IMG/VR virus record: IMGVR_UViG_3300036846_000860
Span: 1 to 50,937 of that record
DNA length: 50,937 nt
Reading direction: 5' to 3' (one strand)
From: a virus
Lineage: Duplodnaviria; Caudoviricetes
Part shown: one piece after another, positions 1 through 50,937 of the stretch
Position numbering within the stretch: position 1 is the stretch's first letter
Layout of the letters: each line of letters begins with the position of its first letter
Notes under the pieces: model-generated
Databases searched by the model: none
Told to the model about the DNA's origin: nothing
The model's input: the letters and a program-made list of their open reading frames with translations, nothing else
Position numbers and translations under genes: made by a program

Positions 1-184
1 GAGAAACTCCCATCACGGGCATGCCGGTTGAGAACACCTGTAGTGAGTCCCGGATTGGGATCGATGCACGCAGACCCAACCCAGCCGCATACGACCAGAT
101 CATTAACTTGTTGATCACGGTCTTGGGAGCGGAAAACTCAGTAGGCAGCTGAGCGTACGACGGGAGGTGTTTATTCATCGCCTC
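1..184. repeat. Terminal direct repeat / circular assembly overlap (copy 1)
   Basis: 1-184 is identical to 50754-50937 except A128 vs G50881 (GCT/GCC, synonymous). It lies inside a reading frame that runs across the junction. Confidence 0.97.
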
Positions 185-3100
185 AGCTCGGTTACCGAGA
201 AACGACATAAACTCACCAACGGTCTTATTCATCACCTGAGACGTTACATCCGGCACTCCCCTCATATACCGTACATAGTTCTCCAAAGGGTACCTCATAT
301 TACCCAGCATATACTGACCATTCTTAGCCTTCTGCCCAATGAGCTTCTCTAATGCTTTCAACGGTTTATCTGTGTATTTTTGCGCCATCCCTTCTCTCAT
401 CATAGTGTCGATGAAGGATCCGATATGTCTCGCCTTCGGGTCGAGCTTACCCTCTTTAATGAGGCGTTCAAAGGTGGACATCTGCTCTGAGGTCTTCTTA
501 AGGGTACCATAAACTGAATCGGTGTTATAATCAAACCCACGCAGACGAGGGAGCTCATCTCTGAGATAGTTTTTGACAAGTATTCCGGTTTCATTACGAA
601 ACTGACCGAGCCACTCGTCAAGTTTTTGCAGTTTTGGAAGGTCACTCTGATCAAGTCCAAGTTGCTTGGCCATCTCTGGCCAGTGCTTGGGATCAGTGGC
701 GAGTACGTCGAAATAAGCATATTGTTTCTGGCCCAACCCCTTCAACGCCTCTGCCGCACTACCATACTGTCGCTCCATCCATTCCGATCCTGTTCGGAAG
801 GCATCATCGACATCTTTCCAGCGGTCGTAGATGGGAAGTCTCATACCGTGTTTTGATAACGCGTCGTTAACGCGTGTGTGGAGGTCTCCCACCCAAGGCT
901 CCATTGGGCGGAACAACCCTGAGATGGCCGTCCAACCGGACCACTCAGTCTTTGGAGGTTCGCTAGTCATAATCGGGCGGTTGACGCTCTCCCCGTTGCG
1001 AGGTACGAACGGTCCACGTACCCCACGCGCCTCCGCCCATAACGTCTCACTCGGTGCCCATTCGGTCCCGTCGCGCTTCCCGAGTCCGTCGACGAAGCTT
1101 TTATAGTCACCGAACACTTTCTCTGTACCGCGATCAATCCCCTTCCAGGTCTTGCTTGCTGGGTCGTAAAAATAATCCGATAACAAATCCTTCGTTGAGG
1201 TTGTTAACTCCCAAGCTTTATCTCCGGTAGTTCGCCAAACCAAGTCCTGCATCTTACGTTGGAGTACCCTCCCAGGAGCTGTATCCATCGCTTTTGTTGT
1301 TGCTTCAAAAATCGAAGTTGCCCGGTCGTGTACCATCTTAAACACATCGTCAACCGTCCCGTCCATAAAGACCAGTTCACGAAGTGCGTTTGCATCACCC
1401 ATTCGTATCGCAGTTGCGGCGTGGACGAAAGCCTCCTCCACCCCATGCGCGATTGAACTACCACGGTACGTCGATATCCTACGTAATCCTTTACCAATAG
1501 AATACGCTGCAGCGTTATCATCCGCCTGCATGATATCCTCAACACCAGGGACGTGGTATTTATCGACGTGCAAGCCTTCGTGGTAGATCGTTCCTCGTCT
1601 CACCCCTTCCGGATACGCCATCACGGGTCGCCCCTCTGCTCCAGCCGGAGGTTCCTGTTCAACTCCCATCCGTTCGAGGATATGACCCAACGAACCGGGC
1701 TCTCCCGTTATCGCGGTGGCACCAGGCAGTACAGTAATAGAATCACTAACGCGTACAGCAGTATAGCGAGGGCGAACACTGATGACGACTCGGCGAGGTC
1801 CATACGGAGTTTGATGTACTTCAAACCTTTCTGAATCCGGGATAGAGTTTTCGACATGAGTCCAATCTTTAGACTCAGCCTGTACTTCAGGCGTTGTAGT
1901 TCCAATATCCTCAAACCGTTGACGACCAAATCTTTCAGGCTCATGTTCGCCAATCTCCTGTTGGCGTAACTGTTCTATCTCACCCGGCGTCTCACCCGGT
2001 TCGATGTGTTCAACCTCGCTTAACTCTTTGGGGCGTTTCCACTGCTCGGGGATCATATCGCCGAGCTCCCAGTTTGACACTCGCTTTGCAATCTCCTCCT
2101 TTGCGGTGTCGGGTAGGTCCTTATTCCACAACGCGTTGACATCACGTGTCACCGACATCATCGCACCTTTTGATAACTCATGTCCCTCTTCATCCTTCAA
2201 CTGCTTAACACCGTTAACGATCTCGTTCATGCCGGGCTTTGCGCGATGAGGGTCTTGCACAACCATTTCGCTGTCGGAGACGGCAACAGTACCCTTCCCG
2301 TCGAGATGATCCTCAACCGCGATGGAAGGAGCGTGGCCAGTAGCGGTACGAATGACCCGAACGCCTTCGTACTTCTCCGCTCCCTCATCAGCGCTTGCCC
2401 GCATGAAGCGTTGCAAGACCTCGTTGTAGTTGGGAGGGTGCATTAAACCATCAACCGCACCTCCAGCTCGGGTGTAAGCCAATACCTCCTTAACCGCCGC
2501 CTTCTCCATTCCGGGTTGTACCTTAATCGTGAAGGGCTTTCCTTCGCCGTCGTGACCCAGTACGGAAAGCCCTTTCGCGGTGGGCTCCTCTTTGATGAAT
2601 TGAGGTCTACCCTCAGCACGCGACTCTTGTACATCCTTCTGAACCGACTTCGCGATCTCGTTATCGATCTCGGGAGGGATGTCTACCTTCTCACCGGACA
2701 GTACAGACTTAACGATGTTGTCGACGTCCTTCGCTGGGATGCCACGTTTGATGAGTTTGCCGGCTAAACCGAGTGCGCCCTCAAAGGCGAGACCGGTACC
2801 AAAGCCCTTAACACCAGCTGTTAACCTCGAACCTTCATTCGCCGTCGCCGATTCAAACAAACCAAAGCTCAATCCTCCTCGCAAGAGTTTGGCTGCGAAG
2901 GAGGCTGTTTCAATCCCCGTCGCTTCGAGTGTGGCTCCCCCCGTTTCCGCTGCAAGTGCAAATCCGGGTAGTTGGCCGGCAAATTCACCCGCGTAGGACG
3001 GTAGAACGCTTGCTCCTTCACGGCGGGCTTTGACGTTGAGGTACTCTTCTGCTTTTCCAAGGGCCTTGGGGATGCGCCTAGCAGTTTTGTCGCCAGGGAA

Positions 3101-3367
3101 AATAGTAGGGAGCGGAGTACTGAGGGCATGTGCAAATCCCGTAATCGCTTGCGCCGCCGGCAACAACGTGCGTGAGGTCGGGTCCATCTTAGGTCGTTCT
3201 GTGTTTGTTTTGAACGAATTCCACGCGGCGACTGGGTTATCACCATGCCCCAACCGAGGCTTGACCACCGTGTCGAAGTAGTGCTGCCGCACCTGATCAT
3301 AGAGCTCCGCCGGCATGTTAGGATCGAACTTAGCAGCCAGCTCGTTGAATGGGGTTGGGTCTGCCAT
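1..3367 (-). CDS. Large internal virion/ejection protein, N-terminal part (about 1451 aa in total, continues across the junction to 49765)
   Basis: ATG at 3367 overlaps the upstream stop (TAATG) and reads MADPTPFNELAAKFDPNM... The frame is open to the window edge and in frame with ORF 49765..50931. It is the last of three genes after the tail genes and contains IYHEGLH. Confidence 0.8.
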   Translation of the reverse strand, partial: MADPTPFNELAAKFDPNMPAELYDQVRQHYFDTVVKPRLGHGDNPVAAWNSFKTNTERPKMDPTSRTLLPAAQAITGFAHALSTPLPTIFPGDKTARRIPKALGKAEEYLNVKARREGASVLPSYAGEFAGQLPGFALAAETGGATLEATGIETASFAAKLLRGGLSFGLFESATANEGSRLTAGVKGFGTGLAFEGALGLAGKLIKRGIPAKDVDNIVKSVLSGEKVDIPPEIDNEIAKSVQKDVQESRAEGRPQFIKEEPTAKGLSVLGHDGEGKPFTIKVQPGMEKAAVKEVLAYTRAGGAVDGLMHPPNYNEVLQRFMRASADEGAEKYEGVRVIRTATGHAPSIAVEDHLDGKGTVAVSDSEMVVQDPHRAKPGMNEIVNGVKQLKDEEGHELSKGAMMSVTRDVNALWNKDLPDTAKEEIAKRVSNWELGDMIPEQWKRPKELSEVEHIEPGETPGEIEQLRQQEIGEHEPERFGRQRFEDIGTTTPEVQAESKDWTHVENSIPDSERFEVHQTPYGPRRVVISVRPRYTAVRVSDSITVLPGATAITGEPGSLGHILERMGVEQEPPAGAEGRPVMAYPEGVRRGTIYHEGLHVDKYHVPGVEDIMQADDNAAAYSIGKGLRRISTYRGSSIAHGVEEAFVHAATAIRMGDANALRELVFMDGTVDDVFKMVHDRATSIFEATTKAMDTAPGRVLQRKMQDLVWRTTGDKAWELTTSTKDLLSDYFYDPASKTWKGIDRGTEKVFGDYKSFVDGLGKRDGTEWAPSETLWAEARGVRGPFVPRNGESVNRPIMTSEPPKTEWSGWTAISGLFRPMEPWVGDLHTRVNDALSKHGMRLPIYDRWKDVDDAFRTGSEWMERQYGSAAEALKGLGQKQYAYFDVLATDPKHWPEMAKQLGLDQSDLPKLQKLDEWLGQFRNETGILVKNYLRDELPRLRGFDYNTDSVYGTLKKTSEQMSTFERLIKEGKLDPKARHIGSFIDTMMREGMAQKYTDKPLKALEKLIGQKAKNGQYMLGNMRYPLENYVRYMRGVPDVTSQVMNKTVGEFMSFLGNRAEAMNKHLPSYAQLPTEFSAPKTVINKLMIWSYAAGLGLRASIPIRDSLQVFSTGMPVMGVS

Positions 3368-4788
3368 TAGATCGGTTCCTTTGCCGCCGTACGCATACGT
3401 TTGATTGTATCACCAATCTTGTCGAGAGTGCTCTTCTTTGAAGGCTGAGCTTTACCTGAAAACTTATCGACGGTACCTTTCCCTTCATCCGACAAGTGTG
3501 GGCTGAACTCGAGGTTAGTACCGCCGGTGAGGAAATGCCAAAAGGAATCAACCTCCTTCACATCCATATTGAGTGCGGTGGCAGCCTTTATCTGCGCCCC
3601 CTTAAGTAGGTCAGGAGGGATGTTGCCACCCATCTTTTTAAGCTCCACGAGATCCTTAAATGACTGAAGATCGGCCTTCGACTGTTCAGAGAGCGCTTTG
3701 TTTGCCTCCACCGCAGTTGCCCTCTTAGCAATTTCAATTTCCTTCGCATAGCGTAACTGCTCCATCCCAAGCCGAGCTTGTTCTAACCCTAGCTGTTGGA
3801 CAGCGATTGGTTTAAGCCCGGTAGGCATTGCGTTCTCGAGTCCACCTGCTGTCGCAGCTCGCATGACGCTACCGATACGACCTGGAGGCACCCCCATTTG
3901 GATGAGGTGTTCTCCCAACGTAGCTTGATCTGCCATCTCACTGAACGTGTAAGGTTTAACCTGAGCGCGTAGATCAGCAGGCACCTGTCCCCCGCTAGCT
4001 AAGATATCCCCCATTCGATAAGCGGAGGCTGGGTCTGTTAACCGGCCAGACGTAACCAACGATTCCCCAATTCGTTGACCTCTCGCAGCCCGTTCAGCAT
4101 CACTCTCATGCCCCGCCATGATATCGAACATCCCCTTCTTTTGGGTGTCCGTCATTGCGTTCCACTTCTCAAACTCAACGTTGATTGGGATGTTCCCCAT
4201 CGCCATTAACCGCCCGCGTGCTTGGTTGTCACCCTGCATCGCCTGACCGCGCAGACCCTCAATATGCAGTTCGTTGTTCGCCTTCTCCTGGTCGGTAGCA
4301 GCCTTCGTCGACATCATCTGACGAGCTCGTCCGGCTAAAACATTCATATACTGCCCCATCATTTCACCGGGAGATAACGCCTTACCCGAGCTGGTAATTC
4401 GGTTGTGAGCATCAACCGCTGACTTGACATAGTCGGGAGAACCAGGTTGCGCTTCCATCGGTTTGGGTTGACCCTTCATCATCGACATCGGGTCAGCGAC
4501 AGTTTTCCCATCCCGTTTGTTGGCGATCTCGGTGTCGTAGAACGCTCGGAGAGTTTCGTCATCGGTAGCGATTGGTAACTTGGACTTCTTCACCATCTTA
4601 CCAAACGCCTTGACGTCGATCGGAAACCCGCTCTGCGCGAGAGTGATAGCCGACTGTAACTGCTCACCTGCTTGCGCCTGTTGGTGTTGTTTGATCGATA
4701 AAAACCGACCGACGAAGTCAAGTACACTATCACTCTTACCGAGGTAGGAAAGAGCACTTTGAGGTTGAGGTGTTCCTGGTTGTCCCAT
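3367..4788 (-). CDS. Putative DNA ejection/internal virion protein (473 aa)
   Basis: Helical, Ala/Gln/Gly-rich; middle gene of the three that follow the GNAT, as in podovirus ejection-protein clusters. Confidence 0.6.
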   Translation of the reverse strand: MGQPGTPQPQSALSYLGKSDSVLDFVGRFLSIKQHQQAQAGEQLQSAITLAQSGFPIDVKAFGKMVKKSKLPIATDDETLRAFYDTEIANKRDGKTVADPMSMMKGQPKPMEAQPGSPDYVKSAVDAHNRITSSGKALSPGEMMGQYMNVLAGRARQMMSTKAATDQEKANNELHIEGLRGQAMQGDNQARGRLMAMGNIPINVEFEKWNAMTDTQKKGMFDIMAGHESDAERAARGQRIGESLVTSGRLTDPASAYRMGDILASGGQVPADLRAQVKPYTFSEMADQATLGEHLIQMGVPPGRIGSVMRAATAGGLENAMPTGLKPIAVQQLGLEQARLGMEQLRYAKEIEIAKRATAVEANKALSEQSKADLQSFKDLVELKKMGGNIPPDLLKGAQIKAATALNMDVKEVDSFWHFLTGGTNLEFSPHLSDEGKGTVDKFSGKAQPSKKSTLDKIGDTIKRMRTAAKEPI

Positions 4789-4790
4789 AT

Positions 4791-5243
4791 TTATCCTGGA
4801 GCCATCCCACTGATTAACTTCGCTGCGAGGTTGAATCCAAACTGATTACCAGACCCGGTTGTCGTTCCCGACCCCGACGCCATCGAGATAATTTCCCCCA
4901 ACGCTGCTAGCTGGTCGGAGATTCCCGTTTGGGTGAACTGTGCGATTTGGGTACCTAACGCAGTTGATTGATCGGTTGTGAACTTACCGATCGAGCGAGC
5001 GATGTCGGTTGAACCAGCCATCCCACTCGCAGCGAACGCGTTTTTGATTGCGCCGACACCATACGCGGTACTGGTTTGACTTGACTTCGTGAGCGCGTCA
5101 ATTCCCGTTTGGGTAGCAGTGCCTCCGCCAACACCCCGCAACCCACTAACGAGTGTTGAAGTTAGTTGAGGTAACAACCCGGTTAAGGGAGTACTCGACG
5201 TAGACTTACTTGAAGAGTGCCCTCCGCCAATGCCAAAGCTCAT
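4791..5243 (-). CDS. Putative small ejection/pilot protein (150 aa)
   Basis: Gly/Ser/Thr-rich with N-terminal GGGHSSSKSTSST; position after the GNAT is typical of podovirus pilot proteins. Confidence 0.6.
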   Translation of the reverse strand: MSFGIGGGHSSSKSTSSTPLTGLLPQLTSTLVSGLRGVGGGTATQTGIDALTKSSQTSTAYGVGAIKNAFAASGMAGSTDIARSIGKFTTDQSTALGTQIAQFTQTGISDQLAALGEIISMASGSGTTTGSGNQFGFNLAAKLISGMAPG

Positions 5244-5797
5244 ACCAACCTCGCGCGGAAGTTTTCATACTCCCGTTCCAATACACCGTAGATGTGAGTC
5301 GCGTAGTAACGTCCTTCGTATTTGAAGTTCTCTCGGATTTCACCCTCAAACTTCATCCCCACGCTCTGCGCGAAGCGGATCGCACGTTGGTTGTTGGAGG
5401 GGATAAACCCAACCACATGATGAACCTTACGTTGGTAAAATAGGTAGTCAAACAACTCCGCGGCTGGTTGACGTTGCTTGTGGAGGTCGAGAGAGTGATC
5501 CCAAACAACGTAGTGGATGTCCGCGCTCCCGCCCTCGATCGCTTGGTTGATCACGACAAGGGCGGAGTTCCCAACGGTGTAAAACTCATTGTCGGTGTTG
5601 GCAAATTGCGCGAGGAAGAAGTCAACATTCCCCCGTGTGAAGTCGTCAAAGACATTCTCACAGTCCTGCATTTGGTCCCATATCCACTTCAAGCGCTGAG
5701 CACTGACAGTGTTTTCAGTCAGCCGGGTTAGATAACGAAACCCTGCAAAGCTACGGTTGCCACGTTGCACTTGAAGAACGCTTGCGTTGTTGTCCAT
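5240..5797 (-). CDS. GNAT (RimJ/RimL-like) acetyltransferase
   Basis: C-terminal GFIPSNNQRAIRFAQSVGMKFEGEIRENFKYEGRYYATHIYGVL matches the RimJ/L GNAT signature; GAGG SD before ATG 5797. Confidence 0.85.
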   Translation of the reverse strand: MDNNASVLQVQRGNRSFAGFRYLTRLTENTVSAQRLKWIWDQMQDCENVFDDFTRGNVDFFLAQFANTDNEFYTVGNSALVVINQAIEGGSADIHYVVWDHSLDLHKQRQPAAELFDYLFYQRKVHHVVGFIPSNNQRAIRFAQSVGMKFEGEIRENFKYEGRYYATHIYGVLEREYENFRARLV

Positions 5798-6063
5798 GAT
5801 GTTTTCCTCGACGCGTAAATTATCGCTGCTTGGTCCAGCGACGCTACTAATATTCCTGTTGGCACTCTACCTAGCGTATGTGTTACGGTGAACTCGACGT
5901 TAGCTCCTGGAGTGGTAATATTCACCCACGAACCCGACATGTTAATCGGACCGGTAGCGGGAGAGCCAAACTCTAACTGACCGTTGACAGCTCGTGCGAT
6001 ACGGATCATCCGATCTTGTAAGTGCGCGGGAGTGTTGTTTGTTACAGCCTGTTCTACCTTCAT
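5728..6063 (-). CDS. Small tail-associated protein (111 aa)
   Basis: Coupled ORF in the tail operon; VTHTLGRVP beta motif common in phage tail proteins. Confidence 0.55.
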   Translation of the reverse strand: MKVEQAVTNNTPAHLQDRMIRIARAVNGQLEFGSPATGPINMSGSWVNITTPGANVEFTVTHTLGRVPTGILVASLDQAAIIYASRKTSWTTTQAFFKCNVATVALQGFVI

Positions 6064-7208
6064 ACTCTATTAACCTTCTCACCCTTATCCTCAAGCTCGG
6101 GGTAAAACCCAATCATGTTTAGTGCGCCAGCGTTAGCTGCACGACTAACTTGAAGAAAGATCATCTCTCCCGAGATCTGTAAATCAGCAGCAGCTGAGTA
6201 CTCCCCCGACCCCATTGTAACATCCCCGATCGTGATCGTACTCTGTACGAAGTCAACAATCTTATTGCCGAGTGGGTCGTATCGAATTGAGCTCGCGGTG
6301 AATGTTATTGTACACACCCCGATGTTTTCATACAACACCCATACCCTCCTCAACACCTTCTCATACCCCAACGAGTTCCAGATTGGGTTGTTGAATTGGA
6401 GGTTGCTGGCGAGTTCCGAGTTGAAGTTTGTTGGATCGACAAGGTACGTTTGGGAAGGGGAGCCCTCAAACCCTAACAAAAAATTACGCGTAGTGTTCTG
6501 TAACGCGTTATCCTCAACAAACAAAATCCCAATCACCGCTGCGGGAATTACAATACTAAACGGTCCAGCGATGTTGGTGGTGATCGTAACCGTTCCATTA
6601 TCAGGACCGGATACACTCGGGGTGACCTGAAAGCTGAGGGTGGTATTCGCTCCATTCGCTAGCGTGATTGGGAAAGTGGGAGCACCCCCACTAAACGCGT
6701 AGTCGGGATTGGAGAAGGCCGCTCCCGTTAACTGGATTGAAACGCCCGTGTGGTTGGTAATTACGACGTTTAAAGGACCGTTAACGGTGTTAATCACCGT
6801 CGGAACAAAGTTCAACGCAGCGGGAACTACCGTAATGTTGGTGGTAATTCCGTTTGCTTTTAATGAGCTACTCGGACTATTAAAATTACTATGCGCTTGT
6901 ACAATACCGGTAAGTGGTCCTGCCCCGGGAGCAGTACATACAACCTGGAATGTTACCTGCGAACCGTTGGAGGGTAGTGAGTGGGGGAAGGAGGGTAAAC
7001 CCGAAAGTGAAAACCCAGCCCCCGAAATAGTCACAAGCGTTAACGAACACGGTGAGCTTGTGTTAGTGTGGTAGGTAACGGTTACGTCAAGAGTTGTTGG
7101 AGTACCGGTAGGAATATTACCGAAATCAACAGTCGACGGGAATAGCTGTATGTCAGAAAAAGTTGGTGGCCGTCCACCATTTCCATCAGGTAATACGCCG
7201 CCAGGCAT
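6060..7208 (-). CDS. Tail protein with two Ig-like (ASH/choice-of-anchor D type) domains plus a C-terminal nozzle-like segment
   Basis: Two repeats, VDFGNIPTGTPTTLDVTV...FQVVCT and LNFVPTVINTVNGPLNVVITN...FQVTP, followed by a YEKVLRRVWVLYE...GEMIFLQV segment. Confidence 0.55.
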   Translation of the reverse strand: MPGGVLPDGNGGRPPTFSDIQLFPSTVDFGNIPTGTPTTLDVTVTYHTNTSSPCSLTLVTISGAGFSLSGLPSFPHSLPSNGSQVTFQVVCTAPGAGPLTGIVQAHSNFNSPSSSLKANGITTNITVVPAALNFVPTVINTVNGPLNVVITNHTGVSIQLTGAAFSNPDYAFSGGAPTFPITLANGANTTLSFQVTPSVSGPDNGTVTITTNIAGPFSIVIPAAVIGILFVEDNALQNTTRNFLLGFEGSPSQTYLVDPTNFNSELASNLQFNNPIWNSLGYEKVLRRVWVLYENIGVCTITFTASSIRYDPLGNKIVDFVQSTITIGDVTMGSGEYSAAADLQISGEMIFLQVSRAANAGALNMIGFYPELEDKGEKVNRV

Positions 7209-8374
7209 TATGCCACCGCCACATTCCCGATACAGCGCAACGCGCCATACGGGAGTTGTTCGTTAATCCAAGTGTTGTCGTCGAAGTGATAGATCCACAC
7301 TGACGTAGTTGTATCATTGTTCTGCGGGATTGCCAACCAGTAGGTTAGATAATCGATGTAGTTACCAAACGTCCCAACCATCTGCCCGAATGGTTGACTC
7401 GACTGCGCTGCGAGGTCTTTGAAGATTGAACGTCGAGCGTTGGTACCGATCGGTTGAGGAGCGGATCCCGTAAACATATAAACGTTGTCAGCAGAAACAA
7501 AACACGCCAACGCTCCGTAGGATGAAAGCGTGAATGGGATGCTACACCCAACTCCAACTGGACCGACTGAATACGATTCGATAAAGAATGGGATTACGTC
7601 GCTCCCCGTCGCCGACATTGGTGTAATACCAGCCTGACGGAAAATAAACCCGGTTTGGTTGATTGTCACAAACCCGGAGATTTGATCTTCAACCTCTGGG
7701 ATTGTCAATACCCCAGCGGTCTCATCCACCGAACTATCCCACTCGAACGGGTTGTTAACAGCGCACCAGCGTACGCGAGAAGGGTATGGAGTTGATCCTG
7801 CGACGCCTGGATAAGGTTCAACTGTATAAAGAGCGAGGAGGCGGCTTGCGAGTTTACCCAAGAAAAAACACGCTCCCGGGAAATCCCCAATCGGGTTGAG
7901 ATCGGGTATTGGAGGAGTGAACATCGGTCCAACCGGATATGCGCGACCATCTCCTTTATGCATCGTCAACGGGATATACCCGTTACTGAAGAATGCTTGG
8001 TTTTGGTAAATCTGGTATGAGAATAAGTTAGATCCATCATACACCGGATATGCATCATTCCAGAACGCGTTCGGGGAAAGGATTGGTGTCGGAGGACTTA
8101 CCTCCTTAATCCCACGTTTCGTCAACAAGATCGTATGCCAGTTCGCTTGCTGGTCGAGGTATGTAATAGGCTGCATCAACACCTCGTTAAACGAAAGCAT
8201 TGGCGCCCAGGGAGGCCACAACGAGTTCTGGGGTGCGGCGACGATCCGGTTGTCACGTAACAAAAAGTTCGTGATCTTCTTGAACGAGTTCGCCGGCGCG
8301 AAGAGAGAAGGCATATAGTCATTCCATCCTCCCCACGGCGGTATCATATTTGGATCGCGTCGATACATTATCAC
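7208..8374 (-). CDS. Tail nozzle/DNA stabilization protein (P22 gp10-like beta-propeller)
   Basis: N-terminal PPWGGWND, RVRWCAVNNPFEW, GVGC..PF, YMFTG..PQPIG, WIYHFDDNTW: pattern of podovirus nozzle proteins; lies after the adaptor. Confidence 0.65.
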   Translation of the reverse strand: MIMYRRDPNMIPPWGGWNDYMPSLFAPANSFKKITNFLLRDNRIVAAPQNSLWPPWAPMLSFNEVLMQPITYLDQQANWHTILLTKRGIKEVSPPTPILSPNAFWNDAYPVYDGSNLFSYQIYQNQAFFSNGYIPLTMHKGDGRAYPVGPMFTPPIPDLNPIGDFPGACFFLGKLASRLLALYTVEPYPGVAGSTPYPSRVRWCAVNNPFEWDSSVDETAGVLTIPEVEDQISGFVTINQTGFIFRQAGITPMSATGSDVIPFFIESYSVGPVGVGCSIPFTLSSYGALACFVSADNVYMFTGSAPQPIGTNARRSIFKDLAAQSSQPFGQMVGTFGNYIDYLTYWLAIPQNNDTTTSVWIYHFDDNTWINEQLPYGALRCIGNVAVA

Positions 8375-9159
8375 CCCACGTTGGTGTAAGAACGTTTCGG
8401 TTGACGAGGTTGGATGTTGTAATCCATATTCCCCGACATTACCTGCCTGCGTGTTAATACTTGTGCGATTAACCCCGGGACCTGTTTACCGGTTTGCGGC
8501 ATTGTGAATCCGAACAGTAACTGTTGAATTGATTGCGCCTTCTCAGGTTCACCTAACGCGATATGCCCACGCATCATCGCGCCGTAGTCGATGATCTCCA
8601 ACCAGTCGTCACCAACCAACAATACGCTCGCGCCGATATCAGCAGCGCCTTGGTTGGTGTAAGGAGGTGTAACACTATCCTGACCAATCGTCTGTTGAGG
8701 TTTGAGGAAGTAGTCAAGTATGTAAGTATATACCGTTGTATCAGCGTAAGGACGTACGAATATATTTTGCCCAAACATCGCTGTGATTGCAGGAGGACCA
8801 ACCGCGGCGAGAGGATTAGTAACCGGGATTGTTGCTTGGCTAGCTGGGTAGCGACGTAGGTAATCAATGTTTTTCCAACTCGTCTTAATCGCGGTTCCGT
8901 TGGGGTAGTAGAACTTAATCGAGTCAATCCCGCGAGTTTGAGGAGGCCAGGAGATACTCTCCATCCCAGTCTGCCACTGACCCGTCACCGTCTCCTGCGC
9001 ATCGTCGAAGTCGTACGTCATCCCGATGTTTAAATACGACGCCCAGATCCAGTTGTCGATACGGGAGGGAGCTCCTGCCGTTCCCAATGCGGAGATGTCA
9101 GCTCGATTACCCAACTCGAGTAAAACGTTCTGCCGTCGGTTTGCAAGTATGTCTGTCAA
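8371..9159 (-). CDS. Head-tail adaptor protein (putative)
   Basis: N-terminal helix VLLELG...IDNWIWASY, then GPPAITA, FVRPYAD, EIIDYGA; adaptor-like layout directly upstream of the nozzle. Confidence 0.6.
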   Translation of the reverse strand: MTDILANRRQNVLLELGNRADISALGTAGAPSRIDNWIWASYLNIGMTYDFDDAQETVTGQWQTGMESISWPPQTRGIDSIKFYYPNGTAIKTSWKNIDYLRRYPASQATIPVTNPLAAVGPPAITAMFGQNIFVRPYADTTVYTYILDYFLKPQQTIGQDSVTPPYTNQGAADIGASVLLVGDDWLEIIDYGAMMRGHIALGEPEKAQSIQQLLFGFTMPQTGKQVPGLIAQVLTRRQVMSGNMDYNIQPRQPKRSYTNVG

Positions 9160-9398
9160 AACGTTAACTCCTCTGGGTCGATGAATACCTCAGGTTTGTC
9201 AGTACGACCTTCCTGATCGTCGGATAGAATCTCCGAGATGGTTTGTTGACGGTAGTAATTCGAGAGATCATCCCAACATCCATGACATCGACACAACTTC
9301 AACCCGAGCTGCATCGACAACATACTTATAGGGTGAGGGAAGCCACACCTATCGCAGAAGTCCCATTCCTGTCTCCAAACACCTTGCCAGCGTGGCAT
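9156..9398 (-). CDS. Small Zn-finger protein (CDRC...C.CHGC)
   Basis: CDRCGF and CRCHGCWD motifs; AGGGGAG SD. Confidence 0.7.
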   Translation of the reverse strand: MPRWQGVWRQEWDFCDRCGFPHPISMLSMQLGLKLCRCHGCWDDLSNYYRQQTISEILSDDQEGRTDKPEVFIDPEELTF

Positions 9399-9408
9399 AA
9401 AATCTCCC

Positions 9409-11373
9409 CTACCACTTAGGAGTACATTCCATATAGTAAAACGAAAAACCAGAAGCCGTGTTGGTGTTCTTATTATCTGTCACTACAAATAAATCTCCAA
9501 ACGCCTCTCGTTGATTTGCTGGAGTGGGGTTTGGAAGATTGGACGAAATTGTAGCTACCAAGTTCCCATCAATTAAAAAGGCAATAGCAGTCCCAGCGAA
9601 GTTGGGAACAAACTCAAACAAGTGCGGGTTGGTATCCGCAGTGACACCGGTATCAACCACGTTTGATATCCCCGCTGCCTGAATCGTTACAGCCTTAAAA
9701 GTCGTATCTGTTCCGTCGGAGTACCTGAAACCCACGGTCGTCGAATTCGGGGTGTCTGTAGCGTACTTCGTCGTTCCAAGAATTGCCGTCCCGTTCGTTC
9801 CGTTAGCGCTGGCATTCGTCCAGTTCCCAAGCCCGAACCAGTATCGGCTGTTGGTCAGGGTATTCAACTTCACTAAAAAACTCGTCCTGGCGATCGCTAA
9901 GAATGGGAAGTTTACGCTGCTGTTCCCGTCTTGCCCTAAAACAATTCCAAAGGCATCAACACTAGCAGTTGCATTGTTACTGTATGATCTACCTGCTGCG
10001 CGTGTTTGAGTTGGAGGAACTTCGGCTACAACCATCCCAGCGGATGTGGCTAATCCACTAGCTATACCGACGGAGGCTGGACCTCCACCATAAACTGCGT
10101 AAGCAGCTCCGAATCCGTTGGTATAGCGCGACGCCGCCCAGTGATTGTCGCCTTTGATGTTGTAACGAAGTATGTCTCCGTACTCAGCCGTTCCATTGAT
10201 ATTGCTTATCGGGCTACAATCAGATCCAGTACCGCTGAGCAGCCCGGCGTTGTTGACTCTCAAGCATTGGTTCCCGCTTCCAGCAGAGCCTGACAGGGTG
10301 AGCGTAGTTCCCAGGATATCTTTGAACTCTGACGTCCCAGCTTCGACTTTGATTGCTCGCTGAACAGAGCCCCGCAACGGGGTCATGTCCTCGATGTGTA
10401 TTCCGTAAACCTTCGCAGGCTGCACGTTCGGCACGTTGACGCCTGGGGTGATGTGTATTCCGTCTAATTCGCCAGTGATGACCGAATCAACTCCAGCATC
10501 GAGTAGCGTATGAATCGACGACATCTCAACTACTGTCGTGGTTATGCCGTTCAGGCCAGCTAAAGCATCAAAACTTCCACCGTAAAGGGTTTCAACCGTC
10601 GTTGGACTAGTGTTGTGGATAGAACCCGTAAACTTAGCAGCTACTCCGTCGAGAACACCGGTGTCAGCGAGATCCGAAGTGATGTTCGCTGCGACAGGAC
10701 CTCCTGTGATCATCAGAGACTCGTTCGTGGTGAGCCAATTGAAGTTATCGTCACCACCGAAAGTCCCCGCATTATTAAACTGAACATCTGAATTGTTTCC
10801 GCCTGGAGTTCCACCGCCGCCTATTGGACCTCCATTAACGCAGTTGGTGTAAACACATGCATATTTATGTTGAGGGTCTCCAACCGTCCATACACTGTCT
10901 GTTGCCGGGATAACAGACATCGTAACGAGCGGATTACCGTTAACGACTGTCCCTACAACCTGGCTTTGGGGAGAGACAAATTCAAAGCTTGAGATCGGTT
11001 GTGGGTTAACCGCTGACTTAATTAAGACGTTGTTGTACGTACGCGAGACTTTGTTATTGGGTGCGATCGTTACCTTGTACAACGTATTGCTCGGAATGAT
11101 TAAATCATTCGGCCAGACAACGCAGGTGTTAGATGAACCTGACGGATAAAGTGTTGGTTGACCCGAAGCGTTAATCGCGCACTTAGATGAAAGCGCCACC
11201 ACCGTACTGGGAGGGATATTGTAGTTAAACCCTTGATTAGTTGGCACAAGGTCGAACTGGATATACCCACTCGTCGCAACGTTATTGGACGTGTCGGTGA
11301 TAGTTCCCGTAATCACAACGGGCGTTTGCGCCGCGCACGATAACGTTAACAACATCCAAAGTAAGTGTTTCAT
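9409..11373 (-). CDS. Tail fibre-like protein with N-terminal signal peptide (654 aa)
   Basis: MKHLLWMLLTLSCAA|Q; N-terminal GTITD...WPND.IIP.NTLY domain; fibre motif GGGGTPGGNNSDVQFNNAGTFGG; lectin-like C-terminus. Confidence 0.65.
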   Translation of the reverse strand: MKHLLWMLLTLSCAAQTPVVITGTITDTSNNVATSGYIQFDLVPTNQGFNYNIPPSTVVALSSKCAINASGQPTLYPSGSSNTCVVWPNDLIIPSNTLYKVTIAPNNKVSRTYNNVLIKSAVNPQPISSFEFVSPQSQVVGTVVNGNPLVTMSVIPATDSVWTVGDPQHKYACVYTNCVNGGPIGGGGTPGGNNSDVQFNNAGTFGGDDNFNWLTTNESLMITGGPVAANITSDLADTGVLDGVAAKFTGSIHNTSPTTVETLYGGSFDALAGLNGITTTVVEMSSIHTLLDAGVDSVITGELDGIHITPGVNVPNVQPAKVYGIHIEDMTPLRGSVQRAIKVEAGTSEFKDILGTTLTLSGSAGSGNQCLRVNNAGLLSGTGSDCSPISNINGTAEYGDILRYNIKGDNHWAASRYTNGFGAAYAVYGGGPASVGIASGLATSAGMVVAEVPPTQTRAAGRSYSNNATASVDAFGIVLGQDGNSSVNFPFLAIARTSFLVKLNTLTNSRYWFGLGNWTNASANGTNGTAILGTTKYATDTPNSTTVGFRYSDGTDTTFKAVTIQAAGISNVVDTGVTADTNPHLFEFVPNFAGTAIAFLIDGNLVATISSNLPNPTPANQREAFGDLFVVTDNKNTNTASGFSFYYMECTPKW

Positions 11374-14300
11374 TTTATCACCGCGTGTCGTATAACAACC
11401 GGACCGAATACCTGTGGGTTATTACTCTGCACATCCGGGAACGGCCCCGTCCCACAAGCTGTTGGACAGACATAAAGTGTTGACGTTTGTGCTTGATCAA
11501 ACAACGCGAAGTTCGCTCCCATGTCAGTGCCATCATCAGCCTGAAACGCTCCACCCGCAGCGTACTGGCTAGTCTGTCCGTTACAGGCAGCTTCCCCATG
11601 ACACAACGCGTAATCATGCCAGTTAGGCAACGCGTAGTTGAATGAAGATGTTGTTATATTACCCCGCACACCCAAACAATTTTCGGTTGCAGGGTTATTT
11701 GTTGTACAGTTAGGTGTTGACGTTCCCCACAACGTTTGAGGAACAATCGCTGCGTGGGTGGTTGTATACTCAGTATAACAAGCTGCAATCCCACCAGCTC
11801 CCGCAGCGTGACCCGAACAAGTAACGGCGGTGTCGCGACCCGGAATGGCGTTGTGATGATACGCCTCAGTCAGCTCATCCATCTCACAGCTTGTCGTTCT
11901 CGTACCTTCACCAACCGGAGGAGCGTTAGCACCACCGAAGGTTGAGATTGTATTAATCCAAGTAAACGCTGTTGTTAACGTACATGCGTGGGTACCAGCG
12001 AGTGCTGGTGAGCTGGGGTCTGCTGCTTGACCCGCCGTAAACCCATAGTCACTATTATGAGCTCCAAACCAGTGATCGGGAGACCCCTGTAGGTTGTTGA
12101 CGGTACACGTGACGGGAGTGCTTTGGTCTGTGCCTGGGTTAGCGTATGTTACAGTCAGCGCTGTTGGATCCACGCCAGGTAAAACCGGAGGACCTAACAC
12201 TTTCGAGTTGAACGCTGGTGTTGAGTTAAACGTCGTGTCACTACAGTTGTATACCAAAATTGGATCGCCCGCGTGGAATCGAGACTGTCCGTTTGCGTTA
12301 GCGTCGGAACCTGTCAACACCGCGGTGGCCACTCCGTTCAACCTTGTCACGGACGCTGGCCAGTTCGTACCAGAGTTGTCAGCCGCCATCCGGGTTGTAA
12401 ATATAGCTGCCAAGTTGCATTGAGGAGTGGTAGCGTCGATGTTATATTGAAGGTTGTTGACGAAGTGATAATTAGCTACAATATCAGATACTCCGCCTCC
12501 AGCGCCTACTCCGTTGTTGGAACGGAACCCTTGTGAGGTACCCGAACAATCGTTACGGATGATGTTGTTCGTAATCGTGTTATTCATCTGGGTGGTCCAA
12601 TAATTTATACCCCCACCCACGGCGCTTGTTTGATTCGCCTTACTCGAGATTACCTGTCCCTGCCCTCCGCTGAAGTCGCCATTCTCAAGGATGTCACCAT
12701 CGATAACAATACGGTTGTTGAACTTACCCTCATGAGCGTTTTTACGAACGTAACCGTTTAATGAATAACCCGTTCCAGCTTGTACGCTGACGGAAGTGAT
12801 AACACCCGCAGAAACCGTATTGACAGCAATGTTACCTCCCGACCCACCCGCTTGCGTTACCGTCAAAACATTCGATGCTGTGTAGGTACCACTCGTACCA
12901 CCACTCCCTAATGTGATGCCCGTGATACCACCAGCTGGACTCACACTCGTGATATTGATAGTTGCTCCAACCCCAGTTCCAGTGTTAACTGTCGTTGCAA
13001 GTCCGTTTTGAACGTGGTAACCCGTCCCAGATACAACAGTTATCCCTGTGACAGAGTTACCCGCTCCAAGGCTCGTTACCAACACAGTACCACCAACACC
13101 ACCAGCATCGTAAGGGCTTGATAACGTCAATACATCGTTTAACGCATACCCCGATCCGTTATTCATCGGAGAGACGGTAACAATCCCTTGTTGGTTAGGA
13201 GCGCCGTTGGTTGTTTGTAAATGGACTGTTGCACCCGTGCTGCCGCCCGTCCCACCCGTTGTCGGGTAAACACTATTCGGGTCAAAGCCAGCTGCCTGCG
13301 CTAACACCCATGAGTAAGGGTAACTAAACCTGTTACCTCGATCCTCCATATCCGACCCGACATCAAAGTTCGGGATTGAAACGTTAGCAGCAAACCCACC
13401 CGTCATTGTTGTTTCGGTCTCACCCTCAAACCAGTTATGAACCTGTTTAATTTGTTTACCGTATAGAATCGAGACAACCTGCCCTTCATTACCAGGTCGC
13501 CACATTTGATCGCCGTACATATATGAGTCAGAACACTGCACGCAGTTATAATCGATACCATGGGGAATGACGTTGAATCCTGTACCACCGCCAACCGCTA
13601 CACCAGCAACGACCGGTGCGTCCTGTGCATCACCGTGGATGTAGGTATACGCAACATGCATATGGTGAGCGAGTTCACTTTCCAACGTCTCACTTTCCTG
13701 ACCGAACTTAATGATTGCTTGGTTGCTCGTATCTCCCGGTGACGGGTGAATGTTCGCGTTCAGTATAGCGTAATGATGGGGGCCTATAAAATTAGAATCC
13801 CACATCGCGGTTAAGATTTGGTTATTACCCCCATTAAGCTCCCACATTGACGCCACGTCGTTGTACGCGCTCGTGTTTGTGTTTACCCCGTTCGCTAATG
13901 TGAACGCTCCACTCACTGGGGTTACAACCGTACCTAACTGGTATGACATTTGTGTAGCGTTACAACCAACGTTACGGATACCAGGTTGGGTTGATTGTGG
14001 AACGTTATCTTGTATCCCATGCGAGCAGACTGTACGCCCCAGCGGGAGGGGAGCTGTACTAGTTAGGATAATGAAGTTGGTTGAGTTATCATTCACTGTC
14101 TGTGGGAGTGTAAGACCTGTCAACCCCGGTGCGGTAAATACGTGACCCGCTGGAATAAAGATTGTCGTTCCTGTACCGTTACTAGTTCTGCAAGTTTCAG
14201 CATCGTTGATTGCTTGTTGTAAACTCGTCCACGAATCGGCGGTGTACGCTGGAAAGGTGGTTGCTCCACACGTCCATCCTCCTCCCGTACCAACCGACGG

Positions 14301-17093
14301 GAAGTTAATTACATTAACTGTCGTTCCCACATACTCCAACGAGTTAACCCAGATTTGGGGGAGCTGGGTGATGTCAGGAGGGAAGGCGGTGAAGTTAACT
14401 CCGGTGACATTGCCACTCGCTACGATAACGGCGATACTACGCGGTTTAAACGTCCATACCACCCCGGTAGGGATGATTGTGTAATTACCGTTACCTAAGC
14501 TTGGGATTGTGTAATTACCGGATGCGTTTGCGACAACCGAGCCTGTAGCCGTTCCGCTGTATGTAACGGTCGCGTTAGCGCCTTGTGACCCCAACGCTCC
14601 CGAGATTGAAAACGTAGCTGCTGCTACGGATTGATACGCACCAAAATCAGGTAACGCTGGACGGGTCACTCCATCTTTATCAAGTGGAGCTACCGTGTTA
14701 ACGTTTGTTGTGGAAGCATGATGTGCGGTTAGGTGGTAATCATGCGCTGCTTGGTTTGCGACAAAGGCAGCGTTGAAGGCGAGGTTAGTACCTACATTAT
14801 AACCGAAATTGTTCGTGACCGTAGGCGTGGAGCCGCTAGCAACGTTCAGGAAGCGGGCTGCGGTGACGTCAGCTGTGTTTTGGTAGATCAGGCGTGTGTC
14901 ACTATTATCAGTGTAGAAGGCGAAGCCCAGCGAGGCGAGATTGGGCCCATAGATGATGTTGTTATAGACAGTTGCCTGGTGCTGTAAGCGGATGGCTGAG
15001 TTGACCGCAGTGCATGAAGGCGTCAGATTGCAGGTAGAACCCGGGCCAGTGTTCGAGATTACGTTATTGGTGACGAAGTCGTTGGCTGTGTTAGTGGGCG
15101 TGGACGACTTGAGCATGATGGCTGAGTCTACGAACTGGTTGTTACCCAGCGAGTTGTGATCGCAGACGTTGCTATCTATGACCGTGTTGTTCGTGAAGTC
15201 CTTCACGTTCACGCACTCGGTTTGAGTGTTCGTAATCGTGTTGCCCTGGAGGGTGACGTGATTGGTTGTGTCCGTGTTATCGCCCGAGGTGCCGAGGTAG
15301 AAACCATCACCGTTCGTTGTCGTATCCAAGCCACAGTTATTGATAGTGGAGTTGGACCATGTAACGTTGCTGGGGACGGCGCCTGAGCAGAATGCAGACG
15401 TACATTTCTTGATATAGTTGCAAGCCCCCTGTGCATCATGGATATTCATATTAGAGAACGTGATATTCGAGCCGCCTTCGACCTGCGTCTCCTCCTCCGC
15501 ACCACTAATCTCTAATCCGCTGATGTCCATAAACTGAATGTTTTGTAGACGAAACCCAGACCCAGTAGTAACACCTGTAATGTGAGGATTATCACCAGGG
15601 AATTTTGTAATTACAGTATGAGCTCCGCTAGTACCTGAAGGACCTTGAACGAGTAAGAACCCACTGGTCATTGGATACGTTCCGGTTCTCATCTGGACCG
15701 TATCACCACTCGCCATACGTGTTAATGCGAATGACAATGTACAAAACGGAGCTGCTAACGTACCCGCCTGCCCCGCTGTATCTGCGCAGTTTGGCCCACT
15801 CCCACCAGGAGCGTTTGAGTTGTTTACGATATAGGTTACATTACCAGCTACAGCATAACCAGATGCACCGACGACCGCGTAGTTACAGGTACCGGATAAC
15901 CCCGTTGCTGGATTAGGGCAAGCCGCAGGACTGTAACTATACGTTACAGGACAACCTGCAGTTACATCAGCAGCTGACTCACAACGTAAGAGTGATGTAG
16001 GAAATGTCTTCGCGGGTGTTGTAACAATACCATCACACTTACTACCTGGGTTCGAACAAACAAGCGCTGCTGAACCAACCTGTACAAGTGTGGTGCCCTG
16101 AACCAAAGCCGTAAAGCCGGGGTTATTCCAAGCATACAACGGATTCCACTTTGTTGGATCCGACGTGCTTGTACCCGTACTAGCTGCAGGTTCGATACCC
16201 TGTGATAACATCGCTTGGATAGGCCAAGTACCGGAAGGACAATCATCTGTGAGGATAATGTTTTGTCCACTAACCGTCGTATCGTTTCCAAAAATAATTC
16301 CAGAACCGCCTCTGATTTTAATCGGTACGGTATTACCGTTCGGGTGAGTATGATGGTTGTTATAAAACTCAAACCAACGGGCACCGTTTTCTCCCGTACA
16401 AGTTCCAGGAGAACTACCGTGGGTTTCTACACCAGCATTGATAAAGTCGTTGAAACGTGCAACAAACCTACCACCGTAGTATGTTTGAAAGAAGGCGTAG
16501 TTTGAAGTTGTAGTACCCGTTATCGTGTTCCCTTCGATATAGACGAGGTTTAAACCGCCGGGAGTAACATCGTTAGTACGACCGGTCATGTCACTCGGCC
16601 CGCCACCTCCATTAATCGTAATCTCTTCCGCGAGGGCGGTAGCGTCGGTTAGTGTGTTGTGGTAGATTACCCCACCACCAAACCCGTTTGTTTGGATACA
16701 AGCATCACAACCGTTGAACGTGTTATCGTGGACAAGCCAAGTTTGTCCTGTTGGAGAGAACCGAACGGTTACCTTACCGTTGGCTGTACCGTTAAACGTG
16801 AAGTTCTCAATCTCGAGATGCGTACTAGCTGTTGCTGTGGTTGTTGCGTTAATGATGTTTGAACCCGACGAAGTAACGATACATCCACGACCGTTTAGAA
16901 TAATATTCTTCGTGAACGTAATGTTTGTAGACCATGTAACCGTTCCGGGGCTAGCTGGTCCTTGTACTGTATCACCATCAGCTGAAGCTGTAATCTGCGT
17001 GTTGAAATCGGCAGCAGCACAGGTGGCTGCAGTCCGAACAGTAGCGTGTGCTACTCCGACGAGTACTAGAAGTGCTAAGATGAGTTTGCGCAT
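11370..17093 (-). CDS. Giant multi-beta-helix (pectin lyase-like) depolymerase/adhesin with signal peptide (about 1907 aa)
   Basis: Likely true start is ATG 17093 (TAATG overlap): MRKLILALLVLVGVAHA|T. Three Asn-ladder beta-helix regions, a PDFGAYQ motif, a carboxypeptidase-regulatory-like Ig domain and GSGY/GTGY repeats. Confidence 0.7.
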   Translation of the reverse strand: MRKLILALLVLVGVAHATVRTAATCAAADFNTQITASADGDTVQGPASPGTVTWSTNITFTKNIILNGRGCIVTSSGSNIINATTTATASTHLEIENFTFNGTANGKVTVRFSPTGQTWLVHDNTFNGCDACIQTNGFGGGVIYHNTLTDATALAEEITINGGGGPSDMTGRTNDVTPGGLNLVYIEGNTITGTTTSNYAFFQTYYGGRFVARFNDFINAGVETHGSSPGTCTGENGARWFEFYNNHHTHPNGNTVPIKIRGGSGIIFGNDTTVSGQNIILTDDCPSGTWPIQAMLSQGIEPAASTGTSTSDPTKWNPLYAWNNPGFTALVQGTTLVQVGSAALVCSNPGSKCDGIVTTPAKTFPTSLLRCESAADVTAGCPVTYSYSPAACPNPATGLSGTCNYAVVGASGYAVAGNVTYIVNNSNAPGGSGPNCADTAGQAGTLAAPFCTLSFALTRMASGDTVQMRTGTYPMTSGFLLVQGPSGTSGAHTVITKFPGDNPHITGVTTGSGFRLQNIQFMDISGLEISGAEEETQVEGGSNITFSNMNIHDAQGACNYIKKCTSAFCSGAVPSNVTWSNSTINNCGLDTTTNGDGFYLGTSGDNTDTTNHVTLQGNTITNTQTECVNVKDFTNNTVIDSNVCDHNSLGNNQFVDSAIMLKSSTPTNTANDFVTNNVISNTGPGSTCNLTPSCTAVNSAIRLQHQATVYNNIIYGPNLASLGFAFYTDNSDTRLIYQNTADVTAARFLNVASGSTPTVTNNFGYNVGTNLAFNAAFVANQAAHDYHLTAHHASTTNVNTVAPLDKDGVTRPALPDFGAYQSVAAATFSISGALGSQGANATVTYSGTATGSVVANASGNYTIPSLGNGNYTIIPTGVVWTFKPRSIAVIVASGNVTGVNFTAFPPDITQLPQIWVNSLEYVGTTVNVINFPSVGTGGGWTCGATTFPAYTADSWTSLQQAINDAETCRTSNGTGTTIFIPAGHVFTAPGLTGLTLPQTVNDNSTNFIILTSTAPLPLGRTVCSHGIQDNVPQSTQPGIRNVGCNATQMSYQLGTVVTPVSGAFTLANGVNTNTSAYNDVASMWELNGGNNQILTAMWDSNFIGPHHYAILNANIHPSPGDTSNQAIIKFGQESETLESELAHHMHVAYTYIHGDAQDAPVVAGVAVGGGTGFNVIPHGIDYNCVQCSDSYMYGDQMWRPGNEGQVVSILYGKQIKQVHNWFEGETETTMTGGFAANVSIPNFDVGSDMEDRGNRFSYPYSWVLAQAAGFDPNSVYPTTGGTGGSTGATVHLQTTNGAPNQQGIVTVSPMNNGSGYALNDVLTLSSPYDAGGVGGTVLVTSLGAGNSVTGITVVSGTGYHVQNGLATTVNTGTGVGATINITSVSPAGGITGITLGSGGTSGTYTASNVLTVTQAGGSGGNIAVNTVSAGVITSVSVQAGTGYSLNGYVRKNAHEGKFNNRIVIDGDILENGDFSGGQGQVISSKANQTSAVGGGINYWTTQMNNTITNNIIRNDCSGTSQGFRSNNGVGAGGGVSDIVANYHFVNNLQYNIDATTPQCNLAAIFTTRMAADNSGTNWPASVTRLNGVATAVLTGSDANANGQSRFHAGDPILVYNCSDTTFNSTPAFNSKVLGPPVLPGVDPTALTVTYANPGTDQSTPVTCTVNNLQGSPDHWFGAHNSDYGFTAGQAADPSSPALAGTHACTLTTAFTWINTISTFGGANAPPVGEGTRTTSCEMDELTEAYHHNAIPGRDTAVTCSGHAAGAGGIAACYTEYTTTHAAIVPQTLWGTSTPNCTTNNPATENCLGVRGNITTSSFNYALPNWHDYALCHGEAACNGQTSQYAAGGAFQADDGTDMGANFALFDQAQTSTLYVCPTACGTGPFPDVQSNNPQVFGPVVIRHAVIK

Positions 17094-17806
17094 TAGTTTG
17101 TGCTCATCGCGACTGACATTGACACCCAACTTGAACCAGCTGCTGTGTTACGACCTACCGACGGTGTGTATGTAGCAGCTCCAACGTTAATCTGATAAAC
17201 CTCAGCGCTCACCTGACCGCCTGCGCTTTGATTACCCAACGTCCACGAACCGCTGGCTGTTAATGTTTCAACTGTAACCTGTTGGGCTAACTCTCCAAAC
17301 ACGACGTAAGCTGCACCTGGGACGACTACTGACACGCCCACTACAGGGTTGGCGTCACTTACAGCTGCTGACGTTCCGTGAACGAAATTAGCTGTGTTCC
17401 AACCGTTGGTTGAGCTGAATGCGTAGTAGGTTACGCGACAACTGGGGGTGCAGTTAGTTCCACCAAACACTGGTGTAGCAGAACTGGCTATACACCATAA
17501 GCCTGTATTCTGGGCTGATGTACCACCACTACCTGTAGTCGCTCCGGTAAATGTTCCGCTTGCACTACAACCTGAAGTAACCGAAAGAGTTGAGGTTGGA
17601 CTAACGGCGTTATTGGATGAAGTAACAATCAACAGATTGCCAACGGCTTGACCGGTGGGAGAGATACCTGGGCCTCCAGATGCGCCTGCGGTGACCCACG
17701 CGATCGTGCCTGTGCCTCCTCCGCCACCCGCGCCCTTATTACGCATGGGAGTTATATACTGACCCATCAGAGGTATAAGCAACAACAATGTAGTTAGTAG
17801 TTTCAT
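17093..17806 (-). CDS. Beta-rich protein with signal peptide (237 aa)
   Basis: MKLLTTLLLLIPLMG|Q; GNLLIV...SGSWT repeated beta pattern; 4 Cys. Confidence 0.65.
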   Translation of the reverse strand: MKLLTTLLLLIPLMGQYITPMRNKGAGGGGGTGTIAWVTAGASGGPGISPTGQAVGNLLIVTSSNNAVSPTSTLSVTSGCSASGTFTGATTGSGGTSAQNTGLWCIASSATPVFGGTNCTPSCRVTYYAFSSTNGWNTANFVHGTSAAVSDANPVVGVSVVVPGAAYVVFGELAQQVTVETLTASGSWTLGNQSAGGQVSAEVYQINVGAATYTPSVGRNTAAGSSWVSMSVAMSTN

Positions 17807-20800
17807 TAGTTTGCTTGAACCGTGATTAATCTCGGGACGGTTAACGTTATCTGAGCTACGTTGACAGTAGCGGTTGCAGTACCGTTTCCACTTGTTACCT
17901 TCAGAACCACCGTCGATCCAGCTACACAGTTGTTGCCGCTGGTGAGGTTAGCGAACTGTCCAGTCTCCGACCACATACGGTTCGCGACCGCCATTGTCTT
18001 ACCGGTGGAGGTAGTTTCAGCCACAAACGCGGGATCGTCACTTACCGACCCGTCAGATTTAGTACATGCGGTTGAGATCGTCCACTTTATCGTACCGGTG
18101 GTGTTGGTTCCTGAACCGTAAACGATGTTCCAGTACGGTTGGGTTGCTGTATCCCAATCGAATGGGAGTTGGAAGACGAATTGAGAGTTGGTGGTTGTGT
18201 TGTTGTTAGCCCATTGCAACACACCGCCGAGGTTGTTAGTACCTGCACGACAAGCTATAGTTGGAGCGTTTGTCGCTGGGATAGACCATCCCGCTCCAGC
18301 GGTTGCGTTGTTGCAGTTGGCTGCGGGTACGATTAAGTGTTCCGGGAAGTCGACGTAAGTGATTGCTCTACTCGCGCCTCCTGCTACCGCGACTTGGTTA
18401 GCAGCGGTGGCTGCTAGCGTTGCAGTGTTGACGTTCCCTATCAGCGTTCCCGAATCAGCAATCTGCCCGGCGGTGCCAGAAAAACTAACAATCCTACCAC
18501 TCGTTACGCTTGACGGTCCTGTTGGGATCGCTGCACCTGCACCCGCGATTACTTTCCCGCTCAACTGAGTTGCGTTGATATTACCGGTACCGATCGCGCT
18601 TAACAAACCGGTTGTATCTACTCTAACACCGTTTGCGGTACCTAAAGCAGTGACTTGGAGTGGGTTTAACGTACTTGCCGCTAACGTGTTAATGTTAACC
18701 AAGAACGGAGTACCGGTTGAGGTGGAAGCAGCTGACTCAGTAAACGTGTTAGCTGACGCGCTAGCTGTTGTCAACTGGTTCTGCCACGTCATCGTGAAGT
18801 TACCGTTAACAAACGTTTTGCTGACAGCCAAGTTGTTGATTTGGTCGAGGGTGGCGGAACTACCACTACACGCTCCCCACGTCATCGGACTAGTGCCGCC
18901 ACCTGCGGACGTTAAACACTGTCCTGCTGATCCCGCGGTTGTCGGAAGGTTGAAGTTGTAAGTGCCAGCAGCTGACTGTGGTTGGATTGTGATCGTGCCG
19001 CTACCACCTCCAGCAAGTCCGAGTGTACCGGTTCCTATTGTTGAAGAACCGATTGTGGGAGTTCCAGAAAAGTTTGCCGCGTTAGAGGTGACGCCGGTTA
19101 AAAGCGTACCGGTAGCACCCACCGAAATTTGAGCGAGAGAAGAAGTACCGTTTCCTACCACCAACCCGTTAGTTGTAAATGAAGAGTTACCAGTTCCACC
19201 GTTGGGTACTGATGTGGTACCAGTTACATCTCCACCCGCTGCAAGATTAACAGGACCAATCGTTAACTGTGAGATGTGAGTGGAAGCAGCTCCTACATGC
19301 ATAATACCCGCTGTACCGTTCTCACCCGTTGGAGGTTGCCAAGCATAGTTTGTGATGCTAGCAGCGTTGGGGGCGATTAAGTTAAACGCGCTAGTTACGA
19401 GGGTTGGTGAAACCGTTGTTGCGGGGATACCGATTAAGTTACCCCCGCCAGTTCCAGTGATTGTTAAGCTGTTAGCGCTGAGGTTACCGGACGAGTCGGT
19501 GGTTAGTCCGGAGTTAGAGGTGATTGCCGACGCGCCAGAAGCGTATGTAACTTGGTTGGCGACTAGCGCCGCTCCCGTGATACTACCAGTAGTACATGCT
19601 CCCCATGCTGGGTCTGTACCGTTGGAGGTTAAACATTGGTTGGTTGTACCGACAGCTAACCGCGTATCTCCTGTAGCACCCTGGTAAATCATATCACCAC
19701 GGGTTGTAGTTGGAGAGAGGTTGTTGAAAGCTGCGCTGGCGGTTGTTGCTCCGGTGCCACCTTGTAGAACTGTAACAGCAGCGTTGTCGGTCAGGACGTT
19801 GGCGCTAGCGTTGGGGAACGTGAATGTTTTTGCGCTGGTTGCTGGACCTGCGACGGTAAAGAACGCGTTAGCTGTCCCGCCCTGCGCCGAAGGTAACGGA
19901 GAAGCGAGATGTGTGGCTGTTACTTGATTGGAGGTGTTAATGTCTGTACCGGTTAGCGCGATCGAGCTGTTGACGAAGGCAGACGTTAACGTTGTACAGG
20001 TTGGTGCTGCATCAGCGTTTTCTGCCGTTACTACCTGGTTGGTACATGTTCCATTACCTGCTGGGGATAACGACGACGCGATGAACGCTCCAGCGCCGTT
20101 TGATTTAGGCACACGACCGGATGCTGCTGCTGATAGGTTGGTTCCCGTACCACCTTGTGCTGCCGTCACCAACGCAGCATCCGTTAATACGTTCGCGTTC
20201 GAGTTAGGGAAGGTAAAGGTTTTTACAGACGCAGCTGGTCCTGCCACCGCGAAGAATGCGTTCGCTGTACCGCCTTGAGCTGCCGGGAGGGCAGAAGCTA
20301 AGTGGGTTGCTGTGACTTGATCACTCGTGTTGATATCTACACCGGAAGCAACCACGTTGATAGCTGTATTACTACCATTCTTCATCAACCAACGGGTTGC
20401 TGTAGTGTCATACCACAACCAACCGGAGCCTGCAATTCCCGTCGGAGCGGCTTGTGCGGTACTAACTAACGGGCCTACGGACATTACCAAACCGCCAGTG
20501 TCAGCGATCGTCACCTTCGTTGCGTCGTCGGACACGCTAGAATCACCCAACGTTAACGAAGCTGTGGCTTTGGGGATTTTGTTTGTAGTCATCCCAGCGC
20601 CAGCACCTACCGCACCTGTAGCGCAGTTACCGGGTGCCCAAGTACCGCTTACACCCACAACGCATTGTCCGTCGGTACCATACGCTACGTTACCGTAGGT
20701 GTTTAATCCCGTACCAACGATTAAACCTCCCTTTGCTGTAGCGGGAGCGAGACCGTTGAATAATGCAGCTACACTAGCAGCGTTTATACCTGTTCCACCG

Positions 20801-21627
20801 TTGGCCAAAGGAACTAGCCCGGTAGTGATATCGCTTCCACTTACCACAACGTTTGATGAAAGCGCGTGTCCGTTTACGGTTGTAGTGGTAGGAACCTTCG
20901 TACTGTCGGCTACTGTACAGGTGCTGCTTAATGTACATGTCGTTCCGTTGACGGTAGTTGAGGCGTTTGAGGCTGCAAGACCGGATACTAACACACCTGA
21001 GTCTTTGATGATATTGCCGGTTGTTCCATTGAATAAAACGATATCACTGTTGACTGAAGTACCTGGACCGGTTACAGTTCCTGTTCCTGCGGTGCAACCT
21101 TTCGCGGCGCCTGTTTTATCAATACCTGTCGGCACCTGACCTGCGGTACAGTTTGTTGGATCAACTGCCAATACCTTAATATCAGCGTTACCGTTGCCGA
21201 TTACTAACGAGCCGACGGTTAAAGTACCAGCTGTGTTTGTTACTGTTCCTGATCCACCACCTGGAACTGATGGGTAACCGCTATATGTTACGGTAACAGA
21301 CCCGCCACCAGTCAACACCGTCATGTTCAAACGGATAAAGTTCGCGCTTGTAGTAGCTGTCGTAGACCCGTTTGTTGAACAGTTTTGGCTAGCAATCAAA
21401 CCAGCAGACGTGTAGGTAATACCGTCAGTTGAGCTGTCGACCTGAATCGCGCAGGTTGTTACAGTTCCAGACTTCACCCAATTGAGAGTGTGATACAACG
21501 AAGTACCTAATTCACGGATAGGTGGGGCTGTCCCCGTCGCATTGAAGGTGAAGACTTGGTGAGCGTTAAACTGAGCGAAGCACGATCCGACAAATAAGAA
21601 GAGGGGTAGTAATTTTCTCAGCCTCAT
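17806..21627 (-). CDS. Long tail fibre-like protein with signal peptide (1273 aa)
   Basis: MRLRKLLPLFLFVGSCFA|Q; fibre repeats LPxxQGGT, GPGTSVNSDIVLFNGTTGNIIKDSG, RGDMIY..RLAVGT; 18 Cys in consecutive pairs. Confidence 0.75.
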   Translation of the reverse strand: MRLRKLLPLFLFVGSCFAQFNAHQVFTFNATGTAPPIRELGTSLYHTLNWVKSGTVTTCAIQVDSSTDGITYTSAGLIASQNCSTNGSTTATTSANFIRLNMTVLTGGGSVTVTYSGYPSVPGGGSGTVTNTAGTLTVGSLVIGNGNADIKVLAVDPTNCTAGQVPTGIDKTGAAKGCTAGTGTVTGPGTSVNSDIVLFNGTTGNIIKDSGVLVSGLAASNASTTVNGTTCTLSSTCTVADSTKVPTTTTVNGHALSSNVVVSGSDITTGLVPLANGGTGINAASVAALFNGLAPATAKGGLIVGTGLNTYGNVAYGTDGQCVVGVSGTWAPGNCATGAVGAGAGMTTNKIPKATASLTLGDSSVSDDATKVTIADTGGLVMSVGPLVSTAQAAPTGIAGSGWLWYDTTATRWLMKNGSNTAINVVASGVDINTSDQVTATHLASALPAAQGGTANAFFAVAGPAASVKTFTFPNSNANVLTDAALVTAAQGGTGTNLSAAASGRVPKSNGAGAFIASSLSPAGNGTCTNQVVTAENADAAPTCTTLTSAFVNSSIALTGTDINTSNQVTATHLASPLPSAQGGTANAFFTVAGPATSAKTFTFPNASANVLTDNAAVTVLQGGTGATTASAAFNNLSPTTTRGDMIYQGATGDTRLAVGTTNQCLTSNGTDPAWGACTTGSITGAALVANQVTYASGASAITSNSGLTTDSSGNLSANSLTITGTGGGNLIGIPATTVSPTLVTSAFNLIAPNAASITNYAWQPPTGENGTAGIMHVGAASTHISQLTIGPVNLAAGGDVTGTTSVPNGGTGNSSFTTNGLVVGNGTSSLAQISVGATGTLLTGVTSNAANFSGTPTIGSSTIGTGTLGLAGGGSGTITIQPQSAAGTYNFNLPTTAGSAGQCLTSAGGGTSPMTWGACSGSSATLDQINNLAVSKTFVNGNFTMTWQNQLTTASASANTFTESAASTSTGTPFLVNINTLAASTLNPLQVTALGTANGVRVDTTGLLSAIGTGNINATQLSGKVIAGAGAAIPTGPSSVTSGRIVSFSGTAGQIADSGTLIGNVNTATLAATAANQVAVAGGASRAITYVDFPEHLIVPAANCNNATAGAGWSIPATNAPTIACRAGTNNLGGVLQWANNNTTTNSQFVFQLPFDWDTATQPYWNIVYGSGTNTTGTIKWTISTACTKSDGSVSDDPAFVAETTSTGKTMAVANRMWSETGQFANLTSGNNCVAGSTVVLKVTSGNGTATATVNVAQITLTVPRLITVQAN

Positions 21628-21896
21628 TTGAAGTACACCCGCAGTCTACCGGATGTCAACACGGTACATGCAAATCCATAAAGCCACTCGCAGGTGAAGC
21701 TCTCGACGAGGGAGATATCTCCCTTACCGGTTGCAGACCAAACGATCTTACCGAACCGGTCCTGCACCTGTACTTGATCACCCTGAGATCCGTAATCGGA
21801 CCATTCAAAATGGGCGTTTTTAACGTCGGTAGCGTATAAAATAGCAGAACCTGGGGTGTCAATTACCCAGGGGTTAGAGCCTAGTGAATTAGCCAC
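21624..21896 (-). CDS. Small virion-associated protein (90 aa)
   Basis: GGAGG SD, GTG start, first gene after the capsid terminator, ATGA overlap with the fibre gene. Confidence 0.65.
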   Translation of the reverse strand: MANSLGSNPWVIDTPGSAILYATDVKNAHFEWSDYGSQGDQVQVQDRFGKIVWSATGKGDISLVESFTCEWLYGFACTVLTSGRLRVYFK

Positions 21897-21905
21897 AATC
21901 CCTCC

Positions 21906-21940
21906 TAAAGAAGGAGGCTCCCAGAGGAATGAGAGCCCCC
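21906..21940 (-). terminator. Probable leaky intrinsic terminator after the major capsid gene
   Basis: Minus strand GGGGGCTCTCA-TTCCTC-TGGGAGCCTCC followed by TTCTTT. Confidence 0.6.
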
Positions 21941-21959
21941 TAATCCCAGAACAATGCCC

Positions 21960-22853
21960 TTATTGTCCTGGGCTCCCGGCAACTCCATGCCAATACGTAA
22001 CTCCCGGAACAAACCTAAAGTACACGCTGTAGGATGCACCCTTTGTGAAGAAGTCATCCTGAGAGTCGAATTCCGGCATGATACGCCAGAAGTACTTCAA
22101 TGTTTGATCGGTCTTACGAGCTGCGATCCACCAAGCGGTGGTTGAGGAGAAGAAGTGGTTGATGCGTGGCAATAACCTACCCTGCATCACGTTCACTTCG
22201 TTGTTGCCTGTGTAAGGTTTGTAAGCGGAGTGTAAGATCTCTCCCGCTTTAAACTGCAGGTCGACCGGCAGCCAAACCTCCTCAGGCATCATCCGTTTGA
22301 GCAACCCACGCTCGTTCACCATCTTTTCGAACAAGATGATAAGCTCCTGCATACCTGTCACGCTGAACGCGACGTTGGTTGCAGATTGGTTGCTGTAGGT
22401 ACCACCACCTAGTAATGGGTGGGCTGTATTGATGAAGCTAACTCCGTCAATCGTGTTTTGGGTGGTGAAGGAGTTGTTAAGGACCGCGGCCGCACCCGAC
22501 TCGATGGTCTGACGGATACTACCACCAAAGTCTTGCGAAACCTTCTTCATCACACCATATTGGTCGTCATCCCACATCTCACGCGTGACTTGAAAACCAA
22601 GTCCGTACGAGACTGGTTGGTAACGAAGTGACCCACCCTGGATGGGTTGATCCAGCTTGATTACCTCGCCCTCAGGCTTAGTCGGTACTTGAGCAAGCCC
22701 GGCGATTAATTGGTCTTCTTCATACGCCTTTGTCGTACTGTAAACGTTGAAGAACTCCGGAAACTCCTCCGGATGCATAGCAAGGTCTTCGTAGATAACC
22801 GAGAAGAGCCCTGCCGCCAATAACTGTCCAAACTGTCCACGTGTGACTGGCAT
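21960..22853 (-). CDS. Major capsid protein (HK97 fold, Mu gpT-like family)
   Basis: KAYEE, KPEGE, YGLGFQVTREMWDDDQY, DGVSFINTAHPL and terminal GVAGSPG motifs; AAGGAG SD; downstream of scaffold. Confidence 0.85.
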   Translation of the reverse strand: MPVTRGQFGQLLAAGLFSVIYEDLAMHPEEFPEFFNVYSTTKAYEEDQLIAGLAQVPTKPEGEVIKLDQPIQGGSLRYQPVSYGLGFQVTREMWDDDQYGVMKKVSQDFGGSIRQTIESGAAAVLNNSFTTQNTIDGVSFINTAHPLLGGGTYSNQSATNVAFSVTGMQELIILFEKMVNERGLLKRMMPEEVWLPVDLQFKAGEILHSAYKPYTGNNEVNVMQGRLLPRINHFFSSTTAWWIAARKTDQTLKYFWRIMPEFDSQDDFFTKGASYSVYFRFVPGVTYWHGVAGSPGQ

Positions 22854-22864
22854 GTAAGGTCTCC

Positions 22865-23473
22865 TTAGTTACCGGACAACTGTTGAGCCGCGTGCAGGAC
22901 TTTGAACTCCATACGACCGTTGAGGGTACCAACGGGATCGACGAGAGTAGTAATTTGCACGCAAGCACCGGTTCCGACGGTTGTTTTGTTTTTGTCGATG
23001 TACCAGAAACCGTTGCCGGCGTCTTTGGTCAAGCCGTAGATCGCGCCGAGATCGGTTTGAGCGATGGTTGCGAGGGTGCCGTCACTGCCGTTACCGGTTA
23101 CACCCAGGAAGAGGGTTGTGTCGATTGCTTCGTGCAATCCCATAGTACCATCGTTTGGCCACGCACCGATAGGGATTGGGAAGGCTGCTGATTGGTTTTG
23201 AACCTTTCCCTGTGTGAGGGTTTTCGCTACCCCAGACGAGGAAAGGTTATTTCCGAACTCGGTTGCGAATCCGGCGATTAACGCCGTTGCCGCGTTCGTG
23301 ATTGCAGCGCACTCGATGATGAAACCGCTCGCTACTTCGACTTGCACAGGAACAGCGATGTTGAAGGTTTGGCTAGCCTTCTCCGGAAAACGCCGGATTA
23401 TCGCTTGTAGAGATCCCCCCGGGAGCACGCGATACGGGAAGATCGGTTGCGCAATGCTAGATGACGCTGGCAT
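22865..23473 (-). CDS. Putative capsid decoration/cement protein (202 aa)
   Basis: Beta-rich protein immediately upstream of the MCP; AGGAGG SD. Confidence 0.55.
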   Translation of the reverse strand: MPASSSIAQPIFPYRVLPGGSLQAIIRRFPEKASQTFNIAVPVQVEVASGFIIECAAITNAATALIAGFATEFGNNLSSSGVAKTLTQGKVQNQSAAFPIPIGAWPNDGTMGLHEAIDTTLFLGVTGNGSDGTLATIAQTDLGAIYGLTKDAGNGFWYIDKNKTTVGTGACVQITTLVDPVGTLNGRMEFKVLHAAQQLSGN

Positions 23474-23475
23474 TG

Positions 23476-23988
23476 TTAACGTCCTCCTACTTTAGATTTG
23501 TCAACTTCGAACGTGGGGACACCTGCCTTTTCCGTTTCGATGAGGAAGTTGTCTTTAGCCGCGTGGAATTGACCAGCTGCACGTTCCTCGTTTTCCATCA
23601 TAAGGAAGTCGTACGTGTCTTGGTCACATTCCATCAGGATGGTGTCTCCTTGGATGTAGGTACCATCCTCACGAAGACCTCCAGCGCTGATTGCTGGTTT
23701 GGCTTTCCCGGCGAGTACTTCAGCAACGTTCGGTTCACGAACGATGATGTAGCCGAGAAGGTCGAGACGGTCCAACTCATACGTATCCGGACGGTGAGCC
23801 CAGAAGTAGTGCTTTCCGGGTTTACCTCGTACTTCAAGGCGGGGTTTCCCTATGCGTGCTCTCAGCTCTGCGTAGCGAGCTTTTCGTTCCTCTGCTGTGA
23901 GAGTAGCGACAGGTGTCGCGGAGATTGGGGTGATTACGTTAGCGCCGGGTTGTGCCTTCGGCTGTGCCTGGCTTGTAGTTTGCATCAT
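23476..23988 (-). CDS. Hypothetical head-operon protein (170 aa)
   Basis: Coupled ORF between scaffold and decoration gene; KHYFW...LGY...GDTILMEC pattern. Confidence 0.6.
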   Translation of the reverse strand: MMQTTSQAQPKAQPGANVITPISATPVATLTAEERKARYAELRARIGKPRLEVRGKPGKHYFWAHRPDTYELDRLDLLGYIIVREPNVAEVLAGKAKPAISAGGLREDGTYIQGDTILMECDQDTYDFLMMENEERAAGQFHAAKDNFLIETEKAGVPTFEVDKSKVGGR

Positions 23989-24659
23989 TAATTGCCTCCG
24001 ATCGTACGACGCTTACCACCGACGTTATCGGAGGTTAACGGCCAAACACCGTTATTGATATTGTTTTGAGCGGTGCGGTATTGCTCTTCACTAATGTTGA
24101 GGCCGGGTAAGATTTTCGCCGTTACCTCAACCGGGAGGGGAAGAGGAGCAGCGATAGTTTGTGCTGGAGTTTGGGCACGTTCTGCCGCACTGCGTGCTGC
24201 TGCTTCGGTTGTTTCGCGATCCTCACGGAGTAGACGCTCGAGGTTCATACCTACGAGAGTGTTGTAAGCGGTTTCCCAAACGTTGACGTCGACCTGGTTT
24301 TCTGGGGGTTGTTGGCCCATTATTTTGAGGATGTCAGCTTCGAGACGACTCCAATACGTTTTCCCCGCCATCGCAGTACGTTTCGCTGTCTCGATTAGCG
24401 TTCCACGAGCGGCTGTCGCCTCTGCAGGACTGAAAGTTACAGGAGCAGCTGGAGGGGTATCAGTCCGCTGTTCGATGGTGCTTGTTGTACGAGGCGGTGG
24501 GGTTGCTGCCCGGCGAAGCTCGTCGCGAAGTGTTGCCTCACGTGCTTGGTAGTACTGCGCGATTTTAACAGGGTCTGTAACCCCGCGAAGCTCTGCAGGA
24601 AGTTCGGTTTGTGTTGTTCGGACTCGATCTTCCGATCCGAATACTGGTTGGCTGCTCAT
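23988..24659 (-). CDS. Putative scaffolding protein (223 aa)
   Basis: Helical, Ala/Thr/Glu-rich; C-terminal GLNISEEQY helix; lies between portal and capsid genes. Confidence 0.6.
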   Translation of the reverse strand: MSSQPVFGSEDRVRTTQTELPAELRGVTDPVKIAQYYQAREATLRDELRRAATPPPRTTSTIEQRTDTPPAAPVTFSPAEATAARGTLIETAKRTAMAGKTYWSRLEADILKIMGQQPPENQVDVNVWETAYNTLVGMNLERLLREDRETTEAAARSAAERAQTPAQTIAAPLPLPVEVTAKILPGLNISEEQYRTAQNNINNGVWPLTSDNVGGKRRTIGGN

Positions 24660-24950
24660 CTCTGCTCCTGTTTACGTTGTTCTCGTTCGAGTAGCCCGCT
24701 TAGTTGGGCTTCAATCTCGTTTGGCAGGTTTTCAATAACCCGCAACATGTACAATTGACCTTGCACATCACATAACTCCTCGCGAGTCAGGGCCGGGTTG
24801 AGGAGCTTGTGGATTAAGACCACCCGCGACTTTACCAATTGACTGAGATAGGTCTTGTAACTGGGATCCTGAAACAGCGCCTTCAGCCTGTGGCATTCCA
24901 ACTTGCTCAGCGACGTTATTTGGTTGTTGCTGGTTAGCGTCTCCTCCACC
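24656..24950 (-). CDS. Small helical protein downstream of and overlapping the portal C-terminus (start uncertain)
   Basis: C-terminal part of ORF 24656..25279: LKALFQDPSYKTYL...VQGQLYMLRVIENLP resembles small post-portal proteins; stop coupled to the scaffold start. Confidence 0.45.
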
Positions 24951-26699
24951 CAAGATTTTCCGGATGTCGGGGAGAAGTTTGGAACGGTCGTAGACGTCGA
25001 AGGAGAAGAGGATTCGGTTTGCAAGGTCTCGAGCGCCGTCGAGTATTTGGAGTCCAAGCGCTTTGAAAGGCGAACCCTCCGGAGCTTGAACGACAGCAGG
25101 TATAAGCCCCATGATCTGCTGATAATATGCAGCCATTGTGTTAGCCATGAGGAGAAGGTTTTGACGATCGACTTCTTTGTTGGCGGAGGCGTCACTAGCT
25201 CCGAGATCGAAGAAGTATCCTTTAAGGCCAGTGATATCCTGTTGCTTGAAGGCTTGACTGAGAAGAGCTCCGTTTTCACCGAATTGACTCCAGTTTGCGT
25301 TGGATGCGTAATCCCTGTAGGACGTGAAGATTTGTGCGCCGACTTGATGGAACGGTCGACGGAGACGTTTTAGGAAGATATCGAGGCGTTTGTTGCCTTC
25401 GCTGATGAGAGCGAGTGTACCTTGCGAACTGTAAATCCCCTTCTTACCTACCGTGCCGGTACCGAACCCTTGCATTGGTTGGCTGATACCGGTGTAACGT
25501 TCCGATAATTGTAGTAGTGCGTTCTCTTCTTCGATCAACGAATTGTAGTTGGTGTTGAATGCGAGGGTATCGAGATCATCCATTTGGTCGACTTCAAAGA
25601 CTTTACCAGGGTACCACTCGTCTGCTGGGTTACCAACGTTAGCGAGACGCTTTTTCTTCCAGCCAGGGATGTTAGCGATGAGGTTAGCGTCACGACGACC
25701 GTTATGGATTTGGGCTTGTTCTTCTTGGGATTGTTCGAGGATCTCGGGGATGCTGTAACCCCAGTAGAGGTTTTCACGCGGCATGAAGCGAAAGTCTGTA
25801 AAAGGACCTTGACATTTAGGGGTGTAGTCGTAGAGTAGTCTTAAAATACCGTCAGCTGTACGGCTGTATGGATTAAAGGTACACACAAGTGAACTGATTT
25901 TACCTGGTTGAAGCTCGTACCTAACCCAACCTTCTACCGCGTTGAAGGGACGAATTACGTCGGTGCTTAGAGAAATACCGGCACCTGCTGCAGCACCTTC
26001 ACGCGGGTTACCTTCGCTTGTTTTGCCACCGGTCTTTAAGAATAGTTCACAGGCGCGTTCATCCCACAGTTTAATTGACTTACGATACTCTACTTCCTCC
26101 TTCGCGAAGCGTAAGCGATGGAAGTTGGCGATTGTTTGTTTGGATGTACGTGCTGTGATTGGGTAAGGGAAGAAGTCGTCGAAGGGAATAACGTCGAATT
26201 CTAACCCTTCCTCGTGGAGGGGTGAGTCCGTCCCGTTGTAGGTGGTGTCATCACACCAGATTGACTTTAATACCTGGGTACCGGTTTTACAAGTTAGGAA
26301 CGTAGTCATATCTACAGGTTCGTAGAAGTTGATCGCGTTCATACACATATAGTCCATCCACTCGCCGAGACACATCAAAACCGGATTGTCGATGGTACCG
26401 AATGTGCGAGGTCTCCAAAAGGGCTTCGTGCCGAAGATTAAACCAAGCATGCGTGCCGATAAGATATCAGTATGCATCCTGATTAATTGCGGCACGAAGT
26501 TGGAGGCTTTATAGAAGGGGGTCGTACGGGTTGTTTGTAGCGGTTTTCCAGCGTAGTTATCAAGCCAGCGTTGGTACATTCCCTGCACTTGGTTGTTGCG
26601 AGCGACGCAGGTTGCCCAGAATTTATCCACGCAGTAGTTTTGTAACGCCTGTAGTTTCTCTGACGGTACTCCGTTAACTGGGACGAACTTAATGGGCAT
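24768..26699 (-). CDS. Portal protein (643 aa)
   Basis: Follows TerL; FDVIPFDDFF, YWGYSIPEIL...Q...N...D, YPGKVF, ERYTGIS motifs of P22-like portals. Confidence 0.85.
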   Translation of the reverse strand: MPIKFVPVNGVPSEKLQALQNYCVDKFWATCVARNNQVQGMYQRWLDNYAGKPLQTTRTTPFYKASNFVPQLIRMHTDILSARMLGLIFGTKPFWRPRTFGTIDNPVLMCLGEWMDYMCMNAINFYEPVDMTTFLTCKTGTQVLKSIWCDDTTYNGTDSPLHEEGLEFDVIPFDDFFPYPITARTSKQTIANFHRLRFAKEEVEYRKSIKLWDERACELFLKTGGKTSEGNPREGAAAGAGISLSTDVIRPFNAVEGWVRYELQPGKISSLVCTFNPYSRTADGILRLLYDYTPKCQGPFTDFRFMPRENLYWGYSIPEILEQSQEEQAQIHNGRRDANLIANIPGWKKKRLANVGNPADEWYPGKVFEVDQMDDLDTLAFNTNYNSLIEEENALLQLSERYTGISQPMQGFGTGTVGKKGIYSSQGTLALISEGNKRLDIFLKRLRRPFHQVGAQIFTSYRDYASNANWSQFGENGALLSQAFKQQDITGLKGYFFDLGASDASANKEVDRQNLLLMANTMAAYYQQIMGLIPAVVQAPEGSPFKALGLQILDGARDLANRILFSFDVYDRSKLLPDIRKILGGGDANQQQPNNVAEQVGMPQAEGAVSGSQLQDLSQSIGKVAGGLNPQAPQPGPDSRGVM

Positions 26700-26715
26700 T
26701 TGACCTTTCGACGAC

Positions 26716-26910
26716 TTAGACCGGGCCGGTATTGAACACGTTTACGCACACCGTATCCATGCGCGGGCTGAACAACATGCAATGAACGGGAGGATACGGT
26801 TGTGGTAGCCGAGATCCTGCGAACGCTCGCCGACAAACTCTGTGGACGATCACGTCCCGGGATAGTGTTCCTCGGACATCATTACGCGACTCCCGTTCAT
26901 TACGTGTCAT
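26716..26910 (-). CDS. Hypothetical protein (64 aa)
   Basis: Fills the TerL-portal gap; start adjacent to the TerL stop. Confidence 0.3.
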   Translation of the reverse strand: MTRNERESRNDVRGTLSRDVIVHRVCRRAFAGSRLPQPYPPVHCMLFSPRMDTVCVNVFNTGPV

Positions 26911-28587
26911 TCAGATGTACCCCCCAACATCGTAGGTTTGGGCGGTGTACTGGCTCTTGGCTAACTCCCGCTTTGTGCGGTCACGTTCCAACGCTTCCTG
27001 TTCATCGATTGTGTGGGGCCGGCGTGCCAAATTCAGGGTGTAGGCAAGCGCATCAAAACGGTCGATCATATCGCCGTAGGGGAACCTTAAAATCTGGTTA
27101 CGGGTCTTAATATCGTTCTCGTGGATGTAGACCCGACCTTCCTCAAAGTCCGACTGTGCGTAGGTTAGGATCCGGTCTTCCTTGTTCACGCGACCGCCCG
27201 GAGGAGAGATAGGCACGGGAGCTAACCGTTTGTGGCGCACGCCTGACTTCCCAGCCTGTTTGCAGACGGAACATTCCCCTTCCTGTTGGCGAAGCTCGAT
27301 CACGGTGGCGAGCTCTTTATGTGCTCCAACAGCCTCGAAGTAGTTCGGCCAGGTGAAGAATTGATCGTTTAATTTAAACCACTCCTCAGCGGCTTTGCGA
27401 AACCCTACCGGCTCGGACCAGATTTTAAAAGCGAATTTACGTCCGTCAGCGCTGGTGCCGAGACAGCAGATCGCGTGCTCGCATTTTGCTGAGTTACCCC
27501 CTGAACTCGGGTCGTTAAACGAGATCCGGGCGAGCTGCGAGAGCTTGATTGGTGGGGTGCCATCATTCGGGACGAGCAGATCCTTTTTACCATCCACCCC
27601 TACCGTAATGTGGAAGGTCTTGATCATCTCGTGAGTAAATTTACTCCCCTCCGGCGCGCTGGGGTCATTCAGGTACTGGCAGGAAAACTTGTACTCCCGT
27701 TCTCGTTTCCGGATGTCCTGTAGGATTGAGTGGGTAAAACGTTGGTAAAACCTGGGCTCACCCTCCTCGTCGTAACACCCCTCGACATCCCACGCGAAGC
27801 CCGACGCACGTTCGCCCTGCTCTTCATTATGCGAGAGCTCCTCCATGATATAACCATACAGGTCTGCGGAACCGTGCTTCCATCGTGTACCAATCAAGAT
27901 CTCTTCAACCGTGGCTGGATCGTTGGCAAGACCGGATGCATACGAGAACCAGTCGATCGCGGACTTCATCTCCGCTTCCGAGTTTGCAGCCTTGATCCCG
28001 ATGATGTCGTCGTAAATTAAGCAGTCGAAGTGGAAACCGGTTGACTTCGCGCCCACACCAACCGATTTGATCGACGGTTCGTCGAAGGACTGTGGACGGT
28101 TGATCTCGATCTCGTCATCGCGCCAAACGACCTTATTGAAGTCGGGGGGTACGATCTGAGGGAACAACGCGCGTAACAGCTGGTTGTTCTCGAAATGCCA
28201 GGTAAGGTCTCGAATGTTTTTCTGCGCGACGGTGTCAGACTCGCCGACGTAAAGGAAGCGAAGGTTGCGCGGATCGCGTAGATCCCCAGCTTGTTTACCT
28301 CCCCCGCACCATCTCCACAACGGGTAGGCCTTCATCAACGTCGATTTAAAATGTCCGCGAGGGCGAAGAAAGCCTCGCCTCCGTCGGGGAATTGTACTTT
28401 GGATCTTATTCGCGAAGGAAAGGTGGTAGGTCGGTACTAGATCCTTGTACGCCATCACAACCTTGGCGAAGTAGTACAATCCCCCGATGGGAGCGAGACA
28501 TTTGTCCCGGAGTAACTCAAGCAGGTCGTCAGCTCTCCCGTCCTGCGCGAGTAACATTATCTCCGAGTTGTCGAGGTTGTTGATCAC
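26911..28587 (-). CDS. terL: Terminase large subunit
   Basis: Walker A variant PRGHFKST, G.HFD..IYDD Walker B, IGTRW, FSCQYLNDP, nuclease FNDPS and DRFDALAY. Confidence 0.93.
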   Translation of the reverse strand: MINNLDNSEIMLLAQDGRADDLLELLRDKCLAPIGGLYYFAKVVMAYKDLVPTYHLSFANKIQSTIPRRRRGFLRPRGHFKSTLMKAYPLWRWCGGGKQAGDLRDPRNLRFLYVGESDTVAQKNIRDLTWHFENNQLLRALFPQIVPPDFNKVVWRDDEIEINRPQSFDEPSIKSVGVGAKSTGFHFDCLIYDDIIGIKAANSEAEMKSAIDWFSYASGLANDPATVEEILIGTRWKHGSADLYGYIMEELSHNEEQGERASGFAWDVEGCYDEEGEPRFYQRFTHSILQDIRKREREYKFSCQYLNDPSAPEGSKFTHEMIKTFHITVGVDGKKDLLVPNDGTPPIKLSQLARISFNDPSSGGNSAKCEHAICCLGTSADGRKFAFKIWSEPVGFRKAAEEWFKLNDQFFTWPNYFEAVGAHKELATVIELRQQEGECSVCKQAGKSGVRHKRLAPVPISPPGGRVNKEDRILTYAQSDFEEGRVYIHENDIKTRNQILRFPYGDMIDRFDALAYTLNLARRPHTIDEQEALERDRTKRELAKSQYTAQTYDVGGYI

Positions 28588-28757
28588 TTTGTCTTGTCGT
28601 CGGGTGGTGTGAGTGGTTTTGGAGGCGGGGGAGGTGTTGACGTTACAGCCTGTGCGTTTATAACCTCGAGAATGTCACAAACTGCCTCATCGAATTTATA
28701 CCCATCCCCTATCAACGTGCGTAGTTCTTTAACCTTCTTGCTGAGAGTGTCCGGCAT
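28584..28757 (-). CDS. Small Pro-rich hypothetical protein (57 aa), not in ORF track
   Basis: MPDTLSKKVKELRTLIGDGYKFDEAVCDILEVINAQAVTSTPPPPPKPLTPPDDKTK; its TGA overlaps the TerL GTG. Confidence 0.5.
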   Translation of the reverse strand: MPDTLSKKVKELRTLIGDGYKFDEAVCDILEVINAQAVTSTPPPPPKPLTPPDDKTK

Positions 28758-29253
28758 TGCGCGATGCGTCCTTTTCTACACCCGATGGGAGTTGAGGTGC
28801 GGCTTTCTCCTGTATCTGCGCTAGCTCTGTTGCGGTGAGCGCAGCATGCATGAGGGTTACTGGATCGATAGTGAAACGCCCTGTTAAGTCGGTTTCGACC
28901 TTCTTATTCCGTGCGGTTTCCGAATTACGGTCCAACACGCTGTCGCAGGCCTTTAACGAGATCCCCTCCTGAGGGCTGTTGATTAACTCTTCAAGCCGAG
29001 CGAGGGCTTTGTCGCTGGCCTCGAGCATCCGCTGTTGGAGCGTTTTGTGTTCGGACTTGAGATCCTGCAACACCTCACTATAAACAGACTGCGATAAATT
29101 CCGCAGGTTGTCGAGGAACTCGGGCTCGGAGGCATACTTCCTAACTGTTGCGTATGAAAGGTGAACGCGCTCCGCACATTCCTTCAGCGGGATGTGGAGC
29201 AGGAGGAGATTTAACAGCTCTTCCTGCCGGACGAATTTGGGTGCTTCATGCAT
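28729..29253 (-). CDS. terS: Terminase small subunit (HTH)
   Basis: N-terminal HTH (LKECAERVHLSYATVRKY), coiled coil, LKACDSVLDR; upstream of TerL. Confidence 0.75.
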   Translation of the reverse strand: MHEAPKFVRQEELLNLLLLHIPLKECAERVHLSYATVRKYASEPEFLDNLRNLSQSVYSEVLQDLKSEHKTLQQRMLEASDKALARLEELINSPQEGISLKACDSVLDRNSETARNKKVETDLTGRFTIDPVTLMHAALTATELAQIQEKAAPQLPSGVEKDASRNAGHSQQEG

Positions 29254-29261
29254 GGCAAAAC

Positions 29262-29783
29262 CTACATCTGCACTACACCATACGTAAGGATAACGTTGAG
29301 CGATCCATCCCCCAACGTGAACTCAGCAGCACCGGCGTTAGCGATCGTGATCGCGACGTTTTCCGACTGCGCCTGAGACTTTGCTCCGGGCGAGATTGTT
29401 GGCTGCCCCACAATATCAGTTACCGCCGCGGGTGTTAAAACAGCCGACATATCGGCAGTCAGCGGGATCGCGTTCGCAACCGGACCTTGGTAAATAATAA
29501 GGGTGCCGGCGTTAAGTGTGTACGCGGTCGCGATGTAATTACACCGTAAGCTAACCTCCTCAACAACATACGCGAGCCCAGCACCAGGCGCTGGCAGTAA
29601 AACCTGCGGGGTTGCCTTCAGCGCCTTCAGCTGAGCGGATGTGATATTGGCGCGCAAGATCTGGATACTTTCCGCCCGGATACTTTCCGGAATCCCAGCC
29701 TTGCTCAGCGGCTTGATAAAATCCCCGGTCGGGACCGAGATCAGTCCACGTAAGTCCAACGGTAACTGTGCGGGTGTTGACAT
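29262..29783 (-). CDS. Hypothetical beta-rich, possibly virion protein (173 aa)
   Basis: First gene of the late arm; GGAGG SD; LLPAPGAG motif. Confidence 0.6.
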   Translation of the reverse strand: MSTPAQLPLDLRGLISVPTGDFIKPLSKAGIPESIRAESIQILRANITSAQLKALKATPQVLLPAPGAGLAYVVEEVSLRCNYIATAYTLNAGTLIIYQGPVANAIPLTADMSAVLTPAAVTDIVGQPTISPGAKSQAQSENVAITIANAGAAEFTLGDGSLNVILTYGVVQM

Positions 29784-29818
29784 GACGAACCCTCCGAATT
29801 GATTGCCGTTATAAGGGT

Positions 29819-29847
29819 ATTATACGGACGCACATTGAGGTGGGCCT
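29819..29847 (-). promoter_or_regulatory. Possible late promoter (perfect -10, poor -35)
   Basis: Minus-strand TATAAT at 29824-29819, about 35 nt upstream of the first late gene; no consensus -35. Confidence 0.4.
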
Positions 29848-30245
29848 ATCTTTTTCTCAATGGGCTTCCCACTTCCCTACATCTATATTTTCAGTGATTA
29901 ACCCCCGGCCGGGCGCCCGTCGTTTTGGGGGGGACCCGGGGCCGTTTCCTACGAAAGAACCGCCCGAAAGGGTAATACCGAGACGGGCAACCGTTAACTG
30001 TAACAAAACAAAGGAGATAACAATGTCACAAGCATGGACGAAGACGATACCGACACGCTCTACCGGTTGAGGAAGCAAGGTAAGGTTACCAGGGATGGTA
30101 ATGGTGTTTACCACGTAACCCGATAATCTCACGTAACCTACTAGGGATTCTCACGATACTTACCATACGTGGTGAAGAATCCCTACCAACTTGAGAGGGA
30201 AAGGAGTGATTCAGAAAAAGAATCAGAACGATTCAAATTTGGATG

Positions 30246-30274
30246 TTGACTGTTTTTCGTAGTTGTTGTATTAT
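30246..30274 (+). promoter_or_regulatory. Sigma70-type early promoter P1
   Basis: TTGACT-N17-TATTAT upstream of gene 30320. Confidence 0.75.
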
Positions 30275-30319
30275 GTATTTGTAGTTGAGAGTTGAAAAAC
30301 AAAAAACGGAGATAACACA

Positions 30320-30556
30320 ATGCCAACACTACACACGCCCGAAGCCACCAACAACTTCAACACGACCCACTACACCGATGATGTCTTCCGCCGCTTGGTT
30401 GATGCCGGCTTCACCGTCCGTGAGATTGAACGCGCGGCCGCCGCTGAGTTGTACCGGCTCGAGTACAACTCCCGTCCTGATGTGAAAGCCAAGCGAGCCG
30501 TGTACAACGCCAAGCGAGCCGAGAGAATGAAACAGCTCAAGGCGTTGTTGAAGTAA
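30320..30556 (+). CDS. Small basic helical early protein (paralog A)
   Basis: GGAGATAACA SD; shares motifs with 30862, 32664 and 33666. Confidence 0.8.
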   Translation: MPTLHTPEATNNFNTTHYTDDVFRRLVDAGFTVREIERAAAAELYRLEYNSRPDVKAKRAVYNAKRAERMKQLKALLK

Positions 30557-30572
30557 ACAACAAAAACAATTC

Positions 30573-30604
30573 GGAGGGGGTGATGAACTCCCTCCTACTT
30601 TATC
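30573..30604 (+). terminator. Probable intrinsic terminator
   Basis: GGAGGGGG-TGATGAAC-TCCCCTCC then TACTTTAT. Confidence 0.55.
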
Positions 30605-30617
30605 TTGGAGGATATAT

Positions 30618-30845
30618 ATGTTGGTGAATCGGAAGAAGAAGGATAAGAAGCATGGTCGGTACGGCTACCAAACTGGTTGTAGGTGTGAGGTTTGTATAGA
30701 TGCGCAGAGAACGTATGCGAGAGAGTATACTCGCTCACAGAAGGTTGTCGAAATACTTGATGATCTAACCGCATGCGATACTTGTGGTAGGTCGATGTAT
30801 CAATGTCCATGTTGTGGGGCGTTTATTTGTCTAACTTGTTCGTAA
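30618..30845 (+). CDS. Cys-rich Zn-binding protein (75 aa)
   Basis: HGRYGYQTGCRCEVC plus CDTC..CPCC..CLTC; GGAGG SD. Confidence 0.7.
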   Translation: MLVNRKKKDKKHGRYGYQTGCRCEVCIDAQRTYAREYTRSQKVVEILDDLTACDTCGRSMYQCPCCGAFICLTCS

Positions 30846-30861
30846 CGTAACGGAGATAACA

Positions 30862-31194
30862 ATGAGGATTGAAAAATTACGGGATAAACTTCTCCTCGTT
30901 CCGAGGAATGATGTGGGAGATCCCTGTTTTGTTTACCTCGACATGTTGGATGGGAAACCTTCCTATGGCGTGAAAGACTTGTTTACCGACTTGGAGATTG
31001 TAGAGTTGGTTAATCGTTGTCTTTACCAACTCGAATACCAACAACGTTCTCACAGTAAGTATCGCCAGGAAAGGGAGGACTTACTCAAACCGGTTAAACG
31101 GATATTTAAGGAACTCTTCCCGAATGAGAGCTTTGCTAAAGCTACGGACGCACAACTCAAAACGTGTGTTGAGAGGTTGAAGACCGAACGTTGA
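30862..31194 (+). CDS. Small early protein (paralog B)
   Basis: GGAGATAACA SD; FTDLEIVELVNRCLYQLEYQQR aligns with paralog A. Confidence 0.8.
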   Translation: MRIEKLRDKLLLVPRNDVGDPCFVYLDMLDGKPSYGVKDLFTDLEIVELVNRCLYQLEYQQRSHSKYRQEREDLLKPVKRIFKELFPNESFAKATDAQLKTCVERLKTER

Positions 31195-31200
31195 GGTTAC

Positions 31201-31400
31201 TTCAATTAGGGATTGTCCACAACCCAAGTACGATAGTCATGCATCTATATATAGTCATAGTCATCAACTACAACACACACTATAAACTATATATATATAT
31301 GATTTGAGGGAAAACAATTAGATCGATTTAAGTACGAGATTCTATGACACGCTAAAGCGGCATTCCTCCGCTACTTGGGTTGTGCCTGTTTCTTAATTAA
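31201..31400. other. Intergenic inverted-repeat element with AT-rich core (candidate origin or structured RNA)
   Basis: CACAACCCAAGTA (31218-31230) and TACTTGGGTTGTG (31372-31384) enclose TAGTCAT x3 and a (TA)n run. Confidence 0.45.
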
Positions 31401-31404
31401 AGGA

Positions 31405-31447
31405 GAGACCACTGGGACTTGAATTAAAGCTCTAATTGTAGTAAAAT
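31405..31447 (+). promoter_or_regulatory. Sigma70-type promoter P2 with GACCACTGGG box
   Basis: GAGACCACTGGGAC-TTGAAT-N17-TAAAAT. Confidence 0.7.
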
Positions 31448-31470
31448 GAAAGGAGTAATGGAGGAGTTTA

Positions 31471-32268
31471 ATGCCCGAATACGTCAAGGAAGTACTTGAT
31501 AAATGGCCGGACTTTCTCGAGGTGTATGAGACTGATGATAATGCTGCCACACGTCGGTTAAAACTCGTCGTTGTTCGGCGTAATTCCCGCTCGTTGCAGA
31601 TGGATCAAATGCGTTTACTGCAACACCTCGAGGATGTTGGGCTTAATGTAGTTGTTCGTGTAGGACAACTCGACCTAACACTCGAGCAGTTTACGAGGGG
31701 AGGAACCTACGCAGCGCAACAAACGAGCTCGCCTTCACGTCAGGGACAATACAACGCACGCTCTGAGTTGAACTCGTTGTTGAAGGCGAGAGCGACGTTT
31801 AAGGAGGACGATCCGAGATTGTTTAACCTCAACAGGAGGATCAAGCTACTCGAGGAGATGCTCCAGCTGGGAAATCAAGAGTTCTCGCGTGACGCGTTGG
31901 AGAAGTCGGATAAAGCCCTTCGTCGGATTGAGGAGATGGTTAACACACCAAAGTCAAAACCAGCTCCACGCGAGCTGAGTGAGGAATTCTACCTGAACAA
32001 CAAACATGGAAAGTTCGTTGAACTCTACGGAGCGGGAACGGTCGAACTGTTTGAGGCGTTCGCGCGGAAAGCGATGTTGACGTGTAAACGCAACGTTGCC
32101 GAGTACACCGCTCATTTAACTCTCGACCCGGCCAATCTCGAACTACGCACGCGTCTCGACAACGAACAACAGTTGTTGGAGAAATACACAAACGAGGTTG
32201 AAAAATACACGCCCACGGGCACCGTGCATAATGCTCTAATCGCTAATAACAACCAACAAGGAGAGTAA
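31471..32268 (+). CDS. Hypothetical coiled-coil protein (265 aa)
   Basis: GGAGGAG SD; long ORF downstream of P2. Confidence 0.75.
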   Translation: MPEYVKEVLDKWPDFLEVYETDDNAATRRLKLVVVRRNSRSLQMDQMRLLQHLEDVGLNVVVRVGQLDLTLEQFTRGGTYAAQQTSSPSRQGQYNARSELNSLLKARATFKEDDPRLFNLNRRIKLLEEMLQLGNQEFSRDALEKSDKALRRIEEMVNTPKSKPAPRELSEEFYLNNKHGKFVELYGAGTVELFEAFARKAMLTCKRNVAEYTAHLTLDPANLELRTRLDNEQQLLEKYTNEVEKYTPTGTVHNALIANNNQQGE

Positions 32269-32269
32269 C

Positions 32270-32557
32270 GTGGAACAGTTACAAAACTTCGTCGAGAAGG
32301 TGATTATGTCAAACCGCAACCCAAGTATGGGGGTGAGGATCTCGCTCACCGACCGTCAATTCGAGAAACACTACGCGTTGTTGAATGTTTTGATTGGAGG
32401 CTTGTCTTGCACGTATCATGAGGAGGTGGGGGCGATATTGAAACACCAGATTACAGTCGTCACGCCCAAACGAGTTGTTGACAACGTACGCTGGGCGGAA
32501 AATCTCGCAAAGTACGCTACCAGCCAGGGGTTCTGCGCGCTGGCCGTGCGACTTTAA
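32270..32557 (+). CDS. Hypothetical protein (95 aa)
   Basis: AGGAG SD, GTG start. Confidence 0.6.
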   Translation: MEQLQNFVEKVIMSNRNPSMGVRISLTDRQFEKHYALLNVLIGGLSCTYHEEVGAILKHQITVVTPKRVVDNVRWAENLAKYATSQGFCALAVRL

Positions 32558-32570
32558 CCTCCTCCAGAAA

Positions 32571-32612
32571 GACCACTGGGCTCTTGATTAAAAAACAACG
32601 CTGTAGTATAAT
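32571..32612 (+). promoter_or_regulatory. Sigma70-type promoter P3 with GACCACTGGG box
   Basis: GACCACTGGGCTC-TTGATT-N17-TATAAT. Confidence 0.75.
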
Positions 32613-32663
32613 GTTTCGTCTTTGAAAATGACCTTTGCAATGAAAGTTGATGACGGAGATAAC

Positions 32664-32993
32664 ATGAACAACAACAACAACGGACCTAAATGTCCGAAGG
32701 TAGAACGCCTCATCGAACTCGTTGAGCTCGTCCAAGCGTGTGATGGCATCGACGGCAAGATCGAATCCGACCTGGTTGACGCACTCGAGTGGTTAGCCAA
32801 CATGTTAGACAACCGCTCGTTGTACCACAAGAAGCGGAATTTAAAGAACAAAATCCTCATCGACCTTGCTCGTGAAAACGGTTTGATCGACCAAGCAAAC
32901 GCGCTGACGCGGGACGCCCTCCACGACTTCGTCAGTAAACAAGAACCGGACAAAGACGACTTCGAAATCAACATCGAAAGTGATAGGAGATAA
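32664..32993 (+). CDS. Small early protein (paralog C)
   Basis: Start reassigned to ATG 32664 (GGAGATAAC SD); YHKKRNLKNKILIDLARENGLID aligns with paralog D. Confidence 0.75.
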   Translation: MNNNNNGPKCPKVERLIELVELVQACDGIDGKIESDLVDALEWLANMLDNRSLYHKKRNLKNKILIDLARENGLIDQANALTRDALHDFVSKQEPDKDDFEINIESDRR

Positions 32994-32994
32994 C

Positions 32995-33207
32995 ATGCCG
33001 TACTTCGACGATGAAACCATGCGCGATGCTATCGACACAGTCACGCGATTAACACGTGACTGTTGTCTTGAACCCGACAACTACGAACACCAACAAGCGT
33101 TGGTTGTTGCAGTACGTCATTACAACGTGTTGGGTTATGGGTTTAAACTAACCCGCGAGGGGATTACCTGCAGGAGGATAAACGGTGCCCAGTCACTTCA
33201 TCGTTAG
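32995..33207 (+). CDS. Hypothetical protein (70 aa)
   Basis: AGGAGATAAC SD before ATG 32995. Confidence 0.6.
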   Translation: MPYFDDETMRDAIDTVTRLTRDCCLEPDNYEHQQALVVAVRHYNVLGYGFKLTREGITCRRINGAQSLHR

Positions 33208-33580
33208 TACGAAGGTTGAAACACCCAACTTATACGTGAGTCAACGAGATTTGAACGTTATCGTTGACAGCTTACGCACGTGGTCAGGCCTTCACGACCA
33301 TACAGGTTGGGTGTTCGCTCCTCGCATGATCACACCCTTCGGTTCACAAATCGTCGGTACACCAGCAGACTGCGCTCAACTCGCGCTCGTCTCGGTTGTA
33401 CGCCCTTACAACCAACCTCGGATATTAATCGGCTCGTGGGGGAATAGTGTCGACGACATGCCTTACGAGATGGCGCTTGAAGAAATCCAAGACGCTCTCG
33501 ACTACATTGAAAGAAAACGATTGAGCGTCGAAGCCCGCAACGCCCGTACCGAGGAAAAGAGTGAGACCACTGGGACTTGA
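33185..33580 (+). CDS. Hypothetical protein (131 aa)
   Basis: AGGAGG SD, GTG start. Confidence 0.65.
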   Translation: MPSHFIVSTKVETPNLYVSQRDLNVIVDSLRTWSGLHDHTGWVFAPRMITPFGSQIVGTPADCAQLALVSVVRPYNQPRILIGSWGNSVDDMPYEMALEEIQDALDYIERKRLSVEARNARTEEKSETTGT

Positions 33581-33605
33581 TTAATTTTTCAAGTTCAATT
33601 ACAAT
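33563..33605 (+). promoter_or_regulatory. Sigma70-type promoter P4 with GACCACTGGG box
   Basis: GAGACCACTGGGAC-TTGATT-N17-TACAAT. Confidence 0.7.
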
Positions 33606-33665
33606 TGTCTTGTGATTGAGTTTTTGCACAACACTTTAGTACCACAACACGAGGAGAACAACAAC

Positions 33666-33971
33666 ATGAGCGCAACGCCCGTTACACCCGAAATCGACCT
33701 GAGCGCGATTCAGGACGAAATCTCGAAGTTAAGCCCCGAACAACTGCAGGAACAGCTGTTGAAGGCACGCGTACGGCAGAAAAAGCAACAGAAGAAGCAG
33801 CAGGGTTCCGGCGCACAGAAGCAATACCAGCTCAAGCAGCGCGAGCGGATGAAGCTGTTGAAGGCTGAAGCACAGCGACTCGGTCTCTGGGATAAAATCA
33901 ACGAGCAAGCGGAAGCGCAGGCTGAGAGCGAGTTGGCGGCCGAAGAGCCGGAGACAGTCGACGCGGAGTAA
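33666..33971 (+). CDS. Small Lys/Gln-rich coiled-coil early protein (paralog D)
   Basis: GAGGAG SD before ATG 33666; YQLKQRERMKLLKA aligns with paralog A. Confidence 0.8.
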   Translation: MSATPVTPEIDLSAIQDEISKLSPEQLQEQLLKARVRQKKQQKKQQGSGAQKQYQLKQRERMKLLKAEAQRLGLWDKINEQAEAQAESELAAEEPETVDAE

Positions 33972-34032
33972 GTCGACGCGGAGTAATGGTCTTGCCGGGT
34001 TGGTAACTCTAATGAGGGAGATACCAAAACCA

Positions 34033-34074
34033 GCGGGGAGAGGGAGATCGTTATCTCCCTCCCTCTCTCTTTTT
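34033..34074 (+). terminator. Probable intrinsic terminator
   Basis: GGGAGAGGGAGAT-CGTT-ATCTCCCTCCCTCTC followed by a T run. Confidence 0.65.
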
Positions 34075-34107
34075 ACCCACCAGCACATTGCAACGAAAGG
34101 AGCAAAC

Positions 34108-34299
34108 ATGAGCATCATCGGTTTAATCCTCGTCCTGATCTTGATCGGGGTGGGGTTGTGGTTAATCAACAGCTTTATACCAATGGATCAGCGCATTAAA
34201 ACAATCCTGAACGTTGTTGTGGTTTTGCTCGTAATCGTTTGGTTACTGCAGGTGTTTGGTTTGCTCGGCCCGTTAAACACACCGGTTAGGATACGTTAA
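34108..34299 (+). CDS. Two-TM small membrane protein (Thivi_2564-like)
   Basis: MSIIGLILVLILIGVGLWLINSFIPMDQRIKTILNVVVVLLVIVWLLQVFGLLG matches that family pattern; AAGGAG SD. Confidence 0.75.
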   Translation: MSIIGLILVLILIGVGLWLINSFIPMDQRIKTILNVVVVLLVIVWLLQVFGLLGPLNTPVRIR

Positions 34300-34535
34300 T
34301 GAAGATCGACTGGGAGAAGCACACTAGGGAAGAGTGGTTCTGTGCTGGCTTGGTGGTGGGAGCACTGGAAGCGACTATAGTCCTATCGCTATTTTTTACA
34401 ACAGGGTGCGCTCCAGCCCGGGCGATGTATTGTGAGCAGCGGTCGGCTGACGGGAAGCATTGTATAGTATGGGCTAAGCACAGATATCCATGTGTGAGTA
34501 GACCGGATGGGAGCTGTACACCGGAGACACGCTAG
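34299..34535 (+). CDS. Small Cys-rich membrane/lipoprotein-like protein
   Basis: Hydrophobic stretch then TTG|C (imperfect lipobox) and four further Cys; TAATG coupling. Confidence 0.55.
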   Translation: MKIDWEKHTREEWFCAGLVVGALEATIVLSLFFTTGCAPARAMYCEQRSADGKHCIVWAKHRYPCVSRPDGSCTPETR

Positions 34536-34563
34536 GTGGCTCTAGGAACGAGGAGGGGGCAAA

Positions 34564-35316
34564 ATGACACAGAAATTAATGTTCCACATCGTCACGTATC
34601 ACGGTAAGGATGGTAAGTCAAGACCAGGTTACCTCAGTATCGACCCGCTCGTAATCGCAGACCAACTAACAGCAATCCAAAAACTCGGCGGGAGTGGTGC
34701 TGTCGCGCTCACCTACGGCCCTTACGTTAGTATGTTCATGCACCAGGCGAGTATGGAGATTTGTCGTCAATGTTCCGAACGACGAATGTTGTTTGCGTTG
34801 TGTTACGATCCTTGGACGGTTAAAAACACACCGGACGTAAACGCAGCGATGGATAAGGTGTTACAAAACCCCGACACCCAAACGATGTTGAACTCTCGCG
34901 CATATATCCCCGAACGCGCTGTACTCGACTTCTCCACGGGAGTTGATCCAACGAAGTTAAAAACCCAGGGTGTTGGGTATTGGATGAAACACATCCAGTT
35001 TTCATGGCCGGAGATAACAAACACTCTCGAAACACTGGCGAAGGATAACAGCAACCCGCAAATGAAAATGCCAGGTGTGTTCACACGGTTTTTCGACGGC
35101 GACCCAACCAACTACAATAACAGTGTGTGGGGAGGCCCAGTCCGTGTGATTGACTCAGAGGGTGGGGATATGTTAGCAAAGTCAATTCTCAGCGCTGACA
35201 CCGCGGTTAACGCTCCCTACCGCCAGTATGTCACGTGGAATGATTATGCCGAAGGGACCGAAATCGAACCATTCACAGCTGCGATGCTGGAGGGTGGGTT
35301 TGGAGGTGGGGTGTGA
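34564..35316 (+). CDS. Glycoside hydrolase, GH99/GH71-like
   Basis: C-terminal YVTWNDYAEGTEIEP resembles the GH99 SFNEWHEGTQIEP catalytic motif; FALCYD. Confidence 0.65.
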   Translation: MTQKLMFHIVTYHGKDGKSRPGYLSIDPLVIADQLTAIQKLGGSGAVALTYGPYVSMFMHQASMEICRQCSERRMLFALCYDPWTVKNTPDVNAAMDKVLQNPDTQTMLNSRAYIPERAVLDFSTGVDPTKLKTQGVGYWMKHIQFSWPEITNTLETLAKDNSNPQMKMPGVFTRFFDGDPTNYNNSVWGGPVRVIDSEGGDMLAKSILSADTAVNAPYRQYVTWNDYAEGTEIEPFTAAMLEGGFGGGV

Positions 35317-35699
35317 GTGAGCAACTTGTCATCGATCTAGCTCGAGAACTCTACGACCGTTTTGTGATGGGCGGATGGGAGCCGCAGGATGCTTATCCGC
35401 AAATTCGGGCAATGTTGAGTGGCGAGGCTCCCGCACAGGCAGCGCAATCAAAGCTCACAACATTTCGGTGCGACTGTGGGCTTAATTTATTGGTTGAGGG
35501 ACAAGTCGTCGGCAAAGAGTTTAGGGCGAGCGCAGCACAGGCAGCGCAGGAGGAGAAAAACGCTCTCATTGAGAAATGGTTTCAGGCCAAGCGGGAAAGG
35601 AGATTCGAGGAGTCTGACAAGATCAGGCAAAAGCTGATCGATCTCAATGTGGATGTACAGAAAGTACAGAATGAACGGTTAGGGCCATTGAAGAAATGA
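35313..35699 (+). CDS. Hypothetical protein with CysRS C-terminal-like helical domain
   Basis: ALIEKWFQAKRERRFEESDKIRQKLIDLNVDVQ resembles the CysS C-terminal LI..R..AR..KDF..AD.IRD.L pattern. Confidence 0.55.
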   Translation: MSEQLVIDLARELYDRFVMGGWEPQDAYPQIRAMLSGEAPAQAAQSKLTTFRCDCGLNLLVEGQVVGKEFRASAAQAAQEEKNALIEKWFQAKRERRFEESDKIRQKLIDLNVDVQKVQNERLGPLKK

Positions 35700-35851
35700 G
35701 TAACAGCCAAATACTAGCGCTCTACTGCCTCCTCTTCGCGATCTGGACCGCGTGTTTAGGTCTAAACATCGTAGTGTGGTTGGTTTACAAAGCCGTTTAC
35801 CACATAGCATACGGCGAGGAAATAAATGATCATCAACGTGAGTCGAAGTAA
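35696..35851 (+). CDS. Small single-TM protein (51 aa), not in ORF track
   Basis: MSNSQILALYCLLFAIWTACLGLNIVVWLVYKAVYHIAYGEEINDHQRESK; ATGA coupling. Confidence 0.5.
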   Translation: MSNSQILALYCLLFAIWTACLGLNIVVWLVYKAVYHIAYGEEINDHQRESK

Positions 35852-36830
35852 ATCATTCCAATCTTGCCAACAATACGCGTACAACTGGGATGAGTTACGG
35901 TTGTACCCAACCCGTGAGGCAGATCCGTTAGTAATCGGAGAAGGGTACCACCTCGGTAGTGAAATCATCACGCGCTCGGCTGACGTTAACGAAGCCGTAA
36001 AGTCGGTCGAAACCCGCATGCGTGAGCGTTACGCGAACCAGATGATTTTACCAGAAGAACGAGCCGACATCGAACGCAACATCGAATGGGCGAAACACGC
36101 AACGGTGCAGTGGGCGGAAAACTACAACAAAGCAGACTTCCGTGTGTTGTGGCCGGAGGTGAAAGGTTGTGTACCGTTACCGAAGACAGAACACCACTGT
36201 TTCTTCGCTCACCGTATTCTGCACCCAGACATCCCTTACAGTCTAACCGGTTGTGTCGGGCGTTATAACGACTGTTATATCCCACACTACTTCGCATTCC
36301 GCACCGACGGCATCATCGAGATGTATAGACAAATCTGGTTGCTCGAACAAAAGACAACCGCGAAAGCCGGCAGCCAAACATTCTGGACTCACTTCCAACT
36401 CGACAACCAAATCCGTGGGTATTGTTACGGGGTTTGGAGAGCGACCGGTGCGCTCGTCAACGGAGCGTTAATCAACGCGATTATCAAACACCACAAGGTT
36501 GTCACCGTCAACGGCGAGCGTAAATACCAACTCGACCCGACAAATGTGGGGTTTGAGCGCGAGCCGATCTTGGTAACGAAAGCAGACATGCTCGACTTCG
36601 AACGTGAATTAACACTGCTCGCGGATGAATACGAGCATAAATTCGCCCACCCAGACCTGATCGTGAAGAACCCACAAGCGTGCTTTAACTACAACCGAAA
36701 GTGCTACTACTGGGATCGGTGTAAACGTCATCAGGAACCCTTCGATGGAGAGTTTGCAGTACGGCAAGCCGACTATGTCGAGGAGAACTACAAAAAGGTA
36801 CTCGGATTGGAGGAGAAAGTTGAAGCCTAA
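35826..36830 (+). CDS. PD-(D/E)XK (RecB/Cas4-like) exonuclease
   Basis: SRSKSFQSC, LVIGEGYH, RTDGI, LLEQKT, QIRGY, C-terminal C..YNRKC.Y...C. Confidence 0.85.
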   Translation: MIINVSRSKSFQSCQQYAYNWDELRLYPTREADPLVIGEGYHLGSEIITRSADVNEAVKSVETRMRERYANQMILPEERADIERNIEWAKHATVQWAENYNKADFRVLWPEVKGCVPLPKTEHHCFFAHRILHPDIPYSLTGCVGRYNDCYIPHYFAFRTDGIIEMYRQIWLLEQKTTAKAGSQTFWTHFQLDNQIRGYCYGVWRATGALVNGALINAIIKHHKVVTVNGERKYQLDPTNVGFEREPILVTKADMLDFERELTLLADEYEHKFAHPDLIVKNPQACFNYNRKCYYWDRCKRHQEPFDGEFAVRQADYVEENYKKVLGLEEKVEA

Positions 36831-37539
36831 ATCAGTTGTGTTGTTATCCGGCGGGCTCGATAGCTGTGTAGCACTCGCATGTGCTTACGAAGACACCGAC
36901 CCCGTCTTAGCTCTCTCTGTCTACTACGGACAGAAACATCAACGCGAGTTGAAAAGCGCTGTACAGATCTGTGAGCATTACAAACTCGACCATGAACTCG
37001 TCGATCTCTGCGACCTCGGTAACATTTTAGCCGACATGCACGCAACCGCGCTGATCGATCGGGAGGAGAAATTACCCTCCGGTCGGCGGATGTCCGAAAT
37101 GACCGCTCGCGTGCCACGCTCGTACGTTCCCGGTCGTAACACAATCCTACTGGCAATCGCACAGAGCATCGCGGAGGCACTCAATGCGGATGAGATTTAC
37201 TGTGGATTTAACGCAGTCGATTTCTCTGGATATCCAGACTGCAGACCCATCTTCGTTGAAGCCTTCAACCACCTTGCGCATTATTCGACCAAACGAGGGT
37301 ACGAGAACAATCCTATTATCCTCCGAGCTCCAGTTATCAATCTATCAAAAGCTAGTGTCGTACGCCGCGGACTTGATCTCGGGGCTCCTCTCGGCTTTAC
37401 CTGGAGCTGTTACAACGGCGGTGAACGCCCATGCGGAACCTGTGACTCCTGTATTATTCGATGGAACGCGTTTAAAGAAAATGGAGTAGACGATCCCAGC
37501 GGAGCCTACGAAGTAATCCCTCACAGGTCGGTGTTGTAA
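36820..37539 (+). CDS. queC: 7-cyano-7-deazaguanine (preQ0) synthase
   Basis: LSGGLDS, YGQKH..E, YVPGRN, GYPDCRP, TWSCY...CGTCDSC; TTG start at 36820 with GGAGG SD. Confidence 0.95.
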   Translation: MKPKSVVLLSGGLDSCVALACAYEDTDPVLALSVYYGQKHQRELKSAVQICEHYKLDHELVDLCDLGNILADMHATALIDREEKLPSGRRMSEMTARVPRSYVPGRNTILLAIAQSIAEALNADEIYCGFNAVDFSGYPDCRPIFVEAFNHLAHYSTKRGYENNPIILRAPVINLSKASVVRRGLDLGAPLGFTWSCYNGGERPCGTCDSCIIRWNAFKENGVDDPSGAYEVIPHRSVL

Positions 37540-38282
37540 TGCCGCCTAAATACGCAACGGTAGCAATCGACAGCGCTGGTGAGCTAGCTCGCTTGTTCTT
37601 CAGTAAGGATATGGGCAAGACAAGCGGTGACCTCGACAAAATCCGGGCGATGAACAACTACCCGGGTAGCACAGAACGGATGAACATGCTCGTCCGGGCA
37701 ATGAAACAAAAACGCGACTCGGGGGTGGAAATTGTCTTCACGGCGCACGAGGATATCGAGAAAGTCTACGCGAAAGGGGGGCTCGGCGATAAACAAGAAC
37801 CGATCGCTGTCAAAGGATGGCCTGACCTCCCTGGAAAACGCGCCCCAGATGAATTTTGTCGAGCTGCTGACAACGTGCTCCACGTTCGGCGGATTAATGG
37901 CGTTGCTCACTGGATCAGTAGGAGAGAACCGATCGGGACCGGTGCTGAGTATTGGGAGGTTAAAGATCGGTTCAACGGACCCGCGGTTAATTCTGGAGTT
38001 CTCCCCGCCGATTACAGTGCCGTTGCTGAAGCTGTCAAAAAAGTCAACCCTGAATTCTGGCGTCCGCCTTACATATGGATGTTGTACGGCGCATTTGGAA
38101 TAGGTAAGACCCGCTCGTTGTTAACGTTTCCTCAACCGATTTTGTTAATCAACCTCGATAAGGGGGAGAAATCATTAACCCCAACCGAGGTGAAGAAAGC
38201 ACAAATGACGATTGATAGTACAGTCGACGTCGAGGACCAGAAAGACTACAACAAGTTCGTGAGCTTGATCTCGGGGGTTTAA
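37539..38282 (+). CDS. AAA_24/Sak4-like ATPase, circularly permuted
   Basis: TVAIDS (Walker B) and IVFTAHE at the N-terminus; LYGAFGIGKT (Walker A) and LLINLDKG near the C-terminus. Confidence 0.75.
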   Translation: MPPKYATVAIDSAGELARLFFSKDMGKTSGDLDKIRAMNNYPGSTERMNMLVRAMKQKRDSGVEIVFTAHEDIEKVYAKGGLGDKQEPIAVKGWPDLPGKRAPDEFCRAADNVLHVRRINGVAHWISRREPIGTGAEYWEVKDRFNGPAVNSGVLPADYSAVAEAVKKVNPEFWRPPYIWMLYGAFGIGKTRSLLTFPQPILLINLDKGEKSLTPTEVKKAQMTIDSTVDVEDQKDYNKFVSLISGV

Positions 38283-38500
38283 TGTTACGCATCGAATTCA
38301 CCATCCATGACCAACTCTGGCCGATGATCACAATGACCTGTATTCGGGAGTCATTCATCAACGGTAAGGTTGTACAACAGGAAAAGAAACAGTACGACCT
38401 CGCGGAGGTGAAAGCACAAGAGATGTTGAACAACCACCTCCGAGTGGCAGTAAACGAGATTATCGCGCGACACAAACCAAACACCACAGTCCCGCGGTAG
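38282..38500 (+). CDS. Hypothetical protein (72 aa)
   Basis: TAATG coupling. Confidence 0.55.
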   Translation: MLRIEFTIHDQLWPMITMTCIRESFINGKVVQQEKKQYDLAEVKAQEMLNNHLRVAVNEIIARHKPNTTVPR

Positions 38501-38545
38501 TGACGCATACAACGTCAATAACTAACCAAAGGAGAAACAAACGTA

Positions 38546-38968
38546 ATGGCGATACACACTGACAATATGTCCAACGTCGCAGCACCTTCGGAGGCGGTAG
38601 ACGAAGGTTGGTACCACGTTCGAATCAGCAAGGTTGAGGAGACCTTGTCTGAATCGAGCAAGCAGCCGGTGGTTAAACTCCAACTCAAGATCCAGACCGA
38701 AGGAAACATGTTCGGTCGGACGGTACCGGACAACGCTAGCCTGCAATCCCACGCGTTGTTCAAACTCAAGGGGTATTACAAGGCGGTTGGCTACAACCCC
38801 GGCCCGGAAGGTCACGACCCGGAGAAGTTACTCGACGGGGAGTGTTACGTTTACGTCCAACACGCAACGTATCAGGGTAAACCAACAATCAACATCCCTC
38901 CGTACAGCATCCGATCGTTGAATGAAGGTGCGGGAAGGGGTACTCCTACAGCGAAAGCGGAAGAGTAA
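38546..38968 (+). CDS. Single-stranded DNA-binding protein (DUF669-like)
   Basis: EGWYHVRISKVEE..S....V.LQLKI...FGR..D...LFKLK pattern; near the Sak4-like gene. Confidence 0.75.
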   Translation: MAIHTDNMSNVAAPSEAVDEGWYHVRISKVEETLSESSKQPVVKLQLKIQTEGNMFGRTVPDNASLQSHALFKLKGYYKAVGYNPGPEGHDPEKLLDGECYVYVQHATYQGKPTINIPPYSIRSLNEGAGRGTPTAKAEE

Positions 38969-39082
38969 ATGTGGGCTCTGTTGTTGATCGTTTGTTACGG
39001 CGCGTTCGTCTATTGGTTTGAGGGGCGGCTTGACCTTAAATCGGGCGAACGCGCCCGCCTTAAACGCCACCGAGGTGAGTAA
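38969..39082 (+). CDS. Small membrane peptide (37 aa), not in ORF track
   Basis: MWALLLIVCYGAFVYWFEGRLDLKSGERARLKRHRGE; coupled at both ends. Confidence 0.5.
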   Translation: MWALLLIVCYGAFVYWFEGRLDLKSGERARLKRHRGE

Positions 39083-39438
39083 TGTATGTCATCCGAAAGC
39101 AGTTCAAGTTCAGCGCCGCTCATCATCTGGCGGGTCTGCCTGACGATCATCCTTGTTCGAGGCCTCATGGGCATAATTATACTGTTGAGGTCGTTTTAAA
39201 CAGCAAAGACCTCAACGATGTAGGGTTTGTCCGTGACTACCGCAACCTTGACATCTTAAAGAAGTTTATCGACCAAAACTGGGATCACCGTGACCTGAAT
39301 GAGGTCTTTCCCTACAACCCAACCGCCGAAAACCTCGCAGGTTGGTTGTACCAGTACTGTAAGGGGTTGTGGGTTGAAACCAACGGTGTGAGAGTGAGCG
39401 AGACCGACAAAACCTGGGCTGAGTACTGGGAGTATTAA
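39082..39438 (+). CDS. queD: 6-carboxytetrahydropterin synthase
   Basis: FSAAHHL, CSRPHGHNY, DHRDLNE, PTAENLA, VSET. Confidence 0.95.
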   Translation: MYVIRKQFKFSAAHHLAGLPDDHPCSRPHGHNYTVEVVLNSKDLNDVGFVRDYRNLDILKKFIDQNWDHRDLNEVFPYNPTAENLAGWLYQYCKGLWVETNGVRVSETDKTWAEYWEY

Positions 39439-39818
39439 TGTACAACGCTGAGTTACAGATGCTGCGGGAGTTCTTCTGGTTCCACGCGCCGAAAATTCAC
39501 TGCGTATTCTGTAAACAGCCGTTGATCGAACTCCCTCCCAAAATGACGTTCGGACATAGACGTCACCCTAAAGTCCGTGCGAAATTCACAATCCACCACG
39601 ATAACGAAGATCGCTCCGACAACCGGTTTGAAAACCTTTTTCCGGCCCACAGTGGCTGCCACCGACGCTACCACAAACAACTCTTGATGAAGGGAGGTAA
39701 ACTTTATGGCGAAGAAGATGAAGAAAGAGAAGAAAGAGAAGAAAAAGGGGAAGTACTAAATGTGGGGAATCCACAGAACCCTCAAGCTAATCCTGCATCT
39801 GGTGAGGGAGATACGTGA
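39438..39818 (+). CDS. HNH endonuclease-like protein
   Basis: CVFC...TIHHDNEDRSDNRFENL..AHSGCHRRYH. Confidence 0.75.
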   Translation: MYNAELQMLREFFWFHAPKIHCVFCKQPLIELPPKMTFGHRRHPKVRAKFTIHHDNEDRSDNRFENLFPAHSGCHRRYHKQLLMKGGKLYGEEDEEREEREEKGEVLNVGNPQNPQANPASGEGDT

Positions 39819-40200
39819 TTTACTAAAATTCCTCGCTCAGGTGAACGGTTTCACGATCGAACAGATACAAGGAGACAACAGCGTGGCGATCACAGGCGTC
39901 GGACCAGGAGCGGTGGGGACTTTCAAAGCCACACCGACAAATAACGGCAACCCAGCTTCACTCCCACCAGGTGTAGTTCCAATCTGGACTTCGAGTGACA
40001 CAACAAACGCACCGATCACGTCGGTCAGCCCGGATGGATTGACAGCTCAGGTTACGGTTGCTCCAACAGCCGCACCAGGCACTCAGTTCGTCCTGACGGT
40101 AACTGCGACGTTGCCGGACAACACTCAACCAAACGGCACGGCAACCGTTCCGATTTTGACCTTAGAGGTCAACGGTTTCGTGATTGATCAAACGTCGTAA
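39760..40200 (+). CDS. Ig-like domain protein (possible second start at GTG 39883)
   Basis: WTSSD...VSPDGLTAQVT Big_2-like pattern; internal SD AAGGAGACAACA before GTG 39883. Confidence 0.65.
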   Translation: MWGIHRTLKLILHLVREIRDLLKFLAQVNGFTIEQIQGDNSVAITGVGPGAVGTFKATPTNNGNPASLPPGVVPIWTSSDTTNAPITSVSPDGLTAQVTVAPTAAPGTQFVLTVTATLPDNTQPNGTATVPILTLEVNGFVIDQTS

Positions 40201-40210
40201 AGGAGGCGTT

Positions 40211-40918
40211 ATGCAGGAAGGGGTTCTCCCACTCGCTGAGAAATTCATCAGCGTACAGGGTGAAGGGCAATGGGTAGGAACGCTCATGTTGTTTGTTAGG
40301 TTGGCTGGATGTAATGTTGGTCGTCCAGCAGCTGCGGTGAAAGCTGAACAACACCCCTTCCCTGTTTTACCAAACGGCCGAGAGGCGATGGCGTGTACGA
40401 CATACGATGGTCGTACTTTCCCATGTGATACCGATTATTTACGTTCGTCAACAATCGCCCGGCATGAAATCGTTGACGAAGCCCGTCACGAGCGTATCGA
40501 ACACGTTTGTATTACCGGCGGCGAGCCGATGATGTATGCTGATAAACTGTTGTTACTCGCCGACGATCTCCGCCCATTCAACACAAAAATGCATATTGAG
40601 ACGAGTGGCACGATCATGCCGCCGAAGGTGTTGTCGCGCTTGATCATGCCGGATGTTTGGATTACCGTCAGTCCTAAGATCGGCGCGCTGGATGAGATGA
40701 TTAACCGTTCCGACGAGCTTAAGTTGTTAGTCGACGACAGCTTCGATATGTACAAGTTAACGCAAGCGATGCTCGACCACCGGAACGTTTTCCTCTGCCC
40801 AATCAACGGTGTTGACGAAATCACCAAACACAACGTGGAAAAGTGTTGTGAAATCCAGCGCACAATGCCTTGGTGGAGGATCTCATTCCAAGTACATAAA
40901 TTGTTCGGGTGGCGGTAG
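40211..40918 (+). CDS. queE: 7-carboxy-7-deazaguanine synthase (radical SAM)
   Basis: EKFISVQGEG, FVRLAGCN, CDTD, ITGGEP, IETSGT, WITVSPK, QVHK; AGGAGG SD before ATG 40211. Confidence 0.92.
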   Translation: MQEGVLPLAEKFISVQGEGQWVGTLMLFVRLAGCNVGRPAAAVKAEQHPFPVLPNGREAMACTTYDGRTFPCDTDYLRSSTIARHEIVDEARHERIEHVCITGGEPMMYADKLLLLADDLRPFNTKMHIETSGTIMPPKVLSRLIMPDVWITVSPKIGALDEMINRSDELKLLVDDSFDMYKLTQAMLDHRNVFLCPINGVDEITKHNVEKCCEIQRTMPWWRISFQVHKLFGWR

Positions 40919-41142
40919 TGCGAGCGCGCGTGAGGTTTTGTCCACGTGGTCACGATAGAGATGCTCCTGGCGCATCTCGCTGGTATCCCCGACGTACGTT
41001 GAAGGGCACTATAACCTACCACCGTGTGTGTCTTGAATGTCAAAAAATATTTTCACACCAACAAGCGGAGCGTAGACATGCTACTAGACTTTCGCAAACC
41101 CAAATGCGTAGTGGTAAAACACTGCGAGAGCGCGTCGGGTAA
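40909..41142 (+). CDS. Possible small Zn-ribbon protein
   Basis: CPRGH...CLEC. Confidence 0.4.
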   Translation: MAVVRARVRFCPRGHDRDAPGASRWYPRRTLKGTITYHRVCLECQKIFSHQQAERRHATRLSQTQMRSGKTLRERVG

Positions 41143-41416
41143 GTACACGTTGTTCTACGGTCATCACTACGTGAAGGGTCACACCTGTTATGACGTCGGT
41201 ACGATCAACCGACAAACGGATGAGATCATAACACGTCATTACCGAGATGAAGGAAGAGGAAATCCAAAGTCGGAGGCGTTACACATCTACCATGAATATG
41301 AACAGACACTTACGCGTAAGTCCGGACCCGAAGAACAAGACGACAACAACCCCAGAGTTGCAGACGCCTTTAGGCGGGCACTTACCCAACGTACCCAACG
41401 TAAGGGATCGGATTGA
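41078..41416 (+). CDS. Hypothetical protein
   Basis: GGAG SD before ATG 41078. Confidence 0.5.
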   Translation: MLLDFRKPKCVVVKHCESASGKYTLFYGHHYVKGHTCYDVGTINRQTDEIITRHYRDEGRGNPKSEALHIYHEYEQTLTRKSGPEEQDDNNPRVADAFRRALTQRTQRKGSD

Positions 41417-41657
41417 GGTAAACCACGTACGTTACGGAGATTATGCAAAACAATCCCGTACCGTTCGAATGTTGAAAGACGTATTGTGTGAAGGTGCAAG
41501 CTGGCATCTCACGACTTGCGCACAACGCGAAAGCCTCGATATGATCTGCAACAAAATCGGTCGTATCGTTAACGGTGACCCACGCTTGATCGACAGTTGG
41601 CTCGACATCGCTGGCTACGCTCAATTGGTCGTAGACGAACTAACAAAGGAGGAGTAG
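41247..41657 (+). CDS. DUF6378-like protein (possible nucleotide pyrophosphohydrolase; start uncertain)
   Basis: RYGDY...MICNKIGRIVNGDP..DSWLDIAGYA motif; stop overlaps the folE start. Confidence 0.7.
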   Translation: MKEEEIQSRRRYTSTMNMNRHLRVSPDPKNKTTTTPELQTPLGGHLPNVPNVRDRIEVNHVRYGDYAKQSRTVRMLKDVLCEGASWHLTTCAQRESLDMICNKIGRIVNGDPRLIDSWLDIAGYAQLVVDELTKEE

Positions 41658-42199
41658 TGAAGACCCATCTCGTTGAAAAAGGTGTAACATTAATCCTACA
41701 AGGATTGGAGGTCGACCCCAACGACCACAACTATCTTGACACCCCGGAGCGTTATGCAAGAGCACTCTACGAGATGTTCAACCCTACCGACACCGAGTGG
41801 GCCACCTTCACTGAAGAGTTCAGCGACTTTATCCTTCTGCGTGGGCACCAGTTGTTCTCACTCTGCCCTCACCATTTATTCCCCGTTAAGTTTAACGTCA
41901 GCGTGGCGTATATACCGAACGGTCACGTCCTCGGTCTTTCGAAACTCGCGCGTCTTCTCCATGAGTGTAATCGTAACCCTCTTCTCCAGGAGGGCTTTAC
42001 CAAAATGGTTGTTGATAAAGTCCACCAAGTTTGTTCGGGGGTTAAAGGAGTGGCGGTTTTTATTCAAGGCGAACACGGTTGTCTATCCATGCGAGGGGTT
42101 AAATCCGACGCCGACTTCGTCACATACCGTCTTGACGGTTTATTTAACGAGGATAAAGACCTAGAGCGGAGGTTCTTCGACCTTGTCAGAAAACGTTAA
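41657..42199 (+). CDS. folE: GTP cyclohydrolase I
   Basis: DTPERYARA, SLCPHHLFP, AYIP, GLSKLARL, LLQE, HGCLSMRG; GTG 41657 with AGGAGG SD. Confidence 0.95.
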   Translation: MKTHLVEKGVTLILQGLEVDPNDHNYLDTPERYARALYEMFNPTDTEWATFTEEFSDFILLRGHQLFSLCPHHLFPVKFNVSVAYIPNGHVLGLSKLARLLHECNRNPLLQEGFTKMVVDKVHQVCSGVKGVAVFIQGEHGCLSMRGVKSDADFVTYRLDGLFNEDKDLERRFFDLVRKR

Positions 42200-44693
42200 C
42201 GACGGGATCGTCTGGGGGGAAGGACCCTACAGCGCGAAGGTAATCATCCTCGGGCAAAACCCTGGAGAGGAGGAAATGCGTCATGCACGTCCATTCGTTG
42301 GTGGATCAGGCCGCGTATTGGATCGGGGTCTTCAGCGTGTTGGTTTGGCTCGGTCTGCTTGTTATGTTAGTAATATTTGTAAGCATTTCGTCCCGCCGGG
42401 TCAACCCCTGCCCCACTCACTTGTTCAAGCTGACCGTCACCTACTCGAACGGGAGCTGGACACACTCACCCGTGCTGAAATCATCCTCACGTTAGGGAAG
42501 GAGCCCTTCGATGCACTCACCGGACGAGATTTCAAGACCCGGCATAACAGAAAAAACGCCGAAAAAAGCAGTACTTATTGGCTTCGAGGTTGTCCTTACA
42601 AGTGGGAACGAAATGGTAAAAGCTACTGGATTGTGCCCGCTGTACATCCCAGCTTCGTTATGCGCACCGGATTTGTGGAAAGCCCGCTCTTTGAAGTTGA
42701 CCTGGAGCGGGTTGCCCGTTTCAACAACGGAGCTCGACCTCCCGACGAACACTTCAACTACCACCCCACGGATAGAGAGGTAATAGAATATGTCGACGAG
42801 TGTATCGCTGCAGGAGAGTTTGGAACTGATATTGAGACTCCAGAAGCTGCAGTTGATGATGATGAGCTTGACCCAACCTACATCACCCCCGTCGAACTCG
42901 TTGGTTTATCTGCGCGAGTTGGTGAGTCTGTGGGAGTCAGACCTGACCAATTTGATCTCATCAAGAGGTTATTTGCTGCGAGACCGGACGGTAAACGCCT
43001 GACGTGCTGGACTCATAACGGAGGTAACTTTGACTACCCCAAACTACGCGCCTGGTTCGACCTCGACGGGATCAGAAAAGCTGACACTATGCTGGGAATG
43101 CATCTCCTGTGGCCGCATCTCACCAATAAAGACGCAGCTACCTGCTTTAGTATTTTCGGCGACATTCCGTACTATAAAAACACACGGCTTATCGATCCCG
43201 GTTTTTACAACACAGTTGGCAACTGCAGAGACACGTATGGAGCATTATGGGCCGGCCGTAACATTCTGCGGGCGATGCGACAATTCCCGAGGATGGAGGA
43301 TTTGTTTTGGAATCATATGATGGGGATTGTTGATTGGATCACGGAGGTACGTGTTAAAGGCACGAACTGCGATACCGTTCAAGCTGACCGGGTCTTTTTA
43401 ACGCTGATGAAAACGCTGGAAGCGTACGAGGTTTGGTGGAATAAAAACATTCCCGCGTTTAGCTGGTCGAGTCCGAAACAGTTGATTAACTTGTTCAGTC
43501 AGATGGGAATGCCGATCTTCAAACGTAAAAGGGAGAAGAAGGATGAGGATGGGAATAAAGTCAGAACCTTCACCCCAACGTGCGACGACGAAGCGCTTGA
43601 AGAGTACGTCAAACGGGGGAACAAAACCGCGGCGCTGGTCCAAACCATGCGAGGGCTCAAGCATGCAGGCGACTTTATGTCAATTGCCAAGTCAGATGGC
43701 AGAATTCACCCTCGACTTAAAGCTCACGGTCAAGTCGGCGGTAGAATACAAGCGGTTGATGGCAATGTTCAGACAATCCCAGAGGAGCTCGCAGGGATTT
43801 ACCCGCGTGAGATCGTGGTACCGGATGATCCGTCAACGCAATCGATCGGTTGTGCGGATTACAGCCAGATCGAACTCAGGTTATATGCAATTCAATCAGG
43901 TGCTAGAAGCCTTCTTGACCGAATGGCAACGGGTGACTACATCTATGGTTTTTTCTACGAGGACATTTTCGGCAAACCGTTCTTCAAAGCCGGCCAGCCC
44001 AGAACTAAGCGCGCTATACTCCCAGAGATTCGCCCGTGGGAAATCTTAGTTGTTAAATCCTGGCCGTTGGGGTTTATTTACGGGAGGGGAATCCCCGAAC
44101 CCACCCCGGAGATGATAAAGACGTTGGGAGCGGTTGCAGCGCGTAAACGTCCTAGGGAGATACATGATAGATTCCACCGAGAAAACCCCGAGATCAAACG
44201 CTTCCACACGCAACTCGAATTCCAAGCAAGTCGAACGGGTTATCTCATATCTCCGTTCGGGCGTATACGACGCTTCCCCAACGTTAAAGGTGCGTACAAT
44301 GAGATTTTGGCATTCCCGGGACAGAGTGTCGCGGTTGACATCCTCATCCGGAACGCTCTTCGCAAACTTCCTACGCTACTTGCTCCGTTCGGGGGGAGGT
44401 TACTGTTCCCGGTGCACGATTCAGCAGTATTCCAGTTCGAGACGAAGTACGTTCGAGAGGTAGATCAGGTTGTCGCCAACGCGATGGAAGCACCTCTCCC
44501 TGAACTAGACAACTGGGCGATCCCAACAGAGCGCAAATACGGACCGAATTGGGGGAAGTTGACCAGCCTTGACAAATTCATTGAAAGAATGGACCCGCTC
44601 GCAGTTGGAGCAGTTGGAGACACTCAAACAGCTGTTAGCGGGCAGACAATTAAACCCGAAGTTGTTACCGGAGATAATATCGTGGCTTCGTAG
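42183..44693 (+). CDS. polA: Family A DNA polymerase with N-terminal family-4 UDG-like domain and 3'-5' exonuclease
   Basis: GEGPYSAKVIILGQNPGEEE..RPFVGGSG and HPSF (UDG); DIET, HNGGNFD (exonuclease); ADYSQIELR, KSWPLGFIYG, VHDS (polymerase motifs A, B, C). Confidence 0.92.
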   Translation: MSENVNDGIVWGEGPYSAKVIILGQNPGEEEMRHARPFVGGSGRVLDRGLQRVGLARSACYVSNICKHFVPPGQPLPHSLVQADRHLLERELDTLTRAEIILTLGKEPFDALTGRDFKTRHNRKNAEKSSTYWLRGCPYKWERNGKSYWIVPAVHPSFVMRTGFVESPLFEVDLERVARFNNGARPPDEHFNYHPTDREVIEYVDECIAAGEFGTDIETPEAAVDDDELDPTYITPVELVGLSARVGESVGVRPDQFDLIKRLFAARPDGKRLTCWTHNGGNFDYPKLRAWFDLDGIRKADTMLGMHLLWPHLTNKDAATCFSIFGDIPYYKNTRLIDPGFYNTVGNCRDTYGALWAGRNILRAMRQFPRMEDLFWNHMMGIVDWITEVRVKGTNCDTVQADRVFLTLMKTLEAYEVWWNKNIPAFSWSSPKQLINLFSQMGMPIFKRKREKKDEDGNKVRTFTPTCDDEALEEYVKRGNKTAALVQTMRGLKHAGDFMSIAKSDGRIHPRLKAHGQVGGRIQAVDGNVQTIPEELAGIYPREIVVPDDPSTQSIGCADYSQIELRLYAIQSGARSLLDRMATGDYIYGFFYEDIFGKPFFKAGQPRTKRAILPEIRPWEILVVKSWPLGFIYGRGIPEPTPEMIKTLGAVAARKRPREIHDRFHRENPEIKRFHTQLEFQASRTGYLISPFGRIRRFPNVKGAYNEILAFPGQSVAVDILIRNALRKLPTLLAPFGGRLLFPVHDSAVFQFETKYVREVDQVVANAMEAPLPELDNWAIPTERKYGPNWGKLTSLDKFIERMDPLAVGAVGDTQTAVSGQTIKPEVVTGDNIVAS

Positions 44694-46020
44694 TTACCCG
44701 AAATCGTTCAAACCACTCGAGCGTGATGCAGTACGGCAGTTAGTGTGTGATGCTTTCGGGATGACGAAGGATAAGCTAGACGAGTTGTTGATCGGTCACG
44801 ATAATACCAACGGACAAGGTGTTCTCCCCGTTGTCGACGCCACAGCCGCGGTGAGGGCAGAGCAGGAGTTGTTAGACCTACTCCCCTCCCGCGGTTTGTT
44901 ACGGGATTATGTTGAGTACACATCGCATTCAGAGGCACCGCTTGCCTATCACGTGTTCAGCGCGCTGTGCGCGATTGGGACGTTGTTAAATAGACGGGTT
45001 TGGTTTGACATGGGGATTTATAAAGTATACCCCACACTTGGTATTATCATTTTGGGCCCGTCCGGCATCAAGAAGACCAGCGCAGCCAACATCATCGTGA
45101 ACATGCTACAGGAGTTATCACTCGTGAAGGTGTACAGCGAAAAGCTAACCCCTGAAGCGTTAATCGAGAGCATGAAGGGAGATAACGCGGTAGGTTTAGT
45201 TTACGCGCCCGAAATGACAGTGTTCTTAAACAAACAAAAATACAACGAAGGGTTGGTGCAAGTCATCACGCGCTTCATGGATTGTCCTGACATCTGGGAG
45301 AGCAAGACAATCGGGAGGGGTACAAGTGTCATACGTAACGTGGCCATTAGCAGCCTTATGTGTTCTACACTTGATTGGTTCGTCAAGGCTACGCCGGAAG
45401 ATAGTTTCGGAGGCGGCTTCATTGCACGAAATCTCCTCATTGTGCAGAATACTTCGACACGGATTGAACCTATACCGCAACCTGGAGATCCTCACCTACG
45501 TGGTAATCTTATTTCTGGGCTTGCTACTATACACGCATTCGCTGGACAAATCCACTTCTCCAGCGCAGCCCGCGAACGATACATTGATTGGTACTCCACA
45601 ACCCATCTCGAAGATATCAGACAACCAGCGCACGAGTTGTTGGCAACTTACCATAACCGAAAACCCGACCACGCTAAAAGGATCGGGATTTGTCTGCATC
45701 TTAGCGAGCACGGGACGTTTGAGATGTGTGAGCGATGTTTTAGTAAAGCCCTTGACTTGCTCGGGTGGGCAGAGCAGTTCCTTCCCGAGTTATTGAAGCA
45801 GATGTTTAAGACCGGGGTTGGGGAGAGTCACGACGAGGTTGCGAGACTGGTTGCAATCAACGCTCCGATGCCGCATTCTGACTTGGTACGGAAAATGTCC
45901 GGTAAAATGTCCGCGATCGATCTCCGCACAATCATCAACTCGTTGAAGGAAGCAAACATCATCCGTGAGCATGCTGACAACGTCGGGCATTACTACGAGA
46001 TGGTGAAGGAGGAATCGTGA
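44569..46020 (+). CDS. DUF3987-like P-loop helicase (replication)
   Basis: SEAPLAYH, YPTL.IIILGPSGIKKTSA, TPEALI, GGFIAR; follows the polymerase. Confidence 0.75.
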   Translation: MTNSLKEWTRSQLEQLETLKQLLAGRQLNPKLLPEIISWLRSYPKSFKPLERDAVRQLVCDAFGMTKDKLDELLIGHDNTNGQGVLPVVDATAAVRAEQELLDLLPSRGLLRDYVEYTSHSEAPLAYHVFSALCAIGTLLNRRVWFDMGIYKVYPTLGIIILGPSGIKKTSAANIIVNMLQELSLVKVYSEKLTPEALIESMKGDNAVGLVYAPEMTVFLNKQKYNEGLVQVITRFMDCPDIWESKTIGRGTSVIRNVAISSLMCSTLDWFVKATPEDSFGGGFIARNLLIVQNTSTRIEPIPQPGDPHLRGNLISGLATIHAFAGQIHFSSAARERYIDWYSTTHLEDIRQPAHELLATYHNRKPDHAKRIGICLHLSEHGTFEMCERCFSKALDLLGWAEQFLPELLKQMFKTGVGESHDEVARLVAINAPMPHSDLVRKMSGKMSAIDLRTIINSLKEANIIREHADNVGHYYEMVKEES

Positions 46021-46418
46021 AAGAACGCTTTGACAAAAACTGGGATGACCTTGCTCGTCAGGTTGGTTACGCCAACCGTCATGATATGTTGTTTAACATG
46101 TACGTCGAGCAGGGTTTGTCGTTAAAGGAGATAGGTCAACGGATAGGTGCTAGCGGGCATGCCGTCATGCGCCAGCTCGACAAACTCTTTATCGAACGAC
46201 GTTCACGTGGGGGGTTTAATAATTTGGCAGGACAAACGCGCAAGCTCCACCGTCTCGACCAACGCGTTATCATGCGGTATAACCTCGACGCGACGGCGAA
46301 GCTTGTGGGGGTGTCAACAAGTTTGCTGTATAAATACCGACGCGCAATTAACGAGGAGGACGTGTGGAATTCTGTATCATGTGCCCAACCGACAAACTTG
46401 AGCGATACGCAACCTTAA
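46017..46418 (+). CDS. HTH DNA-binding protein (possible late activator)
   Basis: MYVEQGLSLKEIGQRIGASGHAVMRQL and a second HTH TAKLVGVSTSLLYKY. Confidence 0.7.
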   Translation: MKERFDKNWDDLARQVGYANRHDMLFNMYVEQGLSLKEIGQRIGASGHAVMRQLDKLFIERRSRGGFNNLAGQTRKLHRLDQRVIMRYNLDATAKLVGVSTSLLYKYRRAINEEDVWNSVSCAQPTNLSDTQP

Positions 46419-47050
46419 GTAACCACCATTTGTTATTGTGTCAAGAACGCGACCCGGCATACTGGGAGTTTTACAAAACCCGAGCGGCACAGGGGGATCA
46501 TTTAATCCTCGACAACGGTGCGTATGAGGGGCAGAAGGATTGGTCAGTACTACGCAGACGGATTGTATCCGCCGAACCTAATGTAGTTGTCCTGCCGGAT
46601 TATATCTGCCTGAAGTGGCAAGAAACGTATTTTATAGCTCGCAGGTTTCTCGATGAGAACTTCAAAACATTCCCTCACGTGCAATGGATGTATGTACCGC
46701 AAGCCAAACAGGGCGATATCATCGGTTGGTGTTTTGGTTTAATGACAGCGCTGGAGGATCCGAGAATTACCTGGGTTGGATTACCGCGCGCTCTCGCTTA
46801 CCTCTACACGGAAGATCGCTTCATCCGTGCGCGGATCGCTGAACACCTTAAACTTTACCACCCGCATATAACAATCCACGCGCTGGGGATGGTAATGGGT
46901 GACGTAGATGAATTAAACTCATTGAGCGCTTGTGGGTGTGTGGAGAGCATCGACAGTCACTGGCCGGTGAAGGGTAAGACCGAGACGGAGATTTTAGAAA
47001 GACTGGAGGTGTGCGGTGTCAACACAATTAGCGCTCGGCCAGGAAATTGA
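46364..47050 (+). CDS. Compact TGT-fold transglycosylase, DpdA-like
   Basis: LDNGAY, VLPD, YVPQ, IHALG, ESIDS line up with TGT catalytic and substrate-binding motifs; co-occurs with folE and queCDE. Confidence 0.75.
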   Translation: MEFCIMCPTDKLERYATLSNHHLLLCQERDPAYWEFYKTRAAQGDHLILDNGAYEGQKDWSVLRRRIVSAEPNVVVLPDYICLKWQETYFIARRFLDENFKTFPHVQWMYVPQAKQGDIIGWCFGLMTALEDPRITWVGLPRALAYLYTEDRFIRARIAEHLKLYHPHITIHALGMVMGDVDELNSLSACGCVESIDSHWPVKGKTETEILERLEVCGVNTISARPGN

Positions 47051-47273
47051 ACACATGGGGACGTTGTACCTCGTTGTGAGGATTGTTAAATCAACAAGTT
47101 TGTTTGAGAATGAAGATGGCACCGTCAACAAGGCGGAGGAGGAGTACGCCGAACTACGCAGTCAACGTGGGGAGATAAACTTCATCGCCTTCACCGAGAT
47201 TGAGGAACCGTTCTTAACCAAACGCAGCACTATCAGAGCACTACCGTGCTTTCCTTGGAGGGTGAAGAAATGA
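47016..47273 (+). CDS. Hypothetical protein (85 aa)
   Basis: GGAGGT SD, GTG start. Confidence 0.6.
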   Translation: MSTQLALGQEIEHMGTLYLVVRIVKSTSLFENEDGTVNKAEEEYAELRSQRGEINFIAFTEIEEPFLTKRSTIRALPCFPWRVKK

Positions 47274-47638
47274 CGCAGTTATATAAACCGTTTGGAGCAC
47301 GCTTGTTGGTTGATCCGATCGAGACGACGTTATCGTTGGAGGATCGAGCTCAACGCGCCGGACTTGAGATTGTACTCGAACAAGATCACCGTCCCCGCCC
47401 AACACAAGGACGTGTTGTGGCACTCGGCGCCGATCCATTACTGCAAGAGAGCATAAAAATAGGGGACGTAGTGTTCTTCGCCCCCTACTCCGGCAACGAT
47501 GTCGTGCTCGAAGGTGTAACATTCCGTCAGCTCGAACTTCAGGATGTGACAGGTGTTATGACGTCTTCACCTCAGACTGATCAATCGAGTTCAGAAGGTC
47601 AACTGTCGCCTGTGTGTACTCCTGAATCGCCTGAGTAA
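47270..47638 (+). CDS. groES: Co-chaperonin GroES-like
   Basis: KPFGARLLV, GRVVALG, IKIGDVVFFAPYSG, QDVTGV. Confidence 0.85.
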   Translation: MTQLYKPFGARLLVDPIETTLSLEDRAQRAGLEIVLEQDHRPRPTQGRVVALGADPLLQESIKIGDVVFFAPYSGNDVVLEGVTFRQLELQDVTGVMTSSPQTDQSSSEGQLSPVCTPESPE

Positions 47639-47933
47639 ACAGGGCTTCGTTGGCGATCTTCTTACCAACCACCATCTCACTCGTTTTGATGATGTTACCA
47701 ACAAGCGGGATCGCGGCTTGCAACTTCTGCGCTCCAGTACTGTTGGGGATTGCGGCGAAGGCGGTTTCGATTGTTGTGACGACCGATCCGATTTGCGTGA
47801 GGTCGTTCACAACGGTTGTGGTCGTTGTCGCCGCTTTTCCACTTCCCAAAAACGGTTCGATGATTGGACCAACGCCCGCCGCGATCCCGACGATCTTCAA
47901 CAACACCTGTCCTAACTTCTTCAAAAACGTCAT
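47556..47933 (-). CDS. Hypothetical amphipathic protein, last gene of the late arm (possible lysis accessory)
   Basis: AAGGAG SD; N-terminal hydrophobic/amphipathic helix; TGAQKLQAA motif. Confidence 0.6.
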   Translation of the reverse strand: MTFLKKLGQVLLKIVGIAAGVGPIIEPFLGSGKAATTTTTVVNDLTQIGSVVTTIETAFAAIPNSTGAQKLQAAIPLVGNIIKTSEMVVGKKIANEALFTQAIQEYTQATVDLLNSIDQSEVKTS

Positions 47934-48190
47934 GCTGGTGTCTCCTTTGCGTTCACTCCGTTAGATTTAACAACAACCTCAGAAGGTTTGGTACCTGACG
48001 CAGTAGAAATACTCGGGTGTATAGTGCTCCGACCGTTGAGAGCAACATACCCAACGATAAATACGAAAAGCTTGTACGCTTTCTGAAAAGTTGGGTAGTC
48101 GTTAAAGACTTCCCACGGGGGTAGTAACGTGTGTGCGACAGAAGCAATTGCAACAATCTCACCACCGGTTTTAATCAGATCTACGCTCAA
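47930..48190 (-). CDS. Small membrane protein (holin candidate)
   Basis: Two hydrophobic segments and a polar C-tail; end of the late operon. Confidence 0.5.
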   Translation of the reverse strand: MSVDLIKTGGEIVAIASVAHTLLPPWEVFNDYPTFQKAYKLFVFIVGYVALNGRSTIHPSISTASGTKPSEVVVKSNGVNAKETPA

Positions 48191-49491
48191 GGGTTCCCTC
48201 CAACGAATTTAAGTTGATTGTGTCCAACGGCTAGCTGTCTGTACAGTTCGGCGTAGTCCGCACTTAACTCCGCCACGGCATCTGTACGGTATTGCTTCTC
48301 GGGGATCCGCATCCGTTTACAAATCTCATACGGCTCACGGAACGAACCCTCGATGCTGTCTCCCAATCCCGTTACTGCCGCGATAGCTCCACCGCCCCTG
48401 GTAGAGACCAACCTATCACGTGCGTCGAGCATGACCTCAAAAAAGTACAGGTGAGGTCTATCCGAACGCGTTAAACCCTGTATTGGGATACCGCCTGGGT
48501 GAACAAACTCATCACTAGGATGTGGTGGTATGCTTACCCTAACCGCACTTGCATATCCTGCCTTGAGAGGGATTTCATCAGGCTGTTCCCCCCTCGCCAT
48601 CTTCGCGACGATCTCACCCAGGTCACCGTCAACCAACTCAAGCAAGGATGGAAATGCGTCGTAACCAAAGCGTGGTGTAAACTCAAGCGCCCAAACACCT
48701 TCTTCATTCACAACAGTATTGAGGTCGACAGGGCCGACGTAGTTGTAGTCGCGCAGTAGGGGAGCCATCAACTTGATGCCCTCCTCAATCACACGGTTAG
48801 TTTGCCGTACAGCCCAAACAACGTTGAAAGCACAACCGCTGGACGGACCGAGGTCCTCATTCATAACAGCTTTATGTTCGATCGTGTGGTTGAACGGCTC
48901 CATCCACTCATACCCGTTGAACCATCCCTCTGTGCTAACCGCGATACCTTCGACAAAGTTCTGAAAGATGAACTCAGGCGACTTGCGCGAGATTGACTCA
49001 AAATAATCCAACATCGTGAGCATGTCGAGTTTGTCACATGATACGTACGACCCCACCCCATGCTCGTCAGAAAACTTTCCGGTTGGCTTAAAGACCAGCT
49101 TGCCGGCATGTTTATTGACATACGCTCGCCCCTCCTCCCACGAGTAGAACGTTTTGAACTCCGGCACCTTTATTCCAGCTTGCGCCATAAGTTCAAAGGC
49201 AAGTTCTCGATCCAGTTCCAGATTGTCTGCAAAGACACTACCGAGAAATACAAAGTGACCACGAGCACGAAGACGATCAGCAGTGCTACCCCCTCCAGTA
49301 CTGTCAAACACAACGATTGTATCTTTCGCCAGATGGTCATCCCACTTGTCGATCTTGTCGATCAACCCCTCGTAGTTTTGGCGTTCGGTCTTTCCAACAA
49401 TGCGTGCTTTCACCTCATGTCCTGCTGCGCGTAGACGGAGGGCGAAGCCCAACCCGTCGCCTTTCAACGACATAAGAAGGAACTTCGCCAT
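48187..49491 (-). CDS. PurD (GAR synthetase)-like ATP-grasp ligase
   Basis: LELDR...GIKVP, VFKP, QNFVEG, EHK...DLGPSSG, LEFTPRFGYD, QYRTD: full-length GARS-like architecture, but NTGGMG is replaced by SSGCAF. Confidence 0.85.
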   Translation of the reverse strand: MAKFLLMSLKGDGLGFALRLRAAGHEVKARIVGKTERQNYEGLIDKIDKWDDHLAKDTIVVFDSTGGGSTADRLRARGHFVFLGSVFADNLELDRELAFELMAQAGIKVPEFKTFYSWEEGRAYVNKHAGKLVFKPTGKFSDEHGVGSYVSCDKLDMLTMLDYFESISRKSPEFIFQNFVEGIAVSTEGWFNGYEWMEPFNHTIEHKAVMNEDLGPSSGCAFNVVWAVRQTNRVIEEGIKLMAPLLRDYNYVGPVDLNTVVNEEGVWALEFTPRFGYDAFPSLLELVDGDLGEIVAKMARGEQPDEIPLKAGYASAVRVSIPPHPSDEFVHPGGIPIQGLTRSDRPHLYFFEVMLDARDRLVSTRGGGAIAAVTGLGDSIEGSFREPYEICKRMRIPEKQYRTDAVAELSADYAELYRQLAVGHNQLKFVGGNP

Positions 49492-49497
49492 CGCGTG

Positions 49498-49689
49498 TTA
49501 ACCCCCATGCGTTTTTGGACCGCTTACTAGGTTTGGATCGAGTTTTGTGTTGGTTGTTTGACGTCGGCAGGAGACCGTCTTCGGATCGATGTGTTCGTAG
49601 GTTTCCTCTCCCGGATGTTTGTTTGGACCGGTGCAGAGTTTTGGATCGATTTGAGTGTTTGGTTGTTCAAGCCTTGGTTTCATCCCCAT
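49498..49689 (-). CDS. Small protein with three [IL]DP[KN] repeats (63 aa)
   Basis: NTQIDPKLCTGPNKH / EHIDPKTVS / NTKLDPNLVSGPKTH; GAGGAGG SD. Confidence 0.6.
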   Translation of the reverse strand: MGMKPRLEQPNTQIDPKLCTGPNKHPGEETYEHIDPKTVSCRRQTTNTKLDPNLVSGPKTHGG

Positions 49690-49829
49690 TACGTTTCCTC
49701 CTCGTAGGTTTCCTCGTGGCCGTCATCCGGCTCGTAGGCGTGTTCGTCTTCATCTTCCTCGTCCTCAACGTCCGGGTCGATGATGTTCTCCGTATCCGAG
49801 TTCGAAAAGCATTTGATGTTCGAGATCAC
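49689..49829 (-). CDS. Highly acidic small protein (46 aa), not in ORF track
   Basis: AAGGAGGT SD, GTG 49829, MISNIKCFSNSDTENIIDPDVEDEEDEDEHAYEPDDGHEETYEEET; TAATG coupling to the next gene. Confidence 0.6.
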   Translation of the reverse strand: MISNIKCFSNSDTENIIDPDVEDEEDEDEHAYEPDDGHEETYEEET

Positions 49830-50937
49830 GTTCTGGCACCTCCTTTAAAGGTTTAAATCCTAACACCTTCAAAAGCGCTGGCGTTGGATGACCGTTCTCG
49901 TCGAACGGATCCTCCCCGCTCTCGATTACTTGGTAGATGTTTTTTGCCTCTAACCCCGTTGGGAAGAAGTTCATTGGGTATTCTAACACCTGCCGACGTG
50001 CCTCGCGACCATCCGGACTATCCTTCGGCGCTTGCAACAGGTTCTCGATGAACTTCGCATGAGGCGACATATCAACCCCAGCCGGGCTGAACCAGAACCA
50101 CTTACCTACATCCGCCCCCGCTCCGTTCATTGCTGATACCGCAGCGTAGTTGCTAGCAGCCCAGAGCGCGGTAGTCTTCATCGCCGTTTGTGGGTGCTCG
50201 CTGAATTTTGACGCCCCACGTTTCAAAAAGTCCATATAATTCAACGGCCACATTCCAAACTGCCCAAAGATACGACCCGCGCCAGTACGAAGAACGGTAG
50301 GTTGAGTTCCGCGTCGATACGGCCAGAGGGTGAGATCGAGTGTCTCAAGCGCTATGTTGCGGGCGATATCCTCATCACTAAACCCTGTGTCGTGTAACTG
50401 CGCTAGCGTCCGATCGACGAAGGGTTTGTCCGCCCACCACAATGAGGTGTTATCCTGGTGGATTAGTTCATCAACTCCCATCTTACCCGCGCGGTATTGA
50501 CGTACTGCGTTAAGGGCAGAATCGTACTCCCCATTGAAAACCACAGCTCGTGCGATGTTATGACCCCACCGGGATGGAGACAGTAAGCGGTTAGCAAATT
50601 GGGTGATGCGGTCTGTACTAGCACCAGCTGGCAGTTCTGAGAAGATATCTCCATACAGCTCTCCGATCGTATGCTTGCCTAGTAATGCTCCCTGTTCCTC
50701 AGCAAGCTGCCAACCCTGTTTTGTTAGGCCCTTCGCCAACCCGGACATGAAGCGAGAAACTCCCATCACGGGCATGCCGGTTGAGAACACCTGTAGTGAG
50801 TCCCGGATTGGGATCGATGCACGCAGACCCAACCCAGCCGCATACGACCAGATCATTAACTTGTTGATCACGGTCTTGGGGGCGGAAAACTCAGTAGGCA
50901 GCTGAGCGTACGACGGGAGGTGTTTATTCATCGCCTC
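49765..50937 (-). CDS. Large internal virion/ejection protein, C-terminal part
   Basis: Same frame as 1..3367 through the terminal repeat; RIFGQFGMWP motif typical of the C-termini of large internal proteins. Confidence 0.8.
   Translation of the reverse strand, partial: EAMNKHLPSYAQLPTEFSAPKTVINKLMIWSYAAGLGLRASIPIRDSLQVFSTGMPVMGVSRFMSGLAKGLTKQGWQLAEEQGALLGKHTIGELYGDIFSELPAGASTDRITQFANRLLSPSRWGHNIARAVVFNGEYDSALNAVRQYRAGKMGVDELIHQDNTSLWWADKPFVDRTLAQLHDTGFSDEDIARNIALETLDLTLWPYRRGTQPTVLRTGAGRIFGQFGMWPLNYMDFLKRGASKFSEHPQTAMKTTALWAASNYAAVSAMNGAGADVGKWFWFSPAGVDMSPHAKFIENLLQAPKDSPDGREARRQVLEYPMNFFPTGLEAKNIYQVIESGEDPFDENGHPTPALLKVLGFKPLKEVPERDLEHQMLFELGYGEHHRPGR
50754..50937. repeat. Terminal direct repeat (copy 2)
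   Basis: Matches 1-184 with one mismatch. Confidence 0.97.

Follow-up and report, generated by a model that had tools for sequence, protein, structure and literature searches.

Genome and Gene Order

The analyzed stretch of DNA (50,937 nucleotides, hereafter the window) is a complete podovirus-like genome of ~50.7 kb, of soil origin; the unit genome is 50,753 bp, and a terminal repeat of 184 bp with one mismatch is present at the window ends. The phage is a lytic, podovirus-like soil phage. Its structural operon contains four consecutive genes (P0001–P0004), with the capsid gene upstream and the adaptor gene downstream. A preliminary description of this DNA presented them as four coupled late genes occupying about 24% of the genome, and the coordinates and overlaps bear this out: start and stop codons overlap as ATGA at 21627 and 11373 and as TAATG at 17806 and 17093, and the four genes together cover 12,219 nt, i.e., 24% of the unit genome. 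Since the ATG of each of the four genes overlaps the stop of the gene before it, we consider them translationally coupled. The genes and their neighbors are as follows:

21960..22853, minus strand: major capsid protein, 297 aa (phrog_371, 1e-14; PF25209, 1.3e-13); upstream boundary of the slot, without signal peptide
21624..21896, minus strand: conserved 90-aa protein with no assigned role, leaderless; its stop overlaps the P0001 start (ATGA)
21627-17806, minus strand: P0001, 1273 aa, fibre-like, with leader
17806-17093, minus strand: P0002, 237 aa, Gly/Ser/Thr-rich, with leader
17093-11370, minus strand: P0003, 1907 aa, multidomain beta-helix, depolymerase-like, with leader
11373-9409, minus strand: P0004, 654 aa, putative tail fibre with leader, conserved N-terminal docking domain, variable middle and widespread C-terminal domain
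9156..9398, minus strand: conserved 80-aa zinc-ribbon-like protein (CDRCGF...), leaderless; downstream boundary of the variable module
8371..9159, minus strand: predicted tail adaptor, 262 aa, without leader and without Cys (AF2 pLDDT 77 and Foldseek)
7208..8374, minus strand: virion structural protein, 388 aa (phrog_3287, 3e-14), nozzle-like by position only

The capsid identity proposed earlier was confirmed by the phrog_371 and PF25209 matches. Judging by its modeled fold, the 262-aa protein, encoded two genes downstream of P0004, is a podovirus tail adaptor of the T7 gp11-like type, as had been suggested for this position; its best Foldseek match in PDB is cyanophage A4 (9k09_d, E 4e-9, TM 0.54/0.64), with further matches to VP1, SU10, Pa223, crAss001, DEV, N4 and T7 gp11 (7box_N). 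The 388-aa gene matches a PHROG of virion structural proteins and has no PDB sequence match; the name nozzle derives solely from its position and the PHROG match. The leader genes do lie in the capsid-adaptor interval that they were said to fill, but two small leaderless genes (90 aa and 80 aa) share this slot. The 90-aa gene has the Shine-Dalgarno motif AGGAGG upstream, and its homologues (MANQLA.NPW...) are located directly 5' of leader genes in related loci.

Among natural variants, 23 of the 24 substitutions were found at third codon positions (including 11/11 in P0002 and 11/12 in P0003), and the same sequence is present in a second soil metagenome; thus, these are real genes on which purifying selection acts.

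N-Terminal Leaders

Each of the four proteins begins with a short hydrophobic leader:

21574..21627, minus strand: P0001 leader, MRLRKLLPLFLFVGSCFA followed by Q, 18 aa, called by the window leader rule
17762..17806, minus strand: P0002 leader, MKLLTTLLLLIPLMG followed by Q, 15 aa, called by the same rule
17043..17093, minus strand: P0003 leader, MRKLILALLVLVGVAHA followed by T, 17 aa, start ATG at 17093
11329..11373, minus strand: P0004 leader, MKHLLWMLLTLSCAA followed by Q, 15 aa, modeled by AF2 as a helix at residues 2-14

The leaders were called using our own heuristic, not a trained predictor. The n-regions (MRLRK, MK, MRK and MK in P0001–P0004, respectively) are positive and contain no acidic residue, the h-region is hydrophobic and uncharged, the total length is 15–18 aa, and the predicted cleavage sites (CFA↓Q, LMG↓Q, AHA↓T and CAA↓Q) have small neutral residues at positions -3/-1, with Gln at +1 in three of the four. 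The basic-hydrophobic leaders with a small residue before Q or T that were quoted in the preliminary description therefore read as stated, with an n-h-c layout. Six of the 58 ORFs passed the window criterion (a 10-residue window with a mean Kyte-Doolittle value of at least 2.1, beginning in the first 10 residues): P0001–P0004, a 51-aa ORF with no K/R ahead of the hydrophobic window, and a 125-aa holin-like ORF. A leader together with the small-x-small↓Q/T cleavage motif was found in P0001–P0004 only, and the absence of leaders from the flanking capsid, adaptor and nozzle-like genes holds. We also applied a stricter leader rule to the window and 34 related loci; in the capsid-to-adaptor slot, 47 of 104 ORFs passed it, versus 31 of 335 elsewhere. 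It should be noted that 20 of these 31 represent one false positive, the conserved hydrophobic N-terminus of the capsid protein (MPVTRGQFGQLLAAGLFSVIY followed by ED), where acidic residues come next. The four leaders contain no RR of a Tat twin-arginine motif, and no type IX secretion C-terminal sorting domain (Por_Secre_tail) was found in P0001–P0004 (Pfam, E<=0.01).

It is hardly credible that the leaders are an artefact of start codon choice, with the real starts located downstream. Such an artefact would agree with the database gene call of P0001 (P0155), which begins at Met102 and omits the leader, and with the missing Shine-Dalgarno motif at all four starts. However, the overlap of each ATG with an upstream stop indicates coupling, the public calls for P0003 and P0004 contain the leader, the coding sequence is kept in homologues from the leader onward, and the conserved domain of P0004 starts at residue 17. 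The longest ORF of P0003 begins with TTG at 17129 and the leader requires ATG at 17093; this ATG is backed by the database gene call and by homologues. For P0001, two leader-bearing relatives (L004 and L005) are 44–48% identical from residue 16 on (N-domain 16-135). Downstream starts, named earlier as grounds for discarding the leaders, are thus contradicted by overlaps, public calls and homologues alike.

Conservation of the Leaders in Related Phages

In the window and the 34 related loci, the P0004-type gene is found once per sequence in each of the 22 sequences that have one; 21 of these 22 syntenic genes carry a leader, and in 19 of 22 a Q immediately precedes the conserved domain. Database searches yielded 711 P0004 homologues (E<=1e-3), and a leader was found in 100 of the 151 examined. 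The positive n-region of these 100 homologues follows by construction, since K/R ahead of the hydrophobic core was one of the two features by which they were selected. The hydrophobic run ends in Q in 78/100, compared to 19% expected. In these 78 homologues, residue -1 is A (52), G (21), S (4) or P (1), that is, A/G/S in 77; residue -3 is A, S, L, C, V, G, T or I in all 78, and residue -2 is bulky. The Q index is 14–24 in 76/78, and the combined h and c run is 11–21 residues long (median 14). The leaders diverge faster than the domain that follows (pairwise identity 0.32 vs. 0.48, n=43). Leaders were also found in 18 of 35 P0001 homologues (with Q in 15 of the 18) and, clearly and at the start, in 6/8 close relatives of P0003, and the same pattern is present in two unrelated contigs (L037 and L038). 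Conservation of the leaders, which had been proposed as a survey of related phages, is therefore supported by the syntenic genes and the examined homologues, but not throughout: a leaderless clade and leaderless homologues of the C-terminal domain exist. Judging by sequence, the leaders are real, are located at true starts, have the canonical form for signal peptidase I, and are conserved within a large protein family.

A c-region Cys raises another reading, in which P0001 and P0004 are lipoproteins that are cut by signal peptidase II and displayed on the host envelope. The sites FVGS↓C in P0001 (VGSC) and LTLS↓C in P0004 (LSC) fit a permissive lipobox. However, this Cys is not conserved, most homologous leaders have none, and, where present, it occupies position -3 of the conserved A/G↓Q site (10/78), so that we regard this reading as very improbable.

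P0004 as a Probable Tail Fibre

P0004 includes two conserved domains:

10969..11325, minus strand: N-domain, residues 17-135, beta-sandwich with the conserved C65/C84 pair
9421..10206, minus strand: C-terminal domain, residues ~390-651, common to many fibre-like proteins with other N-termini

In the AF2 model of the N-domain, pLDDT block means are 78–96 across residues 21-130. The best PDB match is 8keg_a, the neck fibre of cyanophage A-1(L) (Z 8.8, rmsd 3.7 over 99 aligned residues), followed by the Bxb1 tail tip (Z 7.6), the Ur-lambda tail tip (Z 7.2) and the XM1 neck (Z 7.0); structural Z values of 7–9 are in the range that the tool calls common for beta-sandwiches. The P22 and Sf6 head-binding domains match with Z ~5. 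Neighbors in BFVD and Atlas are tail fibres, including PF08400 and PF09008 clusters (Atlas TM ~0.5). According to this model, the N-domain has the fold of the N-terminal virion-docking domains of neck and tail fibres. Like A-1(L) gp5 (8keg), the lambda-type side tail fibre (PF08400; 9e7m), XM1 (7kjk) and the P22/Sf6 tailspike (PF09008), it is a beta-sandwich (~100–120 residues) that forms the very N-terminal part of a modular fibre. In contrast to these domains, it carries a conserved Cys pair, is only 9–18% identical to them and has no Pfam match. Another distinction is that the known chains are leaderless and start at residue 1-2, opposite model residue 17-18, whereas the P0004 domain is located behind a 15-residue Sec-type leader.

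The N-domain is 55–70% identical in six homologues, most of which have unrelated C-termini, and the C-domain recurs behind other N-termini (99 homologues: 59 with a leader, 37 without and 3 uncertain). The fibre-like nature of P0004 is thus upheld by the docking fold, the conserved anchor with exchangeable distal domains, and the position in the structural operon. Pfam and PHROGs searches revealed no other fibre candidate in the window.

Cysteine Pair and Cellular Compartment

The C65/C84 pair is present in 98% of the 43 leader-bearing N-domain homologues, and both Cys are replaced in the leaderless clade (P0047, P0051, L003 and P0085). This joint loss of the pair and the leader fits folding in an oxidising compartment; since the leaderless clade probably goes back to one evolutionary event, the link counts as n=1 in independent terms. 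Leader-bearing homologues have a higher Cys content (1.84% vs. 1.05%, p=1e-10), and a second comparison gave medians of 1.46% vs. 0.24% (p=0.001), both confounded by phylogeny and N-terminally truncated gene calls. Within this phage, Cys density does not discriminate, with 1.4% for the portal and 1.8% for the terminase versus 1.2–2.2% for the four genes. The leaderless N-domain clade and the 37/99 leaderless C-domain homologues imply that export is not required for these folds. In L003, a protein with a leader comes after an anchor that has none, an arrangement that is awkward for any one-compartment model.

These data also bear on the possibility that the hydrophobic N-termini do not direct export, or are left uncleaved, and serve as an assembly or oligomerisation helix or as an inner-membrane tether until assembly or lysis. 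Virion assembly of tailed phages is cytoplasmic, AF2 models the leader as a helix, and the same domains exist in leaderless variants, all of which would agree with such a role. Conversely, the n-h-c layout, the length of 14–24 residues and the small residues at -3/-1 (77/78) followed by Q typify cleavage sites rather than structural helices; the leaders change in sequence but retain their physicochemical character, the structural homologues start exactly at the leader end, and the Cys pair is lost along with the leader. We consider N-termini that are not used for export or stay uncleaved quite unlikely.

P0001–P0003 and a Possible Role Outside the Virion

No Pfam (E<=0.01) or PHROGs match was found for the four proteins. 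P0003 has a weak CarbopepD_reg_2 match, a PF13620 match below the cut-off (26.3 bits) and a precomputed match to PF22842, a pectate-lyase-like beta-helix family, and its relatives carry PF13229 and PF01522; the proposed depolymerase-like member of the module is consistent with the PF22842 match. Residues 447-694 of P0001 match other phage contigs, and P0002 has no relatives among the related loci. The motifs that the preliminary description calls classic fibre motifs are present in the sequences. No recognised docking domain was found in P0001–P0003; among the four proteins, the structure model covers P0004.

The proteins might be exported but not incorporated into the virion, i.e., they could be secreted or periplasmic enzymes or adhesins, with another, unrecognised protein being the virion receptor binder. 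Possible roles are degradation of capsule or EPS from within, which would ease release, destruction of receptors against re-adsorption or superinfection, and auxiliary carbohydrate-active functions. The leaders fit this reading equally, as do the lack of recognised docking domains in P0001–P0003, the polysaccharide-lyase-like beta-helix of P0003 and the polysaccharide deacetylase domains in some of its relatives. There are precedents: a study of soil prophage CAZymes reports SignalP signal peptides on 5% of them (3261/64,678) (PMC13507307), and five proteins with Q-rule signal peptides, whose function is not known, are encoded by Porphyromonas gingivalis prophages (Nixviridae); the authors read them as modifiers of the host surface and as an adaptation of the phages to secretion by the host (Matrishin et al. 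2023, PMC10367356; also PMC10653852). On the other hand, the fold and N-terminal placement of the P0004 N-domain match virion docking domains, the conserved-N, variable-C mosaic is typical of fibres, no other candidate was revealed by Pfam or PHROGs, and the module is translationally coupled within the structural operon and takes up a large share of a lytic genome. A role solely outside the virion thus appears unlikely, though less so for P0001–P0003.

Proposed Maturation Route

Export signals on fibre-like proteins suggest that fibre maturation takes place outside the cytoplasm, the compartment in which the other parts of the virus are made. We lean slightly toward the reading that the leaders are real substrates of Sec and signal peptidase I, with maturation of the fibre and depolymerase module in the periplasm and its addition to the particles at lysis. 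We infer export, cleavage, pyroglutamate and disulfide formation, presence in the virion and the timing of attachment. P0001–P0004 would constitute the receptor-binding module of the phage, with P0004 as the primary tail fibre, P0003 as a beta-helix depolymerase-like component, and P0001 and P0002 as further fibre-like parts. All four would start out as precursors bearing genuine Sec-type signal peptides and, late in infection, be exported via the host Sec translocon; signal peptidase I would cut after A/G, leaving an N-terminal Gln, which in a Q-rule host would be cyclised to pyroglutamate. In the periplasm the proteins may fold, form disulfides and oligomerise, and they may act on the envelope before lysis. 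Fibreless particles built in the cytoplasm would meet the fibres only once holin and endolysin merge the compartments, and the fibres would dock via the mature N-terminal domain beside the adaptor. We know of no mechanism that brings periplasmic fibres to particles before lysis.

The periplasmic maturation put forward in the preliminary description thus gains from the leaders, the docking fold of P0004 and the loss of C65/C84 with the leader; its reading of the proteins as virion parts is weakened for P0001–P0003, which have no recognised docking domain. The full form of this model is a two-compartment morphogenesis, in which heads and tails are cytoplasmic while the whole receptor-binding apparatus is Sec-exported, trimmed by signal peptidase I, capped with pyroglutamate, locked by disulfides in the periplasm and added only at lysis; we regard it as plausible but somewhat doubtful. 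If true, this route would be no curiosity but commonly used within a large group of soil phages not yet in culture, considering the 711 P0004 homologues (leaders being present in about two thirds of the ones examined) and the likewise leader-bearing L037 and L038. The exported fibres might also be receptor-destroying or exclusion factors before lysis.

Comparison with Known Systems and the Host

Phage proteins known to use Sec include signal/SAR endolysins, spanins, and the filamentous coat proteins pIII/pVIII; in filamentous phages, assembly takes place at the membrane and uses exported components. These are likewise late phage proteins with N-terminal signals and Sec export, but they either function in lysis or belong to virions that have no tail and are extruded. 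The P. gingivalis prophage proteins share with the window proteins phage-encoded signal-peptidase-I leaders that expose Gln; the difference is between five genes of temperate phages with a Bacteroidota host and the putative fibre module of a lytic podovirus-like phage with hundreds of homologues. The soil prophage CAZymes are also phage-encoded, polysaccharide-active, Sec-signal-bearing and from soil; that study deliberately left out genes for tail fibres and other structural proteins (PMC13507307), whereas in the window it is the putative structural fibre itself that carries the leader. No published description of tailed-phage fibres with such leaders was found in the literature searched.

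The A/G↓Q sites in three of four window leaders and 78/100 homologues resemble the Q-rule of Bacteroidetes, for which the species mean is 71% Q sites, Acidobacteria not being analysed there (Bochtler et al. 2018, PMC5837995). In the window, a GGAG-type Shine-Dalgarno motif precedes 35 of 59 genes, compared to 13% in the background. Strong Shine-Dalgarno use is atypical of Bacteroidota, and its frequency here argues against a Bacteroidota host, at odds with the Q-rule sites. Scans of genome contigs gave no prophage or host match; an Atlas lead for P0003, with a weak score of 0.86, points to Acidobacteriota.

Leader genes and their reading frames

Four overlapping late genes, P0001-P0004, each begin with a Sec-type leader, i.e., a putative N-terminal signal peptide. 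They lie in the slot, the region between the capsid gene and a 262-aa adaptor gene:

21627-17806, minus strand: P0001, 1273 aa
17806-17093, minus strand: P0002, 237 aa
17093-11370, minus strand: P0003, 1907 aa
11373-9409, minus strand: P0004, 654 aa

The coordinates, the leader sequences and the ATGA/TAATG overlaps at every junction agree with the preliminary description. That description spoke of four consecutive genes; the four leader genes are indeed there, but two small leaderless genes (90 aa, and a zinc-ribbon-like gene of 80 aa) share the slot. A hydrophobic window with a mean of at least 2.1, starting within the first 10 residues, was detected in six of 58 ORFs (P0001-P0004, one ORF of 51 aa and a holin-like one of 125 aa); among the 58 ORFs examined, only P0001-P0004 combine a leader with a small-x-small cleavage motif.

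Leaders could be artefacts of mis-called starts. For P0001, the public annotation (P0155, 1172 aa) begins only at Met102, 101 residues late, and thereby drops the leader together with a conserved N-domain (window 21627-21325, P0001 residues 1-101); the P0003 leader requires ATG 17093, and the upstream TTG start would not give one. However, two related loci (L004 and L005) match P0001 from residue 16 onward, each with its own leader, which supports a true start at the leader and not downstream. This explanation fits the data poorly and is hardly credible; the P0155 case illustrates that automated annotation can hide the export signal. Strain variants in two soil metagenomes carry 24 substitution sites in P0001-P0003, 23 of them in third codon positions, so the reading frames are real and under selection; variant stretches were seen at window 14640-14769 and 17369-17456. 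A Shine-Dalgarno motif precedes 35 of 59 genes of the genome, compared to a background of 13%, and none of the four leader genes, which fits translational coupling. The scan count for promoters and terminators in 9000-23500 was not above that of shuffles.

Conservation of the leaders

A capsid-based scan yielded 34 related IMG/VR loci (capsid identity 56-94%). The survey of related phages that had been proposed found leaders in 21 of 22 P0004-type genes, window included. By a strict rule, 47 of the 104 slot ORFs of at least 100 aa in the window and the 34 loci have leaders versus 31 of 335 ORFs elsewhere, and 20 of these 31 are one false positive, a conserved capsid N-terminus. Homologues of the P0004 N-domain (residues 17-135) occur exactly once per locus in all 21 loci that have any, and Gln directly precedes the conserved ...PVTVTG... 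start of this domain in 19 of the 22 P0004-type genes.

An exhaustive HMMER search found 711 P0004 homologues at E<=1e-3. They form two families, one defined by the N-domain and one by the C-domain, with recombination between the two. In the best 150 of these 711 plus the query, a leader is present in 100 of 151 sequences, and the remaining 51 include at least five with truncated or atypical leaders. Gln ends the hydrophobic run in 78 of the 100 leader-bearing sequences (expected 19%); position -1 of these 78 is A (52), G (21), S (4) or P (1), only A/S/L/C/V/G/T/I occur at -3, and position -2 is mostly F/L/W. Judged from sequence, the pattern at -3/-1 is that of a predicted signal peptidase I (SPI) cleavage site. 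Two alternatives fit the data poorly: that the leaders are uncleaved anchors, which is improbable, and that the proteins are lipoproteins, which is very improbable. Among P0004 homologues (n=43), pairwise identity is 0.32 for leaders and 0.48 for the following domain.

Leaders also occur in 18 of 35 P0001 relatives (15 of these with Q), and 6 of 8 close P0003 relatives open with a clear leader, mostly with the predicted cut between A and T like P0003; as exceptions, P0196 has no clear leader and P0194 has a long extension ahead of the hydrophobic stretch. A viral contig scan with P0003 gave no pattern match.

Several other contigs were encountered. The P0001 repeat region led to two unrelated viral contigs, L037 (26.5 kb), with four leader-plus-Q fibre-like proteins in a row (L037:1320-5341), and L038 (104 kb), with one such protein of more than 2280 aa (L038:2167-9006), as well as to a 939-aa relative without a leader (L036). 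Two more distant loci with capsids 66% identical (L029:7352-10784 and L030) have a slot without a P4-type fibre (P4 being P0004), where a 310-aa protein lacking a leader (..NFPYGLSSFGIPL..) is found instead. Both also encode proteins of 312 aa, with a CxxxCxxC motif, and of 232 aa.

Cysteines and cellular compartment

The N-domain of P0004 has a cysteine pair, C65 and C84, that 98% of 43 leader-bearing homologues share. The sole leaderless N-domain clade (L003:4462-5403, P0085, P0047 and P0051) has a polar N-terminus in place of the leader, and there C65 is replaced by G or A and C84 by F or L; this clade probably represents a single event. Cysteine content of the P0004 family is 1.84% in leader-bearing versus 1.05% in leaderless members (Mann-Whitney p=1e-10), and the respective medians of the P0001 family are 1.46% and 0.24% (p=0.001), these comparisons between homologues being confounded by phylogeny and truncated gene calls. 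Cysteine enrichment and the link of C65/C84 to the leader are what would be expected of a leader that takes its protein into an oxidising compartment. Cysteine density was dropped as an argument within the phage, because portal and terminase are as cysteine-rich as P0001-P0004. It should be added that the N-termini of L003:4462-5403 and P0085 have a CxxC motif (MSFCGTCD.. and MASFCGSCD..) where the leader would be, and that the gene after the leaderless fibre in L003 again has a leader.

Identity of the proteins

The motifs that the preliminary description called classic for phage fibres are present, but that label has no match in Pfam or PHROGs, where nothing exceeded threshold for any of the four proteins. 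Sequence searches of PDB with P0001, P0003 and P0004 gave no match, and blastp of the four against each other found no common segment. Among 50,697 records of isolated phages, tblastn found nothing for P0001 or P0004, and for P0003 only matches at 6% coverage.

AlphaFold2, run on an alignment of 19 sequences, models P0004 as a leader helix (residues 2-14) followed by a confident beta-sandwich, with means of ten-residue blocks of pLDDT at 78-96 across residues 21-130, and with pLDDT mostly below 50 for residues 137-654 of the full-length model. Among solved structures, the N-domain model best matches the docking domains at the N-termini of virion fibres.

Structural matches of the P0004 N-domain model
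Cyanophage A-1(L) neck fibre, 8keg_a: Z 8.8, rmsd 3.7, 99 aligned residues
Bxb1 tail tip: Z 7.6
Ur-lambda tail tip: Z 7.2
XM1 neck: Z 7.0
DEV collar, P22/Sf6 tailspike N-termini: Z about 5-6

Since Z values of 7-9 are frequent among beta-sandwiches, support for a docking fold is good and not conclusive. In the top matches, residue 1-2 of the solved chain aligns with P0004 residue 17-18; therefore, an ordinary fibre corresponds to mature P0004 and not to the precursor. Neighbours of the N-domain in BFVD and Atlas are tail-fibre proteins, with PF08400 and PF09008 clusters. P0003 has a precomputed match to a Pel9A-like beta-helix, and its relatives have Beta_helix and polysaccharide-deacetylase domains, suggesting that P0003 is depolymerase-like.

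Foldseek confirmed the gene named as an adaptor: its 262-aa product matches cyanophage A4 (E 4e-9) as well as VP1, SU10, N4 and T7 gp11 and is a tail adaptor of the podovirus type; PDB searches with profiles of this protein and of the 388-aa protein encoded after it gave no sequence match. A predicted complex of the adaptor, the 388-aa protein and P0004 residues 17-185 had a score of 0.00, which is evidence neither way.

Proposed export and assembly

Tailed-phage virions are taught as wholly cytoplasmic assemblies. Full-text searches of open-access papers and bioRxiv gave no report of tailed-phage fibres with Sec leaders. Tail fibres with a putative export route thus appear to be new; the observation is well supported, and the mechanism is predicted. 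We somewhat favour P0001-P0004 being true Sec/SPI precursors of a receptor-binding module. Precursors would be exported in late infection and cut by SPI ahead of Q or T, possibly with formation of an N-terminal pyroglutamate cap; the periplasm would be the site of oxidative folding and oligomerisation; and lysis would merge the compartments, so that fibres dock on particles built in the cytoplasm. Fibreless T4, P22 and T7 particles accept fibres or tailspikes in vitro, which makes late attachment physically plausible.

As the main alternative, the four proteins may be exported without joining the virion, as release, exclusion or auxiliary enzymes, which we consider rather unlikely given the docking-type N-domain of P0004. 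In favour of it, two papers describe signal peptides on 5% of soil prophage CAZymes (PMC13507307) and, as the nearest published case, proteins of P. gingivalis prophages that follow the Q-rule (Gln at +1 after the SPI site) and are interpreted as host-surface modifiers (PMC10367356). If the four are precursors of a receptor-binding module, a conserved fibre export signal would mean periplasmic maturation for some virion components. Signal peptidase, the disulfide machinery and perhaps glutaminyl cyclase of the host would then serve as assembly factors, and recombinant receptor-binding proteins or depolymerases of such phages would need periplasmic or oxidising expression. Otherwise, a quarter of a lytic genome would code for exported proteins without an assigned purpose.

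Host

The +1 Gln pattern of the leaders matches the "Bacteroidetes Q-rule". Strong Shine-Dalgarno use is atypical of Bacteroidota, and Atlas gives a weak indication of Acidobacteriota for P0003. Scans of genome contigs by capsid alignment or P0004 N-domain alignment found no prophage or host relatives, and the window has no tRNA genes. In the analysis that treats the rule, conducted without Acidobacteria, the species mean of +1 Gln among Bacteroidetes is 71%, and Ignavibacterium album has 77% (PMC5837995; see also PMC10653852). If the host is not Bacteroidota, the Q-rule would be wider than so far described. The +1 Gln signature is a possible host-range clue for uncultured soil phages.

Genome context and candidate lysis genes

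The window ends in a direct terminal repeat of 184 bp (1-184 and 50754-50937, one mismatch at repeat position 128), which leaves a unit genome of about 50,753 bp; labelled "linear" in the record, the genome is nevertheless closed. A cysteine-free 1451-aa gene (minus strand, 3367..1 / 50753..49765) crosses the repeat junction. The same sequence is present in two soil metagenomes from two separate studies, and the sequencing runs found to hold it include no RNA datasets. Identity of the large terminase to any isolated phage is at most 32%, podoviruses being the nearest named relatives.

The late operon (minus strand) runs from small and large terminase, portal and major capsid protein through P0001-P0004 to the 262-aa protein, the "virion structural protein" of 388 aa (phrog_3287) and, after these, several cysteine-free proteins; by position, those of 150, 473 and 1451 aa may stand in place of T7-like internal virion proteins. 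The plus strand encodes a DUF3987 primase/helicase-like protein and the following genes:

36745-37539, plus strand: QueC
39082-39438, plus strand: QueD/PTPS
40184-40918, plus strand: QueE-like radical-SAM gene
41597-42199, plus strand: GTP cyclohydrolase I (FolE)
42183-44693, plus strand: family-A DNA polymerase fused to an N-terminal uracil-DNA-glycosylase-superfamily (UDG-like) domain
47246-47638, plus strand: Cpn10 (GroES-like) co-chaperonin encoded by the phage

The 7-deazaguanine pathway cluster (36745-42199) suggests modified DNA bases. None of the 61 window ORFs submitted to Pfam (E<=0.001) matched an integrase, a Dsb protein or a signal peptidase, and no endolysin was recognised across the whole genome. 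On the minus strand, 47556-48190 and 48187-49491 hold a 434-aa ATP-grasp protein followed by genes of 86 and 125 aa with hydrophobic N-terminal segments, which are possibly lysis genes; the 125-aa protein has a weak RsaA_NTD match. In relatives, the slot contains holin-like small transmembrane genes (L014:7939-8220, L015:6752-7033 and L016:16693-16956) and a spanin-like lipoprotein with an LAGC lipobox (L025:8383-8988), and thus resembles a fibre-plus-lysis module.
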